64,000 nt of DNA from Myxococcales bacterium (GCA_037446155.1 JBBIJE010000015.1:11318-75317), one strand, 5' to 3'. Counted from the first letter of the stretch, positions 1 through 64,000 are shown. Made by a program: numbers and translations. Notes: a model not told the origin generated them from the letters alone.

Positions 1-524
1 TCGCCATCGGTCGAAGCCCCGCGAGCTTGCCTTGCCGCGAGCTTTCCGATCACGCCGCCCAAGGGGACGAGACGAGCCGGGCCGAGGAAAAGATCAGGAT
101 CCGATGGACTGTCGGATAGCGCCTCGTCGGCGGGAATTCCGTCGCTCGGGTCGCGCTCGATCTCGAAGCGCATGACGAGATCCGCATTGGGCACTCCCTT
201 CCCTTGCGCGTACACCATACGGTTGCCCAAGCGGTCCGTCTCGATAGAGTGGGGCCAGGGGAAGTCGATCGCCGCGGCAAGCACCCGCTGGTACTTGGTA
301 TCTTTGGGGTAAGGTACCCAGATCCTAAAATCGGTTGTGGCGGGGGCCGAGACCGCGGCGAAATCCACCCGATACTCGAACTTGTAGCGGGCGGTCCCCT
401 TCCAGGGGTCGGCCACCCCAGCACCCCCGCACGCCGGCCATAGGGGTCCGACGAGCAGGGCCGAGGCCCAGGTTGCGAGGAGAATCAGGCGGTTTCCAGC
501 CCGCGTCGCGAATATGTCCTTCAT
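1..524 (-). CDS. Secreted transglutaminase-like domain protein (3' end outside window)
   Basis: Not in the ORF track because it is open at the edge. Manual translation from ATG at 524 gives MKDIFATRAGNRLILLATWASALLVGPLW... (signal-like), then FRIWVPYPKD, DRLGNRMVY and FLGPARLVPLGGVIGKLA, typical of the N-terminal half of transglutaminase-like proteins. The catalytic region lies outside the window. Confidence 0.65.
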   Translation of the reverse strand, partial: MKDIFATRAGNRLILLATWASALLVGPLWPACGGAGVADPWKGTARYKFEYRVDFAAVSAPATTDFRIWVPYPKDTKYQRVLAAAIDFPWPHSIETDRLGNRMVYAQGKGVPNADLVMRFEIERDPSDGIPADEALSDSPSDPDLFLGPARLVPLGGVIGKLAARQARGASTDG

Positions 525-883
525 ACGTGCTTTCCTGGTTCCCCTTCCCGCCGAGACCTTCTGGTAGGCTCGACCTACGGAAGAGGACCGGCGCCGAGTG
601 GCTTGTCTTGAGTTGCTATCGACGATACGGCACGCGCTCGCGCCCGTACCTTCAAGTGAAACCGCTTGGCTGCGGCTGTCGCCAGATTCGAGAAGGCATT
701 GCCGTCCTGCCAATGGGAACGTTTCAGGATGTCAAGGCCGGTCCTCGGCGGTTCGCGACCCGTTTTCGCAGACGTTGGGTAGCTAAGCCGCGATCGATCC
801 TTCCAGAAGCTCCCGGCGAGCTTGCGCCGCTCCGGCCCGGATTTTGCCCATCTCGGCAAAGATCCTCGCGCGGCTCTTCCCCC

Positions 884-3394
884 CTAGCTTCGGGCCGCGT
901 CTCGTAGCAGGGGCTCGCGCTCCGCCAGTTCCCCCTCCTGTCCGACGGAAGCGCTGATACGCATCCCGTAAAAAGATCGCCAGACGAAAAAAAGCGAGAT
1001 CGCCAGAAAAACGCACCCCAGCAAAGCGCTCGTTAGACGACTCAACGCCAGGGCGAATTCCACCGCCAGTAGCCCGAAGAGGGTCGTGAACTTGATGACC
1101 GGGTTCATCGCCACCGAGGAAGTGTCTTTGAACGGATCACCTACCGTGTCCCCGACAACGGTCGCCGCGTGAAGGGCGGTCCCCTTTTCCCGAAGGTCGA
1201 CCTCGACTACCTTCTTGGCGTTGTCCCACGCAGCCCCCGCGTTGGCCATGAAGATCGCCTGGAAAAGCCCGAACAAGGCGATCGAAATCAGGTAGCCGAT
1301 GAACAGGTACGGGTCGAGACAGGAAAACGCGAGAGTGCTGAAAAACACGGTCAAGAAAACATTGAACATTCCCCTTTGCGCGTACTGGGTGCATATCTCG
1401 ACGACCCGCCTGCTATCGTCGAGCGAGGCCCTGGTCGTGCCCTCGAGGCGGATGTGCCGCTTGATGAACTCCACCGCTCGATACGCCCCCGTGGAAACCG
1501 CTTGGGTAGATGCGCCGGTGAACCAATAGATGGCGGCGCCGCCGCTGATCATTCCGAGCAGGAAGGGGGGATGGAGAATCGACAACTTCTGGATGCCTTG
1601 GGTCAAGCCGTGGGTCAGGAGCATGATGATAGAAAAAACCATCGTCGTCGCGCCCACCACGGCCGTCCCGATAAGGACCGGTTTGGCGGTTGCCTTGAAG
1701 GTATTTCCCGCGCCGTCGTTGGACTCCAGAAGCTGCTTGGCTCGGTCGAAGTCCACGCTGAAACCGTGGTCGCGCTCGAGTTCTTCGCGAATCCCGGGGA
1801 GCGTTTCGATCACCGAAAGCTCGAAAACCGACTGAGCGTTGTCGGTGACCGGACCGTAAGAATCCACGGCGATAGTCACCGGCCCCATCCCCAGAAAGCC
1901 GAAGGCGAGGAGCCCGAAGGCGAAAACGGCCGGCGCAATCATGACGTCGGAAAAGCCCGCGCTGCTCATGCCATAGGCGATGGCCATGAGGAGCAAAATG
2001 CTCGCACCTATCCAGTAAGAGCTGAAATTGCCGGCGACGAATCCCGAGAGGATGTTAAGAGAGGCGCCCCCCTCTCGGGTCGAAGCTACGACCTCGCGAA
2101 CGTGTCCGGACTCCGTGGATGCAAATACCTTCACCAGCTCCGGGATCATGGCTCCCGCCAACGTCCCACAGGAAATCACGCTGGCAAGCCTCCACCATAG
2201 GGTCGGGTTTCCTCCGAGACCGGGGATGAGGAGATAGGAAACCAGGTAGGTCAGCGCGATCGAGACGCCCGAGGTGATCCACACCAAAGAGGTCAGAGGC
2301 GACTCGAAACTCATTCGGTCCGCATGCCCGAAGCGAAGCCGCGCCAGCAGGTCGTTCAAGTGGTAGGAAAGGCCACTGGCTAGGATCATCATCACCCTCA
2401 TTACGAAGATCCACACGAGCAGCTCGACCTGCACTTGCGCTTGCGGGACGGCGAGAACGACGAAGGTGATCAACGCAACGCCCGTTACCCCGTACGTCTC
2501 GAACCCGTCCGCGGTCGGCCCCACCGAGTCGCCCGCGTTGTCTCCCGTGCAGTCGGCGATCACGCCGGGATTGCGGGCGTCGTCCTCCTTGATATTGAAC
2601 ACGATCTTCATGAGGTCCGATCCGATGTCCGCGATCTTCGTGAAGATCCCCCCGGCGATGCGTAAAGCCGCCGCCCCCAGAGATTCGCCGATCGCAAAGC
2701 CGATGAAACATGGGCCGGCGTAGTCGCCGGGAACGAAGAGCAGGATGCAGAGCATTATGAAAAGCTCCACGCTGATGAGCGCCATCCCGATGCTGAGACC
2801 CGCTTCGAGCGGAATGTGGTAGACGGGAAAGGGCTTGCCGCGCAGACCTGCGAAGGCGGTTCGGGAGGTGGCAAGCGTGTTGATTCTGATGCCGAGCCAG
2901 GCCACGCCATAACTTCCGGCGATCCCGACCAGGCTGAAGATGAGAATAGTGCATACCCTTGCCGGCGTGAACTGAAGGAGCACGCCGAAGTAAGCCACGA
3001 TCATGACGCCGACGAAGGTCTCGAGGAGAAGGAGAAACTTTCCCTGGGTCAGGAGGTAGGTTTTACAGGTTTCGTATATCAAGTCCGATACCTCCTGCAA
3101 CGAGCGATGCACCGGAAGCTTGCGGAGCTTGGCGAACGTGGCTAGTCCGAAGGCGAGTCCGAGCGCGCAGATGATGAGGCCGAGGCTAAGGACGGCCCTT
3201 CCACTCATGCCCCAGAAACTCACCGAATCGAGATCGGGAAGAACGAGCTCTGCTTCGCTCGCTCCCGCTGGCGTGGCCCCGAGCACTACGGTAAAAGCGA
3301 CCATAGCCGGAAGCACAAACGAGATCAGTGCGCGGGCTCTGCGCCCAAACCCCGCAAGCGACGCCGGTGTGTGGTCAGACGGTCTTGAATACAT
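884..3394 (-). CDS. hppA: Membrane-bound proton-translocating pyrophosphatase (V-type H+-PPase), K+-independent signature
   Basis: Motifs GGIFTKIADIGSDL, EDDARNPGVIADCTGDNAGD, DSYGPVTDNA, GNTFKA, GDTVGDPFKDTS; many TM helices. ATG at 3394 follows a GGAGAGG RBS. Confidence 0.95.
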   Translation of the reverse strand: MYSRPSDHTPASLAGFGRRARALISFVLPAMVAFTVVLGATPAGASEAELVLPDLDSVSFWGMSGRAVLSLGLIICALGLAFGLATFAKLRKLPVHRSLQEVSDLIYETCKTYLLTQGKFLLLLETFVGVMIVAYFGVLLQFTPARVCTILIFSLVGIAGSYGVAWLGIRINTLATSRTAFAGLRGKPFPVYHIPLEAGLSIGMALISVELFIMLCILLFVPGDYAGPCFIGFAIGESLGAAALRIAGGIFTKIADIGSDLMKIVFNIKEDDARNPGVIADCTGDNAGDSVGPTADGFETYGVTGVALITFVVLAVPQAQVQVELLVWIFVMRVMMILASGLSYHLNDLLARLRFGHADRMSFESPLTSLVWITSGVSIALTYLVSYLLIPGLGGNPTLWWRLASVISCGTLAGAMIPELVKVFASTESGHVREVVASTREGGASLNILSGFVAGNFSSYWIGASILLLMAIAYGMSSAGFSDVMIAPAVFAFGLLAFGFLGMGPVTIAVDSYGPVTDNAQSVFELSVIETLPGIREELERDHGFSVDFDRAKQLLESNDGAGNTFKATAKPVLIGTAVVGATTMVFSIIMLLTHGLTQGIQKLSILHPPFLLGMISGGAAIYWFTGASTQAVSTGAYRAVEFIKRHIRLEGTTRASLDDSRRVVEICTQYAQRGMFNVFLTVFFSTLAFSCLDPYLFIGYLISIALFGLFQAIFMANAGAAWDNAKKVVEVDLREKGTALHAATVVGDTVGDPFKDTSSVAMNPVIKFTTLFGLLAVEFALALSRLTSALLGCVFLAISLFFVWRSFYGMRISASVGQEGELAEREPLLRDAARS

Positions 3395-3831
3395 GTTAAA
3401 ACACCTCTCCTTGGCTCTAAGCTCCCGGCCATAACTCGACACCTGCCCCGACCTCTTCGAGCCCTTGGAGCTGCCGCGAACTCCGGGCAAGGGGGCGCGA
3501 TGCGGTCGAGCGGCGGCGCAAGCGGCGGTCCTCCCGCCCTTTCCACGCTCGCCCCCTCGCCAAACCCCGACCCCAGCAGCCGTGCGGTCCGTGGGTAGGT
3601 TTCCGGCTGGAGCCAATAAACGCATGGCATTGTAGCGAAAGGGCAACGCTATAGCTAGGCCAGGCGCCCTAGGCCGACGTGTCGTGCTCGCCGCTCAGAG
3701 GGGGATAGAGCAGGGGACAAGGTGCCGCCCGAGGCTTCCGCCGTTGCGAGGGAACGTCTAGGGAAGCGGTGTCTGCTCGCGGACACTGGCACGGTTACAG
3801 GCCCCGCAATGGGCGAGCCCCACAGCCAAGG

Positions 3832-4614
3832 TCAATGCGAAGGACTAGACGGCTGTGGCGAATCCGTCCCGGCCTCTTTCGCATTGTCGTCCTGGGAGTG
3901 CAGGACGATAACGGAGACCCTGCGGTTTCCCGGATCCAGAGGGTTATTCGGGTTGTAAAGGCGCCGATCGGCGAACCCTCTCACCTGAATCACTTGATCG
4001 GGATTCAAGCCGGAAGCTTCCATTAGGCGCCGGGCGGCGTTGGCGCGATCGGCGGAAAGTTCCCAGTTGCCGTACTGGGCCCCGTTGGAGAACGGCTTGG
4101 AGTCGGTGTGGCCTTCTATCAAGACCTTGTTAGGCAATCGCCCCAGTTGCTGCGCCAGCATGACCAACAGTTCGCGACCTTTGTCGGTCGGTCGGGGGCT
4201 GCCGCTGTCGAAAAACATGCCCCTGGCGGTCTCCAGCAATTCTACGCGCAGCCCTTCCTTCCCAACTGTTAGCTGCACCTGATCGCGCAGCGCCTCATCT
4301 TGGGTCCACTTCGCGAGCTGGCTGGTGATTTCGTCCTTGAGCTTGCCCATCTCGTCCTTGCTCACCTTGATTTCCGGCGCCGCGCCCGTCTTCGCCGCGG
4401 CCACAGGGCGGGTCCGGTGGGAGGGATCGCGAAAGTACCCCCCCACGGCCTCTCGAATCTCTTTCTTGGTGTTCATTAGCCAAAGCACGATAAAAAGCGC
4501 CATCATCGCAGTCACGAAGTCGGCATAGGCCACCTTCCATGCCCCGCCATGGTGGCCTTGATGGACCACCTTCTTCTTCACGATCATCGCGGGTTGAGGT
4601 TTTGCGTCCGGCAT
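3832..4614 (-). CDS. motB: Flagellar motor stator protein MotB
   Basis: WKVAYADFVTAMMALF TM motif with the essential Asp; OmpA-like domain with EGHTD and NWELSADRANAARR. Confidence 0.95.
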   Translation of the reverse strand: MPDAKPQPAMIVKKKVVHQGHHGGAWKVAYADFVTAMMALFIVLWLMNTKKEIREAVGGYFRDPSHRTRPVAAAKTGAAPEIKVSKDEMGKLKDEITSQLAKWTQDEALRDQVQLTVGKEGLRVELLETARGMFFDSGSPRPTDKGRELLVMLAQQLGRLPNKVLIEGHTDSKPFSNGAQYGNWELSADRANAARRLMEASGLNPDQVIQVRGFADRRLYNPNNPLDPGNRRVSVIVLHSQDDNAKEAGTDSPQPSSPSH

Positions 4615-4620
4615 AGCGCA

Positions 4621-5499
4621 CTACGCGGCGGCAGCTTGTGCGGATGCACCGCCGGCCTTGCAAGCCTTTTCCAATTCTGGGAATGTCGGCCTTACCCGCG
4701 GAGGAATCGATCGCCTGGCAAATTCTACCGCTAGAATAGGCGGGCAACCTTTCACGAAGGACATTATGGCCACGCGAAGGCAATTATAATACTGGGCCTG
4801 AGCCTCGGCGGCCTTGGCCATCCTCGCCGCGAGCGGGCCGAAGAAGCCATAACACATGAGGATGCCAAGAAAGGTGCCAACCAGCGCGGCGGCGACTTTG
4901 TGCCCGATCTCCTCCGGCGGACCGCCAAGAGAGCCCATGGTAATCACCACACCGAGTACCGCGGCGACGATGCCAAGGCCAGGCAACGAATCCGCCATCG
5001 TAGTCAGGGCCGACGCGGGCGCATTGGTCTCGTGGTGGTGGACTTCCATGTCGAGCTCCATCATCTGGTCGAGTTGCAATGGTTCTACGCCGCCCATGAC
5101 CGCCACCCGCAGGGTGTCGCACACGAACTGAACCGTGTGGTGGTCCTTCAAGAAGCGAGGGTTCTTGGAGAATATCGCGCTCTTCTGTGGGTTCTCCACA
5201 TCTGCCTCGAGCGCAACCATTCCGCCCTTGCGGGCGTTGTTGAAGAGCGCATTTAGCATCTTGAGGCTATCCAAATAGAGATCCTTGGTGTACTTGCTGG
5301 GCAGGAAGACGCCGGCAATACCCCGTACCATCTCGAGCATAGTTGCGGGCGGGTTGGCGATGAGGATTGTTCCCAACGCCGCTCCCCCGATGATAACGAG
5401 TTCGGCCGGCTGTACGAGGACCAGCAAGACGCCTTTTTCCAAGAGGTACCCCCCGACCACAGCACAAACGACCACCAGTATCCCAAGGATCGCGAGCAC
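4621..5499 (-). CDS. motA: Flagellar motor stator protein MotA
   Basis: QPAELVIIGGAA, LPGLGIVAAVLGVV, ALVGTFLGILMCYG, AVEFARR; directly upstream of motB. Confidence 0.95.
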   Translation of the reverse strand: MLAILGILVVVCAVVGGYLLEKGVLLVLVQPAELVIIGGAALGTILIANPPATMLEMVRGIAGVFLPSKYTKDLYLDSLKMLNALFNNARKGGMVALEADVENPQKSAIFSKNPRFLKDHHTVQFVCDTLRVAVMGGVEPLQLDQMMELDMEVHHHETNAPASALTTMADSLPGLGIVAAVLGVVITMGSLGGPPEEIGHKVAAALVGTFLGILMCYGFFGPLAARMAKAAEAQAQYYNCLRVAIMSFVKGCPPILAVEFARRSIPPRVRPTFPELEKACKAGGASAQAAAA

Positions 5500-5524
5500 C
5501 GGCTACCTTCACCGTCCTCCTGGC

Positions 5525-5552
5525 ATATCGGCATCGGTTCGGCAGAGCTTTA
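5525..5552 (-). promoter_or_regulatory. Sigma-28 (FliA/SigD)-type promoter for motAB
   Basis: Minus strand reads TAAA-N16-GCCGATAT, ending 25 nt before the motA GTG. This matches the TAAA-N15/16-GCCGATAW consensus. Confidence 0.7.
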
Positions 5553-5721
5553 ACGTGCAACAGTCAGGTCGCCATGGCAGTCCGAGTCCTCGGGCGGGCC
5601 CATGTTCCGCGCCCGCCGGTCGCCACGTCGTTGCGGTCACTTCTGGCGCAACCTTGGGCGAGGGAGCTGGCCTGCGCCACCAGTCGCGGCTAAGTAATAG
5701 GTACGCGGACGTCGAGGGAGG

Positions 5722-5928
5722 CTAGCACTCGGCCGGCGAAGCGCCCTGCTGGTCCTGGATCTGGGTGGCGACTTCGACCTTTCGCACGCCCAAGAAGGAC
5801 AAAAGGTGGATCAGGGGCTCGGTCAGGACGGCTCCCTCCTCCGCTAGAAGGAAATCACCGCACACCACCTTCCGCGTCACCCTCATCCCCGCCTTGAGCT
5901 CCCGGCACTTCAAAAAGCTGCTGTACAT
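5722..5928 (-). CDS. Small hypothetical protein (68 aa) resembling the N-terminal module of HD-GYP proteins
   Basis: GGAGG RBS before ATG 5928. The sequence ELKAGMRVTRKV...LLAEEGAVLTEPLIHLLSFLGVRKVEV fits the LxxGMxxxxxV...LLxxGxxLTxxxIxxLxxxGIxxVxV pattern. Confidence 0.6.
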   Translation of the reverse strand: MYSSFLKCRELKAGMRVTRKVVCGDFLLAEEGAVLTEPLIHLLSFLGVRKVEVATQIQDQQGASPAEC

Positions 5929-6251
5929 CGCCTGCCTCCATTCCCTAACGGGAGGGCTCGAACTGCCTACCGTCGTGGCGTCCCATACCTTTTGTCGCGC
6001 AATGCAACCTCCGTACCAAGGAAGATCTGCCGGCTCCGAGAGCCGCTCGGTTGGAAGCGATCCTCCAAAGGACACCTCGACTTCGGGGGCAAAAAGCCCC
6101 CGCGTGCAGATAAAAGGGGGCAAGCCCGCCGCCCTTCAGAAAACGCTAGTGGGGTGTCGATTTTATGACGCTCGGTATGCTCGTTGACCCCCCGGGGTGG
6201 GCGAGAGCGCCGAGGCCGAAGGCCGGACCTGCCACAGAAGCGTAAGATGGT

Positions 6252-6291
6252 ATTCCCCGGGCAGGCCGCTTGAGTTGCCTGCCCGGGGAAT
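6252..6291 (-). terminator. Strong stem-loop downstream of the Cyc2-like gene
   Basis: Perfect 15-bp inverted repeat ATTCCCCGGGCAGGC / GCCTGCCCGGGGAAT, 16 nt after the stop codon. No clear U-tract. Confidence 0.6.
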
Positions 6292-6307
6292 GGATCGGTG
6301 AAGGAGC

Positions 6308-7513
6308 TTAGATCGCCAGGATGAAGAAGAGAGTCACGCGGCGCTCGGCCGGGTGATCCAGGCTAGTGAAGTACTCGAAGTTTGCCCGGAAATTCTCCGT
6401 GACGTAAACGCCGAGATTCGCGGTGAGGTCGGTTTCGTCGTTATCGCCGTCGTTTTTCTCGTAGCTATCGATCCTAAGAAGGGGGACGACCTGGAAGAGC
6501 GGGACGGGCAGATTCGCCAGGACATCGCCCCGCAACGTATAGAAAACCTCACCGTAGAAGACATCGTTCTCCTGGCTCGTCCTCCCGGGCAGCCCGGTGG
6601 CTCCGTCATCCTCGGCCCGCATCCAGGCGCTTCGCAAAGTGAGGCCGGCAAGCTCGAGATTGCCATCCACGCCCCAGCGCTGGAAGTCCTGGTCTTCTTC
6701 GCCACCGCTTATCGACTGGCGGCCGGTTATCGCGAAGCCCCCGATGGTAAGCTCCGGCAGCAAGTCGATCGCCAGTCTGCCCAGAAGATCCTGAGCGCCC
6801 GCTCCTTCGGGATCGTCGCGGTCGGCGGCGTAACTAAAGAGGTAGAAAATCTTGTTGATTATCGGGTCGCGGCCGTAAGCGCTTATAAACTGCTCGTTGT
6901 CCAGAAGGCGGGGCGCCCCCGGTGCCGTTCCCCGCTCGAAGATCGACGGGCGGCCGCGGGTGAGCCTAAGGCCGTCTCGGAGCGTGTTGTAAGGATCCGC
7001 CGTGAAGGCTGGACCCCAGCCACCCACCACGTTCATCGTCTGGTGCAGATGCAATCCGGCCCAGCCTGCCGCGAACTCGGGATCGAAATCGTTCTCGTCT
7101 TCCATCTCCAGCTCGCCGAAGAAGGAGCCGAATTTGCTGAAGTTGCCGGCTGCCATGACCTCGAACTCGTGGAGCGCCCTAAGCTTTGCGTCCCGATCCT
7201 TCTGGCGGTCGTAGGGCCTGGAGTTCAAAACCACCGCCACCGGCGGCACCGTCGGAAGCGAAAGGTAATCGTTGAGCTCCGTTTGCCCCTGCGGCTGCCC
7301 GCGCGATACCATGTACCCGTTTTCCTTGAATTGGCGGCCGAAGCTATTGAGCGAGGGCCAAGCGCTGTGGCACGCGGAGCAAGGCATCTCGTAGGCGCGC
7401 GCAAAAGCGGGAATCGCTTCGGCCGGCCGCGGGCTCACGAGACAGGCCGCTGCCGCGATCGCTAGCCCCGGGAGAAGAACAGACAGGCGACTGCTTGTTG
7501 TTGGTTTCACCAT
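6308..7513 (-). CDS. Cyc2-like fused monoheme cytochrome c / outer-membrane beta-barrel
   Basis: Signal peptide ending AEA, then IPAFARAYEMPCSACHSAWPSLNSFGRQFKENGY (AxPxFAR, CxxCH, PxL, GRxFK), followed by ~320 aa of amphipathic beta strands. AAGGAGG RBS. Confidence 0.8.
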   Translation of the reverse strand: MVKPTTSSRLSVLLPGLAIAAAACLVSPRPAEAIPAFARAYEMPCSACHSAWPSLNSFGRQFKENGYMVSRGQPQGQTELNDYLSLPTVPPVAVVLNSRPYDRQKDRDAKLRALHEFEVMAAGNFSKFGSFFGELEMEDENDFDPEFAAGWAGLHLHQTMNVVGGWGPAFTADPYNTLRDGLRLTRGRPSIFERGTAPGAPRLLDNEQFISAYGRDPIINKIFYLFSYAADRDDPEGAGAQDLLGRLAIDLLPELTIGGFAITGRQSISGGEEDQDFQRWGVDGNLELAGLTLRSAWMRAEDDGATGLPGRTSQENDVFYGEVFYTLRGDVLANLPVPLFQVVPLLRIDSYEKNDGDNDETDLTANLGVYVTENFRANFEYFTSLDHPAERRVTLFFILAI

Positions 7514-7723
7514 CGCAACCTCCTTTCCTAATCCACCTCTGCCCCTCCTGCTCGAAACCTTAAGCAGGTGGGCGACCCCACTTCCTTCAACCCAACGCGC
7601 CCATATCTGCTACGAACGGGTGTCCAAAGTCAAGAGAAAACCAAAAATTTTTTTTCGTCGGTTTCCCGGGTCTAACCGGTGCCCATTGACAGGGGGTGGG
7701 GCCGCCTAGTAGAAGCCACCGCC

Positions 7724-8578
7724 ATGGTGAGAAGCGCGGGGTGGGGTAAATTGGTGGCCTGCTGTATGGTTTTCCTCGGGGCAGGCTGTTCGCTTTCGGG
7801 CCCGCGGAGGCCCGACGTGTGGCCGGTCTCCTGCGAGGAGGCTCCCAAGCTTGCGGTAAGCACCCTGGAGGATTTGGGCTACCGCATAACCGGTCGTTTC
7901 GACCCGTCGGGAAAAGCCCAGGGCGTGGTAACGGCTAAAAAAGGCAGTGGCCGAGCGAAAGAGCGTGTAAGCGTCGTTCTTCGTTGCGAAACGGGTATTT
8001 TGAGCAAGACGGGCGATTCTGTCGAGGTCCTACCTCAAGCCATCGCGTGGCACCCGGGCAAATCGGAGTTCCCGGACCGTTTCAGAGGGCGATTTGCCGA
8101 GTATGCTGCCGGGACGGCAAAACCGATGGAGCGGCCCGCCGAGCAGCCGGGGCCGGTCGAGCTTTCCGCGGCTCTCCTTTCCGACGCTCAGGTGGAGCAG
8201 GAGTTCAACATACACCTTGGCCCGGCGGGGCTCAAAGCCGCCAAAGTAGAGGTGCGAAATCTGGGCGAGCGCCCATTTGTCATGTCGGCCGATCTTGCGC
8301 GGGTGAGGAAGCCGTCGGGCGAGACGATTTCGGCGGTGCCATTAAGGGAGGCGTCGAATCTGGTCGCGAGAAGCGGCGCAGGTAGCGGAAGGCAAATCTA
8401 CCAGGATCTCGAGCAAGCGTATCTGGGTCACCGCCTGCTAAAGCCGGGAGCGGAGCGCTCGGGCCTTCTATTTTTCTCGGGCTCGCCCGAGGGAAAACTT
8501 ACCCTTCCCGTGATGGATGCGGAATCGGGGGAGGCCAAGGAGCTCAACGCCCCGCTCCACCCCGCGGCGGGCCGGTAG
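7724..8578 (+). CDS. Hypothetical lipoprotein
   Basis: Lipobox-like LGAGC after a hydrophobic stretch; TTGACA at 7686-7691 upstream; divergent from the Cyc2-like gene. Confidence 0.65.
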   Translation: MVRSAGWGKLVACCMVFLGAGCSLSGPRRPDVWPVSCEEAPKLAVSTLEDLGYRITGRFDPSGKAQGVVTAKKGSGRAKERVSVVLRCETGILSKTGDSVEVLPQAIAWHPGKSEFPDRFRGRFAEYAAGTAKPMERPAEQPGPVELSAALLSDAQVEQEFNIHLGPAGLKAAKVEVRNLGERPFVMSADLARVRKPSGETISAVPLREASNLVARSGAGSGRQIYQDLEQAYLGHRLLKPGAERSGLLFFSGSPEGKLTLPVMDAESGEAKELNAPLHPAAGR

Positions 8579-8661
8579 CCTTTTCGGAGGCTGCTCGGCG
8601 CTCCTTGGGCAGGCCGATCGCGCTCCTAGCAATTCACGAAACCGGCTGCGCGAGCGCTCTT

Positions 8662-10788
8662 CTAACGCTTGTCTACGAGCACCAGCCCGGTCACCTCGAA
8701 GCTTCCGAACTTATCGCCGACGGCAAGGGGCTGCGAGCAGGAAACGTGTATGACGTCGTGCTCTACGATCGCGCCTTCGAAGAGGACGTCGATCCACAGG
8801 TCTCCTCTGAGGGCGCCCTTGCCGGCCGCCGCCCCACCCGCGGTGACCTCGTCGCCCAGCGCAACCGGAAAGGCATCGAGCACCGTGCTGCTCCCGGAGC
8901 GGCCGACCACCCATACGGGGGAGGCGAAATCGGCGCCCTCGCAAGGGGAGCCTCCTGAATCGTCGTCGTCCTTCTTGTCCTTCGAGGGGCAGCCACAGCT
9001 CGCCTTGTCCCCCTGGTCGTTGTCGCTAGCCGAACAGCCCTCTCCGGTGTAGCGAAGCGTGACCGAGGCCACCTTCTTTCCTTCGGTGCAGGCTACAGGT
9101 GCGCTTTGCACGGTAACTACTGCCGAGGCACTGGCGTTGCACGACTGGCCCCCTTCGAGCTCTCCGGAGACCAGAACCTGGTTTTCCGTGGTCTCCGTGA
9201 TGAGTGTGGTCGCCTGGAGCGTCGCTTTTTCTCCGGGGGGAAGCTCGGCGATCGGGCTTTCGGGGAGCTCCCCCAGCTTATCGTCGATTACGGTGATCCC
9301 GAAGAGCGTGGCATTGCCCGCGTTGGTGACCTCGTAGGTATAGGTCACATTGTCGGCGAGCGAGTGGAGGCCGCCCTCGGTGGTTTGGAGAGCTACGACT
9401 TCGAGGCTTCCGAAGCGGTCCCCCGGATTGAGCGGCCGCGAGCAGGAGGTATGGATGAGATCGAACTCCACCACGGCGCCGCTTGCGTTTCTTACGGTGA
9501 CGCGGGTCTCCGAGCTCAATATCCCGCTGGCAGCGGCTGCTACCACGACGCTGTCGCCCAGGGCGACGCCCGCTTGGTCGAGCAGAACCTGATCGTTCTT
9601 ATCGCGCGCCACTATGCGCACGGGGCTTGCGAACGCGGCATCGCCCGTACAGCTCGCCTTCGTGCCCTGCTGATTGTCGCTCGCACCGCAGCCCCGCCCG
9701 TCGTAGCGAAGCTCCATCCATTCGACCTTCCCCTGGCAGGCGTTATCGGGGGGAGGAGGAAGAGTGTCCGGCGACGCAGTTTTGGTTACCTCGATGCGGC
9801 AGACCGGTGCCGGGGTCGGCGTGGGGGTGGCGGTCGGCTTCGGTGTAGGCGTGGGAGTCGGCGTCTCGGCCGGGGTCGGTGTCAACGGTGGCCCTTCGGT
9901 GCAGTCGTTGCTGCATCCGTCGGTATCTACGCCGTTGCCGTCATCGCACTCTTCGCCGTCATCCAGGAAGCCGTCGCCGCAGACGGGAAGCTCGAGTTGC
10001 AAGCCAAAGTCGCTGCGAACCTTCCTGGCTATGAGCCGCCCCGAGAAGTCACCGTTGCCCATTCCGACTTTCGCGAAACGAGCGTCGATCAAAGCCCGCA
10101 CCACGGTACGCTTGCCGAAGCGAAGGGATCCGCCCGCGAGATTGATCTTGGGCCTGCTGCCGCCAGGCGGTGGGCTCAAGAGGCTCCCGTTGCTGATTAC
10201 CACCGAAGACACCACGTTTATCACGGTAGGAGATGCCGTGACGACCAATACCCCCTTGCCGATCTTTAGTCTGCACATCGTGTAGGTGCCGCCGGATAGC
10301 GTTACGGTGGCATCGTCGCGAAATACGATATTGCCATAGACACCAGGGGGCAGAACCGCTCCTTCGCCACGTCGCACCGTTATGGCCGGGCCGCCGCAGA
10401 GGAAATCGGCTACGGGCGGAAGGACCGGTATAATCGGCGGGGTAAAGCTCTGGGGCCCCGATCCCCGCACGATCGCCGGGTCGAATCTTCCGCTCACAGT
10501 GTTTGCGAAAAGGTCGTAGATACTAGAGCCGGCGCCGATCCGGGTTATATCCCCCACAACTTCCGTCCCATCCGCAAGAAAGGAGCCCCTTCCCATGCTG
10601 AGCTTCCCGCCGGTTTCGTTGACGCCGATGCTTCCCGTGGCGTGGGGATTTTTTAGCTTCGCCGATTCCAGCGCGAAAATCACGTAGTCTTCCAGATCGG
10701 TCGACTGCGCTTGGGCTTGCGGCGCACCCAGCGCCCCTGCGATAAACGCGAACAGCGCGGCTGTTGCGATTCTCTTTGGCAAAAGCAT
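8662..10788 (-). CDS. Secreted modular protein: beta-solenoid, Myxococcus-type Cys-rich repeat, PT linker, Ig-like domain and two IHxSCS domains
   Basis: AAAGGAG RBS; signal peptide ending AQA; CGDGFLDDGEECDDGNGVDTDGCSNDC; (TP)n linker; VTYTYEVTNAGN Ig-like strand; duplicated LRYxGxGCxASDNxQGxKASC...IHxSCSxPLxxGDxFGS. Confidence 0.8.
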   Translation of the reverse strand: MLLPKRIATAALFAFIAGALGAPQAQAQSTDLEDYVIFALESAKLKNPHATGSIGVNETGGKLSMGRGSFLADGTEVVGDITRIGAGSSIYDLFANTVSGRFDPAIVRGSGPQSFTPPIIPVLPPVADFLCGGPAITVRRGEGAVLPPGVYGNIVFRDDATVTLSGGTYTMCRLKIGKGVLVVTASPTVINVVSSVVISNGSLLSPPPGGSRPKINLAGGSLRFGKRTVVRALIDARFAKVGMGNGDFSGRLIARKVRSDFGLQLELPVCGDGFLDDGEECDDGNGVDTDGCSNDCTEGPPLTPTPAETPTPTPTPKPTATPTPTPAPVCRIEVTKTASPDTLPPPPDNACQGKVEWMELRYDGRGCGASDNQQGTKASCTGDAAFASPVRIVARDKNDQVLLDQAGVALGDSVVVAAAASGILSSETRVTVRNASGAVVEFDLIHTSCSRPLNPGDRFGSLEVVALQTTEGGLHSLADNVTYTYEVTNAGNATLFGITVIDDKLGELPESPIAELPPGEKATLQATTLITETTENQVLVSGELEGGQSCNASASAVVTVQSAPVACTEGKKVASVTLRYTGEGCSASDNDQGDKASCGCPSKDKKDDDDSGGSPCEGADFASPVWVVGRSGSSTVLDAFPVALGDEVTAGGAAAGKGALRGDLWIDVLFEGAIVEHDVIHVSCSQPLAVGDKFGSFEVTGLVLVDKR
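9810..9885 (-). repeat. Pro/Thr-rich linker (low-complexity coding repeat)
   Basis: Encodes TPTPAETPTPTPTPKPTATPTPTPAP. Confidence 0.7.
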
Positions 10789-10976
10789 GAGAACTCCTTT
10801 TCGAGAGGGCAATTCGTGGTACCGTTGCAAGGTCGCTCTGCTTCCTCCAGGTACGCTGGAGGATCCCGGCAAGATGTTTGGGGTAAGCCCTTGCCGGTGG
10901 GTCGAAGTGGCACTAGAACTCATCATCCAAAGGGCTCGGCCGAAGCTGAGTAGATCCCCGCACCCGGTTTACCGGG

Positions 10977-10991
10977 GCAAACGACATGCCA
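10977..10991 (-). promoter_or_regulatory. Sigma-54 (-24/-12) promoter candidate
   Basis: Minus strand TGGCATG-TCGT-TTGC with exact GG-N10-GC spacing, ~190 nt upstream of the ATG at 10788. Confidence 0.6.
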
Positions 10992-11839
10992 TTCGGCTCA
11001 CGATTATCGCTGCGTTTTCTTTGGTTCGCTGTCTGGCACAAGTGCACGATGGTGGGTCAAGCTCGCATAGGCGCAGTGCGGCGGAGACGCGGTCGGGTGT
11101 TCGCCTGCCGGGGCTTGGTTCGAAGCCCGGCTAGAAAGCGATTGGGGTTGCTTTTTCTGCTTGTGGCGGCGGATTCAGGCGCGGTGGTCGCGGGCGGACC
11201 TTCGGCCGCCCGACCCGGCGATTGGGGCAGGCGCGTGTCGGGGCTTCCCCAAGATTTTACGACCCGAGACTTTCTGGTATCTGGAACCGAGCGGGCCGAA
11301 AGACCGCACGCTTTCACCCCCCTTCTTCGCTCGCCCGGGAGGGCTCGTCGCCGCAGGAGCAGTATCCCTTGTGCCCTGGCAGGGAGGAGATGACCCCCCG
11401 AGGTGGCGAGGCTTCCGGCGCGGTCGGGGAAAGAGGCCTGGAGCGTTCGGGCGAATCTTACTCGGTTCGCGGCACCTTCGTCCGAGGGCCAACCCGACCG
11501 GGTGCTCCGCGACACCCACGTTCCCCGGGTGTCCGGGTAGGGCGCTCACGAGGTGACCTGGGAAGCCCCGGTGCACGGCGTATTCCACCCCAGATTGACC
11601 GCCCCCGCGGGCTTCGAGGCGGGCTCGGGCATGTACATGAACACCGCGCTCCCGAGCAGAGAGCCGCGCTCTTGCGCGATGCCGCTCGGGGCTGAGAACT
11701 TTTTTAAGCGAGCTCTCGCTCCAAGCGTTGCGATCCTTGCGATTCACCGAGCCCATCCCCCGACTCTTTTGGCGGCTCAGGCCTGTGGAAAAGCGGGGCG
11801 GGGTGTGCTTATCTTGACAGGGCCGAGGGGGACTACGAG

Positions 11840-12337
11840 ATGCTCGAGCGGTACACACCCGCCATCGTTTTTCTCCTGACGATGCTCGTTGGTGGAGCGG
11901 TCCTCCTCGATCAGGGCATGCAGGACGGGCCGCTTGGCAGCCTCTCTCTTTTCATAACACATCTGTCGCGGGTGGCGATCGAATCGACTGGAATGGGAGT
12001 TGTCCAGTCGAACAGAGTGCTTGCGTCGCCGGACGGCTCCTTTGCCATGCGTGTCGATAACGATTGTAACGGCGCCTGGGCGCATCTCATTCTCTTGGCC
12101 AGCATATTGGCTTACCCGGCGAGCTGGAGGGAAAGGGTCATCGGGATATTGATCGGCCAGCCTGTGCTTTTTGCGCTTAACGTCTTTCGGGTGGCAAGCC
12201 TCTTTTTCGTGGGCATCTTCGCGCCTTCCGTGTTTCGAGCCACCCATGTCTTCGTGTGGCAGTTTCTCATAATCGCGTTGGCGCTCCTGATTCTCTTCGT
12301 ATGGGTTGATCGCGTTGTCGAGCGCGAGGCCCACTAG
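11840..12337 (+). CDS. xrtH: Exosortase/archaeosortase family transpeptidase, exosortase H-like
   Basis: Catalytic triad motifs Cys (VDNDCNG), Arg (LNVFRVASL) and His (THVFVWQ); ILAYPASWRER; short multi-TM protein. Confidence 0.75.
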   Translation: MLERYTPAIVFLLTMLVGGAVLLDQGMQDGPLGSLSLFITHLSRVAIESTGMGVVQSNRVLASPDGSFAMRVDNDCNGAWAHLILLASILAYPASWRERVIGILIGQPVLFALNVFRVASLFFVGIFAPSVFRATHVFVWQFLIIALALLILFVWVDRVVEREAH

Positions 12338-12956
12338 CCTGACTAGGGCGGGGCTTTTCTTCCTCGCCTGGTTCGCGGCGCTCACCGCCCTTTGGGCGGC
12401 TTTGGCCGAGCGGTACTACGATCATTCGATAATATGGTTGTCGCGCATCGTCCTTGCCACGATAGAGGGGGAGCCGATGACGGGTAAGATCGAGCTTCAG
12501 GGGTTCGATGCCGTCGTAAGTCACAGAGGTCGAGCGGCGGCCATACCAGCCCAGCGGCTCGAGCTCAGGACACACGAGAACAACACTCCACTCCTCCTTG
12601 CGCTTATCCTCGCCACACCCTGGCTTTCTTGGCGAGGGCGCCTGAAAACGGCTTTGGCGGCGCTTCCCCTTCTTTGCGCGACGCACGTTTTCCATTTTGT
12701 GGTATCGGTTCATTGGCTCTATGCCTGGGAAAACGTGGGCCCTTATCGCGTCACCGATCTGAGCTATCTAAAGAGAACTTTCTGGCAGAGCCTCGATAAC
12801 CCCGCTCAGGTGAGAAAGTACGTCGTCAATTACACGTATCATTTCTACACTCACGTGGGGCGCTTGCTCATGCCGATTCTCCTTTGGATGGTTTTCGCTG
12901 CCATCCCGCCGCGGTGGAGAGGTCCTGGGGGGCTGGAGAAGAAGCGGCACCCTTGA
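12306..12956 (+). CDS. Exosortase-associated membrane protein (start uncertain)
   Basis: Adjoins or overlaps the xrtH-like gene; TM segments; NTPLLLALILATP and MPILLWM motifs as seen in exosortase partner proteins. Confidence 0.6.
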   Translation: MIALSSARPTSLTRAGLFFLAWFAALTALWAALAERYYDHSIIWLSRIVLATIEGEPMTGKIELQGFDAVVSHRGRAAAIPAQRLELRTHENNTPLLLALILATPWLSWRGRLKTALAALPLLCATHVFHFVVSVHWLYAWENVGPYRVTDLSYLKRTFWQSLDNPAQVRKYVVNYTYHFYTHVGRLLMPILLWMVFAAIPPRWRGPGGLEKKRHP

Positions 12957-13103
12957 TTTGCTCTGGCACCACTGGCTTGGCGGCCGAGGTTGCAAGGGTG
13001 GTGTGGATCGGGGAATAATGCTATGCGGCAGCGGGCCTCGGATCCAATGCCTTGAACTTTTGCCAGCGGGCCGGCAATCGGAAGAAGGCGGGAGGCGAGT
13101 CGT

Positions 13104-14381
13104 ATGAGTTCGCGTTCAGGCTTTGCGAGCATCACCTTCGTAGCGGCGGTTTCGTGCGTGGGGCTTGTCTTAGCTCAGGGGTGCGAGCGATCGCCCCGGC
13201 TCGGTTGGCAGGAGCCCGATCTTCTGTTGGCTCAGGCGCAGTTTAAGGACGAGGCCGGCTCCGATGGCAAGAAACGGCAGGTGCCGGGTGCCGCAAGGCT
13301 CCTCATGGTCTACGCGACCCCGCAGGGGTGGCGCTCCCGGGTGCTGGAGGACCCCGAGAGCAACGTTTTTCACAAGGCCATTTTTTTCCAGCCGCTCCAA
13401 GGTTCTTCCGGCATTCTCACGATAGGCGCCAATGCCGCGGTGCTCAAGCTGTGGCGGCCGCGTGGTAGCGAGTGGGCAGCCGAGACCCTGTGGCGGGCCA
13501 CGTTCGGCGGAAAGCAGGATCGTCTGCGAGACATGGAGGTAGGGGATGTGACCGGCGACGGTATTGCGGACGTGGTGATCGCCACGCACGACCAGGGTGT
13601 GGTCGAGGTACTGGAGCAGACGAAAGAAGGATTTGCGCCGCACGAGCTTTCCCGAAAGGCCAGGACCTTCGTACACGAGATCGAGCTAGGAGACGTAGAT
13701 GGGGATGGCAAGCTCGAGATCTTTGCCACCCCGAGCGCGCCCAACAAACTCGACGGGAGCATTCAGCCGGGACAGATCGAGATGTTCGAGCAGCGAGCGC
13801 CGGGTTCCTTCGAAAGCAGGATCGTGGAGGAGTTTCCAACGCGACACGTGAAAGAGATCTTGGTTTACGATCTCGAGGGATCGGGTCGTCCCACCCTCTT
13901 CGCATCCCTGGAGGGGGAGGAAATCGGCAAGGGGAAAGCCGGCTCGAACAGCATGATAAGGGCGTATCGCTTCTCGGATGGGGGCGTGAGCGGGCAGGAC
14001 GTGATCCCGCTTCCCGGTTCGCTTTGCAGGTTTTTGACCGGCGGAGACGTGGATGGGGATGGCAAGAACGAGCTTGTGGCATCGACCTTCGCTTCCGGGA
14101 TCTGGTTGATCCGCCACACGAAGGACGGTTGGACGAAGCAGCTCATAGACGATCAGTCTTCCGCTTTCGAGCACGCGACCCTGATCTTCGACTTGGACGG
14201 GGACGGGAAAAAGGAAATCTATGTGGCTGCGGACGATCAGAATCTCCTGCGGCGTTACGACTGGCAGGGGGATGGACGATTCAAGAGGACGGATTTGCTG
14301 GAGCTAGGCGGGGGAGGCAGAATTACCTTCAATATGGAGCCGTATCGGCCATTCATCAGACAAAGGGCGGGGAGCCCATGA
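13104..14381 (+). CDS. FG-GAP/VCBS repeat lipoprotein (beta-propeller)
   Basis: Lipobox LAQGC; four repeats GDVTGDGIADV, GDVDGDGKLEI, GDVDGDGKNEL, FDLDGDGKKEI. Confidence 0.85.
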   Translation: MSSRSGFASITFVAAVSCVGLVLAQGCERSPRLGWQEPDLLLAQAQFKDEAGSDGKKRQVPGAARLLMVYATPQGWRSRVLEDPESNVFHKAIFFQPLQGSSGILTIGANAAVLKLWRPRGSEWAAETLWRATFGGKQDRLRDMEVGDVTGDGIADVVIATHDQGVVEVLEQTKEGFAPHELSRKARTFVHEIELGDVDGDGKLEIFATPSAPNKLDGSIQPGQIEMFEQRAPGSFESRIVEEFPTRHVKEILVYDLEGSGRPTLFASLEGEEIGKGKAGSNSMIRAYRFSDGGVSGQDVIPLPGSLCRFLTGGDVDGDGKNELVASTFASGIWLIRHTKDGWTKQLIDDQSSAFEHATLIFDLDGDGKKEIYVAADDQNLLRRYDWQGDGRFKRTDLLELGGGGRITFNMEPYRPFIRQRAGSP

Positions 14382-14396
14382 GCGGGCGGTGCGCTG

Positions 14397-15065
14397 ATGG
14401 AGCTTCGGGAAACGATAGGGCGAAGGCGCAGCGTCCGGGCTTATAAACCCGACTCGCTTCCCCGCGAACTCGTGGAAGAGATCTTGCAGGCCGCCACCCA
14501 GGCTCCCTCCAATTCCAACATCCAGCCCTGGACTTTTTACGTGGTCACCGGGAAGAAGAAGGCCGAGCTCGACGCTCTGCTCATGCGATGCGTCGAGGAG
14601 GGAAGACCAACGAGCGGCGAGCTTCGGGAGAGTGGGGAGGCAGGGGACGAGGCCGAGCTTGCCCGCCTCAACTCGAACCGCGCGACGCTCATTCGCGGTG
14701 TCACGCAGGTCCTCGCCGAGAACGACCTGCCCGTGGACCTCTTTACCAAAGGGAGCTTTCGCTTTTACGGGGCGCCGGTGGCGATCGTCGTCACCATGGA
14801 CCGGTCGCAGGGCGAGGGAGTGGTGCTGGCGATCGGTGCCGCCATAGAAAATCTGCTTCTTGCGGCGGTGGATCGCGGCTTGGGTGGGTGCTGGATCGCG
14901 CTCACGGTTCGCTATTCCAAGGAGATCCGCGAGTTCTTGGGGATTCCCGCGGGCCAGCGCATCATCACCACGGTCGCTCTGGGGTATCCGGACGAGAACT
15001 CGCCGATCAACTCCTTCAAGTCGGGCCGCGAGCCGCTCCTGGAGCGAATCCGCTGGATCGAGTAG
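14397..15065 (+). CDS. Nitroreductase family protein
   Basis: RRSVRAY, APSNSNIQPW, ENLLLAAVDRGLGGC, ALGYP. Confidence 0.92.
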   Translation: MELRETIGRRRSVRAYKPDSLPRELVEEILQAATQAPSNSNIQPWTFYVVTGKKKAELDALLMRCVEEGRPTSGELRESGEAGDEAELARLNSNRATLIRGVTQVLAENDLPVDLFTKGSFRFYGAPVAIVVTMDRSQGEGVVLAIGAAIENLLLAAVDRGLGGCWIALTVRYSKEIREFLGIPAGQRIITTVALGYPDENSPINSFKSGREPLLERIRWIE

Positions 15066-15118
15066 GGACCGGGTGACTCCTCCGAGTCCACTGTCGTACT
15101 ACTTTCGGGAGAGACGGA

Positions 15119-16072
15119 ATGGCAGAGCGTATGGAGCCTAGGGTAGAGCGACTCTCCGAGCGAGTGGCGGCTTATTTGCAACCGCCTTGGGGACTGGGCC
15201 TAAGCAATGCCGGGGTTGTCGCGGGTGGGGGCGAGGCCGTTTTGGTCGATACTCTCTTTGACCTCGCGCACACCCGCGCCATGCTCGGCATGCTCGCGGA
15301 GCGAGCCGGAGTGGCCGCTGATCGGATCGGTTGGGTGGTCAATACACACCACAACGGGGATCACTGCTGGGGCAATCAGCTCCTGCCCGGGGCGAAGGTC
15401 GTGGCTCACCGCCGCTGCCGGGAGTTCATGCCTGTGCTGCCGCCCCAAATATTGGGGGGGATGATTTCCTCGCTCGAGGGAACTCGCGCAGCGTCCTATT
15501 TAAAGAGCGCTCTCTCCCCCTTCGATTTCAGCCAGATCGAACTTCGGCTGCCCACGGTAGTATTCGACGATGCGCTCACGCTTTTCGTCGGTGACGATCC
15601 GCTGGAGCTCATCTACGTGGGGCCGGCGCACACGGCGGGCGACATCGTCGCGTACTTTCCTCGCGACCGCATCGTATTTGCCGGCGACGTGGTTTTTCGT
15701 CTGTGTACGCCGATCGGGTGGGAAGGGACGTTCGGCAAATGGATCGGTGCTCTGGATAGGATTCTTTCTATTGAAGCAGATACCATTGTGCCGGGGCACG
15801 GGCCCATCTGCGGCCGAGAGGGGGTGGAGGAAATGCGGTCTTACCTGGGCTTCGTGTTCGAGGAATCGCGGCGGCTGTTCGAGGCGGGAGTGCCGCTTGG
15901 GGAGGCCGTTCGGCGCATCGATCCCGGGCCTTACGGCTCCTGGAGCGAGCCGGAAAGGGTGGTCTTCAATGTGGCTCGCGCGTACCGGGAGCTCAACGGG
16001 GAGCCGTGGGATCAGCCGGTGGATTTTCTCGCGTTGGCGGAGCTCATGGCGGAGCTGGCCCAGCCTTCTTAG
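15119..16072 (+). CDS. MBL-fold metallo-hydrolase (cyclase-like)
   Basis: NTHHNGDHCWGN, AHTAGD, FAGD, VPGHG. Confidence 0.9.
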   Translation: MAERMEPRVERLSERVAAYLQPPWGLGLSNAGVVAGGGEAVLVDTLFDLAHTRAMLGMLAERAGVAADRIGWVVNTHHNGDHCWGNQLLPGAKVVAHRRCREFMPVLPPQILGGMISSLEGTRAASYLKSALSPFDFSQIELRLPTVVFDDALTLFVGDDPLELIYVGPAHTAGDIVAYFPRDRIVFAGDVVFRLCTPIGWEGTFGKWIGALDRILSIEADTIVPGHGPICGREGVEEMRSYLGFVFEESRRLFEAGVPLGEAVRRIDPGPYGSWSEPERVVFNVARAYRELNGEPWDQPVDFLALAELMAELAQPS

Positions 16073-16139
16073 GCGGGTGGGCTTGTGGGGCAGCCTGGCC
16101 CCTTTACGGGTTCCGCTCTTTGGCCGATACTCATAGGGT

Positions 16140-17795
16140 ATGGACTGGCAACTTCGCAAACACCCCGATTTTCCGCCGCCCCGCGGCCCTCTCGTCATCG
16201 TCATCATGGACGGAGTCGGCGTGGGTCGCGCAGACGCTGGGGATGCTGTCTTTGCGGCCGCTACCCCGACGCTAGATCGACTGAAAAAGTCGGCTCCGTT
16301 TCGCACTCTGCGCGCGCACGGGACCGCCGTCGGCCTTCCCTCGGACGAGGACATGGGCAACTCCGAGGTGGGGCACAACGCGCTCGGGTGCGGGCGCGTG
16401 TACGACCAGGGCGCGAAGTTGGTGAATCGGGCGATAGAGTCGGGAGAGATTTTTCGCGGCGCCACCTGGAGAAAACTTACGGATCGCTGCTTGGAGCGCC
16501 GCACACCGCTTCATCTGATCGGGCTCCTCTCGGACGGGAACGTCCACAGCCACGAAGATCACCTCTTCGCGCTCATTCGGGAGGCCCACCGGATCGGGAT
16601 CAAGGAAGTTTACGTGCACGCCCTCCTCGATGGGCGAGACGTGCCCGAAACGTCCGCTCTTGTTTACGTCGATCGATTGGAGGCGCTCTTGCGCGAGTTC
16701 GATGGTACGGAAGGGAGGCGCTACCGGATAGCTTCCGGTGGGGGGCGGATGGTGACCACGATGGATCGCTACGAGGCCGATTGGCGGATCGTGGAGCGCG
16801 GCTGGAAAGCGCATGTCCTCGGGCAGGCAAGGGGTTTTTCTTCGGCCCGGGAAGCCATCGAGACCTACCGGCGGGAACAGCCCGGCGTGACCGATCAGTT
16901 CCTTCCTCCCTTCGTTATCGTGGAGAAGGGCGAGCCGGTGGGCCCGATTCGGGACGGATCCTCCGTGGTTTTTTTCAATTTTCGAGGAGATCGGGCGATC
17001 GAAATTAGCCGAGCCTTCGAGGAAGAGAATTTCGACAAGTTCGATCGCGGACCGAGGCCCGATTGCGAGTACGCGGGGATGATGCAGTATGACGGCGACC
17101 TGCTGATCCCTAAACAGTATCTCGTCTCCCCCCCTTTGATCGAGCGCACGATGGGGGAGTATCTGGCCCGTAACGGCATCCCCCAGCTTGCCGTGTCGGA
17201 GACGCAAAAATTCGGCCATGTCACGTACTTCTGGAACGGCAACCGAGGTGGCATGTTCGATCCGAAAACCGAGCGCTACATCGAGATTCCCTCCGACCGG
17301 GTGCCCTTCGAGACCCGGCCGGAGATGAAGGCGGCGGAGATCACCCGAGCCACAATCGACGCTTTGGCCGAAGGCAAGTATCGCTTGGCCAGGCTGAACT
17401 ACGCCAACGGAGACATGGTCGGCCACACCGGTGTTTTCAGGGCCGCGGTAGCCGCGGTCGAAGCGGTCGATCGGGCGTTGCGAGACCTTCTGGTGGCGGT
17501 GGCGGAAATGGGGGGAATCGCGCTCGTTACCGCGGATCACGGCAACGCAGATGAAATGTACGAGAGAAACAGCGACGGCTCTATCAAGCTCGCTCGTGAC
17601 TCCGGCAAGCCGGTGCCTCGAACGAGCCACAGCCTTAACCCCGTTCCCTTCTACGTAGTGCATCCCCGTGGGCAGGATCGGGTGCGGCTCAACCCTAACC
17701 TTCCCGACGCAGGCATCGCCAATGTGACCGCGACCGCCCTGAACCTTCTCGGCTTCTACGCGCCGCCCGACTACGCCCCGTCGCTTCTCCTGTGA
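16140..17795 (+). CDS. gpmI: 2,3-bisphosphoglycerate-independent phosphoglycerate mutase
   Basis: MGNSEVGH (catalytic Ser), SDGNVHSH, LDGRD, FNFRGDR, ETQKFGHVTYF, DMVGHTG, TADHGNA. Confidence 0.95.
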   Translation: MDWQLRKHPDFPPPRGPLVIVIMDGVGVGRADAGDAVFAAATPTLDRLKKSAPFRTLRAHGTAVGLPSDEDMGNSEVGHNALGCGRVYDQGAKLVNRAIESGEIFRGATWRKLTDRCLERRTPLHLIGLLSDGNVHSHEDHLFALIREAHRIGIKEVYVHALLDGRDVPETSALVYVDRLEALLREFDGTEGRRYRIASGGGRMVTTMDRYEADWRIVERGWKAHVLGQARGFSSAREAIETYRREQPGVTDQFLPPFVIVEKGEPVGPIRDGSSVVFFNFRGDRAIEISRAFEEENFDKFDRGPRPDCEYAGMMQYDGDLLIPKQYLVSPPLIERTMGEYLARNGIPQLAVSETQKFGHVTYFWNGNRGGMFDPKTERYIEIPSDRVPFETRPEMKAAEITRATIDALAEGKYRLARLNYANGDMVGHTGVFRAAVAAVEAVDRALRDLLVAVAEMGGIALVTADHGNADEMYERNSDGSIKLARDSGKPVPRTSHSLNPVPFYVVHPRGQDRVRLNPNLPDAGIANVTATALNLLGFYAPPDYAPSLLL

Positions 17796-18001
17796 GCTTC
17801 TACGCTTCGCGTCAACGCCGCGGCTTGAAAGTGTTCCTCGCCGCGTTTGCGTCTTGACGTCGGCGGTGGATTCTTCTACCCTTGGGGCTTGCGGTGGGCG
17901 GGGTGGTGGCGTAAGCGGCCGAATTGTAATCGAGAGGTCGAACATGCTGCCGGAACCGGTTACCTTGATAATGCACTGGGTTGACGCTGGGAGGTGCGGC
18001 A

Positions 18002-19063
18002 GTGAGTTTCAGTGCTCGCTTCGTTTCTACGACGGGTTCCCCGGAGCCGGAAGCGTTTTTCTACTGCCGATCGTTTACCGCCGCTAACCTGAAGCGCCTC
18101 AGGCGCCGGGTATTAGCTCGAGGCAACGGCGAAGCGGCTCGTGGTCGAGTCGAGCTGCTCGTTACCCCGGACGAGCACGAGTTCGCTCGGGCGGCTTTGG
18201 AGCGGGTCGGGTGTGGCGACATTGCCGTCTCCGTAATACCCCATCCCGAGCCTCTTCCCCGTCCGCGGGCCGCTCCAAGCTCGCGAACGCGCAGGCGCCA
18301 GGATCCCTTCGGTTTCGATCCGGCTTTTCGCGCGAAAGTCGCACCCATCTTTAAGTTTCTTTACCATCGGTATTGGCGGGTCGAGACCCAAGGCGTGGAG
18401 AACATTCCGCGGCGGGGCAAGGCGATACTCATCGCCAACCACTCGGGGGCGGTGCCCTTCGATGCCACGATGATATCGGTGGCGGCGCAATTCGAGCACC
18501 GCCCGGGGCGCGTCGTGCGCTTTCTCTACGATCGTTTCGTGAAAGACATGCCGCTCGTGCCGAGGTTCTTTTCGCGAGTCGGGGCGGTCGAAGCGACGCT
18601 CGACAACGCGCGGGCTCTGTTGCGGGAAGGCGAGCTCATAGGCCTCTTTCCCGAGGGAACGGAGGGGGTGGCGAAAGGATTCGCGAAGCGATACGAGCTT
18701 CAGCCTTTCCACACGGGCTTCTTGCGCCTCGCCTTGGAGGAGCGCGCGCCGCTGATTCCTGCGGTCGTGGTGGGAGCCGAAGAGACCTACCCGGTGATCG
18801 GGCGGATCGAGTCGCTGGGGCGATTGCTCGGTGCGCCCTACCTTCCGCTCACGCCGTTTTTCCCGATGCTGGGGGTGGTCGGCATGATTCCACTGCCCAC
18901 CAAGTGGAAGATGAGATTCGGAAAGCCCATCTGGCCCTCGCGCCGGCGGTGGGGGGCCGGGCCCGACGAAGGGTTCGTTTGCCGCCAGTGCGAAGAGATC
19001 CGGGAGCAGATGCAGGCCATGCTTTACGAACTCAGAGGAAGCCAGCGCTCGCTTTTCTTCTAG
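18002..19063 (+). CDS. Lysophospholipid acyltransferase family protein with N-terminal extension
   Basis: NHSGAVPFD (HX4D), FPEG, QDPFGFD. GTG at 18002 follows GGAGGT. Confidence 0.85.
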   Translation: MSFSARFVSTTGSPEPEAFFYCRSFTAANLKRLRRRVLARGNGEAARGRVELLVTPDEHEFARAALERVGCGDIAVSVIPHPEPLPRPRAAPSSRTRRRQDPFGFDPAFRAKVAPIFKFLYHRYWRVETQGVENIPRRGKAILIANHSGAVPFDATMISVAAQFEHRPGRVVRFLYDRFVKDMPLVPRFFSRVGAVEATLDNARALLREGELIGLFPEGTEGVAKGFAKRYELQPFHTGFLRLALEERAPLIPAVVVGAEETYPVIGRIESLGRLLGAPYLPLTPFFPMLGVVGMIPLPTKWKMRFGKPIWPSRRRWGAGPDEGFVCRQCEEIREQMQAMLYELRGSQRSLFF

Positions 19064-19105
19064 TAAGCTTTAGGTGGCTTGGGGCGCAATTCGCGCCTTC
19101 GCTTC

Positions 19106-21913
19106 TCAGCCGGTATTCCGAAGGCCTGCCGCGATTCCGTTTATCGTGAGCAAGATCGCGTGGCGCAGCAGATCACGGGCCGTCTTGAAGCGGTCGCAGG
19201 GGCGTGCGACGCGCGCCCTCTTTCGGGCCAAAAGGGCAACCTGGCAATAGCTCAGGGCGTCGATGTAGGGCTCTCGCACCGCAAGCGAGCGCTTGAGCAC
19301 GGGCGTGGCTTCGAGCAGTTCCTTTTGACTCGTGACCCGGAGCAAAGCTTGGGTAACGCGTCGGTGCTCTTCCACGAGCACTCGGAAAACGCGGTTGCGT
19401 ATCGGTGCCCGCGCGAGCCGTTCTGCATACTGACGGGCTATGTGTAGGTCGGTCTTGGCGAGGGTCATCTCGACATCCGAAACGAGGCTTCTAAAAAAGG
19501 GCCAGCGCCGCCACATTTCCTTTAGCAGCCGCTCGCCGGGCCTGCCATGTTTTGCAAGGAAGGAGGCTAGGGCCGTGCCTACTCCGAACCAGCCCGGCAG
19601 AAGGTGTCGGCTCTGAGTCCAGGCGAACACCCAGGGGATCGCTCGCAGCCCTTCGATCCCAGAGCCGCCGCGGGGTCTGTGCGTGGGGCGCGATCCGATC
19701 TTGAGCTCCGCGATCTCCTCGATCGGGGTGGCTTCGGTGAAATACGCGAACAATGCCGGGTCTTCGATCACGAATTCACGGTAGGCACGATAGGACCTCT
19801 GCGCCAGCTCCTCCATGGTCTCGTGCCAGTGATCGGGATCCGGCACCGGCCCACCGCCTCGCAAGTCCCTAGCCGTCGCTTCGATGACCGCCGAGGTGAC
19901 CAACTCAAGACTTCGCTCGGCCATGTCGCGAAAGCCGTATTTCGAGGAGATCACCTCTCCTTGCTCCGTAATGCTGATCTTCCCTCGGACCGTGGCGGGC
20001 GGTTGGGCGAGGATGGCAAGATTGGCCGGGCCCCCGCCCCGCCCCACGCTTCCCCCTCGGCCGTGGAAAAGCTCTATGCTTGCACCGTGGCGCTCGGCGA
20101 CCCGCCACAGCTCTTGCTGCGCCAGGTAGAGCTGCCAGCGCGAAGCGAGGAGCCCCGCGGCTTTGTTGCTATCCGAATAACCGAGCATGATCCTCTGAAG
20201 ATTGCCCCGAGCCGCGACCTGTCGCGCGAAGACGGGGTTTCGGAAAAGCGAATCCATGATTGCGGGAGCCTCCTTGAGATCCTCCACCGTTTCGAAAAGC
20301 GGCACGATCGAAAGCTCCGACCTGGGTCGATCTTTTGGACCGAGGCTCGCAAGGCCCGCTTCCTTGGCGAAAAGGAGCGCCTCGAGCACGTGGCTTGCCC
20401 GCGTCGTCATGCTGATGACGTAGGTATCGACGGCGTCGGGAGAGAGCTCCTCAAGGGCTCTCTTCACGGTTCTAAATACATTGACGGTCTCGTTCGTCTC
20501 CCAGGAAAATTCGAGACTCTCGGGGATCAGGGGCCGGCGGGAGGCGATCTCGCGGCTCAGCCAATCCTGGCGCTCGGCCTCCGAGAGCGCGCCGTAGGGC
20601 TTCTTCAGAATACCGAGAGCCTTGGTAATCTCATGCAAGGCTTCCGTGTGGCGCAACGCGTGCTGGCGGATGTCCACCTTGGCCAGGTGGAGGCCGAACG
20701 CCGCGGCCTGACAGATCATTCTTCGCGCCGTCAGATCGGCCGCCCTCAGGCCCCGGTTGGCGGACAGGCTCTCGTGGATGAGCATGAGATCGTCGAGGAG
20801 TTCCTCTCCGCTGCGGTAAAAGGTGCCGGCAGCGGCACGGTCCCCCCTCAGTGTGTTCACGAGCTTTTGCCATATGAAAGAGCACTTGAGCCGGTAGGGC
20901 TCGTAGCGGTTCCTGCGGCCGTACTCCTCCATCACTTCGGGAAGAAGCTCGGCGTCGCGCGCGATGGAGCTTAGGAGCGCGCGGCTCGCCGGCACGATCC
21001 GGGTCGACTGACTCAGTCTGCGCGCCAGCTCCTCGACAGCGCCTATGTGCTTGCGCAACACCCGTTCCCTGAGAAAGGCCAGGGTCTTTAGGGTGACTTC
21101 GCAGGTGACCGCCGGATTGCCGTCCCGGTCTCCACCTACCCAGGATCTGAACCTTATGGGGGTGGCCCGGGGGTGGAGTCTCAAACCGAAGGTCTCGCGC
21201 AGTTGGCGATCGAGCTCCAGGTAGAAATCGGGAAGGCGGTCGTAGAGTATTTCCTCGAAATAGTATGTTGTATTTTTTACCTCGTCCAGGACCGTCGGGG
21301 GCTCGGCGCGGATCTCGTCCGTCTGCCAGATTCGCTCGAGTATCTCGGCGAGCTCCCCCTGGATAACGCGCCGCCTCGTTCTTCCCAGCCTGGGATCGTC
21401 GCGCTCCTCGAGAAGGCGGGTTATCTCCCGGTGCTTCAAGCGGATCGACCGGCGAGCCACCTCCGTGGGGTGGGCCGTGAAGACGAGCTCTATCGCAAGG
21501 TGGGGCAGGAGCGAGCGCATCGTTGTCGGGGCCACGCCGCTTTTGCGCAGGCGCAGCAAAGTTTCGGCCAGCGAGCCGGGCTGTGGACTGTCGGGTCGCA
21601 GCCGCTGCCACTGCCTGCGGCGGCGGGTGCGGTGGTATTCCTCGGCGCTATTGGCGAGCTGGAGATAGGTGGCGAAGGCACGGATCAAGTGGATAGCGCT
21701 TTTGGGATCGAGCCGCCCGAGCTTAGCGAGCAGGCGCTTTTCCAGCTTCGGATCGAATTTCTGTCTGAGCTTCTTGCAGGTAAGCCGCACATCTTCTTCC
21801 AGGTCGAAGAGCTTCTCGCCGCACTGGGCTTTGAGGGTGTGCCCGAGAAGGTCGCCGAGCAGCCTGATGTCGTCTCGTAGCGGCTGGTCCTTGTCGCTTC
21901 TGGCCGCGGCCAT
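19106..21913 (-). CDS. ppc: Phosphoenolpyruvate carboxylase
   Basis: VFTAHPTE, SWVGGDRDGNP, MLGYSDSNK, FHGRGGSVGRGG, LRAIPWVF, C-terminal GLRNTG. Confidence 0.97.
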   Translation of the reverse strand: MAAARSDKDQPLRDDIRLLGDLLGHTLKAQCGEKLFDLEEDVRLTCKKLRQKFDPKLEKRLLAKLGRLDPKSAIHLIRAFATYLQLANSAEEYHRTRRRRQWQRLRPDSPQPGSLAETLLRLRKSGVAPTTMRSLLPHLAIELVFTAHPTEVARRSIRLKHREITRLLEERDDPRLGRTRRRVIQGELAEILERIWQTDEIRAEPPTVLDEVKNTTYYFEEILYDRLPDFYLELDRQLRETFGLRLHPRATPIRFRSWVGGDRDGNPAVTCEVTLKTLAFLRERVLRKHIGAVEELARRLSQSTRIVPASRALLSSIARDAELLPEVMEEYGRRNRYEPYRLKCSFIWQKLVNTLRGDRAAAGTFYRSGEELLDDLMLIHESLSANRGLRAADLTARRMICQAAAFGLHLAKVDIRQHALRHTEALHEITKALGILKKPYGALSEAERQDWLSREIASRRPLIPESLEFSWETNETVNVFRTVKRALEELSPDAVDTYVISMTTRASHVLEALLFAKEAGLASLGPKDRPRSELSIVPLFETVEDLKEAPAIMDSLFRNPVFARQVAARGNLQRIMLGYSDSNKAAGLLASRWQLYLAQQELWRVAERHGASIELFHGRGGSVGRGGGPANLAILAQPPATVRGKISITEQGEVISSKYGFRDMAERSLELVTSAVIEATARDLRGGGPVPDPDHWHETMEELAQRSYRAYREFVIEDPALFAYFTEATPIEEIAELKIGSRPTHRPRGGSGIEGLRAIPWVFAWTQSRHLLPGWFGVGTALASFLAKHGRPGERLLKEMWRRWPFFRSLVSDVEMTLAKTDLHIARQYAERLARAPIRNRVFRVLVEEHRRVTQALLRVTSQKELLEATPVLKRSLAVREPYIDALSYCQVALLARKRARVARPCDRFKTARDLLRHAILLTINGIAAGLRNTG

Positions 21914-21918
21914 TCGAG

Positions 21919-23205
21919 CTAATCCAAGGCGGCAAGCGGCAAGGGCGCGGCGATGAATTGGCGGACGCGCTCGTATACCGCCTCGAAGGGCTCGGAGCCC
22001 GCCACAAAGTATTGGACACCATTTTCGACGGCCGCTGGTTTCACCGCCCCAACGAGCTCCAGCATGCGCACGTGCACGAAGGCTTCCTGCCCGGCTAGGG
22101 GATTGAAGCTGTCGCGGTCCACGGCGACATCGAAATAGCCCTCCATGGTGGCAATGTCCCACACCGAGGCGGGCCGAGCGAGCCTCTCGTAAGCCAGCTT
22201 CAAGCGCCTGCGGTGGTGGGCTTTAAGGAACGCAGCCCTGGCCGCCAGATCTCTTATGGGAAGGCCATGGCCCGGCAGGACGAGCGCGACGTCGGTAGCC
22301 ATTTCCAGATCGCCCAGGCTGCGCAGGTATTGGGGCAGGTTGTTGGGGTGGGGGGTTGTCGGATCGAGCAGGAGATCCCCGCAAAGCATGATTTTGGGAT
22401 CCGAGGCCTCGCCCACGAAGAGGCAGATGCTGCCTGGCGAGTGCCCCGGCAAGTTCCTTACCTCTATGAGACTAGACTTTCGCCCGCGCAGCTCCAGGGG
22501 CCCATCCCACGCGATCGGCCGGTGAACCGCAAGCCCCAGAGTCAATTGCCCCCATCCCCCTCGGAGGGTGTCCGGCCCCCGACGCGGTGGCATCCCCAAG
22601 GCGAGCATCTGCGGTCTTCGTCGCACCCACGTTCTCAGGACCTCCCAAGGGTTGCATATCATGTCGGTATCCAGTACATGAGCCGCCACTTCGATCGCCC
22701 GGTTGCGCTCCAAAAGCCTGCGCCCGAGAAGGTAGTGGTCGAAGTGCCCGTGCGTGATGACGAGGCGGGTTATTCTGTCGATCGTGTATCCGATCGCGAT
22801 GAGTCCCTCTTCGAGCTGCCTCTCGCTCAAGTCGTCGGGCAGGCTCGCTACGTCAGGCGGCATGCGCTGATTGCGCCAGTTGTAGAGGAGGAGCTTGGCG
22901 AGATAGGTATCGATACCACTGTCGACCAGAACCAGCTCGTCGGCGTCGGGGATGAGATAGAGGTGGGTAGGGCCCGGTCCGATGTTCGAGGGACAAAATG
23001 TGGTCAGCCGCCAAACGCAGGCGCCGCTCGGTAGCTCGTAAAGCGTAACCCCTCCGCCCACCGGAGTGTCGGGGCGCACGGCCTTCTCCCTTATGGCGCA
23101 TTCCTTTGCCGTCTTCACGGTCATGGGAGGATCAAGCTTAACAAGCGCCTCGAGTGAATCAACTCGCCCGCTTGGGTTCAAGCGCATTTCGTCGCGCTGC
23201 GCCAC
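21919..23205 (-). CDS. MBL-fold metallo-hydrolase
   Basis: THGHFDHY, PGHSPG, CGD, LPGHG. Confidence 0.85.
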   Translation of the reverse strand: MAQRDEMRLNPSGRVDSLEALVKLDPPMTVKTAKECAIREKAVRPDTPVGGGVTLYELPSGACVWRLTTFCPSNIGPGPTHLYLIPDADELVLVDSGIDTYLAKLLLYNWRNQRMPPDVASLPDDLSERQLEEGLIAIGYTIDRITRLVITHGHFDHYLLGRRLLERNRAIEVAAHVLDTDMICNPWEVLRTWVRRRPQMLALGMPPRRGPDTLRGGWGQLTLGLAVHRPIAWDGPLELRGRKSSLIEVRNLPGHSPGSICLFVGEASDPKIMLCGDLLLDPTTPHPNNLPQYLRSLGDLEMATDVALVLPGHGLPIRDLAARAAFLKAHHRRRLKLAYERLARPASVWDIATMEGYFDVAVDRDSFNPLAGQEAFVHVRMLELVGAVKPAAVENGVQYFVAGSEPFEAVYERVRQFIAAPLPLAALD

Positions 23206-23399
23206 GCTCGCCTTGGAGAAGCTTTGTTCGCGGTCTCGTGGCAGATCCCTCCGGTGTCTATGGGTGAAGCGCTTGGGCGCAAGCGAGGCATGGCTAACGC
23301 TTTGCGCAGCCAGGGCCGGCGGCCGCGGCCCATGCGAACCTTGCCGTGGGCGCGTTGCCGGGTGGGCTCAGTTCGGCGCCTCGCCCTCGGTCGAGAAGA

Positions 23400-24950
23400 T
23401 CACGGGCCGGGCACCTGCTCGCCGCACTTGCGAATCCGCTTATCCCCGGAGATAGGGGGCGGCGGCATCGTCCAGTAATTGGTGGTGGAGAAGCATTGCT
23501 CGCCCGCAAAAAGCGTCAGGGTCAGCACCTCTCTGTCCGCGTTTCGCAGCACGCCAGTCATGCCGGGAGCCAAGGCCGGCTGGATTCTTCCCCGTACCTT
23601 GTACATCCCGCCGTGGGGCTTGAATGTCAAGGATTTGATACCATCGTAGCGGCCCGCCGGGTCTCTGAACTTCCAGCGTCGGCCACTGCCGCTGATCTTC
23701 CCGGGGGGAATCGTGCCCCGGTAGATCTCACCGTCACTATCGCTCAAAACTATGACCAGGCCGGTTGCCGCGAGATCTGCGGTTTCACTCAGAGGCACAT
23801 GCAACCCGGAAAGCTTGAAGTTATCCATTTCGGGCTGCGGGGCGAATCTTATCTTCGGGGGATGCCTCCGGCACCACATGTCGTCGCAAGGGATGGCGGG
23901 CGTAGGCGTCGGGGTTGGCTCCGGTGTTCGAGTGGGAGTGGGGGTAGGAGTGGGCGTCGGCGGCTGCTCGCAACAAAAGCCCTGATTGCCTAGATCCGAC
24001 GAGATCGTGTTGCCAAAGATGTGCCCGCCGATGAAGTTGCTGTTGCCGAGCCTGATAAATCCGAAGGGCGCGCAAAGGTCCAATGTTATGAGCCCGCCTT
24101 TACCGAACGAGACGCCGAAATTGCCGGATCGCCCACCTTCGAAGTTGACCCTGAGCGTGCCGCATCCCGCGACCACGATGACCTCGTCGCCGAAACGCAT
24201 TTCCGCGGTCTCGGCCACGTTAAGCGTCGTTTGGCCCCCAAACGACATGGTGACCCTTTTCCCGTTCTGGTAGGAGGCCAGGTCGTACACGCCGCCGAGA
24301 AAGTGTATCTTCGCGTCGTTGCGAACTGCCACGTCTCCGTAGGTCCCCGCGGGGAGGTCGCAAACCCCGTTTCCTGGATTCGGATCGAACGAGGGCGGGC
24401 ACACGGGCCCCGTGCAGGCGAACTGGCAGTCGCTTCCGCCTGCCAGCACCGTGACATCCATATCGTTCATTTCGAAGGTCACGGGAAAATCATCCCCCGC
24501 AAGCTCGTTGCAGGCCGCGATGAACGTGTCGACCGCTCCGTCGGCGAGGATGGGGCAGACGAAGCCCTCGGCTGGAAAGTTGGGATCGCCAGGATCTCCA
24601 GGATGGCGGACGGTGGACCGATCCAGGGAGCAGTCATTGCAGAATGCCTGGTACATGGTACCAGGACTTACGCCGCCCACCACGAGGCGGTCGCCCACGA
24701 TTTGGGTCATATCGGCGAAAACGATCCCAGCGCCGTTCACGCCGTCGCCGCTGGAAACCGCGCACCGATTGGTGCCGACGTTGCAACCCTCGCTCAGCAG
24801 TCGGTAATCTTTGAGCGTGGCGGCACTCTGTGCCAGAATATGGTAATCGGCCGGAACGCGCCTGATGGGTATGTGGTCTGCCCAGCCATTGGCGCTCCAA
24901 AAAAGGGCGAACATTGCGCAAAACGGCACTGTGCGAAGTTTCTGGCTCAT
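23400..24950 (-). CDS. Secreted Cys-containing beta-solenoid protein with PT linker (paralog of the 8662-10788 N-terminal domain)
   Basis: Signal peptide ending GWA; LPAGTYGDVAVRNDAKIHFLGGVY; (PT)n linker; C-terminal beta domain with WKFRD. Confidence 0.75.
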   Translation of the reverse strand: MSQKLRTVPFCAMFALFWSANGWADHIPIRRVPADYHILAQSAATLKDYRLLSEGCNVGTNRCAVSSGDGVNGAGIVFADMTQIVGDRLVVGGVSPGTMYQAFCNDCSLDRSTVRHPGDPGDPNFPAEGFVCPILADGAVDTFIAACNELAGDDFPVTFEMNDMDVTVLAGGSDCQFACTGPVCPPSFDPNPGNGVCDLPAGTYGDVAVRNDAKIHFLGGVYDLASYQNGKRVTMSFGGQTTLNVAETAEMRFGDEVIVVAGCGTLRVNFEGGRSGNFGVSFGKGGLITLDLCAPFGFIRLGNSNFIGGHIFGNTISSDLGNQGFCCEQPPTPTPTPTPTRTPEPTPTPTPAIPCDDMWCRRHPPKIRFAPQPEMDNFKLSGLHVPLSETADLAATGLVIVLSDSDGEIYRGTIPPGKISGSGRRWKFRDPAGRYDGIKSLTFKPHGGMYKVRGRIQPALAPGMTGVLRNADREVLTLTLFAGEQCFSTTNYWTMPPPPISGDKRIRKCGEQVPGP

Positions 24951-25405
24951 GAAACCAGCCTCCAACCTTGGCGTGGCTCGGCTCGTCCCGGCGCGTGTCG
25001 CGGGAAAGCGAACTCCCTAACTCTGCTGCGCCACGGCCCGCTTGCCGCCGAAGGTGCGCGAGCCCTGCAACTGCGATCGATCACGCTATACTTACCAAAA
25101 AAGCGCCATGCCTGCCAGCGAAACCTCATCTGCACAGGGTACTACATGGGACCAAAAGAGATCGGCATACGGGACTAGTACGCTTGGCCGCGCGAAACCC
25201 CGCATCGCGACGCTTCGCTCGTCAGGGCGAAGGGCCAGCGCGCCCTTTGGCTTGTGATCCCGTGGGTCCGCCAAGCGGATTGTGGGCTGGTGGGTGCTTT
25301 AAAGGCGCAGGGAAGTCGAAGGCGGGCAAAACTCTAAAAGCCGCCAAGCTGCCTGCGCGGCAGCGATGCGCGGCATCTCTGCCGCGGGTTAACGCTCGGA
25401 CGGCA

Positions 25406-25435
25406 TTGACGCGCCGGGTGTGAAGGTCCTACTCT
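25406..25435 (+). promoter_or_regulatory. Sigma-70-like promoter candidate for the PadR gene
   Basis: TTGACG-N18-TACTCT, ~70 nt upstream of the ATG, which has an AGGAGG RBS. Confidence 0.4.
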
Positions 25436-25506
25436 ACGTTGGCCGTTTCCCTTGTCGGCGATTTCGGCCTGCGGGCGGGAGGAAAAAAACTATAGGAGGT
25501 GCGCCG

Positions 25507-26097
25507 ATGACGCTGCGATACGCGATTCTTGTGCTCTTGAGCGAGGAGCCGAGTCATGGTTACCGGCTGAAGCGGCGGCTCGAAGAGACCGTGGGCTCCC
25601 TATGGCAGGTCAACGTTGGGCAGGTTTACCAGACCTTGGCCCAGCTCGACCGACAGGGGTTGGCAAGAAGCAGGATGGAGGCAACGGATCAGCTCAAGGT
25701 GCGCAAGGTGTACGAGATAACCGAAAAGGGGAGAAGGGCGCTGGCTACCTGGCTCAAGCGGCGTCCCTCCAAGCCGGGACCGATTCGCCCCGAGATTGTA
25801 GTCAGACTGATAGCCCTCGAGAGTGGAGAATACCAGCAAGCGTTGGAGCAGCTTCGGGCGGAGGAGGAGGTTTATCTAACGTATCTAGAGCGCTTGAATG
25901 GCTCCGGGGAGCCGGCGCGCTCCCTCGTGGCGGAGGGAGGCTCCTTCAGGGTGAGGGATCTCGCTTTGGATATAGCGGTTTGCCAAGCCCGGGCGCACCT
26001 CGGGTGGCTCAGGTCATGGCGTGAGCAGCTCGAGCGCTTTCGGTCTTCCCCTGCCTTGGCCGAGCGCAAGGCCTTGGGGCTGCAAATTGGGCAATAG
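25507..26097 (+). CDS. PadR family transcriptional regulator
   Basis: LRYAILVLL, HGYRLK, GQVYQTLAQL, RKVYEITEKG; long C-terminal helical domain. Confidence 0.92.
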   Translation: MTLRYAILVLLSEEPSHGYRLKRRLEETVGSLWQVNVGQVYQTLAQLDRQGLARSRMEATDQLKVRKVYEITEKGRRALATWLKRRPSKPGPIRPEIVVRLIALESGEYQQALEQLRAEEEVYLTYLERLNGSGEPARSLVAEGGSFRVRDLALDIAVCQARAHLGWLRSWREQLERFRSSPALAERKALGLQIGQ

Positions 26098-26128
26098 TGG
26101 ACGCAGGGTCGGCAGGATCCTGACCCGT

Positions 26129-26830
26129 CTAGCTTGCCGTGGCTGGGAGGGTTTGGATCCTGACCTCCGGGATCGCCAGGAGAGTATCGAGGAAGGCGTG
26201 ATGCTCGGCATGGGTGCGGCAGTAGGAGAATCTCGCAACGGCTTTGTCGCCACGGGTTGCGAACTCCTCGACCCTAACATGCCGTCCGGCTGACGCCAGC
26301 ACCGCCTCCAAGCGGATTCGGGCACGCGGCTCCGCTTCGGCCACCGTGGCTTCCAAACGGGCGAAATCGCAGGCGCCGGATATGTGCTCCTCCAACCGCC
26401 CCAAAAGAATGAGCGTGGCGAGCGTAAGCACCGTAGCCGCAAAGCCAAGTAGCGGGAAACCGGCCCCGACCGCCATGCCGATACCTGCAACGAGCCAGAT
26501 CGACGCCGCCGTGGTAAGCCCCTGAACCGTCACTCCGGAGCGAAGAATCGCGCCCGCTCCGAGAAATCCTATGCCTGTCACTACCCCAGCCGCGATTCTC
26601 GCCGACTCGGCCGGAGTTCGCGCGATGTACTTGGCCACGAGTTCGGAGACAGTCATGTATATGGCTGCCCCGAGACAAATCAGTATGTTCGTCCGAAGCC
26701 CTGCGGTCTTCCCTCGGATCTCGCGCTCGAGGCCGACCATCGCGCCGCAGAAAAACGCGACCGCCAAGCGAAGAAGGATGGGGACCGTCGTCCGCGCGAT
26801 CTCCTCTGTGCTCTCGAAGCTGAAGTTCAA
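26129..26830 (-). CDS. MgtC/SapB family membrane protein
   Basis: GLERE, AGLRTNILICLG, RIAAGVVTGIGFLGAG, GLTTAASIW. Probable TTG start at 26830. Confidence 0.9.
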   Translation of the reverse strand: MNFSFESTEEIARTTVPILLRLAVAFFCGAMVGLEREIRGKTAGLRTNILICLGAAIYMTVSELVAKYIARTPAESARIAAGVVTGIGFLGAGAILRSGVTVQGLTTAASIWLVAGIGMAVGAGFPLLGFAATVLTLATLILLGRLEEHISGACDFARLEATVAEAEPRARIRLEAVLASAGRHVRVEEFATRGDKAVARFSYCRTHAEHHAFLDTLLAIPEVRIQTLPATAS

Positions 26831-26876
26831 TCCGCTTCCCCCTCGTTCAACACATATACCGCAGCACAACCCCCCT

Positions 26877-28010
26877 TCAATCGGAGAAAAAGCGACGAAA
26901 AGCGGGGGGAAGCTCTTGCGGGGCGGGGAGGGGCCCGATCGCCTGAGTAGGGTCCGACGAAGAGTACGTGAGCCAGAAAAGGAGAGGCTCGCGCGAAAGG
27001 TGCGAAAGCTTCGCTTCCCTGGCGAGGGCGGCGAAGGCCTTGGCGGTGTAGACCGGGTCGAGGGTAATGGGGCCGAGCCGCTCGGCAAGCTCGATCATTT
27101 CGCTGCCGGCTGCCGTAGGATGCCCGTACCCCCGCCCGAGTTCGCTCGCCACGAGCCGGATGTCCTCGGGGGCCACGCGGATCGGGGGGATGCGCGGCGA
27201 GGCGCGGCGCAACAAGTCGAGGGTGCGGTTAGCCAAGCGCGCCATGCTTCGATTGTTCGGCGGCATAATATCGTTTACCAGGACACCGACGATCCGGGTC
27301 GGCAAGCCGGCAAGCTTGAGACCGGCGGCGAGTCCCGCGCAGGTTCCCCCGGATCCGGCCGCGACGAAGATCGCCCGCGGGCAGGGCAAAAGGCCGGCCC
27401 TTGCCTGGTCGGCCAGCTCCATTGCGGCTGCCACCTGACCCACGGTTCCCATCGGGTTCGAGCCACCCGCGGGAACGATCATAGGCGGCATGCCGTCCTT
27501 TACCGTTCGTCGGAGGATAACCGCGGCGGCTGCGGAAACGGTGCGGGAAAGCTTGCCTCCGTACACCAGTTCGGCCCCCAAAGCCGCGAACCGCAAGAGG
27601 GAAAGACGCACGCGCTCGGTGACAGGCTGATCGACGAGAACCAGCGTGACCGCGATCCCCGCCTCGCGACAAGCCAGGCAGGTGGCCAATCCGTGATTGG
27701 TCCCGAGGGCGCCGAAGGTCATGATGCGCCTCACCCCCGCTCGCCTGGCCGATCCCAACAGGAATTCTAACTTCCTCGGTTTGTTGCCACCGTAAACGGT
27801 GCCACTCATGTCGTCTCGCTTGACCCAGAGGCTCTCGAGTCCGAGCGCGCCGCCGAGCGCGTCCAATCTTTCGACCGGCGTGGGCAGGTTGGTCAAGGGG
27901 AAAACCGCCAAAGAGCGCTCGAGTTCCGGATAGGCTCGAAGCAAGGCGTTGGGCTGGTGGGAGAGGCCGCAGCGAGCCTCGGTCGAGGGATGCGAGAGCC
28001 CTGCATTCAT
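26877..28010 (-). CDS. PLP-dependent D-cysteine desulfhydrase / ACC deaminase family protein
   Basis: PTPV, VKRDD, GGNKPRKLEF (PLP lysine), GSGGTCAGL, LDPVYTAKAF. Confidence 0.9.
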   Translation of the reverse strand: MNAGLSHPSTEARCGLSHQPNALLRAYPELERSLAVFPLTNLPTPVERLDALGGALGLESLWVKRDDMSGTVYGGNKPRKLEFLLGSARRAGVRRIMTFGALGTNHGLATCLACREAGIAVTLVLVDQPVTERVRLSLLRFAALGAELVYGGKLSRTVSAAAAVILRRTVKDGMPPMIVPAGGSNPMGTVGQVAAAMELADQARAGLLPCPRAIFVAAGSGGTCAGLAAGLKLAGLPTRIVGVLVNDIMPPNNRSMARLANRTLDLLRRASPRIPPIRVAPEDIRLVASELGRGYGHPTAAGSEMIELAERLGPITLDPVYTAKAFAALAREAKLSHLSREPLLFWLTYSSSDPTQAIGPLPAPQELPPAFRRFFSD

Positions 28011-28245
28011 CGCCTCCCTCATAGCACTTCGGCGGATCGGTGGCGAGGCTCGTCGACGCCGCAACCTTCGGCCGCAGTCACCATCGGAGCGGGAGATCGG
28101 ACCGGCAGGGGTGGGCCTGGCCAAGCGTTCCGCCCATGCGATAGGTGTGATGGTACTAGATTCGTCATCCTTTCTCGAGCGGCGAGCAGTTGAAGCCTCG
28201 CGCTGATCGTTGACGTTTGCTCGGGTGCGTGCGATCTTTCGAGGC

Positions 28246-29352
28246 ATGGGACGGACGGGGGGATTTGCTGCGGCCCTTGGCGCTGCGGGGTTGCTGGCGA
28301 CATGCGCGGGGTGGAGAGGTGGCGATCCCGCCCCTCTTTCTTGGCCTAAGCCGCCGGACGAACCGAGAATCGTTTTCGAGGGAAGCTTACAAGGGGAATC
28401 CGATCTCCAAGGGAGCCGCCGTTTCGGATGGCTGCTCGAGGCCTTGAGAGTCGGCGAGCAGCCCGGCTGGCAGATGCGCGAGCCGGTTTCTCTTGCCGTG
28501 AGCGACTCGGGCGCTTTGCTCTGCGTTGTCGATTATCATCGGCGAAGGGTGGCTCTTTTCGATTTCCGTGAGCGAGCAGTCAGGGTACTGGGGCCCAGAA
28601 GGCTGCTCGGCAAGCCGATCGGCGTGGCGCTCGGGCCGGGGGATACCGTGATCGTCGCCGACCAGGCCAATCGCCGGCTCCTCTTCTTCGATAGCTCGGG
28701 CCGTTTTCTCCGTAGCGTCTCGATCGTGGAGGTGGAGCGTCCGATCGGGATCGCTGTGGATCGCGTTCGGGGGCGGATTTACGTGGTCGATGGCTCTACT
28801 GCGGATTCCGCCAATCACCTGGTCAGGGTTTATGACTTGCATGGCCGCTACGCGGGTAAGATAGGGCGGGGAAGGGGAAAAGAGGAGGGAGAGCTTTTCT
28901 TCCCCACCTACGTTGCTGTGGACGAGGGTGGCCGAGTGTACGTGGCCGATAGCATGAATTCTAGGGTAGCGTGCTTCGAGCCGGATGGAGCTTTTGTGAG
29001 GACGTATGGCGGGCCCGGAGCGGGACCGGCCACATTCGAAAGACCCAAAGGCATTGCGTTCGACGCTCGTGGCAACATGCACGTCGTGGATTCGGCGCGA
29101 GAGACCGTTTCGGTGTGGGACAAAGAGGGGCAATTCCTTTTCTCTTTCGGCTCCAGCGGCCGTTCGCCTGGTTCGCTTGCCAATCCGACGGCGATAGCGA
29201 TAGACAAGGGCGGCAAGGTTTATGTAGCAGATACCTTCAATTTCCGGGTCAATGTTTACAGGCTTCTCGCGACCGACTGGGGGGAGAGATTGCCTCGGGA
29301 AACGACCAGGGAAGGGGATGCGGGGTGCCTTGCGATTCGCGGGAAGGGGTGA
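28246..29352 (+). CDS. NHL-repeat 6-bladed beta-propeller protein, probable lipoprotein
   Basis: LLATC lipobox-like; WPKPPDEPRI; repeated PxGIAxD...YVAD..N.RV units. Confidence 0.88.
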   Translation: MGRTGGFAAALGAAGLLATCAGWRGGDPAPLSWPKPPDEPRIVFEGSLQGESDLQGSRRFGWLLEALRVGEQPGWQMREPVSLAVSDSGALLCVVDYHRRRVALFDFRERAVRVLGPRRLLGKPIGVALGPGDTVIVADQANRRLLFFDSSGRFLRSVSIVEVERPIGIAVDRVRGRIYVVDGSTADSANHLVRVYDLHGRYAGKIGRGRGKEEGELFFPTYVAVDEGGRVYVADSMNSRVACFEPDGAFVRTYGGPGAGPATFERPKGIAFDARGNMHVVDSARETVSVWDKEGQFLFSFGSSGRSPGSLANPTAIAIDKGGKVYVADTFNFRVNVYRLLATDWGERLPRETTREGDAGCLAIRGKG

Positions 29353-30413
29353 GGGTGCCAAAAGGGCGGGGAATCCAGGTCGCTGGGCTTTTGGCGAGGG
29401 CGCCTTTCGGGGTGGAAACCGGGGTTGCACTGCTTTGCGCTTTGCTGTGCGGGTGTGGAGGGTTGATGGCCGAGCCGGTTTCGCCGCCGAATCTGGTCTG
29501 GCCGCCCCCGCCTGCAACCCCTCGGGTAGCCTTTGTTCGGGCGATAACGGGGCCTCGGGACCTCGGCATCAAGCCCTCGTTCTGGCAGCGGCTGCGAGAG
29601 GCGGTCGGAGGCGAGCGGCCGCCCGCGATGATCAGGCCGTCGGCAGTCGCGGTCAGTGGTGATCTGCTCGGGGTCGCCGATCCGGGCGCGGCAGGGGTTC
29701 ACATCTTCGATCGCGGGAAGTCCTCGTACAGGTTCGTTTCTCGCTGCGGCGGGCGCCCCCTGGTGCAGCCGGTCGGCGTCTGTTTCCTGGCGGGTAAACT
29801 TTACGTTTCGGACTCGGCTTTGCGGGCGGTCGCCGTCATGGATCCCTCAGGCGAGTGCCTTGCGAGCTGGGAGCCGCTCGAGCGGTGGCGTCCCACGGGG
29901 CTTGCAACCGACACCGGTAGAAACCGGGTCCTTGTGGCCGATACCGGGGCTCACAAGATTCGCGTTTTCGGCGCGGACGGACTGCTGGTGGAGGAATTCG
30001 GACGGCGCGGTAGCGCGCAGGGGGAGTTCAACTTTCCCGGTTGGCTCGCCGTCGCGAGAGATGGCTCGCTCTACGTCGTGGACTCCCTGAACTTCAGGGT
30101 CCAGGTGCTCGACGCCGCCGGCAGGCCGATCGAGGTTTTCGGGGAGGCGGGGGACTCGGCCGGGTTTTTCGCCCGGCCAAAGGGGATAGCCCTCGACGGC
30201 GGCGGTCGCATATACATCGTAGACGCTCTGTTCGACGCAGTGCAAATATTCGATCGAGACGGGCGCTTGCTGCTCGGATTCGGCGGGCGTGGGACCGCCC
30301 CTGGGCAGTTTTGGCTCCCCTCGGGAATCTTCATAGACGAGCACGATTTCATCTACGTGGCCGACTCGTACAACAAGCGGGTGCAGGTTTTTCGCGTGCT
30401 CCAAGGGCCGTGA
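29349..30413 (+). CDS. NHL-repeat 6-bladed beta-propeller protein, probable lipoprotein
   Basis: GTGA overlap with the previous gene; LLCGC; WPPPPATPRV; NHL repeats. Confidence 0.88.
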   Translation: MRVPKGRGIQVAGLLARAPFGVETGVALLCALLCGCGGLMAEPVSPPNLVWPPPPATPRVAFVRAITGPRDLGIKPSFWQRLREAVGGERPPAMIRPSAVAVSGDLLGVADPGAAGVHIFDRGKSSYRFVSRCGGRPLVQPVGVCFLAGKLYVSDSALRAVAVMDPSGECLASWEPLERWRPTGLATDTGRNRVLVADTGAHKIRVFGADGLLVEEFGRRGSAQGEFNFPGWLAVARDGSLYVVDSLNFRVQVLDAAGRPIEVFGEAGDSAGFFARPKGIALDGGGRIYIVDALFDAVQIFDRDGRLLLGFGGRGTAPGQFWLPSGIFIDEHDFIYVADSYNKRVQVFRVLQGP

Positions 30414-30626
30414 AACCTCGACTTGAACTTGCTCGTTGCCCGGGTGCGCAGCGAGCGCGGGGCTAAAAAGCACCCGCCGCCCCTGGGTGATGGGAGCCTC
30501 GCTTCCCGAGGCCGCCTATTTCTCGCCTCGATCGGGCGACCGGCCTACGAGTCGGCGGGAAACTGCGCTTGCCTTCGCGGCCGGGCGGCACCTGCGATCT
30601 CTCGCCGGCTCGCTCTTTGTATGGTA

Positions 30627-31370
30627 TCAGATGCCTGATCCACCCTCTTCGCCGGTGTGCAGGCCGCATTCTCGGGTCTCGGCACTTTCCCACCACCAAC
30701 GGCCGGCGCGAATGTCCTCCCCAGGGCTCACGGCACGCGTGCAGGGCTCGCACCCGATGGATGGGTAGCCGATGTCGTGCAGCCTGTTGTAAGGGACCTT
30801 GTTGGCTCTCACGTAATCCCAGACCTGTTTCTCCGTCCACGCCGCCAGGGGGTTCACCTTCAAGATTCCTCCATGGGCCTCGTCGATTTCTAACAGGTCC
30901 ACACCGGTGCGCGTGACCGACTGTTCGCGGCGAAGGCCCGTTATCCACGCCTCGAGCCCAGCGAGCGCGCGGCCCAAAGGCTCCACCTTGCGGATACCGC
31001 AGCATTCCTTGCGGTTTTCGATGCTTTCCCTGAAGGAGTAAAATCCCTTCTTGCGTTCCAGTTCTTCGACCTTCTCGCGATCCGGGAAGTAAGAGACTAT
31101 TTCGATGTCATATTTTACCCTGATCCTCTCCATTACCGTGTAGGTGTCACCGTGCAGACGCCCCGTGTCGAGTGTGAAGATGCGCGGCTTGGGCTCGATC
31201 TTGCACATCATATCGATGATCGCCACGTCCTCGACACCGAAGCTCGAGGCGAGCGCCACCTGCTCGCGAAACTCCCCCATGACGAAGCGCAAAAGGTCCT
31301 GGGGCGGCCTACCGGCAAACTCTTGGTTAAGCTCCTTTACTCGCTCCGGGGTGAAAGTGTTCCGACTCAC
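30627..31370 (-). CDS. cysH: Adenylyl-sulfate / phosphoadenylyl-sulfate reductase (4Fe-4S, APS-type)
   Basis: LDTG, ECCGIRKVEPL, WITGLRREQS, SIGCEPCT, RAGRW, ECGLH. The CC and CxxC cluster ligands indicate the APS-reductase type. Confidence 0.93.
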   Translation of the reverse strand: MSRNTFTPERVKELNQEFAGRPPQDLLRFVMGEFREQVALASSFGVEDVAIIDMMCKIEPKPRIFTLDTGRLHGDTYTVMERIRVKYDIEIVSYFPDREKVEELERKKGFYSFRESIENRKECCGIRKVEPLGRALAGLEAWITGLRREQSVTRTGVDLLEIDEAHGGILKVNPLAAWTEKQVWDYVRANKVPYNRLHDIGYPSIGCEPCTRAVSPGEDIRAGRWWWESAETRECGLHTGEEGGSGI

Positions 31371-31511
31371 TGCTCCGTTCTCCTCGCTGTCAAGTCCCGA
31401 AAAAAAGACTGGCGGCGTTAGGCGGTGCCTGGCCGCAAGCTCGTACGACCGCCCATGCTCTTACGGCCCTGGGTCAAAGTCAAGCCGCGGCTGCCGAGAC
31501 CCAAGGCGGCT

Positions 31512-33104
31512 TTACCCCGGCCCCAGGTGCACAGTCTCGTAGGTTTCGAAGCTCGCCTCTCCGCTCTTCCAGCAGCCCGCGGGCGACCCCTGTTTGCGGC
31601 AAAGCCTGGATAGAAACTCCTCAGCGTCTGGCAGTTCCTCCCAGACCTCGGGGAGATAGGTCGAGCGGTGGCCGCGAAAGCTCAGCACCACTCCGTCGAT
31701 ACCTGGCCGCAGAAGTCTCGTTACCTCCTCGCCCGGTGCCACCGCGAGCGGCCGAAGGGGGGACAGAATCGATATCTCGACCGTGATGTTCCCGAGCTCC
31801 TCCTCCGTGACCGGCGAAAACCGGCGGTCTTGGGAGGCGGCGGCGATTGTGTTTTCCCGCACGTCGAGCCACAGCGGCCGGCTAGGTTGCAGGGAGCCTA
31901 TACAACCTCGCAAAAAGCCCCCCTTTTTCAAGGTGACGAACGTGGCTCGCGCGCGGTAAAAGCTCGGAAACCTCTTTAGCTCCTCCTCGCTCGGGCTGTA
32001 AGTCACCCGGCGCGTCACGAACTGCGTAAGCGTTTTTCGCGCCAAGTCGAGAAGGGCGGCTCTTTCGTTCGGCGCGAGCGAAGACGTCGAAGGACGAAAC
32101 GCCACGGCCGCGTACCCGACGACTCGGTCCGTCTCCCCCGTCACATCCCCCGAGTTCTTGTAAGTTACAAGATCGGGCTCGAGCCCTCTTACCCGCGCCA
32201 GTTCCAGAAGTATCAGCAGCAGGCTGTTTCTATCCGTCGAATCGGTCGTGCACCGGGAAACCCGCGCCCTATCCTTGGCGAGCAAGGCATCGAGGCAGGA
32301 GCGGTCCAGAGCCACGGCGCGCTCGTAGGGAAAGTAATGAGAGAGGTCCAAGCTGAACACGTACAGAGGCTTCTCTCCTCCTTGCCGGTGGAGAATTTCG
32401 GCGATTTCGACGATCTCGGCATCGTTCAAGGTTCCTAGCACCATAGGTACGATCTCGAACCCCTCGTTGCCTGCCTGCTTGCCTAGCTCTACCAGAAAGG
32501 GGAGCTCGACTTCGACCATATGCATCGAGTTCGCTGGCTCGTTCACCAGAAAGAGCGGGTTCTCGATGAGCTTGCGGGTAAGAGGCGCCACGGTGATGTC
32601 GGCCCCCGGCACATGGTAAATGTCCGAGTCGTCGAGCGAGACGCCATGGTAGCGCGCGCCAGGATTGTGGTTCGCCGTGAGAATAAAGACCCGGCTGAAA
32701 TCGGACGGGGCCTGGGCGAAACCATCCGCGGCCACCTGCCCGGAGAAGGCGTATCCGGCGTGGGGAACCAGCAAAGCCTCGGCTCGCTCGCCCGGCTTGC
32801 GCGGAGCCTTCTCGAAGAAATTCTTGACCGCGGCCTCGAGCTTGGCCGGATCGGCCGGATAAAACTGGCCCGCCACCGCCGGTGGTCGGATCTTGGGAGG
32901 GTTCGCCCGGCAGGCGCAGACCCCGAGCGTCACGGCGCAGAAGAAACCGAGAAAGGAGCAAAACGTGGCGGCCGCTCCGCCTACCAGCGGCTTCCCTGGC
33001 CTCGCTTGCGGGCGGCTGCCCGGCTCGCTCGCCCCCTTCTTCCCACGCCCCCCCCGCACGACCCGCCCCCTCAGACCCAAACGCCGGGAATCTCCTCTCC
33101 GCAA
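31512..33104 (-). CDS. amrB: AmmeMemoRadiSam system protein B (Memo-like) fused to protein A (AMMECR1-like); start uncertain, possibly 33059 or later
   Basis: IRPPAVAGQFYP, VPHAGYAFSG, SLDLSHY, SGDVTG..VVGY (Memo domain); ATFVTL..LRGCIG, DRRF, STYLPEVW (AMMECR1 domain). Confidence 0.9.
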   Translation of the reverse strand: MRRGDSRRLGLRGRVVRGGRGKKGASEPGSRPQARPGKPLVGGAAATFCSFLGFFCAVTLGVCACRANPPKIRPPAVAGQFYPADPAKLEAAVKNFFEKAPRKPGERAEALLVPHAGYAFSGQVAADGFAQAPSDFSRVFILTANHNPGARYHGVSLDDSDIYHVPGADITVAPLTRKLIENPLFLVNEPANSMHMVEVELPFLVELGKQAGNEGFEIVPMVLGTLNDAEIVEIAEILHRQGGEKPLYVFSLDLSHYFPYERAVALDRSCLDALLAKDRARVSRCTTDSTDRNSLLLILLELARVRGLEPDLVTYKNSGDVTGETDRVVGYAAVAFRPSTSSLAPNERAALLDLARKTLTQFVTRRVTYSPSEEELKRFPSFYRARATFVTLKKGGFLRGCIGSLQPSRPLWLDVRENTIAAASQDRRFSPVTEEELGNITVEISILSPLRPLAVAPGEEVTRLLRPGIDGVVLSFRGHRSTYLPEVWEELPDAEEFLSRLCRKQGSPAGCWKSGEASFETYETVHLGPG

Positions 33105-34246
33105 GGACAGCGACCCCCGACCAGATTGTTTCGCACTACCAGGTACCCCCTACGCTCTATGAGCAACCGGCCGTCTCGCGGACAGTAGGTATTTTCTGCC
33201 TCGTGATTCGGGACGTTCCCCACATAGACGAACTTGAGTCCCGCTTCAAGGGCCCGCCGCCTCGCCTCCTCGAGGGTCGCAACCGGCGTCGGGGGCAGCG
33301 TGCGCAGCCGATAGTCGGGATGAAAGCGCAGAAAATGAAAGGGCACGTCGGCACCCACCTCGCGCGCGATCCAGTGACACAGGCGGGATACGTCGCCCAT
33401 GTCGTCGGAGACACCGGTGACGAGAAGATTACTCAGCTCCAGCCACACCCCCTCTTCTCTGATAATCTTGGCGGCTTTGAGGACCGGGTCGAGTCTTCCC
33501 TGCGACAACTTGCGATAGATTCTTCTGCTGAAGGCCTTGAGGTCGAGGGTCACCGCATCCACCGAGCACAACAGGGCGCGCAGCGGCTCCTCGCTTATGT
33601 ATCCTGCGGTGACCAGGACGTTGCGGATGTGGCTTGCCCGCGCCAAAGCGGCGGAGTCGGCGACGTACTCGTAAAAGACGATGGGTTCCGAGTAGGTGTA
33701 AGCGATCGCCCCGATGCCTCTCGCCCGTGTAAGCGCTACCAGTTGCTCGGGCATGAGATCGGCATTTTCCGTGTCCTCCGGTCTCTTCTGCGAGATCTCC
33801 CAGTTCTGGCAGTTGAGGCAGCGCAAATTGCATCCCGCCGTCGCGAGCGAGAGGATGGGCATGGTGGGCAGGAAATGGAAAAGGGGCTTCTTTTCTATCG
33901 GATCGAGATGGATGGAGCAGGGGTTGCCGTAGGCGATCGTGTGGAGCCTGCCTCCCTTTACCACGCGGGTGCGGCAGAAACCGCGATCGTTCTCCCCGAG
34001 GATGCACAAGTGGGGGCAGAGCAGGCAGCGCACGAGCTTCCCCTCGCGTTCGTAGTAATCCGCCTCTCGACACCAGCGCCAGAGTGCGACCGGGGCGTCG
34101 TTGCGAAAACCGATCGAGAAGCCGCTGCGCCCCGGGTGCAGGAAAAAGTCGTCGAGAACCTTGAAGCCCACCAGGGCGGAGCCGGCGCCTACGATTGCCC
34201 GGCGCACGAAGAGCCGTCGCGAGATCGATTCCTCAAAAGCGCCCAT
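33071..34246 (-). CDS. amrS: AmmeMemoRadiSam system radical SAM enzyme
   Basis: CLLCPHLC, DPIEKKPLFHF, GCNLRCLNCQNWEISQ (CxxxCxxC), AYTYSEP, RFHPDY, YVGNV. Confidence 0.93.
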   Translation of the reverse strand: MGAFEESISRRLFVRRAIVGAGSALVGFKVLDDFFLHPGRSGFSIGFRNDAPVALWRWCREADYYEREGKLVRCLLCPHLCILGENDRGFCRTRVVKGGRLHTIAYGNPCSIHLDPIEKKPLFHFLPTMPILSLATAGCNLRCLNCQNWEISQKRPEDTENADLMPEQLVALTRARGIGAIAYTYSEPIVFYEYVADSAALARASHIRNVLVTAGYISEEPLRALLCSVDAVTLDLKAFSRRIYRKLSQGRLDPVLKAAKIIREEGVWLELSNLLVTGVSDDMGDVSRLCHWIAREVGADVPFHFLRFHPDYRLRTLPPTPVATLEEARRRALEAGLKFVYVGNVPNHEAENTYCPRDGRLLIERRGYLVVRNNLVGGRCPCGEEIPGVWV

Positions 34247-37200
34247 CTCGTCGCAACTGGGTACCCGCCGGGCGTGGCTTGCTGGCTGGGATTCGATTCA
34301 ACAGGGCGTGCGCGAGATCGCAGGACGCGCCGACCGGGCAGAGCAGGTTGCAAAAAGACTTCGGGACCCAGCGATTCAGCACCAGCAGCCCCGCCGTTAC
34401 CGCCAATACGATCGAACTTACCGAATACGCATTCTTGAATAGCACAGAATAGAGATCGGTGGAAAGCGGCGACTCGTTGGCCGCACCGGCGGGCATGGCG
34501 AAGTAGGCGTAGCAGACGAAGGCGAGGACGCCGAGGCGGATTCCATGCGAAAGGCGCCTCGGCCAGCGCGCAAGCGCCTGCTTCCCTGCTCGCGACTCCA
34601 ACAGAGCGCCGATCGGGCACAGTCGTAGGCACCAGGAATACGAGCCGAGATTCATGAGAAACGCCGCCGGGACCCAAAACGGCCGCAGATACCCGAATAC
34701 GCAAACCCGCGGGCAGACATGGCAGAAGAGATAAGGGACCTGAAAGTAGCAGTGCAAGAGCGGATAATAAGTCGGAAGCGAAAAGATGGCCACCGCGAGG
34801 TGCTGTGCCGGGCGGGAGACTACCGCCCTGCGAAAAACGGAGAGCCAGGCAAGGCGAGCCCTGCCGTCCCAGCTTGCCGGCCGAAGCTCTAGGGTCAACG
34901 AGAGACCGAGAAAAAGAACCGAGAGGATAAGTACGTGATACCCTTTCGAAAAAGACAACCCGTAGACCGCCATTTCCGTGCCGGGCGCGATGACGAGCGC
35001 GGCGGCCGCGAGCAGAAGAAGAAAGGAGGTCAAGCCGATGGAGATGGGCTGCGGCTCGAGGGCCCGGGCTCTCCAGGCGCCGGTCGGGCTCGGGGCCAGC
35101 AGCCAGAGGAAACTTGCGGCCTTGACCGCGGCCACGAGCAGGCACACGTTGACGATGCCGAGCAGCGGAACCAAGAGGACGCCGGCGGTCGCCGCGCCGA
35201 CCGAGGCGCCGATAAGGTCGGCGGCATAGAGCTTGGATGCGCTCCCCTTAGCCGCACGATCGAGACCCGCCACCGCGAGCGGAAACTCCGCTCCGGTGAG
35301 AAAACCGAATGTCGCGAGCAGGAGCGAGAAAGCGAGCGTTCCCTCCACGTAGTGTAGGATACTGTCGAAGCCCAGGGCGAAGAGCGCCGCCGTACCTGCA
35401 GCCGATATGGCGCTCGCCGCCTCGAGCGACCTGAGCCACCGTATCTCCTGACCGGAGCCGGCGCGTCCGAGGGCCGCAGCCGCGCCGGCGGCGGTTCCGA
35501 GCATGAAGGCTGCGACGAGAATGCCCATTTGGAGGAAGAGGGAGCCGCGGATCATCTGAAAGCCCAAGAGGAGGCAGAACTCCATGGCGAGCGAGGCGAA
35601 GCCGCTGCTCAAGATCGCCCCGCGCACCGGTGCGCCCCGCCCCACGACCGCGTTTCTAACTGCAACCGCCCCGACCAGCAAAAAAGCGACCCCAAGCCAC
35701 AGAGCCGATCCTCCGAGTTCCGCCAGCCAGCGGGCCAGGTAGAGCCGATAGAGGGACGGTTCCAAGTCGCGGTTCACCGGGCCCGGTTGCCTGAGCTCGG
35801 CCGCAAGCCGAGCCACTCTCTGCGGCGTCACTTGCGTTCCCATGTAAGCCCGGTTTACGTAACGGGTGCCGATTCCCCTCTCTTCCAGGGAGGTGAAAAC
35901 GTCGGCGTGGAGGGGTTCGGCGGAACCGAGAAAAACCAGACGCCCGGCCGGGAGGACGAGGGTGTGGGGAAACACGCTCGCCAGGGTCTGCGCGAGCGCT
36001 CGGTTGAGCTTGCGGCTTTCGGGGCCGCGGTAGTTCTCCGATCCCTCTATGGTAAAAGCAACAACTCCCCCGGGACGCAGGATCTCTTCCAGCTCGGTAA
36101 AGAATTCCAGCGTGAAGAGGCGGTTCAGCGTCGTGGTCGCGGGATCCGGGGCGGCCGAGATGATGACATCGTAGGGCTCGTGGTGCCGCCTGGAAAAACG
36201 CCTCGGATCGTCCACTATCACCCTGAGCCGAGGGTCCTGCACCGCGCCGCTTACCGCCTCGGCCAGCTCGAGCATGGCCGAATCTATCTCGACGTCGTCG
36301 ATCGCGCGTACAGGGTATTTCAGGATCTCCGCGACCGCCCCGGATGCGGCCCCCTCGAATACGAGGACGCGCCTTGCGTCGGGCCGCTGCGCCATGGCGA
36401 AGTGAACCGTCTCTTCGGCCGCGCGCGCGGCTTCGCTGCTCGCCACGGGGGATCCGTTGGCGAAGAGGTTCAACTGCGAGCCGGCTCGGGTGAGGACGAG
36501 ATTGGCATAGGGGGAAGCGATCTCGCGGACGATTTCCTGACCGGGGAAAGCGTGGCGAAGCAGAAGGTGCCTAGTGCCAAAGGTGTACGTTGCAACGACC
36601 AGGAAGGCGGCAAGCGATAGGATCGCCACGACCGCCCCCCTTGCGCCTCGCTGCCAGGAAATGGCGGCGGCAGCGGCGGCACTTGCGGCTGCCGGCAAGC
36701 AAACCAGAGCGAAGACGGGGAGATACACGAGGCCGGCCAGCGTGTAAAGGACACCGCCAGCCACGGCACCGAACGTCTCGGCGAGATAGACGCGGCCGGG
36801 CAGACTCGACTCGGGCGACCACGCCGCCGCCTGGCTGAAGAGGGCACCGAATACGAGGGAAGCCGGAAGGAGCACCAAGAGAGCGCAGCAGAAGATCGCG
36901 CCGAGCGACGGTGTGGTGCCCGCGAACACCCACGCGCGAATGAGCCTTATGGCGGCCACCTGAGTCGGCGCAAGGGGAATGGAGAGAACGAGTAACGCGA
37001 GAACCCCGCCTCGGCCGCGCGGCACAAGCCCTCCAATCCACGCGCCAGCCGCCGTGAGAAGGAGGGAGCTTGCGAGGAAAGTTCCGATGACCAACTCGTT
37101 GCCGCCGATCGAAGCGACGAACTCCCGCAAGCTCACAAGTTGCGCCAGCATGGAGGCAAAACCGAGCGTGGCGCCCGCTACGAGCGCCGGCTTCCCAAGG

Positions 37201-37295
37201 CGCGAAGACCGCCCTTCTTCACTGCCGCGCATAAACTTGCGATGCAAAGACCTGTCGCTAGCGCCTAGGCTAGCCCGGGCTCTGGGGTCGGTCAA
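34233..37295 (-). CDS. Fused membrane / spermidine-synthase-like SAM-fold protein with C-terminal Cys-motif (4Fe-4S-binding type) membrane domain
   Basis: GNELVIG, SPYANL, EETVHFAM, VEID, PDP...NRLFTLEFF, VNRDLEP, YAADLIG; C-terminal CHVCPRVC, WCLRLCPIG, FCNLLCPVG. Confidence 0.8.
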   Translation of the reverse strand: MTDPRARASLGASDRSLHRKFMRGSEEGRSSRLGKPALVAGATLGFASMLAQLVSLREFVASIGGNELVIGTFLASSLLLTAAGAWIGGLVPRGRGGVLALLVLSIPLAPTQVAAIRLIRAWVFAGTTPSLGAIFCCALLVLLPASLVFGALFSQAAAWSPESSLPGRVYLAETFGAVAGGVLYTLAGLVYLPVFALVCLPAAASAAAAAAISWQRGARGAVVAILSLAAFLVVATYTFGTRHLLLRHAFPGQEIVREIASPYANLVLTRAGSQLNLFANGSPVASSEAARAAEETVHFAMAQRPDARRVLVFEGAASGAVAEILKYPVRAIDDVEIDSAMLELAEAVSGAVQDPRLRVIVDDPRRFSRRHHEPYDVIISAAPDPATTTLNRLFTLEFFTELEEILRPGGVVAFTIEGSENYRGPESRKLNRALAQTLASVFPHTLVLPAGRLVFLGSAEPLHADVFTSLEERGIGTRYVNRAYMGTQVTPQRVARLAAELRQPGPVNRDLEPSLYRLYLARWLAELGGSALWLGVAFLLVGAVAVRNAVVGRGAPVRGAILSSGFASLAMEFCLLLGFQMIRGSLFLQMGILVAAFMLGTAAGAAAALGRAGSGQEIRWLRSLEAASAISAAGTAALFALGFDSILHYVEGTLAFSLLLATFGFLTGAEFPLAVAGLDRAAKGSASKLYAADLIGASVGAATAGVLLVPLLGIVNVCLLVAAVKAASFLWLLAPSPTGAWRARALEPQPISIGLTSFLLLLAAAALVIAPGTEMAVYGLSFSKGYHVLILSVLFLGLSLTLELRPASWDGRARLAWLSVFRRAVVSRPAQHLAVAIFSLPTYYPLLHCYFQVPYLFCHVCPRVCVFGYLRPFWVPAAFLMNLGSYSWCLRLCPIGALLESRAGKQALARWPRRLSHGIRLGVLAFVCYAYFAMPAGAANESPLSTDLYSVLFKNAYSVSSIVLAVTAGLLVLNRWVPKSFCNLLCPVGASCDLAHALLNRIPASKPRPAGTQLRRDGRF

Positions 37296-37419
37296 ATCGC
37301 AAACGGCGCCTCGAGCCGGCAGCTCGAGTCACCCCCATGGGTGCGGGCTGGAGGGTTGACAGGCGAGGGAGGTCTCCATATTCGAGAGATGTCGAGTCCA
37401 CGGCGGAAGGGGGCGCAGT

Positions 37420-38112
37420 ATGACTGCGAGCGGATCGGTGGCCTTGTGGGGTATCCTTTTCGTTGGCACGCACATGCTCTTGCCCAGCCGCTCGGTGCGG
37501 CCACGGCTCGTAAGCCTCCTCACGGAGAGAGGCTACCGGCTTCTCTACTGGATCGTGAGTCTCGTCACCTTCCTCCCTTTCGTCGTTCTTTTCGCCCGCC
37601 ACAAGGGGACGGGGGCGGTTCTTTGGAGCACCGCCTCCGGGTCGGCCGTTTGGTGGCTTAGCCACCTTCTCATGATAGTCGGCCTCGCGATCTTCATCGC
37701 CGGTCTTATGGTTAGAAGCCCGGCCAGCATGTTCGGTGGTAGCACCGAGGTCAAAGGGATCTTGAAAGTCACCCGCTCGCCGGTTTTCGTCGGCCTTAGC
37801 CTCTTCGGGATCTCGCACATGTTGGTCAACGGCTCGACGGTGGATCTCATCTTCTTCGGAAGCTTCCCATTGCTAGGCCTCCTAGGCGGCTGGCACCAGG
37901 ACCGGCGCAAATTGGCGGAGCAGGGTTCGCCCCTTTCCCGGTTCATAGAGCAGACGTCGCTCCTTCCGGCTGTGGCGCTGGCCTCGGGGAAGCAAAGATG
38001 GAGCGCCGCCGACACGCCCTGGCTCGCGATCGTAATTGCTTTGGCGCTTTACGTCGTTTTGGTCTTCCTAGGGCTCCACGCAGCCCTTTTGGGCGGCGAC
38101 CCGCTAGGGTAG
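37420..38112 (+). CDS. NnrU family membrane protein
   Basis: LFVGTH, YRLLYWIVSL, GILKVTRSP, SHMLVNG, QDRRK, TSLLP. TTGACA-N17-TATTCG at 37356-37384 upstream. Confidence 0.85.
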   Translation: MTASGSVALWGILFVGTHMLLPSRSVRPRLVSLLTERGYRLLYWIVSLVTFLPFVVLFARHKGTGAVLWSTASGSAVWWLSHLLMIVGLAIFIAGLMVRSPASMFGGSTEVKGILKVTRSPVFVGLSLFGISHMLVNGSTVDLIFFGSFPLLGLLGGWHQDRRKLAEQGSPLSRFIEQTSLLPAVALASGKQRWSAADTPWLAIVIALALYVVLVFLGLHAALLGGDPLG

Positions 38113-38148
38113 TGTGCACCTCTGGTCACCGGCGCCTCGCCTCTTTTT

Positions 38149-39285
38149 TCAGTAAGCCCAGCGCCCAGCCGTAAAAACCGTGGAGAGAAAACCTAGGAGG
38201 GGAAGGAAGAAAATGACGAGAGCGAGGCGCAGGAGAGGCCGGCGCGAGAGCGCCCCCAGAAAAAAGAAGAGGGGGATGACCCCGAGCACGTAGCGGCCGA
38301 GGCTGATGTTCCAAGAGGTGCAAAGAAGCAGGCACAGGGTGGCCGCTCCTTGGAAGGTATAAGCCACCGGGAGGTAGAGAGCGCTCCAGAGGCAGGAGAG
38401 AAGAGCGAGGAGAAGGAAGAGAGCGCCGAGATCGAATATCACCGCCCGTTCATGCGAAGGGGAGGCCTCGAATGGGGAGAGCAGCACGTCCCTTAGGCCC
38501 TCCCAGGGCCAGCGAAAGCTGTGGTGCCAGTGCTCCCTCTGGACGGTCATGAAGTGGAAGGGGTCGCCGAAGAGGCTCAAGTTGATCGCCAGGTAGAGGA
38601 GAAACCCCGCGGGCAGGATCGAGGACCAGAGGAGCTTGCGGGAAAAAAAGGAGGATGCGGCTTGGCGCCAGTGGAGGAGAAGGAGCGTGGGGAGGAGAAT
38701 CAGCCCGTTTACCCTGGTCGCCCCAGCCAAACTTCCCAGCAGACAGGCGGCCCCGAACCGGCCCGCGTACACCATGTATATGCTTGCCAAGGTTATGGCG
38801 AGAAAGAAGCTCTCGGTATAGGGAGCAATCAAGAAGTAGGCCGTGGGGAACGCGTTGAGAAAAAAGACGCTTCCCCGGGCGGCGTCTTCGGTCATCTCCT
38901 GGCGGGCGAGGAGGTAGAGAAAATAAGAGGCGACGAGCGAGGAGAGGAAAGAAAGGAGAAGGGCGGAGACGAGGTAGTCGCCGACGAGGATGTTGAGAAT
39001 TCGGATCGTCCAGGGGTAGAGGGGGGGAAACACTATATTGAAGGCTTCCTCGCCCCTCGTTCGATACCCTCTCTGCGCAAGTTCGAGGTAGTGAGTCGCG
39101 TCCCACTGCCTCCACATGTTGAGGTAAAACGAGGAAGCTGGATCGGTCCTTCGAACCCACACTCTCTGCGAGAAGATGGCTGTCGCCTCGACCCCCATTC
39201 TTACGGCGACGACCAGCACGAAGACGAAGAGGAGGATGCGAGCGCGCTCGGGAGGGGAAGGAAAGCCTTTGAGCGATGGTTCCAT
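38149..39285 (-). CDS. GT-C fold mannosyltransferase (PIG-V-like)
   Basis: WDATHYLELAQRGY, FPPLYP, FPTAYFLIAPYTESFF, TRVNG, SLGRY. Confidence 0.85.
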   Translation of the reverse strand: MEPSLKGFPSPPERARILLFVFVLVVAVRMGVEATAIFSQRVWVRRTDPASSFYLNMWRQWDATHYLELAQRGYRTRGEEAFNIVFPPLYPWTIRILNILVGDYLVSALLLSFLSSLVASYFLYLLARQEMTEDAARGSVFFLNAFPTAYFLIAPYTESFFLAITLASIYMVYAGRFGAACLLGSLAGATRVNGLILLPTLLLLHWRQAASSFFSRKLLWSSILPAGFLLYLAINLSLFGDPFHFMTVQREHWHHSFRWPWEGLRDVLLSPFEASPSHERAVIFDLGALFLLLALLSCLWSALYLPVAYTFQGAATLCLLLCTSWNISLGRYVLGVIPLFFFLGALSRRPLLRLALVIFFLPLLGFLSTVFTAGRWAY

Positions 39286-39407
39286 GACCGAATCTCACGG
39301 GCTAATTAAGCGCAAACGGGCTCCGACGCAAACGGGCCGGCGGGCCCGCAAGACCGAAGCATCGCGGAGAAAACTCAAAGTTCCGTCCGGCTCGGGTGCC
39401 CCTGGCG

Positions 39408-42400
39408 CTAGCCGCCCCTCCTGAGCGCCGTACCTGGCAATGCGGAGAAATAGCGGGCCGATGGGTGGTGGAAGACCAGGGCCGAGACGCTCGCCTCGGG
39501 CTCCATCATGAAACCTTCGGTCAGGGTTACGCCTATGCTCTCGGGCGAAAGAAGCGAAAAGAGGATCTCTTGTTGCCCCAGGTCGGGGCAGGCCGGGTAG
39601 CCAAACGAGACCCGGATGCCCCGGTAGCGTGCCTTGAAAACTTCGTCGCGACTCAAGGTGGGCGGATCCGGGAACCCCCACATGGCTCGCAGCTTCGCGT
39701 GGAGCCACTCAGCCATCGCTTCCGCCATCTCGAGCGCGAGCGCCTGCAAGGCGTGCGAGCGCAGGTAATCGCCCGCATTCTTGAGTTCCTCGGCGCGCTC
39801 TCTCACGCCCCTGCCGGCCGTGGTCACGAACAGGGCCACATAATCCGGGCGCCCGCCCGCGGGCTCGACCCAATCGGCCACGCACAGCCGATCGCGCTCC
39901 GCCTGGCGTGGAAATCTCAAGACCGCCACAGGCTTTGCCCCGGGCGCCGGCGCCAAGGCGATCTCCTCCCCATGCGACCAAGCGGCATAGAACCTGAAAA
40001 CGCCCGCCGGGCTGAGAAGCTCTCGCTCTTCGCATTCGGCGACCAACTCTTCGATCAGTCGCTTCAGCTTCACCGCCTTTTCGTCTCCTTCGCGGAGAAG
40101 TCCAGCAAAATTTCCCTTGAGCCCGAGGTGTTTGCCGTACAGCATGACCGGGTTGACCCAAGGAAGGATCTCGCTCGGGGTAGCCCGGATCTCGTGGCGT
40201 TTGAGGTCCGGTGGCTTGGGAATGTCCGGGGCAAGCCCGATCGTTTTCCCCCCCCTCTCACTCGTTGGCGCAATCGGATTCTCCTCTCGCTCGTCTTCGG
40301 GCCGCCTGCGATCCTCCTCGGCCAGCTCGGACGCCAGTCGCTCCAGGCCGCCCGGGGCGCTGATCCTCTCCGCAAGCGCAAGGCCTGCCATGGCGTCCGC
40401 GGCATAGGCTACCACGCCGTCGTAGGCCGCGGCGATGCGCTGGCGCGTGAACTTTTTCGTCAGCGCCGCGCCTCCCACCAAAACGGGCAGGTCGATTCCC
40501 GCCCTCTTCATGTCGCTTACCGTGGCCACCATCTGCTGGGCGCTCTTGACCAAGAGACCGGAGAGTCCGACGATGGTCGGGCGCTCGCGCCTCACCGCTT
40601 CGACGATCCGCGCCGGCTCGACCTTGATCCCCAGATTCACCACGTCGTAGCCGTTGTTGCTCAGGATTATATCGACCAGGTTCTTGCCGATGTCGTGCAC
40701 ATCGCCTTTCACCGTGGCAAGAATTACCTTGCCCTTGGTTCTCGCTGAGACTCTGTCCATGCGCGGCTCCAGGTAATCCACCGCCACTTTCATCGCCTCG
40801 GCGCTCTGAAGGACCTCCGCCACTATGAGCTTGTTTTCATTGAAAAGACGCCCCACTTCCGCCATCCCGTCCATCAACGGCCCGTTTATGATGTCGAGCG
40901 GAGCGTAACGCCCGAGCGCCTCTTCCAGGTCCGCCTCCAGTCCCTCTCGCGTCCCCTCTATGATGTGGCGTGCGAGGCGGGTCTCGACCGGCAAGCCAAG
41001 CCGCGATGCTTCTTCCCCTGGCGTCTTGCTCCTCTCGCGGTAAGCGGAGGCGAACGATCCCAGAGGATCCTCGCCGCGGTTCCAGAGCAGGTCCTCCGCC
41101 AGCTTCCGCTCCTCGTCCGGTATGCTGGCAAAGCGTACCAGTTTTTCACTGTTTACGATCGCAAGGTCGAGCCCGGCTTGGATTGCGTGGTAGAGGAAAA
41201 CCGAGTTCAACACTTCGCGCCCCGCGGCGGGAAGGCCGAACGAGACGTTGGAGATCCCGAGGATGGTCTTGGCCTGCGGGAAGCTGCGCTTTATCTCCGC
41301 CAGGCCGGCAATTGTCTCGGCCGCCGCTCCCTTGAGCTTTTCATCTCCCGTGCCGGCCGGGAAGACGAGCGGGTCGAAGATGATGTCGTGAGGCGCGAGC
41401 CCGTATTTTCCCGTGAGGAGCTCGTACGCACGCCGAGCCACAGCGAGCTTTCGTGCCGCGGTAAGCGCCATCCCCTGCTCCTTGTCGTCGTCGATGCATC
41501 CCACCACGACGGCGGCACCGTAACGCTTGGCGAGGGGCACCACCTGCGCGATCCGCTCCTCCCCGTCTTCCAGGTTGACCGAGTTTATTATCGACTTTCC
41601 GGGAGTGAGCGTAAGCGCAAGCTCGATCACTTGCGCATCGGTGGAGTCGATCATGACCGGCACTTTGACCTTCTTGAGTAGCCGCGGGAGAAACTGTTCC
41701 ATGTCGGCTTTCTCGTCGCGGTCCGGGTTGGCCAGACACACGTCCAATATGTGTGCTCCGCCCCTTACCTGGGCTCGGCCGACTTCCGCGGCCCGGTCGA
41801 AGTCTTCGGAGGCGATCAGGTCCTTGAACTTCCGGCTCCCGATTACATTGGTTCGCTCCCCCACGATGAGCGGAGGCCGGTCCACCTCGAGCGACTGGAA
41901 CTCTATTCCGCTCACGCGCGAAAACCTTGCCGGCCGGGTGCGTCTCGGCCGCTGGCGCTCTGGAATCTCGGCGATTTTGCGGGTGTGCTCGGGTGTCGAG
42001 CCGCAGCAGGAGCCGAGCAGGTTGATCCAACCCTGGCGGGCGAAGTCCTCCAGCACCGCCGCCATCTCCTCGGGCGATTCGTTGTAGCGGCCGTGCTCGT
42101 CTGGAAGGCCGGCGTTCGGGACACATCCGATCGCGCAATCGGCGAACGCCGCCAGCCCGCGGATGTGATCGGCCATGAATGCAGGGCCGGTCGCGCAGTT
42201 CAGGCCGACATAAAGCAGGGGGAAGTGTTCGATAGAGGTGTAGAAGGCTTCCACCCCCTGGCCGCAAAGCATCGTCCCCGTCGGCTCGATGGTGCAGGAA
42301 ACCGCAACGGGGACGCTTCTCCCTGCGTCGGAAAAGGCATCGGAGATTCCAAGAAGCGCCGCCTTCACGTTGCATGTGTCTTGGCAGGTCTCGAGGAGAA

Positions 42401-42869
42401 GGTAGTCGGCGCCTCCTTCGAGGAGGCCACCGGCCTGGATCCTGTAAGCGGCGCGAAGCTCCTGGAAAGTGACCCCACCGGTGACCGACATGGCTTTGGT
42501 GGTGGGTCCCATGGATCCGGCGACGAAACGCACCTTGCCTGCGCCAGCGGCCTCTTCGGCCGCCTCCCGGGCTATCCTCGCAGCCCGGCGGTTTATTTCC
42601 CAAGCCTTTTCGGCCAATCCGTACTCGGCGAGAACCAGGGGAGTGGCGCCGAAGCTGTTCGTCGTCGCTATGTCGGCGCCGGCGTCGAAGTAGGCGCGGT
42701 GAATGGCGCGGATGGCGTCCGGTCTCGTGAGCACCAGGTGTTCGTTACACCCATCGAAGCACTCCCCCCCGAAGTCATCGCTGGAGAGGCCGAGGGACTG
42801 GATCTGCGTTCCCATGGCGCCGTCCAAGACTAAAATGCGCTCCACGAGCGCGCGCTCGAGCTCCGTCAT
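39408..42869 (-). CDS. metH: Cobalamin-dependent methionine synthase
   Basis: VLDGAMGT, GLNCATG, SCCG, GERTN, GDVHDIGKN (B12-binding), SFGYPACPD. Confidence 0.97.
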   Translation of the reverse strand: MTELERALVERILVLDGAMGTQIQSLGLSSDDFGGECFDGCNEHLVLTRPDAIRAIHRAYFDAGADIATTNSFGATPLVLAEYGLAEKAWEINRRAARIAREAAEEAAGAGKVRFVAGSMGPTTKAMSVTGGVTFQELRAAYRIQAGGLLEGGADYLLLETCQDTCNVKAALLGISDAFSDAGRSVPVAVSCTIEPTGTMLCGQGVEAFYTSIEHFPLLYVGLNCATGPAFMADHIRGLAAFADCAIGCVPNAGLPDEHGRYNESPEEMAAVLEDFARQGWINLLGSCCGSTPEHTRKIAEIPERQRPRRTRPARFSRVSGIEFQSLEVDRPPLIVGERTNVIGSRKFKDLIASEDFDRAAEVGRAQVRGGAHILDVCLANPDRDEKADMEQFLPRLLKKVKVPVMIDSTDAQVIELALTLTPGKSIINSVNLEDGEERIAQVVPLAKRYGAAVVVGCIDDDKEQGMALTAARKLAVARRAYELLTGKYGLAPHDIIFDPLVFPAGTGDEKLKGAAAETIAGLAEIKRSFPQAKTILGISNVSFGLPAAGREVLNSVFLYHAIQAGLDLAIVNSEKLVRFASIPDEERKLAEDLLWNRGEDPLGSFASAYRERSKTPGEEASRLGLPVETRLARHIIEGTREGLEADLEEALGRYAPLDIINGPLMDGMAEVGRLFNENKLIVAEVLQSAEAMKVAVDYLEPRMDRVSARTKGKVILATVKGDVHDIGKNLVDIILSNNGYDVVNLGIKVEPARIVEAVRRERPTIVGLSGLLVKSAQQMVATVSDMKRAGIDLPVLVGGAALTKKFTRQRIAAAYDGVVAYAADAMAGLALAERISAPGGLERLASELAEEDRRRPEDEREENPIAPTSERGGKTIGLAPDIPKPPDLKRHEIRATPSEILPWVNPVMLYGKHLGLKGNFAGLLREGDEKAVKLKRLIEELVAECEERELLSPAGVFRFYAAWSHGEEIALAPAPGAKPVAVLRFPRQAERDRLCVADWVEPAGGRPDYVALFVTTAGRGVRERAEELKNAGDYLRSHALQALALEMAEAMAEWLHAKLRAMWGFPDPPTLSRDEVFKARYRGIRVSFGYPACPDLGQQEILFSLLSPESIGVTLTEGFMMEPEASVSALVFHHPSARYFSALPGTALRRGG

Positions 42870-43037
42870 GGCTTAAAGACTGCCTGAGTGGAGCGAAAAA
42901 ATCCAATCTCTATCGTCGCGGCGGGCCGGCGGGGGAAAGCTTATCGGGTGCGTTCTCTCGGGCGCTCGTGCCTGCCTGTTGACCGGTCCCAGGGGCGGGG
43001 TTAAGGAGGGGAGTCGAAGACCGGTTGGAGGGAAGCG

Positions 43038-43382
43038 ATGGGCGAGGACCAGGATGAGGTTTTGGCGTTCGATCTGAATGACAAGGTAGAGTTTGCTTCC
43101 GAGGGAATCGTGAGCAAGACGCTCCTTTCGACCGACCGGGCGCGCGTCGTGCTCTTTTGCTTCGATGCCGGACAGCTTCTCTCGGAGCACACCTCCGCCC
43201 ATCCCGCGTCGCTCCACATTCTAAGCGGGCGTTGTCGAGTCGGCCTCGGCGAGAGGGAAGAGGAAGCCGGGGCCGGGTTTTGGGCGCACATGCCCGCGCA
43301 TTTGCCTCACTCGATAGTGGCGAGCGAGCGAACGATAATGCTCCTTACCATCTATCGGCCGGCAAAGCCTAAAGGGGCGTAA
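43038..43382 (+). CDS. Cupin domain protein
   Basis: IVSKTL, FDAGQLLSEHTS, MPAHLPHSI. Confidence 0.88.
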   Translation: MGEDQDEVLAFDLNDKVEFASEGIVSKTLLSTDRARVVLFCFDAGQLLSEHTSAHPASLHILSGRCRVGLGEREEEAGAGFWAHMPAHLPHSIVASERTIMLLTIYRPAKPKGA

Positions 43383-43390
43383 GCCTTCGC

Positions 43391-43987
43391 GTGAGCAAGC
43401 GTTTGGCGATCCGGCTCCTCCTTGCGCTCGCTGCCCTCGCTCTCCTCGCAGTGGCCGGCTACCGGTGGCTCGGGGCTCCAGGCGGAGCCCAGGTCCCCGT
43501 TCCGCTTCGTTTGGACATGAGCCATCCCCGCTTCAATGAATCCCCACCCGGCTACACGACTCTCCTTCCGTCCGACACCTATACGGCGAGCCGCGGCTTC
43601 GGATGGTCCCAAGGGGTGGGGGCGTTCGACGCGAACACCTGGCGTGACGACCGCCTCGATCTCGATTCTCTCCACCGAGATGCCCACCTGGGATTGAACA
43701 CCGAGGAGGAGCGAGGCCCCTCCTTTCGGATCGACCTGCCCCCGGGGCGTTACCGATTGAAGGTCGTTACCGGTGCGGCGGTTCACGGTGTCCATGCTAT
43801 CGGCCTTCGGGTCAACGGCAAGAAGGCTCTGGATCTCCAGGAGATCGTGCCCGACGGCGAACCCCGGGAGTTCGTCTTGGAGGTCGAACCGGTGGACGGC
43901 AAGATCGAGATAGCACCTTTTACCGAAGATGGCACGGAGTGGCTGATCTCCGCGCTCGAGCTGGTCAGGGTCGGTGCCCCGCATTGA
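43391..43987 (+). CDS. Membrane-anchored or secreted protein with a galactose-binding-like beta-sandwich
   Basis: N-terminal TM/signal; YTASRGFGW, FRIDLPPGRYRLKV, ISALELV pattern of carbohydrate-binding jelly-roll domains. Confidence 0.6.
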   Translation: MSKRLAIRLLLALAALALLAVAGYRWLGAPGGAQVPVPLRLDMSHPRFNESPPGYTTLLPSDTYTASRGFGWSQGVGAFDANTWRDDRLDLDSLHRDAHLGLNTEEERGPSFRIDLPPGRYRLKVVTGAAVHGVHAIGLRVNGKKALDLQEIVPDGEPREFVLEVEPVDGKIEIAPFTEDGTEWLISALELVRVGAPH

Positions 43988-45398
43988 TCCGGCGCCGGCC
44001 GGGTCCTCGAAGGATTGCGGCGGCGGCGAGCCAGATCGCCAGCAGGGGAAGAAGGCTTGCGGTCGAATGGGGGAAGAGAAGCTCTCCCACGTTGAAGGAG
44101 TGCCAGTTTTCCGGGGGAGCAAGACGCAGGTACGAAAGCGGCGGCAGATAGTCGTCGAGTCCCTGGGGGTTTACCGAGATCTTGCCTTTCAGGAAGTAGG
44201 CCAGAACGAAGTCGCGAAGCGGATTGCCCAACCCAGCCGGCACCTCGACTCCGACGGCCGTTATTCCCAGCATGAAGGTGATGGATACCAGAGCGAGCGG
44301 GGAAAAGAGCGGGCTCGCTCGCCGCGCAGCCGCCGCGACAGGCAAGAAAAGGAAGGGCAGGCAGGGAACGAGGTAACGGGGCCCCGGCGCCCAGCCGCCC
44401 TGCCAGCCGTGGAAAGAAGAGACGAGGAGGAGGAAGGCTAGTGGCACGAGCGCGCAGACGAGAGCCTGTACCCGGTCCCGGCGCAGCAGCTCCGCCATGC
44501 CCAGGGGGGCCAGCGCGAGCATCGGGCTGGAGAAGAGAATGCCGTGGCGCGGCGAGAGGAGAAGCGCCGCCATCCGCTCGAGCCTAGGCGCTCCGAAGAA
44601 GCGGCCATTTTCGGCCACCATTACGGCGGGATTGGAGTGGGCGTAGCCGGTGGAAAAGGGACTGCCGAAGCAGAGATAGTAATAGATGCCAAGAGCCGCG
44701 AGTGCCGGCAGGCTGCCGGCGAAAACCCAGGGGCACAGCCGCTTCTCGCCCTTCCGAAGGCGTAGAGCGAAGGTGACCGCGGCCAAAACGAGGACGGTGC
44801 TCAGCTCCAGCGCAATCGCTACGCCGAAGGCCGCGCCGGCCGCCAGCGCATAGGCTGCTCCCTTTTCTCTCGTCCGAGCGGCGTTTACCAGCGCTAAGCC
44901 GGCAAAGCTCGAGGCCGCCGCGGGCTGGTGGGCGTAAAAGGCGGTGGCGTAAGGGAAGACGAGGGTCCCGAGCCCGAAGAGGAGCGCCAGCCAGGCACAC
45001 CGAGCCGCGGTGCCGAGCGAAAGGCCCATCAGTGCTCGGTACACCAGAAACCCCAAAAGCGCGCCGCTCGAAGCATTCACGGCAAGATTTGCGGCGTAAG
45101 CGGAGCGCCCGAGTCTCGTGGCCGGTTCGGCTTTGCCATTTAGGCGGTCTGCGATCAGGAAGGCGGGAAGCGCCAAAAACGATAAGCCTGGGCTTTTGTT
45201 CGTGTAGTAATGTCCCCCGTGGTAGGCCCAGTCGCCCGTGTTTCGGACGAAGCGATCTATGACTAGACCGTCGCCGCTTGCCAGCGCGCGAGTGAGGTCG
45301 AGCCGGGAGTTGGGGTTCCAGCCTCCCCCTTGGAAGAAATAAGCATAAGATACCGCTAGGGTAAGGAAGACGAGTATGCCGGCGTTCCGTTCGCGCAC
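43965..45398 (-). CDS. Multi-pass membrane protein, putative GT-C glycosyltransferase
   Basis: NPNSRLDLTRAL, GHYYTNKSPGLSFLALP, GILFSSP, GGWAPGPRYLVP; ~12 TM helices. Confidence 0.6.
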   Translation of the reverse strand: MRERNAGILVFLTLAVSYAYFFQGGGWNPNSRLDLTRALASGDGLVIDRFVRNTGDWAYHGGHYYTNKSPGLSFLALPAFLIADRLNGKAEPATRLGRSAYAANLAVNASSGALLGFLVYRALMGLSLGTAARCAWLALLFGLGTLVFPYATAFYAHQPAAASSFAGLALVNAARTREKGAAYALAAGAAFGVAIALELSTVLVLAAVTFALRLRKGEKRLCPWVFAGSLPALAALGIYYYLCFGSPFSTGYAHSNPAVMVAENGRFFGAPRLERMAALLLSPRHGILFSSPMLALAPLGMAELLRRDRVQALVCALVPLAFLLLVSSFHGWQGGWAPGPRYLVPCLPFLFLPVAAAARRASPLFSPLALVSITFMLGITAVGVEVPAGLGNPLRDFVLAYFLKGKISVNPQGLDDYLPPLSYLRLAPPENWHSFNVGELLFPHSTASLLPLLAIWLAAAAILRGPGRRRINAGHRP

Positions 45399-45411
45399 GG
45401 CCTGCCGGTTA

Positions 45412-47196
45412 CTACATGGCCGACATGCGCATGAGCATCGGCTGCTTCAGGAGCCAAAGGCTATAGAGGCTAAAGCCGACCATGCCGCAGAGCATCGGAA
45501 CTTGGCTCAGGCGGGCCCGCTTGGGGTCGGCGAACAACTTCCTTGCGCTTTCGCTTGCGGCCCAGAGTCCGTAAACGTGCCCCACGATTATCATCAGAAC
45601 CTGTAGATGCCAGAGGGAGCTCAGCGAAAGCAAGGGCGCAGGGAGGGTGTGTGCGGTTCCGAACAGGTTCCATCCCCAGCCGAAGGGGTCGGACGCGAGC
45701 TTTGTCACCTTCGGTCCCTCGACCAACAAATGCTCCAAGTTGTGCGCGAGGTGGTAAAAGAGCGCAATCGGGAGAAGCGGGTAGGCGAAACGCAGGAAGG
45801 CTTGCTCGTACCGAACGCTGGGATCGGCTGCGAGCCTGCGCCCGAGCTCGACGGTTGCCGCATAAAAGAGCAGGGGAAGGAGAAGGGCAGCCGCCATGCC
45901 GAGCGAAAAAGCTCCCAAACGGTTAGCCCCGAGCGCCGATGCCAGCCTCTCGGTCCACTCCTGCCAGGAAGGGGTCATGGTGAGGCCGTGGAAGGAGGCC
46001 AGGCTGAGCATCGCTATCGCAAGATAAGCCTCGTCGGCGCGCGGCCGCCTTATGCCTGCCAGGTCCGCCCCCCAGGGGCGAAGGTTCAGCCGCAGGTTGT
46101 CGGCCGGACAGGTTTTCAGGCACTCCGAGCAGAGCGTGCAGTAGGTGTTACTAGTGAGGCTACCCGGGAACTCGAACGTCGGGCAGCCGTATCCCCTCGC
46201 GTTTCCGTGCCAGCAGTCCTTGCCTCGGCACGTCTTGCACGTGTGCCGGTCGGCGGGTCTCAGCTCGATTCCGGCGAAGAGAGCGTAGAGCCCGCTTATA
46301 CGTCCTACCAAGCAACCATACCGGCAGAAGGACTTTCGCTCGAAAAGGGCTAGGGAGAGGAAGGTGAGAATCAAAATGAGGAGGCCCAAGTAGGCGGTAA
46401 GCCGGGGCCGCAAGCTCACACCAAAGCCGATCTCGATCCAGGTGAAGCCCAAAAAGAGGATCGTGGCAAGCCAAATGTTCCGAAGGGCCCTCGGCCACGG
46501 CAGTCCGAGCCCCAGGCCCTGCTCGCGCTTCCTCCAAAGCGCAAGTCTTTCGACCCAGGTGGAAAGCGCATCCCAAGGGCACACGTAACACCAGGCCTTG
46601 CCGAAATAGAGGATGAGAATCACGATTCCCGCCCACCAGACGGTCCAGGTGAGACAGGGTGCGATGTTGAGGGCTGGGTTTTGATTACCGAAGAGGCCGG
46701 CCGCGATTATCAGGACAAAGGCCGTGACCGTGGCTAGCTGGCCGCCGAATCTCGCCCTGCGCGACGTGGCAAGGGCGCGAAGGAACCGAAATCTCAGAAG
46801 GTTGAAGCGCGGCGGGGGATCGGAGCTCCGGGTAGTTGCGCGCGATCGGAGGTCGAAGAGAAGAAAGGAAAGGAGCAAAATCGCGGCGCAGGAGAGATAA
46901 TAGAGGCCAGAAGGTAAACCCTCCATCCGATGGGTTTCGGCGTCGCCCGAGTGAGGGCAGGGATGGGCGCTTTCGTGCGTGGCGGCACCCGGGGCGAAGG
47001 AAGGGTGGGCTGTCTCTTCGCTTACGGCCGCCTCGGCTTCCTGGTGGGAAGCGACGTTTTCGCCGCTCACGCCGGCCTGGGCCCCGCCCGAGACGAAAAC
47101 GCCAGCTGGGGGAGAGCCGCTTCGCTCGGCAGCGGCCAGAAGCAGGATCACGACCGGCAGGGCGTAGGGCCAGAAGATCGCAGCAAGCCGTTTCAT
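45412..47196 (-). CDS. 4Fe-4S binding membrane protein (NapH/FixG-like polyferredoxin)
   Basis: WCYVCPW, FCRYGCLVG, CKTCRGKDC, YCTLCSECLKTCP, YHLAHNL; His-containing N-terminal linker. Confidence 0.85.
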   Translation of the reverse strand: MKRLAAIFWPYALPVVILLLAAAERSGSPPAGVFVSGGAQAGVSGENVASHQEAEAAVSEETAHPSFAPGAATHESAHPCPHSGDAETHRMEGLPSGLYYLSCAAILLLSFLLFDLRSRATTRSSDPPPRFNLLRFRFLRALATSRRARFGGQLATVTAFVLIIAAGLFGNQNPALNIAPCLTWTVWWAGIVILILYFGKAWCYVCPWDALSTWVERLALWRKREQGLGLGLPWPRALRNIWLATILFLGFTWIEIGFGVSLRPRLTAYLGLLILILTFLSLALFERKSFCRYGCLVGRISGLYALFAGIELRPADRHTCKTCRGKDCWHGNARGYGCPTFEFPGSLTSNTYCTLCSECLKTCPADNLRLNLRPWGADLAGIRRPRADEAYLAIAMLSLASFHGLTMTPSWQEWTERLASALGANRLGAFSLGMAAALLLPLLFYAATVELGRRLAADPSVRYEQAFLRFAYPLLPIALFYHLAHNLEHLLVEGPKVTKLASDPFGWGWNLFGTAHTLPAPLLSLSSLWHLQVLMIIVGHVYGLWAASESARKLFADPKRARLSQVPMLCGMVGFSLYSLWLLKQPMLMRMSAM

Positions 47197-47723
47197 GCCT
47201 TCCCGGTGATTCGTTTTACGGCCACTATCGCGCCCACGAAGAGAGCGAGGCCGGCAGCGATGCTTCCCAATAACGCAAGCGGCCTTCCCCGGCTACCGAT
47301 TACGATGGGCAAGAGAACCCGCTCTTGCCGGGGTGGTGCCCCCCCAATGGTAAGCTCTGCCATGTAAGACCCCTCGACTGCAAAGCTGAGTCGAGCGCGG
47401 TAGAGGCCATCTCGGGGCGCAAGCGTCCGGCGCGGGGCCACTTCCCGATCACCCCGAAGCGCCGAGTGCGCGAGAAGCCTCAGGAAGAGGGGGCCTTCGT
47501 AAGGTCCTCCACTAGCAGCGTTGCGCACGTAGATCGTGAGATCCACGGGCTTTCCGGCTTGCGGTGTCGGAAGGGTCATGGCGATCTCGTAAGGGCCGCT
47601 TTTTGCGGCGTACTCCATGATCCTGTTTCCGCTCTGATCGACCCCGAGAGTTACGTCAACCGGCAAGTGGTCGGCGGCGCAAATCCGGGCAGAAAGCGAA
47701 AGCACGCCGCACGCAAGGAGCAA
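47193..47723 (-). CDS. Secreted YtkA/FixH-like Ig-fold protein with C-terminal TM anchor
   Basis: TTG at 47723 after AGAAGGGG; signal peptide; PQAGKPVDLTIYV...GLYRARLSFAVEGSY; C-terminal TM plus KR. ATGA overlap with the next gene. Confidence 0.6.
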   Translation of the reverse strand: MLLACGVLSLSARICAADHLPVDVTLGVDQSGNRIMEYAAKSGPYEIAMTLPTPQAGKPVDLTIYVRNAASGGPYEGPLFLRLLAHSALRGDREVAPRRTLAPRDGLYRARLSFAVEGSYMAELTIGGAPPRQERVLLPIVIGSRGRPLALLGSIAAGLALFVGAIVAVKRITGKA

Positions 47724-47763
47724 GCAGCCCCCCCTTCTAGCGCCGACGCCGGAGGTTAGGGCA

Positions 47764-48444
47764 CTAGGGAATACAGAAGGTCGTGTCGAAAACGCAGTTG
47801 GCACTGCAAAGAAGGGTTCCCCCGCCGGGAAAGCCGCGGCTTTCACACGTCTCGCCGTTCAAGTTAGTGCCGTCGCACAACTCCCCGCAAAAGGAGTCTA
47901 TCGTGCCGTTTCCGCAAAGCGGCGTGTTGACGCAGCCGCCGGCCCCCTCGTCGCACGAGTCGGTGGTACAGGCGTCGCCGTCGTCGCAGTCGAGTCCCCT
48001 AAAACCCGAGCACGCGGGAAGGCCCAAGTTGGCCGCCATGAGCTGTCTAACCCTATCGTTTTGGATGTTTATTAGGCAGTCGACGATGTCGTCTATGTCG
48101 GCGACACCGGGGCAATACGCGTTCGGAAAACCGAGTTGGGCCACCGTGACTCCGACGCATTTCTTCTTTATCCGCTGCCGGTTCTTTATCGCGGCAACGG
48201 CTATGGTGCGCATGGTTTCTTCCTCCTCCCAGCAGTCCTGAGGTGCGAGCAAGCCTTCCATGATCATCGACTCGCAGTTCGTAAGCGCTCGCAAGACCAC
48301 CTTGACGTACTTGCTCCCGGTCCGCGCGATCTGATACGCGCAGTCGCTGGAGATGGCCGCCGTGGCGGAAGCGGCCACCAACGCCACGGAACAGGAAAGA
48401 ATGCTAGCCAGCCGACGCGTTTTTTCCACGGTGCTCCTAAACAT
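47764..48444 (-). CDS. Secreted protein: helical Cys-rich domain plus Cys-rich repeats
   Basis: GGGAGG RBS; signal peptide; CAYQIARTGSKYVKVVLRALTNC; CDDGDACTTDSCD; CGNG...ELCDGTNLNGETCESRGF. Confidence 0.75.
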   Translation of the reverse strand: MFRSTVEKTRRLASILSCSVALVAASATAAISSDCAYQIARTGSKYVKVVLRALTNCESMIMEGLLAPQDCWEEEETMRTIAVAAIKNRQRIKKKCVGVTVAQLGFPNAYCPGVADIDDIVDCLINIQNDRVRQLMAANLGLPACSGFRGLDCDDGDACTTDSCDEGAGGCVNTPLCGNGTIDSFCGELCDGTNLNGETCESRGFPGGGTLLCSANCVFDTTFCIP

Positions 48445-48497
48445 GCAGAGACCCTCCCGACCCTTGGATTGCGCCCGCACTCGCTTTCTCCCCTTCC

Positions 48498-50183
48498 CTA
48501 CGGAAACAACTGGGGAACCCAAGCCTTGAACAGGTCTCGGACCACAGCCTCGTGGATACTCACTAGGCAGCTCGCCTCTCCGCTGGCGGTGGGCCGAGCC
48601 GGGTCGCACGGGTCGATGAATGGCATCACCTCCTCGGGGCAGAATTGCTCTACGGTGCCGATCATGGTATCTCGCGCCACCTCGGCCTTTCTTGCCGAGT
48701 TGGCATATTCCGTCCAGCAGTCAACCTGAGGTATCTTGCCCTTGACCATCTTCTTGGCGCAAAGACCTATGGCCCTCAGGTAGCTCTTGGTGGCGCGCAG
48801 CGAGCTCCTCAGGATCGTTTCCCGACAGTCCGCGACCAGGATCGAAGTGGAAGAGCCCAGAAAAACTCCCTGCTCGGTCAAAAGCGCCATTTGGCCTCGG
48901 CTATTGACCGCCGGTGCGTCCGGAGCAAACCCAGTGAACCTGCGGTTCGCCGGATCCGCAAGCCCTGCCTTGGCCGCAACCACCGTGAAGCTGGCGGGAC
49001 CGAAGGGCGGGGCGGAGCGAATGATTTCCCCGGGCGCCGCGCCGGGCAGCGGGTCCCCCGCCCGAAAATACACGTTGCCGAGACTATCCGATACCGGGTC
49101 ACTGAAAAGGTCGGTGGCATAGCTCCCGCCCGTTGTTTCGTCGGGGAAAAAGGTGGTAGCGTCGGCGATCATTTGGATGGTCCCGGGAAGAAAGGGGGGG
49201 CCCACGCGATAAATGCCCTGCCCCGATCCGGTAAGAGAATCGCAGTCGTCGGTAGGATCCGTAAGCGCCCTGAAGACCACGTCCCCGCCGTCGTTGATGG
49301 CCGGAGGCCCGCAGAATCGTGCTATGGTACCCCCCGTTTCTATCGGGTCACCTTTGGCTGCGGCGATCACGACGTCTCCGGTATCTGCGCTCGCTACGAA
49401 AATCGCGTCACAAAAGCCATCGGCGCCAAGGCACGCGGGATCGACATCGGTGCCCGCCACCTGACTCAAGAACGCGATGCTGTTTATCGAATTCATCGCC
49501 ACCACGCGCCGCATGGTTTCCCAGCCGCTCGAGCGCGCCTTGGCGAGATTCATGAAGAACCCGAGCACACGGCTCATCGTGGGTGCCCCGGTGGTCACCA
49601 CGGGGGTCGGCACCGCACCGAGTTCGTCGGGGAGAAAGACTACGGCTTCCAGCAATGCCCGCCAGTAAGAGACACCAGTGTGGCTGCTCGCGATCTGCCC
49701 GAACTTGCTGAAACAAGGCGAGCCGGCGAGCAAGATCTGATCCACGCTTCTATTGTTTTCGAGAATCCCTTGAATGGGCTCGCCGGGCCCCGAGCAGGAG
49801 CTGTGATATACCCCTGGCCCTCGGCTAAGCGGCAAATCATCCAGGGTCTGGAGCGTTCCTATCCCAGTGTTGTGTCCCTGGTTCGTAACGTAGGCGAGCT
49901 CGAAACCGGGCTGTTTGGTTTGAACCAGCACCTCGCATTGCGCCCCCACCGGACACTCGGGGTTGGTTGCGCCGGCCACTAGCGCCTTGAACGCTATGCG
50001 GCCGGAGTTGCTTATGCTCGGCTGGAAGAAGGCGGTGAATGTTCCTCCGACTTCTGCCGGTGCCGCATCTCCCGAAGACGCTACCTCGAAGAACGCAAAC
50101 TGCGCCCTGGCTTGACCGGGGAGCGATAGAACCAGCGCAGTCGCCACGCTCGCCGCTGATCTCGCTAGGTGCCTAAACCGCAT
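48498..50183 (-). CDS. Secreted beta-propeller with NxxGxxAF-type tandem repeats and C-terminal helical Cys-rich domain
   Basis: Signal peptide ending ARA; PSISNSGRIAF, PAINDGGDVVF, PVSDSLGNVYF, PAVNSRGQMAL. Confidence 0.75.
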   Translation of the reverse strand: MRFRHLARSAASVATALVLSLPGQARAQFAFFEVASSGDAAPAEVGGTFTAFFQPSISNSGRIAFKALVAGATNPECPVGAQCEVLVQTKQPGFELAYVTNQGHNTGIGTLQTLDDLPLSRGPGVYHSSCSGPGEPIQGILENNRSVDQILLAGSPCFSKFGQIASSHTGVSYWRALLEAVVFLPDELGAVPTPVVTTGAPTMSRVLGFFMNLAKARSSGWETMRRVVAMNSINSIAFLSQVAGTDVDPACLGADGFCDAIFVASADTGDVVIAAAKGDPIETGGTIARFCGPPAINDGGDVVFRALTDPTDDCDSLTGSGQGIYRVGPPFLPGTIQMIADATTFFPDETTGGSYATDLFSDPVSDSLGNVYFRAGDPLPGAAPGEIIRSAPPFGPASFTVVAAKAGLADPANRRFTGFAPDAPAVNSRGQMALLTEQGVFLGSSTSILVADCRETILRSSLRATKSYLRAIGLCAKKMVKGKIPQVDCWTEYANSARKAEVARDTMIGTVEQFCPEEVMPFIDPCDPARPTASGEASCLVSIHEAVVRDLFKAWVPQLFP

Positions 50184-50223
50184 GGATCCTCCACTGGGTG
50201 GTTCTACCTCTTTCCTCCTCGCT

Positions 50224-52323
50224 TCACGGCAGCGGGAAAGATCTGCCCACCGCGTCGAGAAGCTCCCCAATTCTCGGAGACTGCTTCTCGGCAAGCTGTT
50301 CAGCTCTCCTCTGGTGCTGGATGCGGATGCAGTCGGCCAGATCCGCGGCCGAAGATAGACTCGGGACGCCGAGCGAGTCGCACTGTGCCGCTTCAGCCAA
50401 GTATCCTAGACCCGTAGGATCTAGTATGTGGCTTGGGAGCAGAGGAGCAGCACCGCAGTTCTTGACGATGGTATTCCTGAGCTTGTCGGCGAGGCCCTGG
50501 CCCGGCGGAAGGGTGATCTTGCCGATCGCCTTGTCGCATTTGCTCTTCGCTTTGTTCACGCATGTCGGATCGGTCGGCTTTTTCTGGATGCAATCGCGGA
50601 CCGCACCCGCGCAGGTCTGAAGGCTCTTTAGGACCCCGAGCGCGAACTTCGCGCCCGCCTTCTTGATCGTCTGCTGGCACTTGACGGCGGCTTTGGCCAC
50701 ATCGGGATTTTGCAGGCCCGCTCCGCCGCCGTTGGCGCCGGCCTCCAGGCACGGGAACTGCTGGTTTGACGCGCCCGCACCGAAAAGGAGATCGAGCATT
50801 TCTGCCGCTCTAGGAGCCTCCTTGGCGAACATCTGCTCTAGCCTGCATTCGTGCTGCAAACCTAGGCACTCGGCCACATCGTCTATCGTGGCGGGGTTTA
50901 CGAATCCGAATAGAGCGCAGCGGTCCGCCTCTCTCGCCGCTCCATGCCCCAGCCCCTGGTTGCTAAGGAGATGGATAGGATCGAGTTGCGGCGGATCGCC
51001 CGGCTTCTTCGGGCCGCAGGCCTTGAGAATATTGATCCTTAGCTTTGCCTCGTCCCCCTTCCCTGGGTTGGTAAGAGAGTCGAGCTGCTTTTGGCACTTA
51101 GCCCGCGCCTTCAGGATGCACTCTGTATCGCCCGGCTTTCTCTGAACACAGGCAAAGGCGGCATCGACGCACTTCTCCAAGCGCTTTAGCTTGGCCGAAG
51201 CAAAGACCCCTCCCGCTTTGCTCATTGCCTTCTCGCACTTCACCGCCGCTTTGGCGGCGTCTCCCGAAAGTCCCGTTCTTCCGCCGTTCGCCCCGGGAGC
51301 GCAGTCGGAGTCTCGACTGTCGATCTGGCCGTCGCCGTCGTTGTCGATGATGTCGAAGCAGTCCTCGGTAACGGGCGTGGGCGAAGGTGAAGGCTGAGTA
51401 GTGGTCGTCGTGGTGCTGGTTGTCGTCGTAGTGGACGTGCTCGTGGACGTACTCGTGCTCGTGGTGGTAGTCGTAGTCGTTGTCGTGCTGGTTGTCGGAC
51501 TGGGGCTCGAAGTCGGTGTCGGAGGAAGCGTTGTCGTTGTACTGGTTGTGGTCGTAGTAGTCGTTGTCGTTGTAGTCGTTGTCGTCGGCGAAGGTGTCGG
51601 AGTAGGCGTCGGTAGCGGAGGCAAGGTTGTCGTCGTCGTGCTCGAAGTCGTCGTGGTGGTGGTCGAGGTCGTGGTGCTCCCGCCACTTACGCAGATATCG
51701 CCGGGGAGCTTGTCGTAGAGGATCGAACCCAAGTCATCCGGGGGGTTTCCGTCGCCGTCTTCGATCGAAATCGTGGAGCAGCCGGCAGTTTTGAGGACCC
51801 CAAAGCACGCCGTTAGCATCGTGGCATCGGCCCCGAGGTTGTCACCGAAAAGCGACGTTGAAGCGGAGCCCATTCGGCCGGGGGCTTTGAATGGGTTAGG
51901 CGTGAAGAGACTAAGGGTTTGACTTGACATGTTAACCGGCACGAGGTCGGCCGGGTCGAAGGTGAGATCGATATCGGTCGTGCTTACCGAGATGGCATTG
52001 CTCGTCTTCACGCTGACACAGCCCTGCGGTGTGCATTTTCCCGCCGCCACGCACTTCCCGATGGGATTTGGAGACTCCTTACACTGGCTGTCGGCGGTGC
52101 ATGCCGTTCCGACCTTCGGTCCTACAACGCACCAGCCCTGCGCGCACTCGGAGTCGCCGGAGCAGAGGACATTGGGATTATTGCTGCAACGGGGTTGATC
52201 GCCTGGGTCCACGGTCGTCCCGGCGACCGAGAGCGTGGTATCCGCTGCCACAGCCCAGGGAGCGGACCAGAGAAGCGTGAGCGCAGTCATGAACACCGTT
52301 GCCCGAGCGCGATTCGTTTTCAT
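50224..52323 (-). CDS. Secreted protein: cohesin-like domain, Thr-rich linker, Ca-binding motif and two helical Cys-rich domains
   Basis: Signal peptide; TLSVAGTTVDPG...IDLTFDPADL...PGRM...MLTACFGV...GDICV; poly-Thr linker; CFDIIDNDGDGQIDSRDSDC; internal ~170-aa duplication. Confidence 0.75.
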   Translation of the reverse strand: MKTNRARATVFMTALTLLWSAPWAVAADTTLSVAGTTVDPGDQPRCSNNPNVLCSGDSECAQGWCVVGPKVGTACTADSQCKESPNPIGKCVAAGKCTPQGCVSVKTSNAISVSTTDIDLTFDPADLVPVNMSSQTLSLFTPNPFKAPGRMGSASTSLFGDNLGADATMLTACFGVLKTAGCSTISIEDGDGNPPDDLGSILYDKLPGDICVSGGSTTTSTTTTTTSSTTTTTLPPLPTPTPTPSPTTTTTTTTTTTTTTSTTTTLPPTPTSSPSPTTSTTTTTTTTTSTSTSTSTSTTTTTSTTTTTTQPSPSPTPVTEDCFDIIDNDGDGQIDSRDSDCAPGANGGRTGLSGDAAKAAVKCEKAMSKAGGVFASAKLKRLEKCVDAAFACVQRKPGDTECILKARAKCQKQLDSLTNPGKGDEAKLRINILKACGPKKPGDPPQLDPIHLLSNQGLGHGAAREADRCALFGFVNPATIDDVAECLGLQHECRLEQMFAKEAPRAAEMLDLLFGAGASNQQFPCLEAGANGGGAGLQNPDVAKAAVKCQQTIKKAGAKFALGVLKSLQTCAGAVRDCIQKKPTDPTCVNKAKSKCDKAIGKITLPPGQGLADKLRNTIVKNCGAAPLLPSHILDPTGLGYLAEAAQCDSLGVPSLSSAADLADCIRIQHQRRAEQLAEKQSPRIGELLDAVGRSFPLP
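51375..51680 (-). repeat. Thr/Ser/Pro-rich linker (~100 aa, low complexity)
   Basis: Degenerate ACN codon runs encoding TTTSTTTTTT...PTPTPTPSP. Confidence 0.85.
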
Positions 52324-52372
52324 TTTTTTACCTCTTTTCCAGTGAATCTGGTTCTCACCTCGAAACCTTTCC

Positions 52373-54481
52373 TCAAGGGCAGCAGGCTCCGAGCGGAGTG
52401 CCGCTCTTCGGAATTAAACTTACGAAGATTCCAAGCGAGCTAAGCGCGTCGTTGGGATCGATCCGGCCGTTCATGTCCCAGTCGGCGACAGAGAGCCTGT
52501 AGCTATTGGTATTGCACGGAGCCGGAAAGTCGGGATCGCCGCACAGGCCTACGAAGAGGCAGAGCTGGGCCAGCGCGTCATTCGGGTCCGGCTGGTTAGG
52601 GCCGCCGCTGCAATCGACGTCCCCCAGGTTCGAGCACTTGACCTTGAGCCGGGGTATGCAGAACCCGTTAAGGCAGGACTCCGTGGTGCATTCGCTTCCG
52701 TCGTCGCAGGGATTGCCGTTCGGCTCGGCGCGGCAGGTGGCGTCGCAGCAGTCGCCACCTAGGGTGTTTCCGTCGTCGCAATCCTCGCCCACCTGGATTA
52801 TCCCATCGCCGCACTCAGGGCAGGCCGGGAGCGCGGGGTTATGGGTAAAAGTAGCGGGCGGCGTGAAGCTCGCACCGCTCATTCCGGGCGCGGTGGTGCG
52901 GTAGAAGATATCTATTGTCCCCGGCACCGTTCCGTTGGCGTTAAAAATCCCCGCCAGCGTCCCCGTGTCGTGGACGGTTACTTTTATGAGGGAGCCCGGT
53001 GCTTGGCCTCGCGCCAACACCTCTGCCGTCGGATCGCTGGTCACCGTGCAGCCGTCTACGATGATCGGACCGGCCTTCCCTGCCCTGGGCGAGCTGGCCG
53101 AGCCGTCCGACTCCAGTATGACCTTGTTGCCGAGCGTCAGGTTCTGTCCCGCCGTAAGACGGATGTCGCCACCCGCCCCACCTCCCGCAAGGCTCCTTGT
53201 GTCCAAGACGAGGCTTGCGGTCGTCGGGCTTGCGATCGTCAGGTCGTTGCCGGCAAACACCTCGAGCACTCCTCCACCACCATCTTTTCCCGCGACGGCG
53301 ATGCTGCTTGCTACGTTTACGTCAGCGCTAGAAAAGATGATCACCTCGCCACCGAAGATCTGCCACCCACTGGAGGCGATTCCCCTGCCGTCGGCGAAAA
53401 TTTCGTCCAGGACGTTGAGTGTGCGCCCCGCCGTAAGAGAGAGCGCGCCGCCGCTACCTCCGCTCTCTCCGAAAGTCCGAAGCTCACCCGACCGAAAATC
53501 CAGATCCCTCCCGGCTTCGATATCGACCTCGCCGCCATCGAAGGATCCCCCGCTGCAATCGATCGCGACCGCGTTGCTCGAGTTTATGAGAACGTCGCGG
53601 CCAGCGAACATGGTCACCTCCCCTCCACTGGTATCCACCCCTACCGGGCTTGCATCGAGCTTACCGAAGAAGTTGATGTCGTTCATGGCCAGCCAATCTG
53701 CGAAACCCGCGTCGCCACAGGCTCCGTCTTCGCTGCATCCGCCCGTTCCCCTGATGCCCACCAAAACCCCGGCATTCAGGAATATGCTCCCGCTGCTAGC
53801 CTCCACCGCGATCTCTCCGCCCCCCCCTCCACCGTTTAGATCGAACGTGCCGCTCATCGTGACATCCCCACTGTTTGACACGAGCGCGATGAACCCGCCC
53901 TCCGACTGACTTCCCCCGGTCGCCAGCAGTTCGCCGCCAGCGCTCAAGTTCCCTTCCGCCTCCACCAATATGAACCCACCGGAGCCATCTGTGCTCGACC
54001 CTTTAGCCCAGATCTTGCCGGTGGTGGTAAACGCTCCTCCCGCCTTCATGACAATCTCGCCCCCGAGCAGATCGTTCGAGACGTCGATCTTCCCGGCGAC
54101 GGTGATGTCTGTCGTCGTCTCTATGGTTATGCGCCCACCGATGATAGTGCTCGAACCCGTGGCCAAGATCTTGCCAGTGCTGGAGACACTCAAGGAAGCC
54201 GCCTTGATCGTGTACATGCCTCGAGATCCCGACGCGGCGTCGAGCGTTCCCGTTACGACCAACGCGCTCGTCCCGAAGTCCAAAACGGAGTTGGGTGTTA
54301 TCACATGCGTGCCCGTGACGGTGCACACGGGTGGAAGACCCGGACAGATGTCGTTTGCCGTGGTCGCGCGCGCGCGCGAAGGTAAAAACACCGCCGCCGC
54401 CGCGACCGCGGTTAGTCCAAGGACCAGAGAAAGGCACCGCGGCGCCTTTTCTCCGATGCGACCAGTTTCCGTGCTCGTCAT
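52373..54481 (-). CDS. Secreted adhesin-like beta-helix protein with Cys-rich repeats and C-terminal dockerin-like domain
   Basis: Signal peptide ending ARA; repeated GGxIxIxAxxxI units; CGDGIIQVGEDCDDGN; GDVDCSG...DPNDAL and ADWDMNGRIDPNDAL. Confidence 0.8.
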   Translation of the reverse strand: MTSTETGRIGEKAPRCLSLVLGLTAVAAAAVFLPSRARATTANDICPGLPPVCTVTGTHVITPNSVLDFGTSALVVTGTLDAASGSRGMYTIKAASLSVSSTGKILATGSSTIIGGRITIETTTDITVAGKIDVSNDLLGGEIVMKAGGAFTTTGKIWAKGSSTDGSGGFILVEAEGNLSAGGELLATGGSQSEGGFIALVSNSGDVTMSGTFDLNGGGGGGEIAVEASSGSIFLNAGVLVGIRGTGGCSEDGACGDAGFADWLAMNDINFFGKLDASPVGVDTSGGEVTMFAGRDVLINSSNAVAIDCSGGSFDGGEVDIEAGRDLDFRSGELRTFGESGGSGGALSLTAGRTLNVLDEIFADGRGIASSGWQIFGGEVIIFSSADVNVASSIAVAGKDGGGGVLEVFAGNDLTIASPTTASLVLDTRSLAGGGAGGDIRLTAGQNLTLGNKVILESDGSASSPRAGKAGPIIVDGCTVTSDPTAEVLARGQAPGSLIKVTVHDTGTLAGIFNANGTVPGTIDIFYRTTAPGMSGASFTPPATFTHNPALPACPECGDGIIQVGEDCDDGNTLGGDCCDATCRAEPNGNPCDDGSECTTESCLNGFCIPRLKVKCSNLGDVDCSGGPNQPDPNDALAQLCLFVGLCGDPDFPAPCNTNSYRLSVADWDMNGRIDPNDALSSLGIFVSLIPKSGTPLGACCP

Positions 54482-54521
54482 GTCAGGTTGACCTCCGCAT
54501 AGGCTGTTCCCGGTGCAGGCG

Positions 54522-55589
54522 TCACTCGCTTCCGCCTCTCGTCTCCTGGGTGGCCAAGCCGCGCCCTAGTTCCATGGCCCACTCCCTCTCCCGCCAGCGC
54601 TTGCGGAACCTCCATAGCCCCGCCAGCATCCCCGCGCCCCAAGCGACATGTACGGTAGTGAAAACCAATGGCAAAATGCAGCCGACTCTAGCCCCGTTTC
54701 TGCGCACCGCCGTTGCCGCGACGGCGCTAGCGCCTGCCCCGTAACAGGCAGCGATCAGTGCCAATGGTGCTCTGCCCCAGCCACCCGCTGGCCACAGGCA
54801 AAGCGAGCCGACAAGCGCCAGGACAAAGAGCGGGGGTACCGCATGGCGCCAACTCATCGTCTGCGGGTGCTTCTGCAACACCCTGGCCTTGTAATAGCCG
54901 TACCGCCAATATTGTCGGGCCAGTGAGCACAGCGTCGTGCGGTTTCGATAGAGCGAGCGGATCCGGGGGCACATGACCACCCGCCCGCCCGCTCTGCGCA
55001 CGCGGTAGTTGAACTCGTCGTCTTGGTTGCAAACCAGCTCCTCGTCGAACCAGCCGACCGCTTCGAAAACCGAGCGGCGGAAAACCCCCATGTAAACGCT
55101 ATCGACTTCCCGCTCCCGATCCCCGTAATGAAAATAGGAATTGCCGATACCGAAGCGGCTCGAGGTCGCCACCGCGATCGCATCTCCCACGACCCCCCCA
55201 CCCGCGCACCGCATCGGGCCGCCGACGACTTGCGCCCCCGTGCGCTCCAGACACTCGACGGCGCGCCTCACGTAATCCGAAGCCACCTCCGTGTGCCCAT
55301 CCACTCTCACGATGATCTCTCCCCTGGCGGCACGAATGGCTCGATTGAGCGCTGCCGGGACTATCCGGGTCGGATTGTCGATGATTCTTACGCGGCCATC
55401 GCGTTCTGCGATCCGCTCCACTTTGGCTCGGGAGTCATCCGTCGATTGGCCGTCGGCGACTAACACTTCCATGGAACCTTCAGGATAATCCTGGCTCAGC
55501 ACCGAACGCAGGCACCTCTCGATGGTCGGGCCCTCGTTCCGCATAGGGATTACGATCGAGACGCGCGGCCAGGTACGGTTCTCATCCAC
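54522..55589 (-). CDS. Glycosyltransferase family 2 (ExoA-like)
   Basis: VSIVIPMRNE, DGQSTD, RVDGH, NQDDEFNYR, QYWRYG. Confidence 0.92.
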   Translation of the reverse strand: MDENRTWPRVSIVIPMRNEGPTIERCLRSVLSQDYPEGSMEVLVADGQSTDDSRAKVERIAERDGRVRIIDNPTRIVPAALNRAIRAARGEIIVRVDGHTEVASDYVRRAVECLERTGAQVVGGPMRCAGGGVVGDAIAVATSSRFGIGNSYFHYGDREREVDSVYMGVFRRSVFEAVGWFDEELVCNQDDEFNYRVRRAGGRVVMCPRIRSLYRNRTTLCSLARQYWRYGYYKARVLQKHPQTMSWRHAVPPLFVLALVGSLCLWPAGGWGRAPLALIAACYGAGASAVAATAVRRNGARVGCILPLVFTTVHVAWGAGMLAGLWRFRKRWREREWAMELGRGLATQETRGGSE

Positions 55590-56706
55590 GATCGCTTCCC
55601 TCCCCCTCGTTGTCAAGCACCCGCCGGTAGAGCCGGCTTGCGGCCCCGACCATCGCTTCTAGGCTGAATTTTTTTCGTGCCGTTTCTACTGCCTGCCTGC
55701 CGATCTCCTTCGCCTTGGACCGGTCCTTGAGCAGGGCCTCCGTTCGCATGACCAAGTCGGAGACGCTCCCTGGAGGCACGAGGTATCCCGTGAGTCCGTC
55801 TTCGATGATCTCGGCGCAGCCGCCTACTTCCGTAGCGACGACCGGCACACCGCTAGCCATTGCCTCGAGCACGGCGTTGGGAGTCCCCTCCCAGTCGGAG
55901 GTGAGCCAGAACACGTCCAACTGTCGCATGAACTCCGGGATGTCGGTCCGCGGGCCGAGAAATTCCACCTCGTCGCCGACCCCCAGGCTTGCGGCCCGGA
56001 ACTTGGCCGCCGCCAACTGGCTACCGCCTCCGGCAACCAGGAAGCGGCACTCGCCTATTCTGCGGCGCAGTTCCGCTGCCGCCTCCACGAAGAGAAACGG
56101 GTTTTTCTGAAGCTCGACCCGTCCCACGGTGCCAATTACTACGGGCCCGCCGTTCGCGCTTTGCCGCCCGTTGGTGAGCGGGAAAAAGCGGCGCGGGTCG
56201 ACGCCGTTATAGATGACGACGATGCGCTCCGTCGGGGCTCCGTAAACTTCGCCGATGTAGCGGGCGACGGCGCGCGAGTTACACACGATGGCGCGGCTTG
56301 CTCGGAACGCCGCTCGATTGAGAGCACCCAGAATCCCGGGGTCGCGCTTGCAGTTGCGGGCCGAGGTAATGAGAGGAATGCCGCCCACGAGCTTCGTCGC
56401 GAGCAGGCTGTAGCGATTACCGATGAAGAGGAAGGAGTGAACGAGCTCTGCTCCATCGGAGCGAAGGCTGCGCGCCAGCTTGAGCGCCCGCAGAAAATCG
56501 GCGCCGGTGGGGATCTGCGTGACCGCTATGCCCGCCTCCTTGAGCAACCTTCCGTAAGGCTCCATGCGCGCCGACAGGCAATACACGTGCGGCTCGAACG
56601 CCTCTTCGCGCGAAAGCCCTGTGGCCAGCTCGAAAAGCTGCCCCTCGCCCCCACCCAAGCCGAGCTGACCGATCACCAAAGCTATCTTCCTCTTGGCCGG
56701 CGTCAT
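55582..56706 (-). CDS. Glycosyltransferase family 4
   Basis: GGGEGQL, IYNGVD, GRVELQKN, EGTPNAVLEAMASGVPVV. ATGA overlap with the upstream gene. Confidence 0.92.
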   Translation of the reverse strand: MTPAKRKIALVIGQLGLGGGEGQLFELATGLSREEAFEPHVYCLSARMEPYGRLLKEAGIAVTQIPTGADFLRALKLARSLRSDGAELVHSFLFIGNRYSLLATKLVGGIPLITSARNCKRDPGILGALNRAAFRASRAIVCNSRAVARYIGEVYGAPTERIVVIYNGVDPRRFFPLTNGRQSANGGPVVIGTVGRVELQKNPFLFVEAAAELRRRIGECRFLVAGGGSQLAAAKFRAASLGVGDEVEFLGPRTDIPEFMRQLDVFWLTSDWEGTPNAVLEAMASGVPVVATEVGGCAEIIEDGLTGYLVPPGSVSDLVMRTEALLKDRSKAKEIGRQAVETARKKFSLEAMVGAASRLYRRVLDNEGEGSDRG

Positions 56707-58769
56707 TCCACGTACCCAAGCGCGCGCAGCGCCTGCATTCGCCCCGGATCGAGAAAAACTTCGCCCAGATCCGCCCCCAACTGTTCGCGCCTGCTCCATG
56801 TCTCGCGCATCCACTGCCCGAGATCGCGAGCGAGAGCCAGGCTGCCCGCTCCTTCTTCGGGTTGGGTTTCCCCGGGATCGCTTGCCAGGTCATAGAACTC
56901 CTGGCGCGGGAAGTTGAGCGACTGAATGAGCTTGCGATCTCCTTTTCTTACCGCGACCTGAAGATTGATGTTCTGCTTCACGTAGAGCTCGGATACGAGC
57001 GTCCGGGGCGGCAGGGGGCCTCGACCGGTCGCGGCGGGAATTAGGCTAATACCCTCGGTGCCCTTGGGTGGAGCTTGCCCGAGAGCGGCGAGGATGGTAG
57101 GGAGCGCGTCCACGATGCTTACCGGGTCCTCGACCCTCGAGCCTTCCGCGAGCCGGCCCGGCCAGTTCAGGATGAGGGGCACGCGAAGCACCTCCTCGTA
57201 AAGTGTCCGATGGTGGCCCTTTCCGCCGTGCTCGAAGAACTCGTCACCGTGGTCGGCGGTGAGAACGATGAACGTGCTCTCCAAGAAGCCGAGTTCCTGC
57301 ATGATATCCAAGACTCTTCCGATGTGGTCGTCGGTGAAGCGAATCTCCCCGTCATAGAGCGCGAGCAGGTGATCGAGATCGCGCCTGGGCATGCCCGGCC
57401 TTATCCTCGGGTCGGCATGAAAACGCCTGCCCGTGATCGAACCGTCGTAACTCGGGTCGAACATGCTGTCGTAAGGGGCCGGCGGGCTGTAATCGTAGTG
57501 AACGTCGAAGTAGTGGAGGAAGAGGAAAAAAGGCGGTTTGGCGGTCTGCCGCAGCCACTTTTCGATCGCGGGCGCCAAAAGGGGGGCGCTCAGAGTCGCT
57601 TGAGCCCGCATCCTCGACTCCCGATCGGGCGTGAAGGGAACACTGAAGTCATCGTAGAGGTCGAAGCCGCGGTCGAAACCGAAGCGGGAGCTCAACCAGG
57701 GAGCCGAGACGAATGCCGCCGTCTGGTATCCTATGCCTCGCATGACCTCCGCCAGCATGGGGACCGACGCGGGGATCCTGCGCGCCTCTCTCACTCCGTG
57801 GCCCAAAAGCGAGCGGCCGGAGAGAAGCGATACGTGGGCCGGTAGCGTCCACGAGGTCGTAGACCAAGCGTTGGTGAAAAGAACACCGCGTCGGGCCAGG
57901 GCGTCGATCCTGGGGGACGTGTCCCGCGGGTTGCCGTAACAGCCGAGTCGGTCGGCTCGAAGGCTGTCTATGGAAATGAGAAGCACGTTGGGCCGCGATA
58001 AATTGGGGTCGAGAGGTTGGGTATGCGCCTTGCTCGGGGGCTGGGAGGCGTGGCCCCTTGGGACCTCGGAAACAGCGGCGCTCACTCCCCAGGTCAGGGC
58101 ACAAACGAGAAAGAGCGCGGACGAGCGGCGCCGACTGTCGTCCTCGAGCCGAAGCCGAATCGAGGCGGCGAAACATAGCGTCGCGCAAAGCGCGAGCACA
58201 AAACAAGAAGCCAGGGTGCCGTCCCAGATGAAGTTCCTGACCGCTAGGGTTACCACCGAGCTGAACGAATAACGAACCGGCAATTGCACCGAGGCGATCC
58301 ATCCGATCAATTCCGTTGCGAAGCCGAATACCGCGAGCATGCCAAGGACTCTGCGCGCAGTGCACGGCCTGCCGGCTAACGCGACGAGCCAGCCGGCTAC
58401 GATTCCCACAAGGGCTCCTACGGGGAGGGTTACCAGCACGAGATCGCGCCCCAGAAAGAGCGAGTCGAAGAGGTCAGGTCCGTACGCCGAGGAAAGCGGC
58501 GCGGGCATCCAAGCTGGGCCCGCGGTGTTCCGCAAGGCCGCGTAGAGCTCGGTGAGAAAGTTGAACATCCTGGTTTCGGCGAGCGGCTGGGGCGCGATAA
58601 CGCTTCCCCACCACAGGACGGTAAGAAAAGCCATTTCCAGCAAAACCAGCAGCAGGGAGAAGGAGATGCCGGCGATCAGCCCCGCACAGGTAGCGTGCCA
58701 AAACCCACCAGACCTCGTTGCGTTACCTGGTGCCTTGCCGCTCACTGAGGGTTGTTTGCCTTCGGCCAC
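56703..58769 (-). CDS. Membrane-anchored sulfatase-like (alkaline phosphatase superfamily) protein
   Basis: About 5 N-terminal TM helices; PNVLLISIDSLRAD, WTLPAHVSLLSG, YDGEI, TADHG, C-terminal LRALGYVE. Confidence 0.88.
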   Translation of the reverse strand: MAEGKQPSVSGKAPGNATRSGGFWHATCAGLIAGISFSLLLVLLEMAFLTVLWWGSVIAPQPLAETRMFNFLTELYAALRNTAGPAWMPAPLSSAYGPDLFDSLFLGRDLVLVTLPVGALVGIVAGWLVALAGRPCTARRVLGMLAVFGFATELIGWIASVQLPVRYSFSSVVTLAVRNFIWDGTLASCFVLALCATLCFAASIRLRLEDDSRRRSSALFLVCALTWGVSAAVSEVPRGHASQPPSKAHTQPLDPNLSRPNVLLISIDSLRADRLGCYGNPRDTSPRIDALARRGVLFTNAWSTTSWTLPAHVSLLSGRSLLGHGVREARRIPASVPMLAEVMRGIGYQTAAFVSAPWLSSRFGFDRGFDLYDDFSVPFTPDRESRMRAQATLSAPLLAPAIEKWLRQTAKPPFFLFLHYFDVHYDYSPPAPYDSMFDPSYDGSITGRRFHADPRIRPGMPRRDLDHLLALYDGEIRFTDDHIGRVLDIMQELGFLESTFIVLTADHGDEFFEHGGKGHHRTLYEEVLRVPLILNWPGRLAEGSRVEDPVSIVDALPTILAALGQAPPKGTEGISLIPAATGRGPLPPRTLVSELYVKQNINLQVAVRKGDRKLIQSLNFPRQEFYDLASDPGETQPEEGAGSLALARDLGQWMRETWSRREQLGADLGEVFLDPGRMQALRALGYVE

Positions 58770-58771
58770 CT

Positions 58772-60160
58772 CTAGTCCTCGATGTACCCGAGCTCCGCGA
58801 GCTGGCGCTTGACCAGCGGATCGAAGTCGGGCTCGCGACTCAAAGCTCCTTCTGGCGATCTGCGCGCCGCGAGCCAGCCCCCCAACTTCTCGCGCAAGTC
58901 GGCCACGAGTTCCGGGTTTTCGGCTGCGATGTCGCGATTCTCGCCGGGGTCGTTTTGGAGGTCGAAGAGAAATTCCTGCCCGTCGCTTTGCCAGATGTAC
59001 TTGTGGGTGCGGGTCCGAAGAGCCCTTCGACGGACGTCGTGCACCCTGCAGTCGAAAAGCGGATACCGCTCCCTGAAGACGCGAAGGTTAGGGCGGAATT
59101 TCTCCGATACCGTGAAAGTACGATCCGGCGCGACCAAGCCGCCGCGGTCGGCTAGCGCCATCCCCTCGACCGGAGGCGGTTCGATCCGAAGCAGGCTGCC
59201 AAGCGTTGGCAGGATATCCACGGTCTGCGCCAGGGCGTCCGAGACGACACCCACCGGGACAAGCCCAGGGCAGCTCATAATGAGCGGCACCCTGAGGAGC
59301 GTGTCGTAGAGCACGAACTTGTGGCTCATGAGGCCATGGTCGCCCAAGTTTTCCCCATGATCGGCGGTGATCACGAAGAGGGTCCGTTTCAGTCGGCCGG
59401 CGGACTCGAGGATCCGCTCGATCTTGCCGACGAGAGAATCCGCGTACCTAATCTCGCCGTCGTAGAGCGCGGTCAGGATCTTGAAGTCTTCCGCACCCAT
59501 CTCCACGTAGCCGGCGATGTACTTGTTGCAATCCTGATTGACCGACTTTACGCGGCTTCGCGGCACGCCGTTCAGAAACAGCCGATCGTACGGTCTCGGA
59601 GGGTGGTACTTGAGGTGAGGCTCGTTAAGGTGCACGAAGGCGAAAAATGGCTTTTCTTGCGGAACCTCGCTTAGCCAGCGAGCAAAGGCCCGAACCGACC
59701 TTCGTCCGCCGGAATCCCTGCGGCCAAGCGCAGCGTCGATGAGCTTCTGGGAGAAGAAATACTGCCGGGTCAGCTTTTTAAACCGCGGCCGATGGTCGAA
59801 AAAGAATTCGAAGCCCCTCGCTAAGCCGGTCTCGACGATCCAAGGGTTGGCGCAAAACCCCGCTGTCGCGTAGCCCGCGTCGCGGAGCATCTCGGCCAAC
59901 GTGGGAATATGGGGCTCGAGTCTTCTGTGCTCATCTGTCGCTCCGTGGCTGGAGGGATAAAGACCGGTAAAAAGAGAAGCGTGCGAAGGCAGAGTCCAGG
60001 GCGCGGTGGTGATCATGTGGGAGAAGCGCACACCCTGCGCCGCCAGCCTGTCTATGTTCGGCGTTGTTGGAAAACGGTACCCGTAACAGGAAAAATGGTC
60101 CGCCCGCGCGCAGTCGAGAAGAATCAGGAGCACGTTCTCTCTGGGGTTTGGGTAAATCAT
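58772..60160 (-). CDS. Sulfatase-like (alkaline phosphatase superfamily) protein
   Basis: NVLLILLDCARADH, WTLPSHASLFTG, YDGEI, TADHGE, DPGE, C-terminal LAELGYIED. Confidence 0.88.
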   Translation of the reverse strand: MIYPNPRENVLLILLDCARADHFSCYGYRFPTTPNIDRLAAQGVRFSHMITTAPWTLPSHASLFTGLYPSSHGATDEHRRLEPHIPTLAEMLRDAGYATAGFCANPWIVETGLARGFEFFFDHRPRFKKLTRQYFFSQKLIDAALGRRDSGGRRSVRAFARWLSEVPQEKPFFAFVHLNEPHLKYHPPRPYDRLFLNGVPRSRVKSVNQDCNKYIAGYVEMGAEDFKILTALYDGEIRYADSLVGKIERILESAGRLKRTLFVITADHGENLGDHGLMSHKFVLYDTLLRVPLIMSCPGLVPVGVVSDALAQTVDILPTLGSLLRIEPPPVEGMALADRGGLVAPDRTFTVSEKFRPNLRVFRERYPLFDCRVHDVRRRALRTRTHKYIWQSDGQEFLFDLQNDPGENRDIAAENPELVADLREKLGGWLAARRSPEGALSREPDFDPLVKRQLAELGYIED

Positions 60161-60590
60161 TTACAAATCAGCAGCGCTGAGTGCCGACCGGGGATTAACT
60201 CCCGTCTTGGGTGCCTAACTTTCACCCCAGCGGCCGGGCCCCCTAAGCCATGGTTTGGGGCTACGCCCGCGCTCCCCGGGGGCAGCCCACTGCGGCACTA
60301 TAGCGAACCCAATTACAGGGACCGGTTGGGCCGGACAATAGACCGGAAGGGTTCAAAACGGGTCTAGGCCCTAGGTACCGCTGAAGCAACCATGGGCTGG
60401 CGAGGAAAGATCGGTATGTTCCCGAGTCAAGCCATGCGCTTAGGCCTCGGCAGATGGCACTGCACCGCCCGGAGGAAAGAGCCTCTCGTTGACGGTGGGC
60501 GAGTACCAATATCGTGGAAACAACGGTCGGGCGAAGGGGTGGCGTTCCCGACAACAGATGGCTTGAGCGCGACTGTGAGATCGGCGGGGG

Positions 60591-61580
60591 CTAAGGATTG
60601 GGGATTGTGGCGTCGAGGAACTTGAAGTACTCCACGTCGTCGTCGGGGAACTCGAAAATGTCCCCGTCCGGGCCTCGGATAGTATCCGGGCCCGGCTTTA
60701 TCCCGGATATGTCCACTCCAGGGTCGGTGCTGTTGAACGCAAACGTTGCTGTGTCGCTGCCCGTTCCGCCGCGGATCTGATCGACTTCCACTTGGCCCTC
60801 GATTTCTTCTGCCCTGCCGAGCTCGATGACGTCGTCGTTTGGGCCAGAATCGACCGAGTCATTGCCCCTGTTCGGGGTAACGAGGTCGGTGCCGCTTCCC
60901 GCAAGAATGCTGTCGTCGTCGGCCCCCCCTCGCAAGATATCGTTGCCCGATCCTCCGTCCATAACGTCGCTGCCCGGCCCCCCGATGATTACGTCGTCTC
61001 CATTCCCCCCGTTTAGCGTGTCGTTTCCCTTCCCCCCGATTATCCCATCCTGCCCGTCACTGCCGTTTATGGTATCGTCGTCCTCCCGACCTTCGATGAT
61101 ATCCGACCCGCTTCCACCGGTGATCAGGTCGTTCCCCAGTCCCGCGGACACGACGTTCTCCCCCTCGCCGGCAGCAATTGTATCCGCGCCATGGCTTCCT
61201 AGGATCGCGTCATCGCCCAAACCCCCATCGATGTTGTCATTTCCCTTGCCGCCGCTGATACTGTCGTTTCCGTCGCCCCCCTCGATCAGGTTCGCGTCGC
61301 GCGAGCGATCGGCGCTGATGATATCGTTACCCGCTTCCCCTTTCAGTACGTTAAGGCCTTTGCTTCCCTCTATTATGTCCGGCCCGTCTCGTCCCTCGAG
61401 GGTGTCGTTACCTTTCCGACCCTCGAGGATGTCGCTTCCCGCCGTGCCGATAAACACATCATCGAAGTTCGTGCCGACGCAAATGGGAGGGCAAGTCGCG
61501 GGAACGATCGATTGTGCCCACGCCGTGCTGCCCGGCATGCAGAGCAGCCCAAATACGATCGGCAGTTTCGCCAGCCTCAC
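60591..61580 (-). CDS. Calcium-binding RTX-like (GGxGxD) repeat protein with signal peptide
   Basis: GTGA-coupled start at 61580 (the track ATG at 61595 is an alternative); signal peptide ending AWA; ~20 nonapeptide repeats. Confidence 0.85.
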   Translation of the reverse strand: MRLAKLPIVFGLLCMPGSTAWAQSIVPATCPPICVGTNFDDVFIGTAGSDILEGRKGNDTLEGRDGPDIIEGSKGLNVLKGEAGNDIISADRSRDANLIEGGDGNDSISGGKGNDNIDGGLGDDAILGSHGADTIAAGEGENVVSAGLGNDLITGGSGSDIIEGREDDDTINGSDGQDGIIGGKGNDTLNGGNGDDVIIGGPGSDVMDGGSGNDILRGGADDDSILAGSGTDLVTPNRGNDSVDSGPNDDVIELGRAEEIEGQVEVDQIRGGTGSDTATFAFNSTDPGVDISGIKPGPDTIRGPDGDIFEFPDDDVEYFKFLDATIPNP

Positions 61581-62386
61581 GGTGCGAAGGTACATATCTC
61601 TACCGTTCCGTCGAACTTGTATACGTCGTTTCCACCCGAGTCGGGGCCGATCACGTAGTCGGGGCAGTTGTTGACCACCCCCTGAGCGGGGTCGTCTTGA
61701 AAACCGAAGTCGGCCGTATCCGACCCCGCCCCACCGAAAACGAGATTGATTTCCGCGTCACCGTCGACATTCTCCGGATAGTCTCCAAGGACAATCGTAT
61801 CGTTTCCATCTTCCCCAAAAATTATGTCGCTTCCCACCCCGCCTCGCAGGACATCGTCGCCAGCCCCCCCCCTCACTACGTCGTCGCCAGGGCCGCTTCC
61901 GATGGTATCGGCGCCGTCGCCTCCCGAGACTATGTCCCAGCCGTCGCCCGACGAGATTGTGTCGGCGCCGTCGCCGCCGTCGATGATGTCCTGTCCCTTG
62001 TCCGATGTGACGACGTCGTCGCCGGAACCGCCGACGATTATGTCGCCAGTCCTACCGCTCCGGAGAATGTCCGCACCCGGTCCCCCATCGAGCAAGTTGC
62101 GGCCCCGGCCCCGTTCGACGAGCTCGTCGTCTCCATCCCCGCCGAACAGCAGGTCGTTCTTGCCATTGCCTTCCGCGTTATCGCGGCCATCGCCGGCGGA
62201 GATCAGGTCCCTGCCGCCGCCCCCGAAAATATCATCGCCCGCTGCCGAGCCGGTAATTTCGTCGTTGCCGCTCGTGCCGATGATCGTAGCTGCCTGGAGA
62301 ACGCCGACATAGGGGAAAGTCAGGACCGCGCTGATCGCTGCTCCTACAAGCAGAGCCCCCGTCCGCGTGAGGCGCAACCTTCTCAC
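61577..62386 (-). CDS. Calcium-binding RTX-like (GGxGxD) repeat protein with signal peptide
   Basis: Signal peptide ending LQA; tandem GGDGADTI-type repeats; C-terminus paralogous to that of the neighbouring RTX gene. Confidence 0.85.
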   Translation of the reverse strand: MRRLRLTRTGALLVGAAISAVLTFPYVGVLQAATIIGTSGNDEITGSAAGDDIFGGGGRDLISAGDGRDNAEGNGKNDLLFGGDGDDELVERGRGRNLLDGGPGADILRSGRTGDIIVGGSGDDVVTSDKGQDIIDGGDGADTISSGDGWDIVSGGDGADTIGSGPGDDVVRGGAGDDVLRGGVGSDIIFGEDGNDTIVLGDYPENVDGDAEINLVFGGAGSDTADFGFQDDPAQGVVNNCPDYVIGPDSGGNDVYKFDGTVEICTFAP

Positions 62387-64000
62387 GGTTCCCTAACCTT
62401 CACCACAGGGCCGATCAGTTGTGCCTCGCGAGCGTCAAAGAGGCAGAGCCGGTTCGGCTCGTCTACGCACTCGCCGTCAGGCGCGCAGCTCGAGCTTTCG
62501 GTGCAGAGCGTCCCATCGTTGGGGCCCCCGCGGCAAATCATCCGCCCCGGATCGGCCTCGAAGACGAGCACTCCCCAACGCCGCGATGTCAGAGGCCGCG
62601 AGCTTGCGCCCGGACCGCGTATGATGAGCTGTCCGAGAACACCGCCGCGAGCGATGTCGAAGAAGAAAATCGATTGATCGGGGTTGCCATGGCTGGGTAT
62701 CAGGTCGCAGGTAGATTCGAACGCGACAAATGTTCCCTTCGAAGAGACGATCGGTTGGTTGTTCTCGCAAGCCTGGGTGTGGGTAAGTTGCGCGAAGCCG
62801 GTTTTCTCGTCCCAGAGGAAGATCTCGCGGTTGAGGTCGGGGTTCTCGCCCGTAAGGTCGGCGTCTGACATGAACGCGACGACCCGTTTTTTACTCTGAG
62901 CCGGCTCCTCGCTCACGGTTGCGTGGACGCATGCGCCGAAGGGGCAGTCGGAAGGGGCCCCGCAGGCCTGCAAGTGGTGGGGACCTCCCTGGCATCTGTC
63001 GCTCGAGGAGTCGATCCGAGTGATCTGCGTTACGCTATCGAACGTTTTCACGATTCGATAAATCTGGCGGATCCCGAGCGGATTAGGCTCGAGGAGGCTG
63101 CCGGTCGAGCTGAACGCCGTGGCCCTCGTCGAGAAGTTGACGCTGCGACCCACGATGCTCTCTCCGTCGGGAGCCGTCGTAATCTGTTGGAGCGCTCCCG
63201 AGCGGTGGATCCAGAGAAAGAGCTCGCGCGAGCCGTCCGCGTTCCCGCAAGATCCTCCGGGACAGTTGACGTCGCTCCCACAGGGCGCCCCAACGAAAAG
63301 GCCACCTGCACAGGTCCCGCTGGCCAGGTCACCGGGAGAGTCGAAGACCAGAAGGTTGCCCCGCATAGCTCTCAGATTAGGGTGCAGATTCTTGACGGTT
63401 TGGCTCGCAGTATCTGCCGTTCGGCTAACCTGGTTGAGTATGCGCCTCTTGAGGTCGAAATGGAAGACCTCCCTGTTGTGGTCAGTATTACCACAAGTGC
63501 CCCCTGCGCAATCGGCGTCGGTCTCGCACTGAGTGATGGGGTCGAAGAGACCGCCGGGAATCGTTCCTTCGCAAAAACTCGCGTTTGATACGAACGCAAG
63601 AAACCTGCCGCTGCCATTTGTCGTTGGCATCTCGTTGATGATGGCGATACTCGAAAAGTCGTTTTCTGAAGTGTTGGTCACCTGCTGGAGAGACATCCGT
63701 AGCGCAGTATCTTGATCGCTACCTTTCTTGAGGGCTTTGAGGAAAAGCTTGCGGCTGAAGACGTAGATCTCTCTATTGCGGTCGGGGTTGAGTCCCAAGT
63801 AGTCGGCGGTGGATTCGAAAGCGACATGCTTCGCATTGACGCTGATGGTTGCGTTCTCTCCCTCGAAGCAAGAGAGATCCTCGAGTTCGCAGTTGAAGCA
63901 GCCGTCATCTGGCAGATTGTTGCCGTCATCGCACTCCTCGGGTGGGTCTAGGACGCCGTCGCCGCACTCTACAGAGGAAGTGCAATCCGGCTCGCAGCCG
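62383..64000 (-). CDS. Cys-rich repeat / TolB-like beta-propeller protein (5' end outside window)
   Basis: The frame stays open to the edge: GCEPDCTSSVECGDGVLDPPEECDDGNN...; repeated VAFxSxxDL..NxDxNREIF blades with inserted Cys-rich mini-domains. Confidence 0.8.
   Translation of the reverse strand, partial: GCEPDCTSSVECGDGVLDPPEECDDGNNLPDDGCFNCELEDLSCFEGENATISVNAKHVAFESTADYLGLNPDRNREIYVFSRKLFLKALKKGSDQDTALRMSLQQVTNTSENDFSSIAIINEMPTTNGSGRFLAFVSNASFCEGTIPGGLFDPITQCETDADCAGGTCGNTDHNREVFHFDLKRRILNQVSRTADTASQTVKNLHPNLRAMRGNLLVFDSPGDLASGTCAGGLFVGAPCGSDVNCPGGSCGNADGSRELFLWIHRSGALQQITTAPDGESIVGRSVNFSTRATAFSSTGSLLEPNPLGIRQIYRIVKTFDSVTQITRIDSSSDRCQGGPHHLQACGAPSDCPFGACVHATVSEEPAQSKKRVVAFMSDADLTGENPDLNREIFLWDEKTGFAQLTHTQACENNQPIVSSKGTFVAFESTCDLIPSHGNPDQSIFFFDIARGGVLGQLIIRGPGASSRPLTSRRWGVLVFEADPGRMICRGGPNDGTLCTESSSCAPDGECVDEPNRLCLFDAREAQLIGPVVKVREP

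Follow-up and report, generated by a model that had tools for sequence, protein, structure and literature searches.

Two adjacent genes of an uncultured, outer-membrane-bearing bacterium raise the question of whether a dockerin-like tail on one secreted protein and a cohesin-like domain at the start of the next are what they resemble, and whether they bind each other. The genes encode P1 (P0001, 702 aa, 52373..54481) and P2 (P0002, 699 aa, 50224..52323); both are found in the window, that is, the whole stretch of 64,000 nucleotides analyzed here, and both lie, like all the features of the window described below, on the minus strand. An earlier, sequence-only reading of this DNA had proposed that the two proteins assemble through a cohesin and a dockerin into a surface adhesion complex of a diderm bacterium. 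The ORF listing and translation place both ORFs and the quoted motifs where that reading had put them, and the diderm nature of the host is borne out by two Omp85/BamA-type matches and one LptD match above the Pfam cut-offs in the genome. On balance, we favor, with moderate confidence, the interpretation that P1 and P2 each supply half of a single secreted modular protein and are joined non-covalently.

Results

The A1 profile matches P1 over residues 617–702 (52376..52633), a Cys-rich module that closes the protein. The two loop–helix repeats quoted by the sequence-only reading are indeed found there: the first, at residues 620–645 (52547..52624), consists of a 15-residue Ca-loop-like segment and a helix, and the second, at residues 666–688 (52418..52486), of a canonical 12-residue EF-hand-type loop and a helix, which together display the tandem duplication of dockerins (a Ca loop plus helix of ~22 residues, twice). 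Between the repeats, the helix segments are identical at 8 of 13 positions. Loop 1 has 15 residues rather than 12 because of an insert that is present in 3 of 12 aligned dockerin-family rows; such an insert had been anticipated, but as four bracketed residues where the alignment gives three. Loop 2 has 12 residues in all 12 rows and carries in P1 Asp/Asn at positions 1, 3, 5, 9, and 12 and Gly at position 6. A linker of ~20 residues with a conserved Pro-Cys core joins the P1 repeats, and throughout the 12-row alignment cysteines are invariant in three regions of this subfamily, namely loop 1, the linker, and the C-terminus. As had been pointed out, an identical Pro-Asn pair stands two residues ahead of the helix-start Asp in both P1 repeats; the dual-mode binding read from it gains no support from the family, where no more than 4 of 12 aligned members have the pair in common between their repeats, the two close orthologs of P1 (85–89% identity across the tail) not being among them.

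Among the 31,875 six-frame ORFs of the genome of at least 60 aa, five match a loop-plus-helix regular expression and only two match it twice, namely P1 and a paralog of it encoded on contig C3, which puts the double motif of P1 far above chance. The Pfam scan that had been suggested as a check nevertheless came out negative for both modules, with or without flanking sequence, and the fact that neither family reaches a reported E-value on P1 or P2 counts against the dockerin and cohesin assignments. Dockerin_1 (PF00404, gathering score 22.9 bits) has no match on P1 (E ≤ 1), on the isolated tail (E ≤ 10), or at the P1 tail in a whole-genome scan; Cohesin (PF00963, gathering score 24.1 bits) has none on P2, on its isolated N-terminal domain, or genome-wide (E ≤ 10). 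Even within the dockerin family, Dockerin_1 matches 3 of 12 members weakly, with a best E of 0.1. Other comparisons point the other way: with hhalign, both loops align in register with those of six classical dockerins (P 4.7e-4), and the AF2 model of the tail (pLDDT 91.5) has the three-helix fold of dockerins. Dockerins occupy Foldseek ranks 1–22 for this model, the best match being 4uyq_B (TM 0.73, rmsd 2.1 Å, 73 columns, 29% identity), and in an independent VIA-align search solved dockerins fill ranks 1–13 (Z 8.4–4.4), the next row falling to Z 2.4. Judged by homology and by this predicted fold, the P1 tail is, as had been proposed, a very divergent dockerin of a Cys-rich subfamily.

The cohesin assignment of P2 likewise found support both in sequence homology and in a predicted fold. 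Its N-terminal domain (residues 27–212, 51688..52245) retrieves by phmmer 20 matches at E ≤ 0.001 among 1.84 billion representatives (best 4.6e-15), of which the top 18 (P0005–P0022) are confirmed as cohesin-family proteins by the subfamily profile; the last two were rejected, as they lack a cohesin and contain Calx-beta or CUB domains instead. Pfam Cohesin is found in 16 of the 18 confirmed metagenomic homologs (E ≤ 0.01), in 12 of them above the gathering score, and in the single-cohesin proteins P0009, P0012, P0015, P0016, and P0017 the stretch it covers coincides with the match to P2. Moreover, the A2 profile matches solved cohesins by sequence (3ul4_A, 1.3e-4; 2xdh_A, 5.7e-4; also 4ums_A, 1aoh_A, and 3kcp_A). 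The AF2 model (pLDDT 81.8) shows a cohesin beta-sandwich, for which Foldseek reports 45 matches at E ≤ 0.001, best 6kgf_C at 1.2e-7, all of those among the matches listed being cohesins; with VIA-align, cohesins hold ranks 1–20 (Z 15.1–10.1, rmsd 1.8–2.9 Å over 119–128 residues). On the strength of this homology and model, the domain is a very divergent cohesin. It is interrupted, between the first two aligned cohesin segments, by a Cys-rich insert of ~56 residues (residues ~44–99, 52027..52194; pLDDT 62–71) that is a gap in all nine other A2 rows, and it is without a 9-residue Pro-rich segment that those nine rows possess.

The remainder of P1 begins with a putative Sec-type signal peptide (residues 1–39, 54365..54481), recognized by eye from an Ala-x-Ala before residue 40, and continues with a Gly-rich repetitive head (residues 40–550, 52832..54364), presumably a beta-helix. 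The description of this head as an adhesin-like beta-helix found no backing, as neither Pfam and NCBIfam scans nor a sequence search of the PDB returned any match and its score against the Atlas, 0.82, is at chance level; it is 27–32% identical to the heads of four paralogs in the genome. Between head and dockerin lies a Cys-rich acidic repeat region of myxo_disulf_rpt/DUF4215 type (residues 554–616, 52634..52822), which scores 31.5 bits against NCBIfam TIGR02232 (cut-off 20.8) and 25.8 bits against Pfam DUF4215, under the cut-off of 27.

P2 also opens with a putative Sec-type signal peptide, seen by eye (residues 1–26, 52246..52323). Behind its cohesin come the predicted Thr stalk, in fact ~105 residues rich in Thr, Pro, and Ser (residues 213–317, 51373..51687) whose DNA consists of imperfect short repeats (period 9–18, 66–93% matches), then an acidic double-disulfide/EF-hand-like repeat (residues 318–342, 51298..51372; 26.2 bits against NCBIfam NF033662, under the cut-off of 41, and E 0.026 against Pfam EF-hand_5), and finally, as had been recognized, two helical Cys domains, copy A (residues 345–525, 50749..51291) and copy B (residues 530–699, 50227..50736), which represent a duplication (phmmer 3.3e-31). 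No Pfam or otherwise described family matches this twin domain. Its 23 database homologs (26–43% identity) contain neither the P2 type of cohesin nor the P1 type of dockerin and carry it at the C-terminus in 14 cases, at the N-terminus in 6, and as nearly the whole protein in 3.

The next gene, closely spaced from P2 and on the same strand, encodes P3, a DUF7453/NxxGxxAF-repeat secreted protein by Pfam/NCBIfam (48498..50294). P4 (47764..48609), which follows, combines Dicty_CTDC Cys repeats (Pfam) with a helical Cys domain that is a distant relative of the one in P2 (jackhmmer round 4, 6.3e-6, in a small local database). The locus presents four consecutive secreted Cys-rich proteins.

Discussion

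If both modules are genuine, are they partners? We infer that the P1 dockerin probably binds the P2 cohesin because of three observations made on sequences. First, two paralogs in the genome unite a P1-like head and a P2-like base in one polypeptide: C4:216352-219810 (1153 aa) aligns to P1 45–633 and then, downstream in the chain, to P2 351–696, and C3:173530-176850 (1107 aa) aligns to P1 45–617 and then to P2 356–696, their twin domains being 32–35% identical to that of P2 and lying downstream of acidic Cys motifs (Pfam Cu-binding_MopE) similar to the acidic repeat of P2. Second, no cohesin other than that of P2 could be detected in the genome (no match to Pfam Cohesin, one to the A2 profile), where the Cys-rich dockerin type occurs twice, in P1 and in a C3 paralog. 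Third, half of the P2 cohesin's metagenomic homologs (9 of 18) have the Cys-rich dockerin type in the same chain. The spacing of P1 and P2, 49 bases on a common strand, also counts for the pairing. The three observations above equally weigh against the alternative that the cohesin and dockerin assignments are both correct but the two modules do not bind each other. In that case the dockerin would bind a glycan or a cohesin on a different cell or organism, or have no ligand at all, and the adjacency would merely stem from a clustering of genes of a Cys-rich secreted family. This alternative, which we deem possible if rather unlikely, agrees with the run of four secreted Cys-rich proteins at the locus, and a review calls the function of such modules outside the cellulosome not known (PMC5244752). 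It also draws on two facts that speak against the pairing. The dockerin-bearing C3 paralog stands by itself, its neighbors being a transporter gene and a histidine-kinase gene, with no adjoining cohesin gene. In addition, no ortholog of the P2 cohesin was found among 1105 word-index candidates, nor any above 35% identity among the 1.84 billion representatives, although orthologs of P1 are known.

Other observations likewise count against the pairing. No copy of the dockerin type turned up among 40 relatives from the same order or class, nor among 300 genomes sampled from the phylum, and the first Ca loop of P1 has 15 residues instead of 12; on the side of P2, the 56-residue insert or the missing Pro-rich segment could alter or abolish binding.

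It is quite improbable that the tail is instead a Ca- and disulfide-stabilized C-terminal cap, or an export or sorting tag, with a dockerin-like fold and no protein partner. Such a role would fit its escape from Pfam Dockerin_1, its C-terminal position in P1, the C3 paralog, P0003, P0004, P0012, and P0015, and the conserved Cys or Cys-Cys with which these C-terminal copies end; however, the module is internal, between two cohesins, in six metagenomic proteins (P0005, P0007, P0010, P0013, P0014, and P0019), a location incompatible with a C-terminal sorting signal, and the genome encodes only two copies, far fewer than one would expect of a general sorting tag. Least credible is the idea that the P2 domain belongs to the generic Ig-like or adhesin beta-sandwiches and shares only its fold with cohesins: Pfam Cohesin does miss it, and adhesin or pilin sandwiches reach Z 8–10 with VIA-align (e.g., Z 10.0 for a CLIPPER adhesin domain), but cohesins alone take the top 20 structural ranks, and the domain is related by sequence both to proteins above the Pfam Cohesin cut-off and to solved cohesins.

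The interpretation of P1 and P2 as a docked pair invites comparison with the Type I complexes of clostridial cellulosomes (1ohz, 2ccl, 4dh2, 5nrk, and 4uyp/4uyq). The models of both modules are alike to theirs (Z 8.4–7.6 and rmsd 2.0–2.2 Å over 62–70 residues for the dockerin; Z 15.1–13.5 for the cohesin), and the dockerin shares with them the duplicated loop–helix layout, the ~20-residue linker, and the 12-residue loop 2. Unlike Type I dockerins, the P1 type has invariant cysteines and eludes Pfam, and the P2 cohesin differs from Type I cohesins by its Cys-rich insert. Whereas cellulosomal dockerins are borne by carbohydrate-active enzymes, P1 and the dockerin-bearing C3 paralog are devoid of glycoside hydrolase and CBM domains in Pfam/NCBIfam scans, in agreement with the earlier statement that the cargo is not a glycoside hydrolase, and the sole classical Dockerin_1 of the genome is located in a metallopeptidase-like protein. 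P2, for its part, carries one cohesin rather than the array of a cellulosomal scaffoldin, and Pfam and NCBIfam name no SLH repeats, sortase signal, or other anchor module in it, which leaves its comparison to an anchoring scaffoldin unsupported; the absence of an anchor also counts against the proposed surface complex. The host, lastly, is here a diderm.

Cohesin and dockerin modules outside cellulosomes are reportedly the subject of a survey by Peer et al. in 2009. The modules of that survey and those of 2xdh and 2ozn share with P1 and P2 a context other than cellulose degradation. The Archaeoglobus fulgidus cohesin 2xdh resembles that of P2 (profile 5.7e-4, structure Z 13.7), and the Clostridium perfringens NagJ/NagH dockerin 2ozn resembles the P1 tail model (Z 4.4). 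In syntrophic sulfate reducers, likewise diderm and with adjacent cohesin and dockerin domains, and in ANME archaea, two reports propose cohesin/dockerin proteins as adhesins on the basis of domain annotation and expression rather than binding assays (PMC10553843, PMC5244752). As described there, those proteins were found by standard domain annotation, which the P1/P2 pair escapes; the P1/P2 subfamily may nonetheless overlap with them. Non-cellulosomal cohesin–dockerin systems are thus already known, and the new features are the Cys-rich dockerin subfamily and the cohesin with a ~56-residue Cys-rich insert.

What further distinguishes the present pair from known non-cellulosomal modules, beyond its cysteines, is that paralogs make both of its cargo parts in a single chain, which provides a specific hypothesis for its purpose. 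The single-chain proteins (the two paralogs and the 23 homologs) possess the same twin domain as P2, covalently linked to a head that is of the P1 kind in the paralogs and of Beta_helix, Chlam_PMP, FG-GAP, DUF5122, or NHL type elsewhere. In P1 and P2, both probably exported via Sec and presumably beyond the inner membrane, the link would be made by docking: P1, a Gly-rich head followed by a Cys-rich repeat and a dockerin probably rich in disulfides, would plug the latter, perhaps in a Ca-dependent manner, into the divergent cohesin that P2 holds out ahead of its Thr-rich stalk, acidic Cys repeat, and tandem helical Cys domains. The docked complex, which may or may not be adhesive, would recreate the head/Cys repeats/linker/twin-domain layout of the two single-chain paralogs. 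Furthermore, the dockerin-bearing paralog on contig C3 offers a second head that could dock onto that one cohesin of P2, in which case the head of this modular protein would be exchangeable.

The Gene Pair and Its Genomic Setting

The two proteins are encoded on the minus strand by open reading frames at 52373-54481 (P1, 702 aa) and 50224-52323 (P2, 699 aa), with a gap of 49 bases between them. The loop-helix repeats on which the sequence-only reading had based a dockerin at the C-terminus of P1 are in place (residues 620-645 and 666-688), and P2 does start with a signal peptide followed by the strand motifs quoted for a cohesin-like sandwich, behind which come, as had been described, a Thr/Pro/Ser stretch of about 105 residues and two helical Cys-bearing domains that are mutual duplicates (3.3e-31). 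The genome comprises 39 contigs (3.48 Mb, completeness 100). Of its 31,875 six-frame ORFs, 5 matched a regular expression for a Ca loop plus helix start, and a double match was found only in P1 and in one paralog on contig C3; the observation is real and not a chance match. The host had been called a diderm, a fair description given that its genome yields, over the Pfam cut-offs, two matches of Omp85 type and one to LptD.

The surrounding genes share the minus strand and are separated by small gaps; from upstream to downstream, the order runs from two sulfatase-family and two glycosyltransferase genes through P1 and P2 to a DUF7453/NxxGxxAF-repeat protein and a small protein. The GT2 and GT4 glycosyltransferase genes and the two sulfatase-family genes (54522-58769 and 58775-60160) lie directly upstream of P1 and may have a role in decorating the Thr-rich stalk or in surface polysaccharide; O-glycosylation of the stalk is a speculation prompted by these neighboring glycosyltransferases. 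A promoter and terminator scan of 45000-59500 found one promoter-like site versus 2.3 expected and 18 terminator-like sites versus 13.7 +/- 3.9 expected, and gave nothing usable on operon structure. The stretch, whole or in part, occurs in three DNA runs of one subsurface-metagenome study, and no RNA run is among those listed. Near the cluster, 60594-61757 (minus strand) encodes a 388-aa secreted Ca-binding protein containing eight stretches of RTX Ca-binding nonapeptides (HemolysinCabind, 4.6e-52). A membrane protein of 594 aa, rich in Cys-x-x-Cys motifs and without a Pfam match at 1e-5, is encoded at 45412-47196 (minus strand) and adjoined by a YtkA-like small protein (E 0.076).

Modules Missed by Standard Family Models

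At E <= 1, Pfam searches with the whole proteins detected neither Dockerin_1 in P1 nor Cohesin in P2, and the Dockerin_1/Cohesin check proposed along with the sequence-only reading failed on the isolated modules too, with no match at E 10 or better. Across the genome, Dockerin_1 gave six matches at E <= 10, a single one of them over the cut-off (contig C22, 27.2 bits) and none of them the P1 tail, while Pfam Cohesin gave zero. What Pfam and NCBIfam did recognize was a myxo-type Cys-rich acidic repeat in P1 (TIGR02232, 31.5 bits; DUF4215, 25.8 bits) and a weak acidic double-disulfide or EF-hand-like motif at P2 residues 318-342. Single-sequence searches of the PDB with the P1 tail or the P2 N-domain produced no meaningful match. 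Standard domain models thus miss a whole Cys-rich dockerin type as well as the cohesin of P2, so surveys of cohesin-dockerin systems that rely on Pfam will undercount them.

The N-Domain of P2 as a Cohesin

Judged from sequence homology to Pfam-recognized cohesins and from its predicted fold, the N-domain of P2 is a cohesin, as had been proposed, despite the failed Pfam test. A phmmer search with P2 residues 27-216 against 1.84 billion representatives returned 20 matches at E 0.001 or better (best 4.6e-15), falling on the part of the domain behind its Cys-rich stretch, and a local subfamily profile confirmed the top 18 (P0005-P0022, all metagenomic) as members. The last two hold Calx-beta or CUB domains and lack a cohesin. 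Pfam Cohesin is found at E 0.01 or better in 16 of the 18 members, 12 of which exceed the 24.1-bit cut-off, and in the single-cohesin proteins P0009, P0012, P0015, P0016, and P0017 the stretch assigned to Pfam Cohesin is the one matched by the P2 query.

We aligned the window domain with nine homologous domains (33-44% identity to it). In the window cohesin, a Cys-rich insert of 56 residues separates the first and second aligned segments, and a 9-residue Pro-rich segment near the end, kept by all nine other rows, is missing. Against PDB sequences, the resulting profile found 3ul4_A (1.3e-4), 2xdh_A from Archaeoglobus (5.7e-4), and further solved cohesins (4ums_A, 1aoh_A, 3kcp_A, and the C. perfringens NagJ cohesins); the polyubiquitin entries that it also listed are summed over repeats, none of which passes by itself. 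From this alignment, AlphaFold2 built a model (pLDDT 81.8, pTM 0.74; insert 62-71) that matched 45 PDB chains in Foldseek at E 0.001 or better (best 6kgf_C, 1.2e-7), all matches listed being cohesins. An independent VIA-align run against 48,161 representative chains gave the first 20 ranks to cohesins (Z 15.1-10.1, rmsd 1.8-2.9 A over 119-128 residues), followed by an adhesin "CLIPPER" domain (Z 10.0) and then by pilin-type sandwiches (Z 9 or less). By eye, P0008 and P0013 hold a second kind of cohesin with an apparent short four-Cys motif that resembles the start of the window insert (52027-52194), and Cys-rich insertions may be recurrent in this cohesin group.

The Tail of P1 as a Cys-Rich Dockerin

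Close relatives of the P1 tail are two orthologs among 38 candidates (85% and 89% identity) and one paralog in the genome (C3:85744-86022, 54% identity). A module of the same type is present in 9 of the 18 cohesin homologs (P0005, P0007, P0010, P0012, P0013, P0014, P0015, P0019, and P0021), eight of which entered a 12-row profile; the ninth, P0021, was left out of the build and is matched by the profile at 4.2e-25. Invariant across the rows are, in repeat 1, the Gly-Asp opening loop 1, a Cys within that loop, and the Asp opening helix 1; in the linker, a Pro-Cys; in repeat 2, the Asp-Trp opening loop 2, the loop Gly, and the Asp-Ala opening helix 2; and, at the end, a C-terminal Cys. Loop 2 measures 12 residues in all 12 rows, whereas loop 1 measures 12 in seven, 13 in two, and 15 in P1 and its two orthologs.

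Sequence support for dockerin homology is weak: Pfam Dockerin_1 matched three of the 12 rows, at E 0.1 at best, the best dockerin hit by the profile among PDB sequences was 4uyp_B (E 0.079, both repeats in register) with dockerin holders making up 5 of the 10 matches listed, and an hhalign comparison with six classical dockerins, aligned ad hoc, gave P 4.7e-4 and a probability of 32%. Structural support for the dockerin fold is clear, at the level of a model (pLDDT 91.5, pTM 0.82) that AlphaFold2, a fold predictor that has already seen solved dockerins, built from a shallow alignment, as it did that of the cohesin. Foldseek ranked dockerins 1-22 for this model (best 4uyq_B, E 8.5e-3, TM 0.73, rmsd 2.1 A over 73 columns, 29% identity) and VIA-align ranked them 1-13 (Z 8.4-4.4, next Z 2.4), its best rows covering the whole target. 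The dockerin assignment holds, on a predicted fold that ranks with solved dockerins, and the module is best described as a Cys-rich dockerin subfamily outside current family models. Dual-mode binding had been argued because the Pro-Asn pair at the specificity positions is identical in both repeats; it is so in P1, but the pair is common to both repeats in only 4 of the 12 family rows, and the two P1 orthologs are not among them.

Paralogs in Which Both Parts Share One Chain

Two paralogs, C4:216352-219810 (1153 aa) and C3:173530-176850 (1107 aa), align to both P1 and P2 along one chain. They match P1 residues 45-633 and 45-617, respectively, and, further downstream, P2 residues 351-696 and 356-696, with Cys-rich and acidic motifs (Pfam Cu-binding_MopE) and a Pro/Thr linker lying in between. 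The order of parts is unchanged in the split pair, with dockerin, cohesin, and Thr stalk in place of the linker. Since the pair occupies the place of a covalent linker between repetitive head and twin helical base in its sister genes, the predicted complex has a known single-chain equivalent.

The twin helical domain of P2 has 23 database homologs (43% identity or less), in which it lies at the C-terminus in 14, lies at the N-terminus in 6, and makes up nearly all of the protein in 3; the covalently joined heads are of Beta_helix, Chlam_PMP, FG-GAP, DUF5122, DUF1554, or NHL types, and none of the 23 holds this cohesin or dockerin type. In the ESM Atlas, the twin domain reached 0.88 to unnamed clusters whose commonest taxa are Binatota and Myxococcota, which is a lead only. 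The helical Cys family, which falls outside all described families, is expanded in this genome: four jackhmmer rounds found 13 ORFs, frequently in tandem pairs (47764-50294, minus strand, in the window, and 12 further ORFs). The N-domain of the small protein two genes downstream of P2 is a distant member (6.3e-6 after four jackhmmer rounds in a small local database).

The head itself had been read as an adhesin-like beta-helix and P2 as an anchoring scaffoldin. Searches of Pfam, PDB sequences, and the ESM Atlas gave no match identifying the head as either beta-helix or adhesin (the ESM Atlas value of 0.82 is at chance level), and neither Pfam nor NCBIfam named a described anchor module in P2, whose twin helical domain is the candidate anchor. 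The sequence-only interpretation is supported in part: the domain identities stand, while binding, anchoring, adhesion, and dual-mode binding remain putative roles of P1 and P2.

Do P1 and P2 Bind Each Other?

Binding of the P1 dockerin to the P2 cohesin, as had been proposed, is likely on three independent lines, namely fused relatives, module counts, and co-occurrence. As to counts, P2 holds the single cohesin that the profile detects in the genome (next match E 0.32), and the dockerin type is present in two copies; if these dockerins have a partner in the cell, P2 is the sole candidate seen. As to co-occurrence, half of the metagenomic cohesin homologs have this dockerin type and the cohesin in one chain, six in the order cohesin-dockerin-cohesin (P0005, P0007, P0010, P0013, P0014, and P0019) and two, P0012 and P0015, as cohesin, then Cys repeats, then dockerin. 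Cohesin-dockerin-cohesin chains could bind each other head to tail and so form polymers or networks. In P0012, a propeller of the glucose/sorbosone-dehydrogenase type is joined to the cohesin, Cys repeats, and dockerin.

Complex prediction with both alignments and two Ca ions scored 0.23 and 0.21, short of the mark of 0.32, in runs without controls, and weighs neither for nor against binding. Searches for synteny in relatives brought up the Cys-rich repeat only, at six loci of genome contigs with P1 as query and at four of metagenome contigs with its ortholog P0003, and confirmed none of 175 pattern matches of P2 in metagenome contigs. Other results bear on the pairing less favorably. The C3 paralog with a P1-type tail adjoins transporter and histidine-kinase genes and no cohesin gene. 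P1 has orthologs, but no P2-cohesin ortholog was found among 1105 word-index candidates or, at more than 35% identity, in the representative library. We found the dockerin type in none of 40 relatives from the host's order or class and, at E 1e-5 or better, in none of 300 sampled genomes of the phylum, so that conservation across relatives is unusable as an argument. The extra residues of loop 1, the cohesin insert, and the missing Pro-rich segment could each change binding.

Outside the window, C22:231-2888 (plus strand) holds an 886-aa frame with a HEIGH-type metallopeptidase signature (Peptidase_M57 3.8e-6, Peptidase_M10 3.4e-5). Its internal classical Dockerin_1, the only Pfam-detectable dockerin in the genome, is scored at 27.2 bits by the genome scan and at 21.8 bits over the whole frame, and is a possible third ligand of the single cohesin.

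A Possible Joint for Extracellular Proteins

Catalogs of cohesin and dockerin modules outside cellulosomes go back years, and Peer et al. (2009) reportedly surveyed them. A passage in a review states that the function of such modules outside the cellulosome is not known (PMC5244752), and adjacent cohesin and dockerin proteins of diderm syntrophic sulfate reducers have been proposed as adhesins (PMC10553843). Given the sulfate-reducer pairs and the earlier survey, a pair in a non-cellulolytic diderm is not new in kind. In titles, abstracts, and passages on non-cellulosomal or disulfide-bearing dockerins and on myxobacterial cohesins and dockerins, we found no description of this Cys-rich subfamily. 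What is new here is a Cys-rich dockerin type missed by Pfam, a cohesin with a Cys-rich insert, and a split-versus-fused relation to paralogs that tells what the joint connects.

A bolder and rather more doubtful proposal is that an unannotated, disulfide-stapled cohesin-dockerin subfamily might join extracellular proteins of uncultured diderms in plug-and-socket fashion. Here, several heads (P1, the C3 paralog, and perhaps the metallopeptidase with its dockerin) would be exchangeable on the single base P2, an architecture hard-wired in the paralogs, and elsewhere cohesin-dockerin-cohesin chains would self-assemble into polymers. A disulfide-stabilized diderm pair may also be of interest to builders of protein scaffolds. 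For one non-cellulosomal cohesin-dockerin pair, the locus suggests a concrete purpose that can be put to the test, and if the plug-and-socket joint were true, that purpose would be readable directly from the fused relatives.
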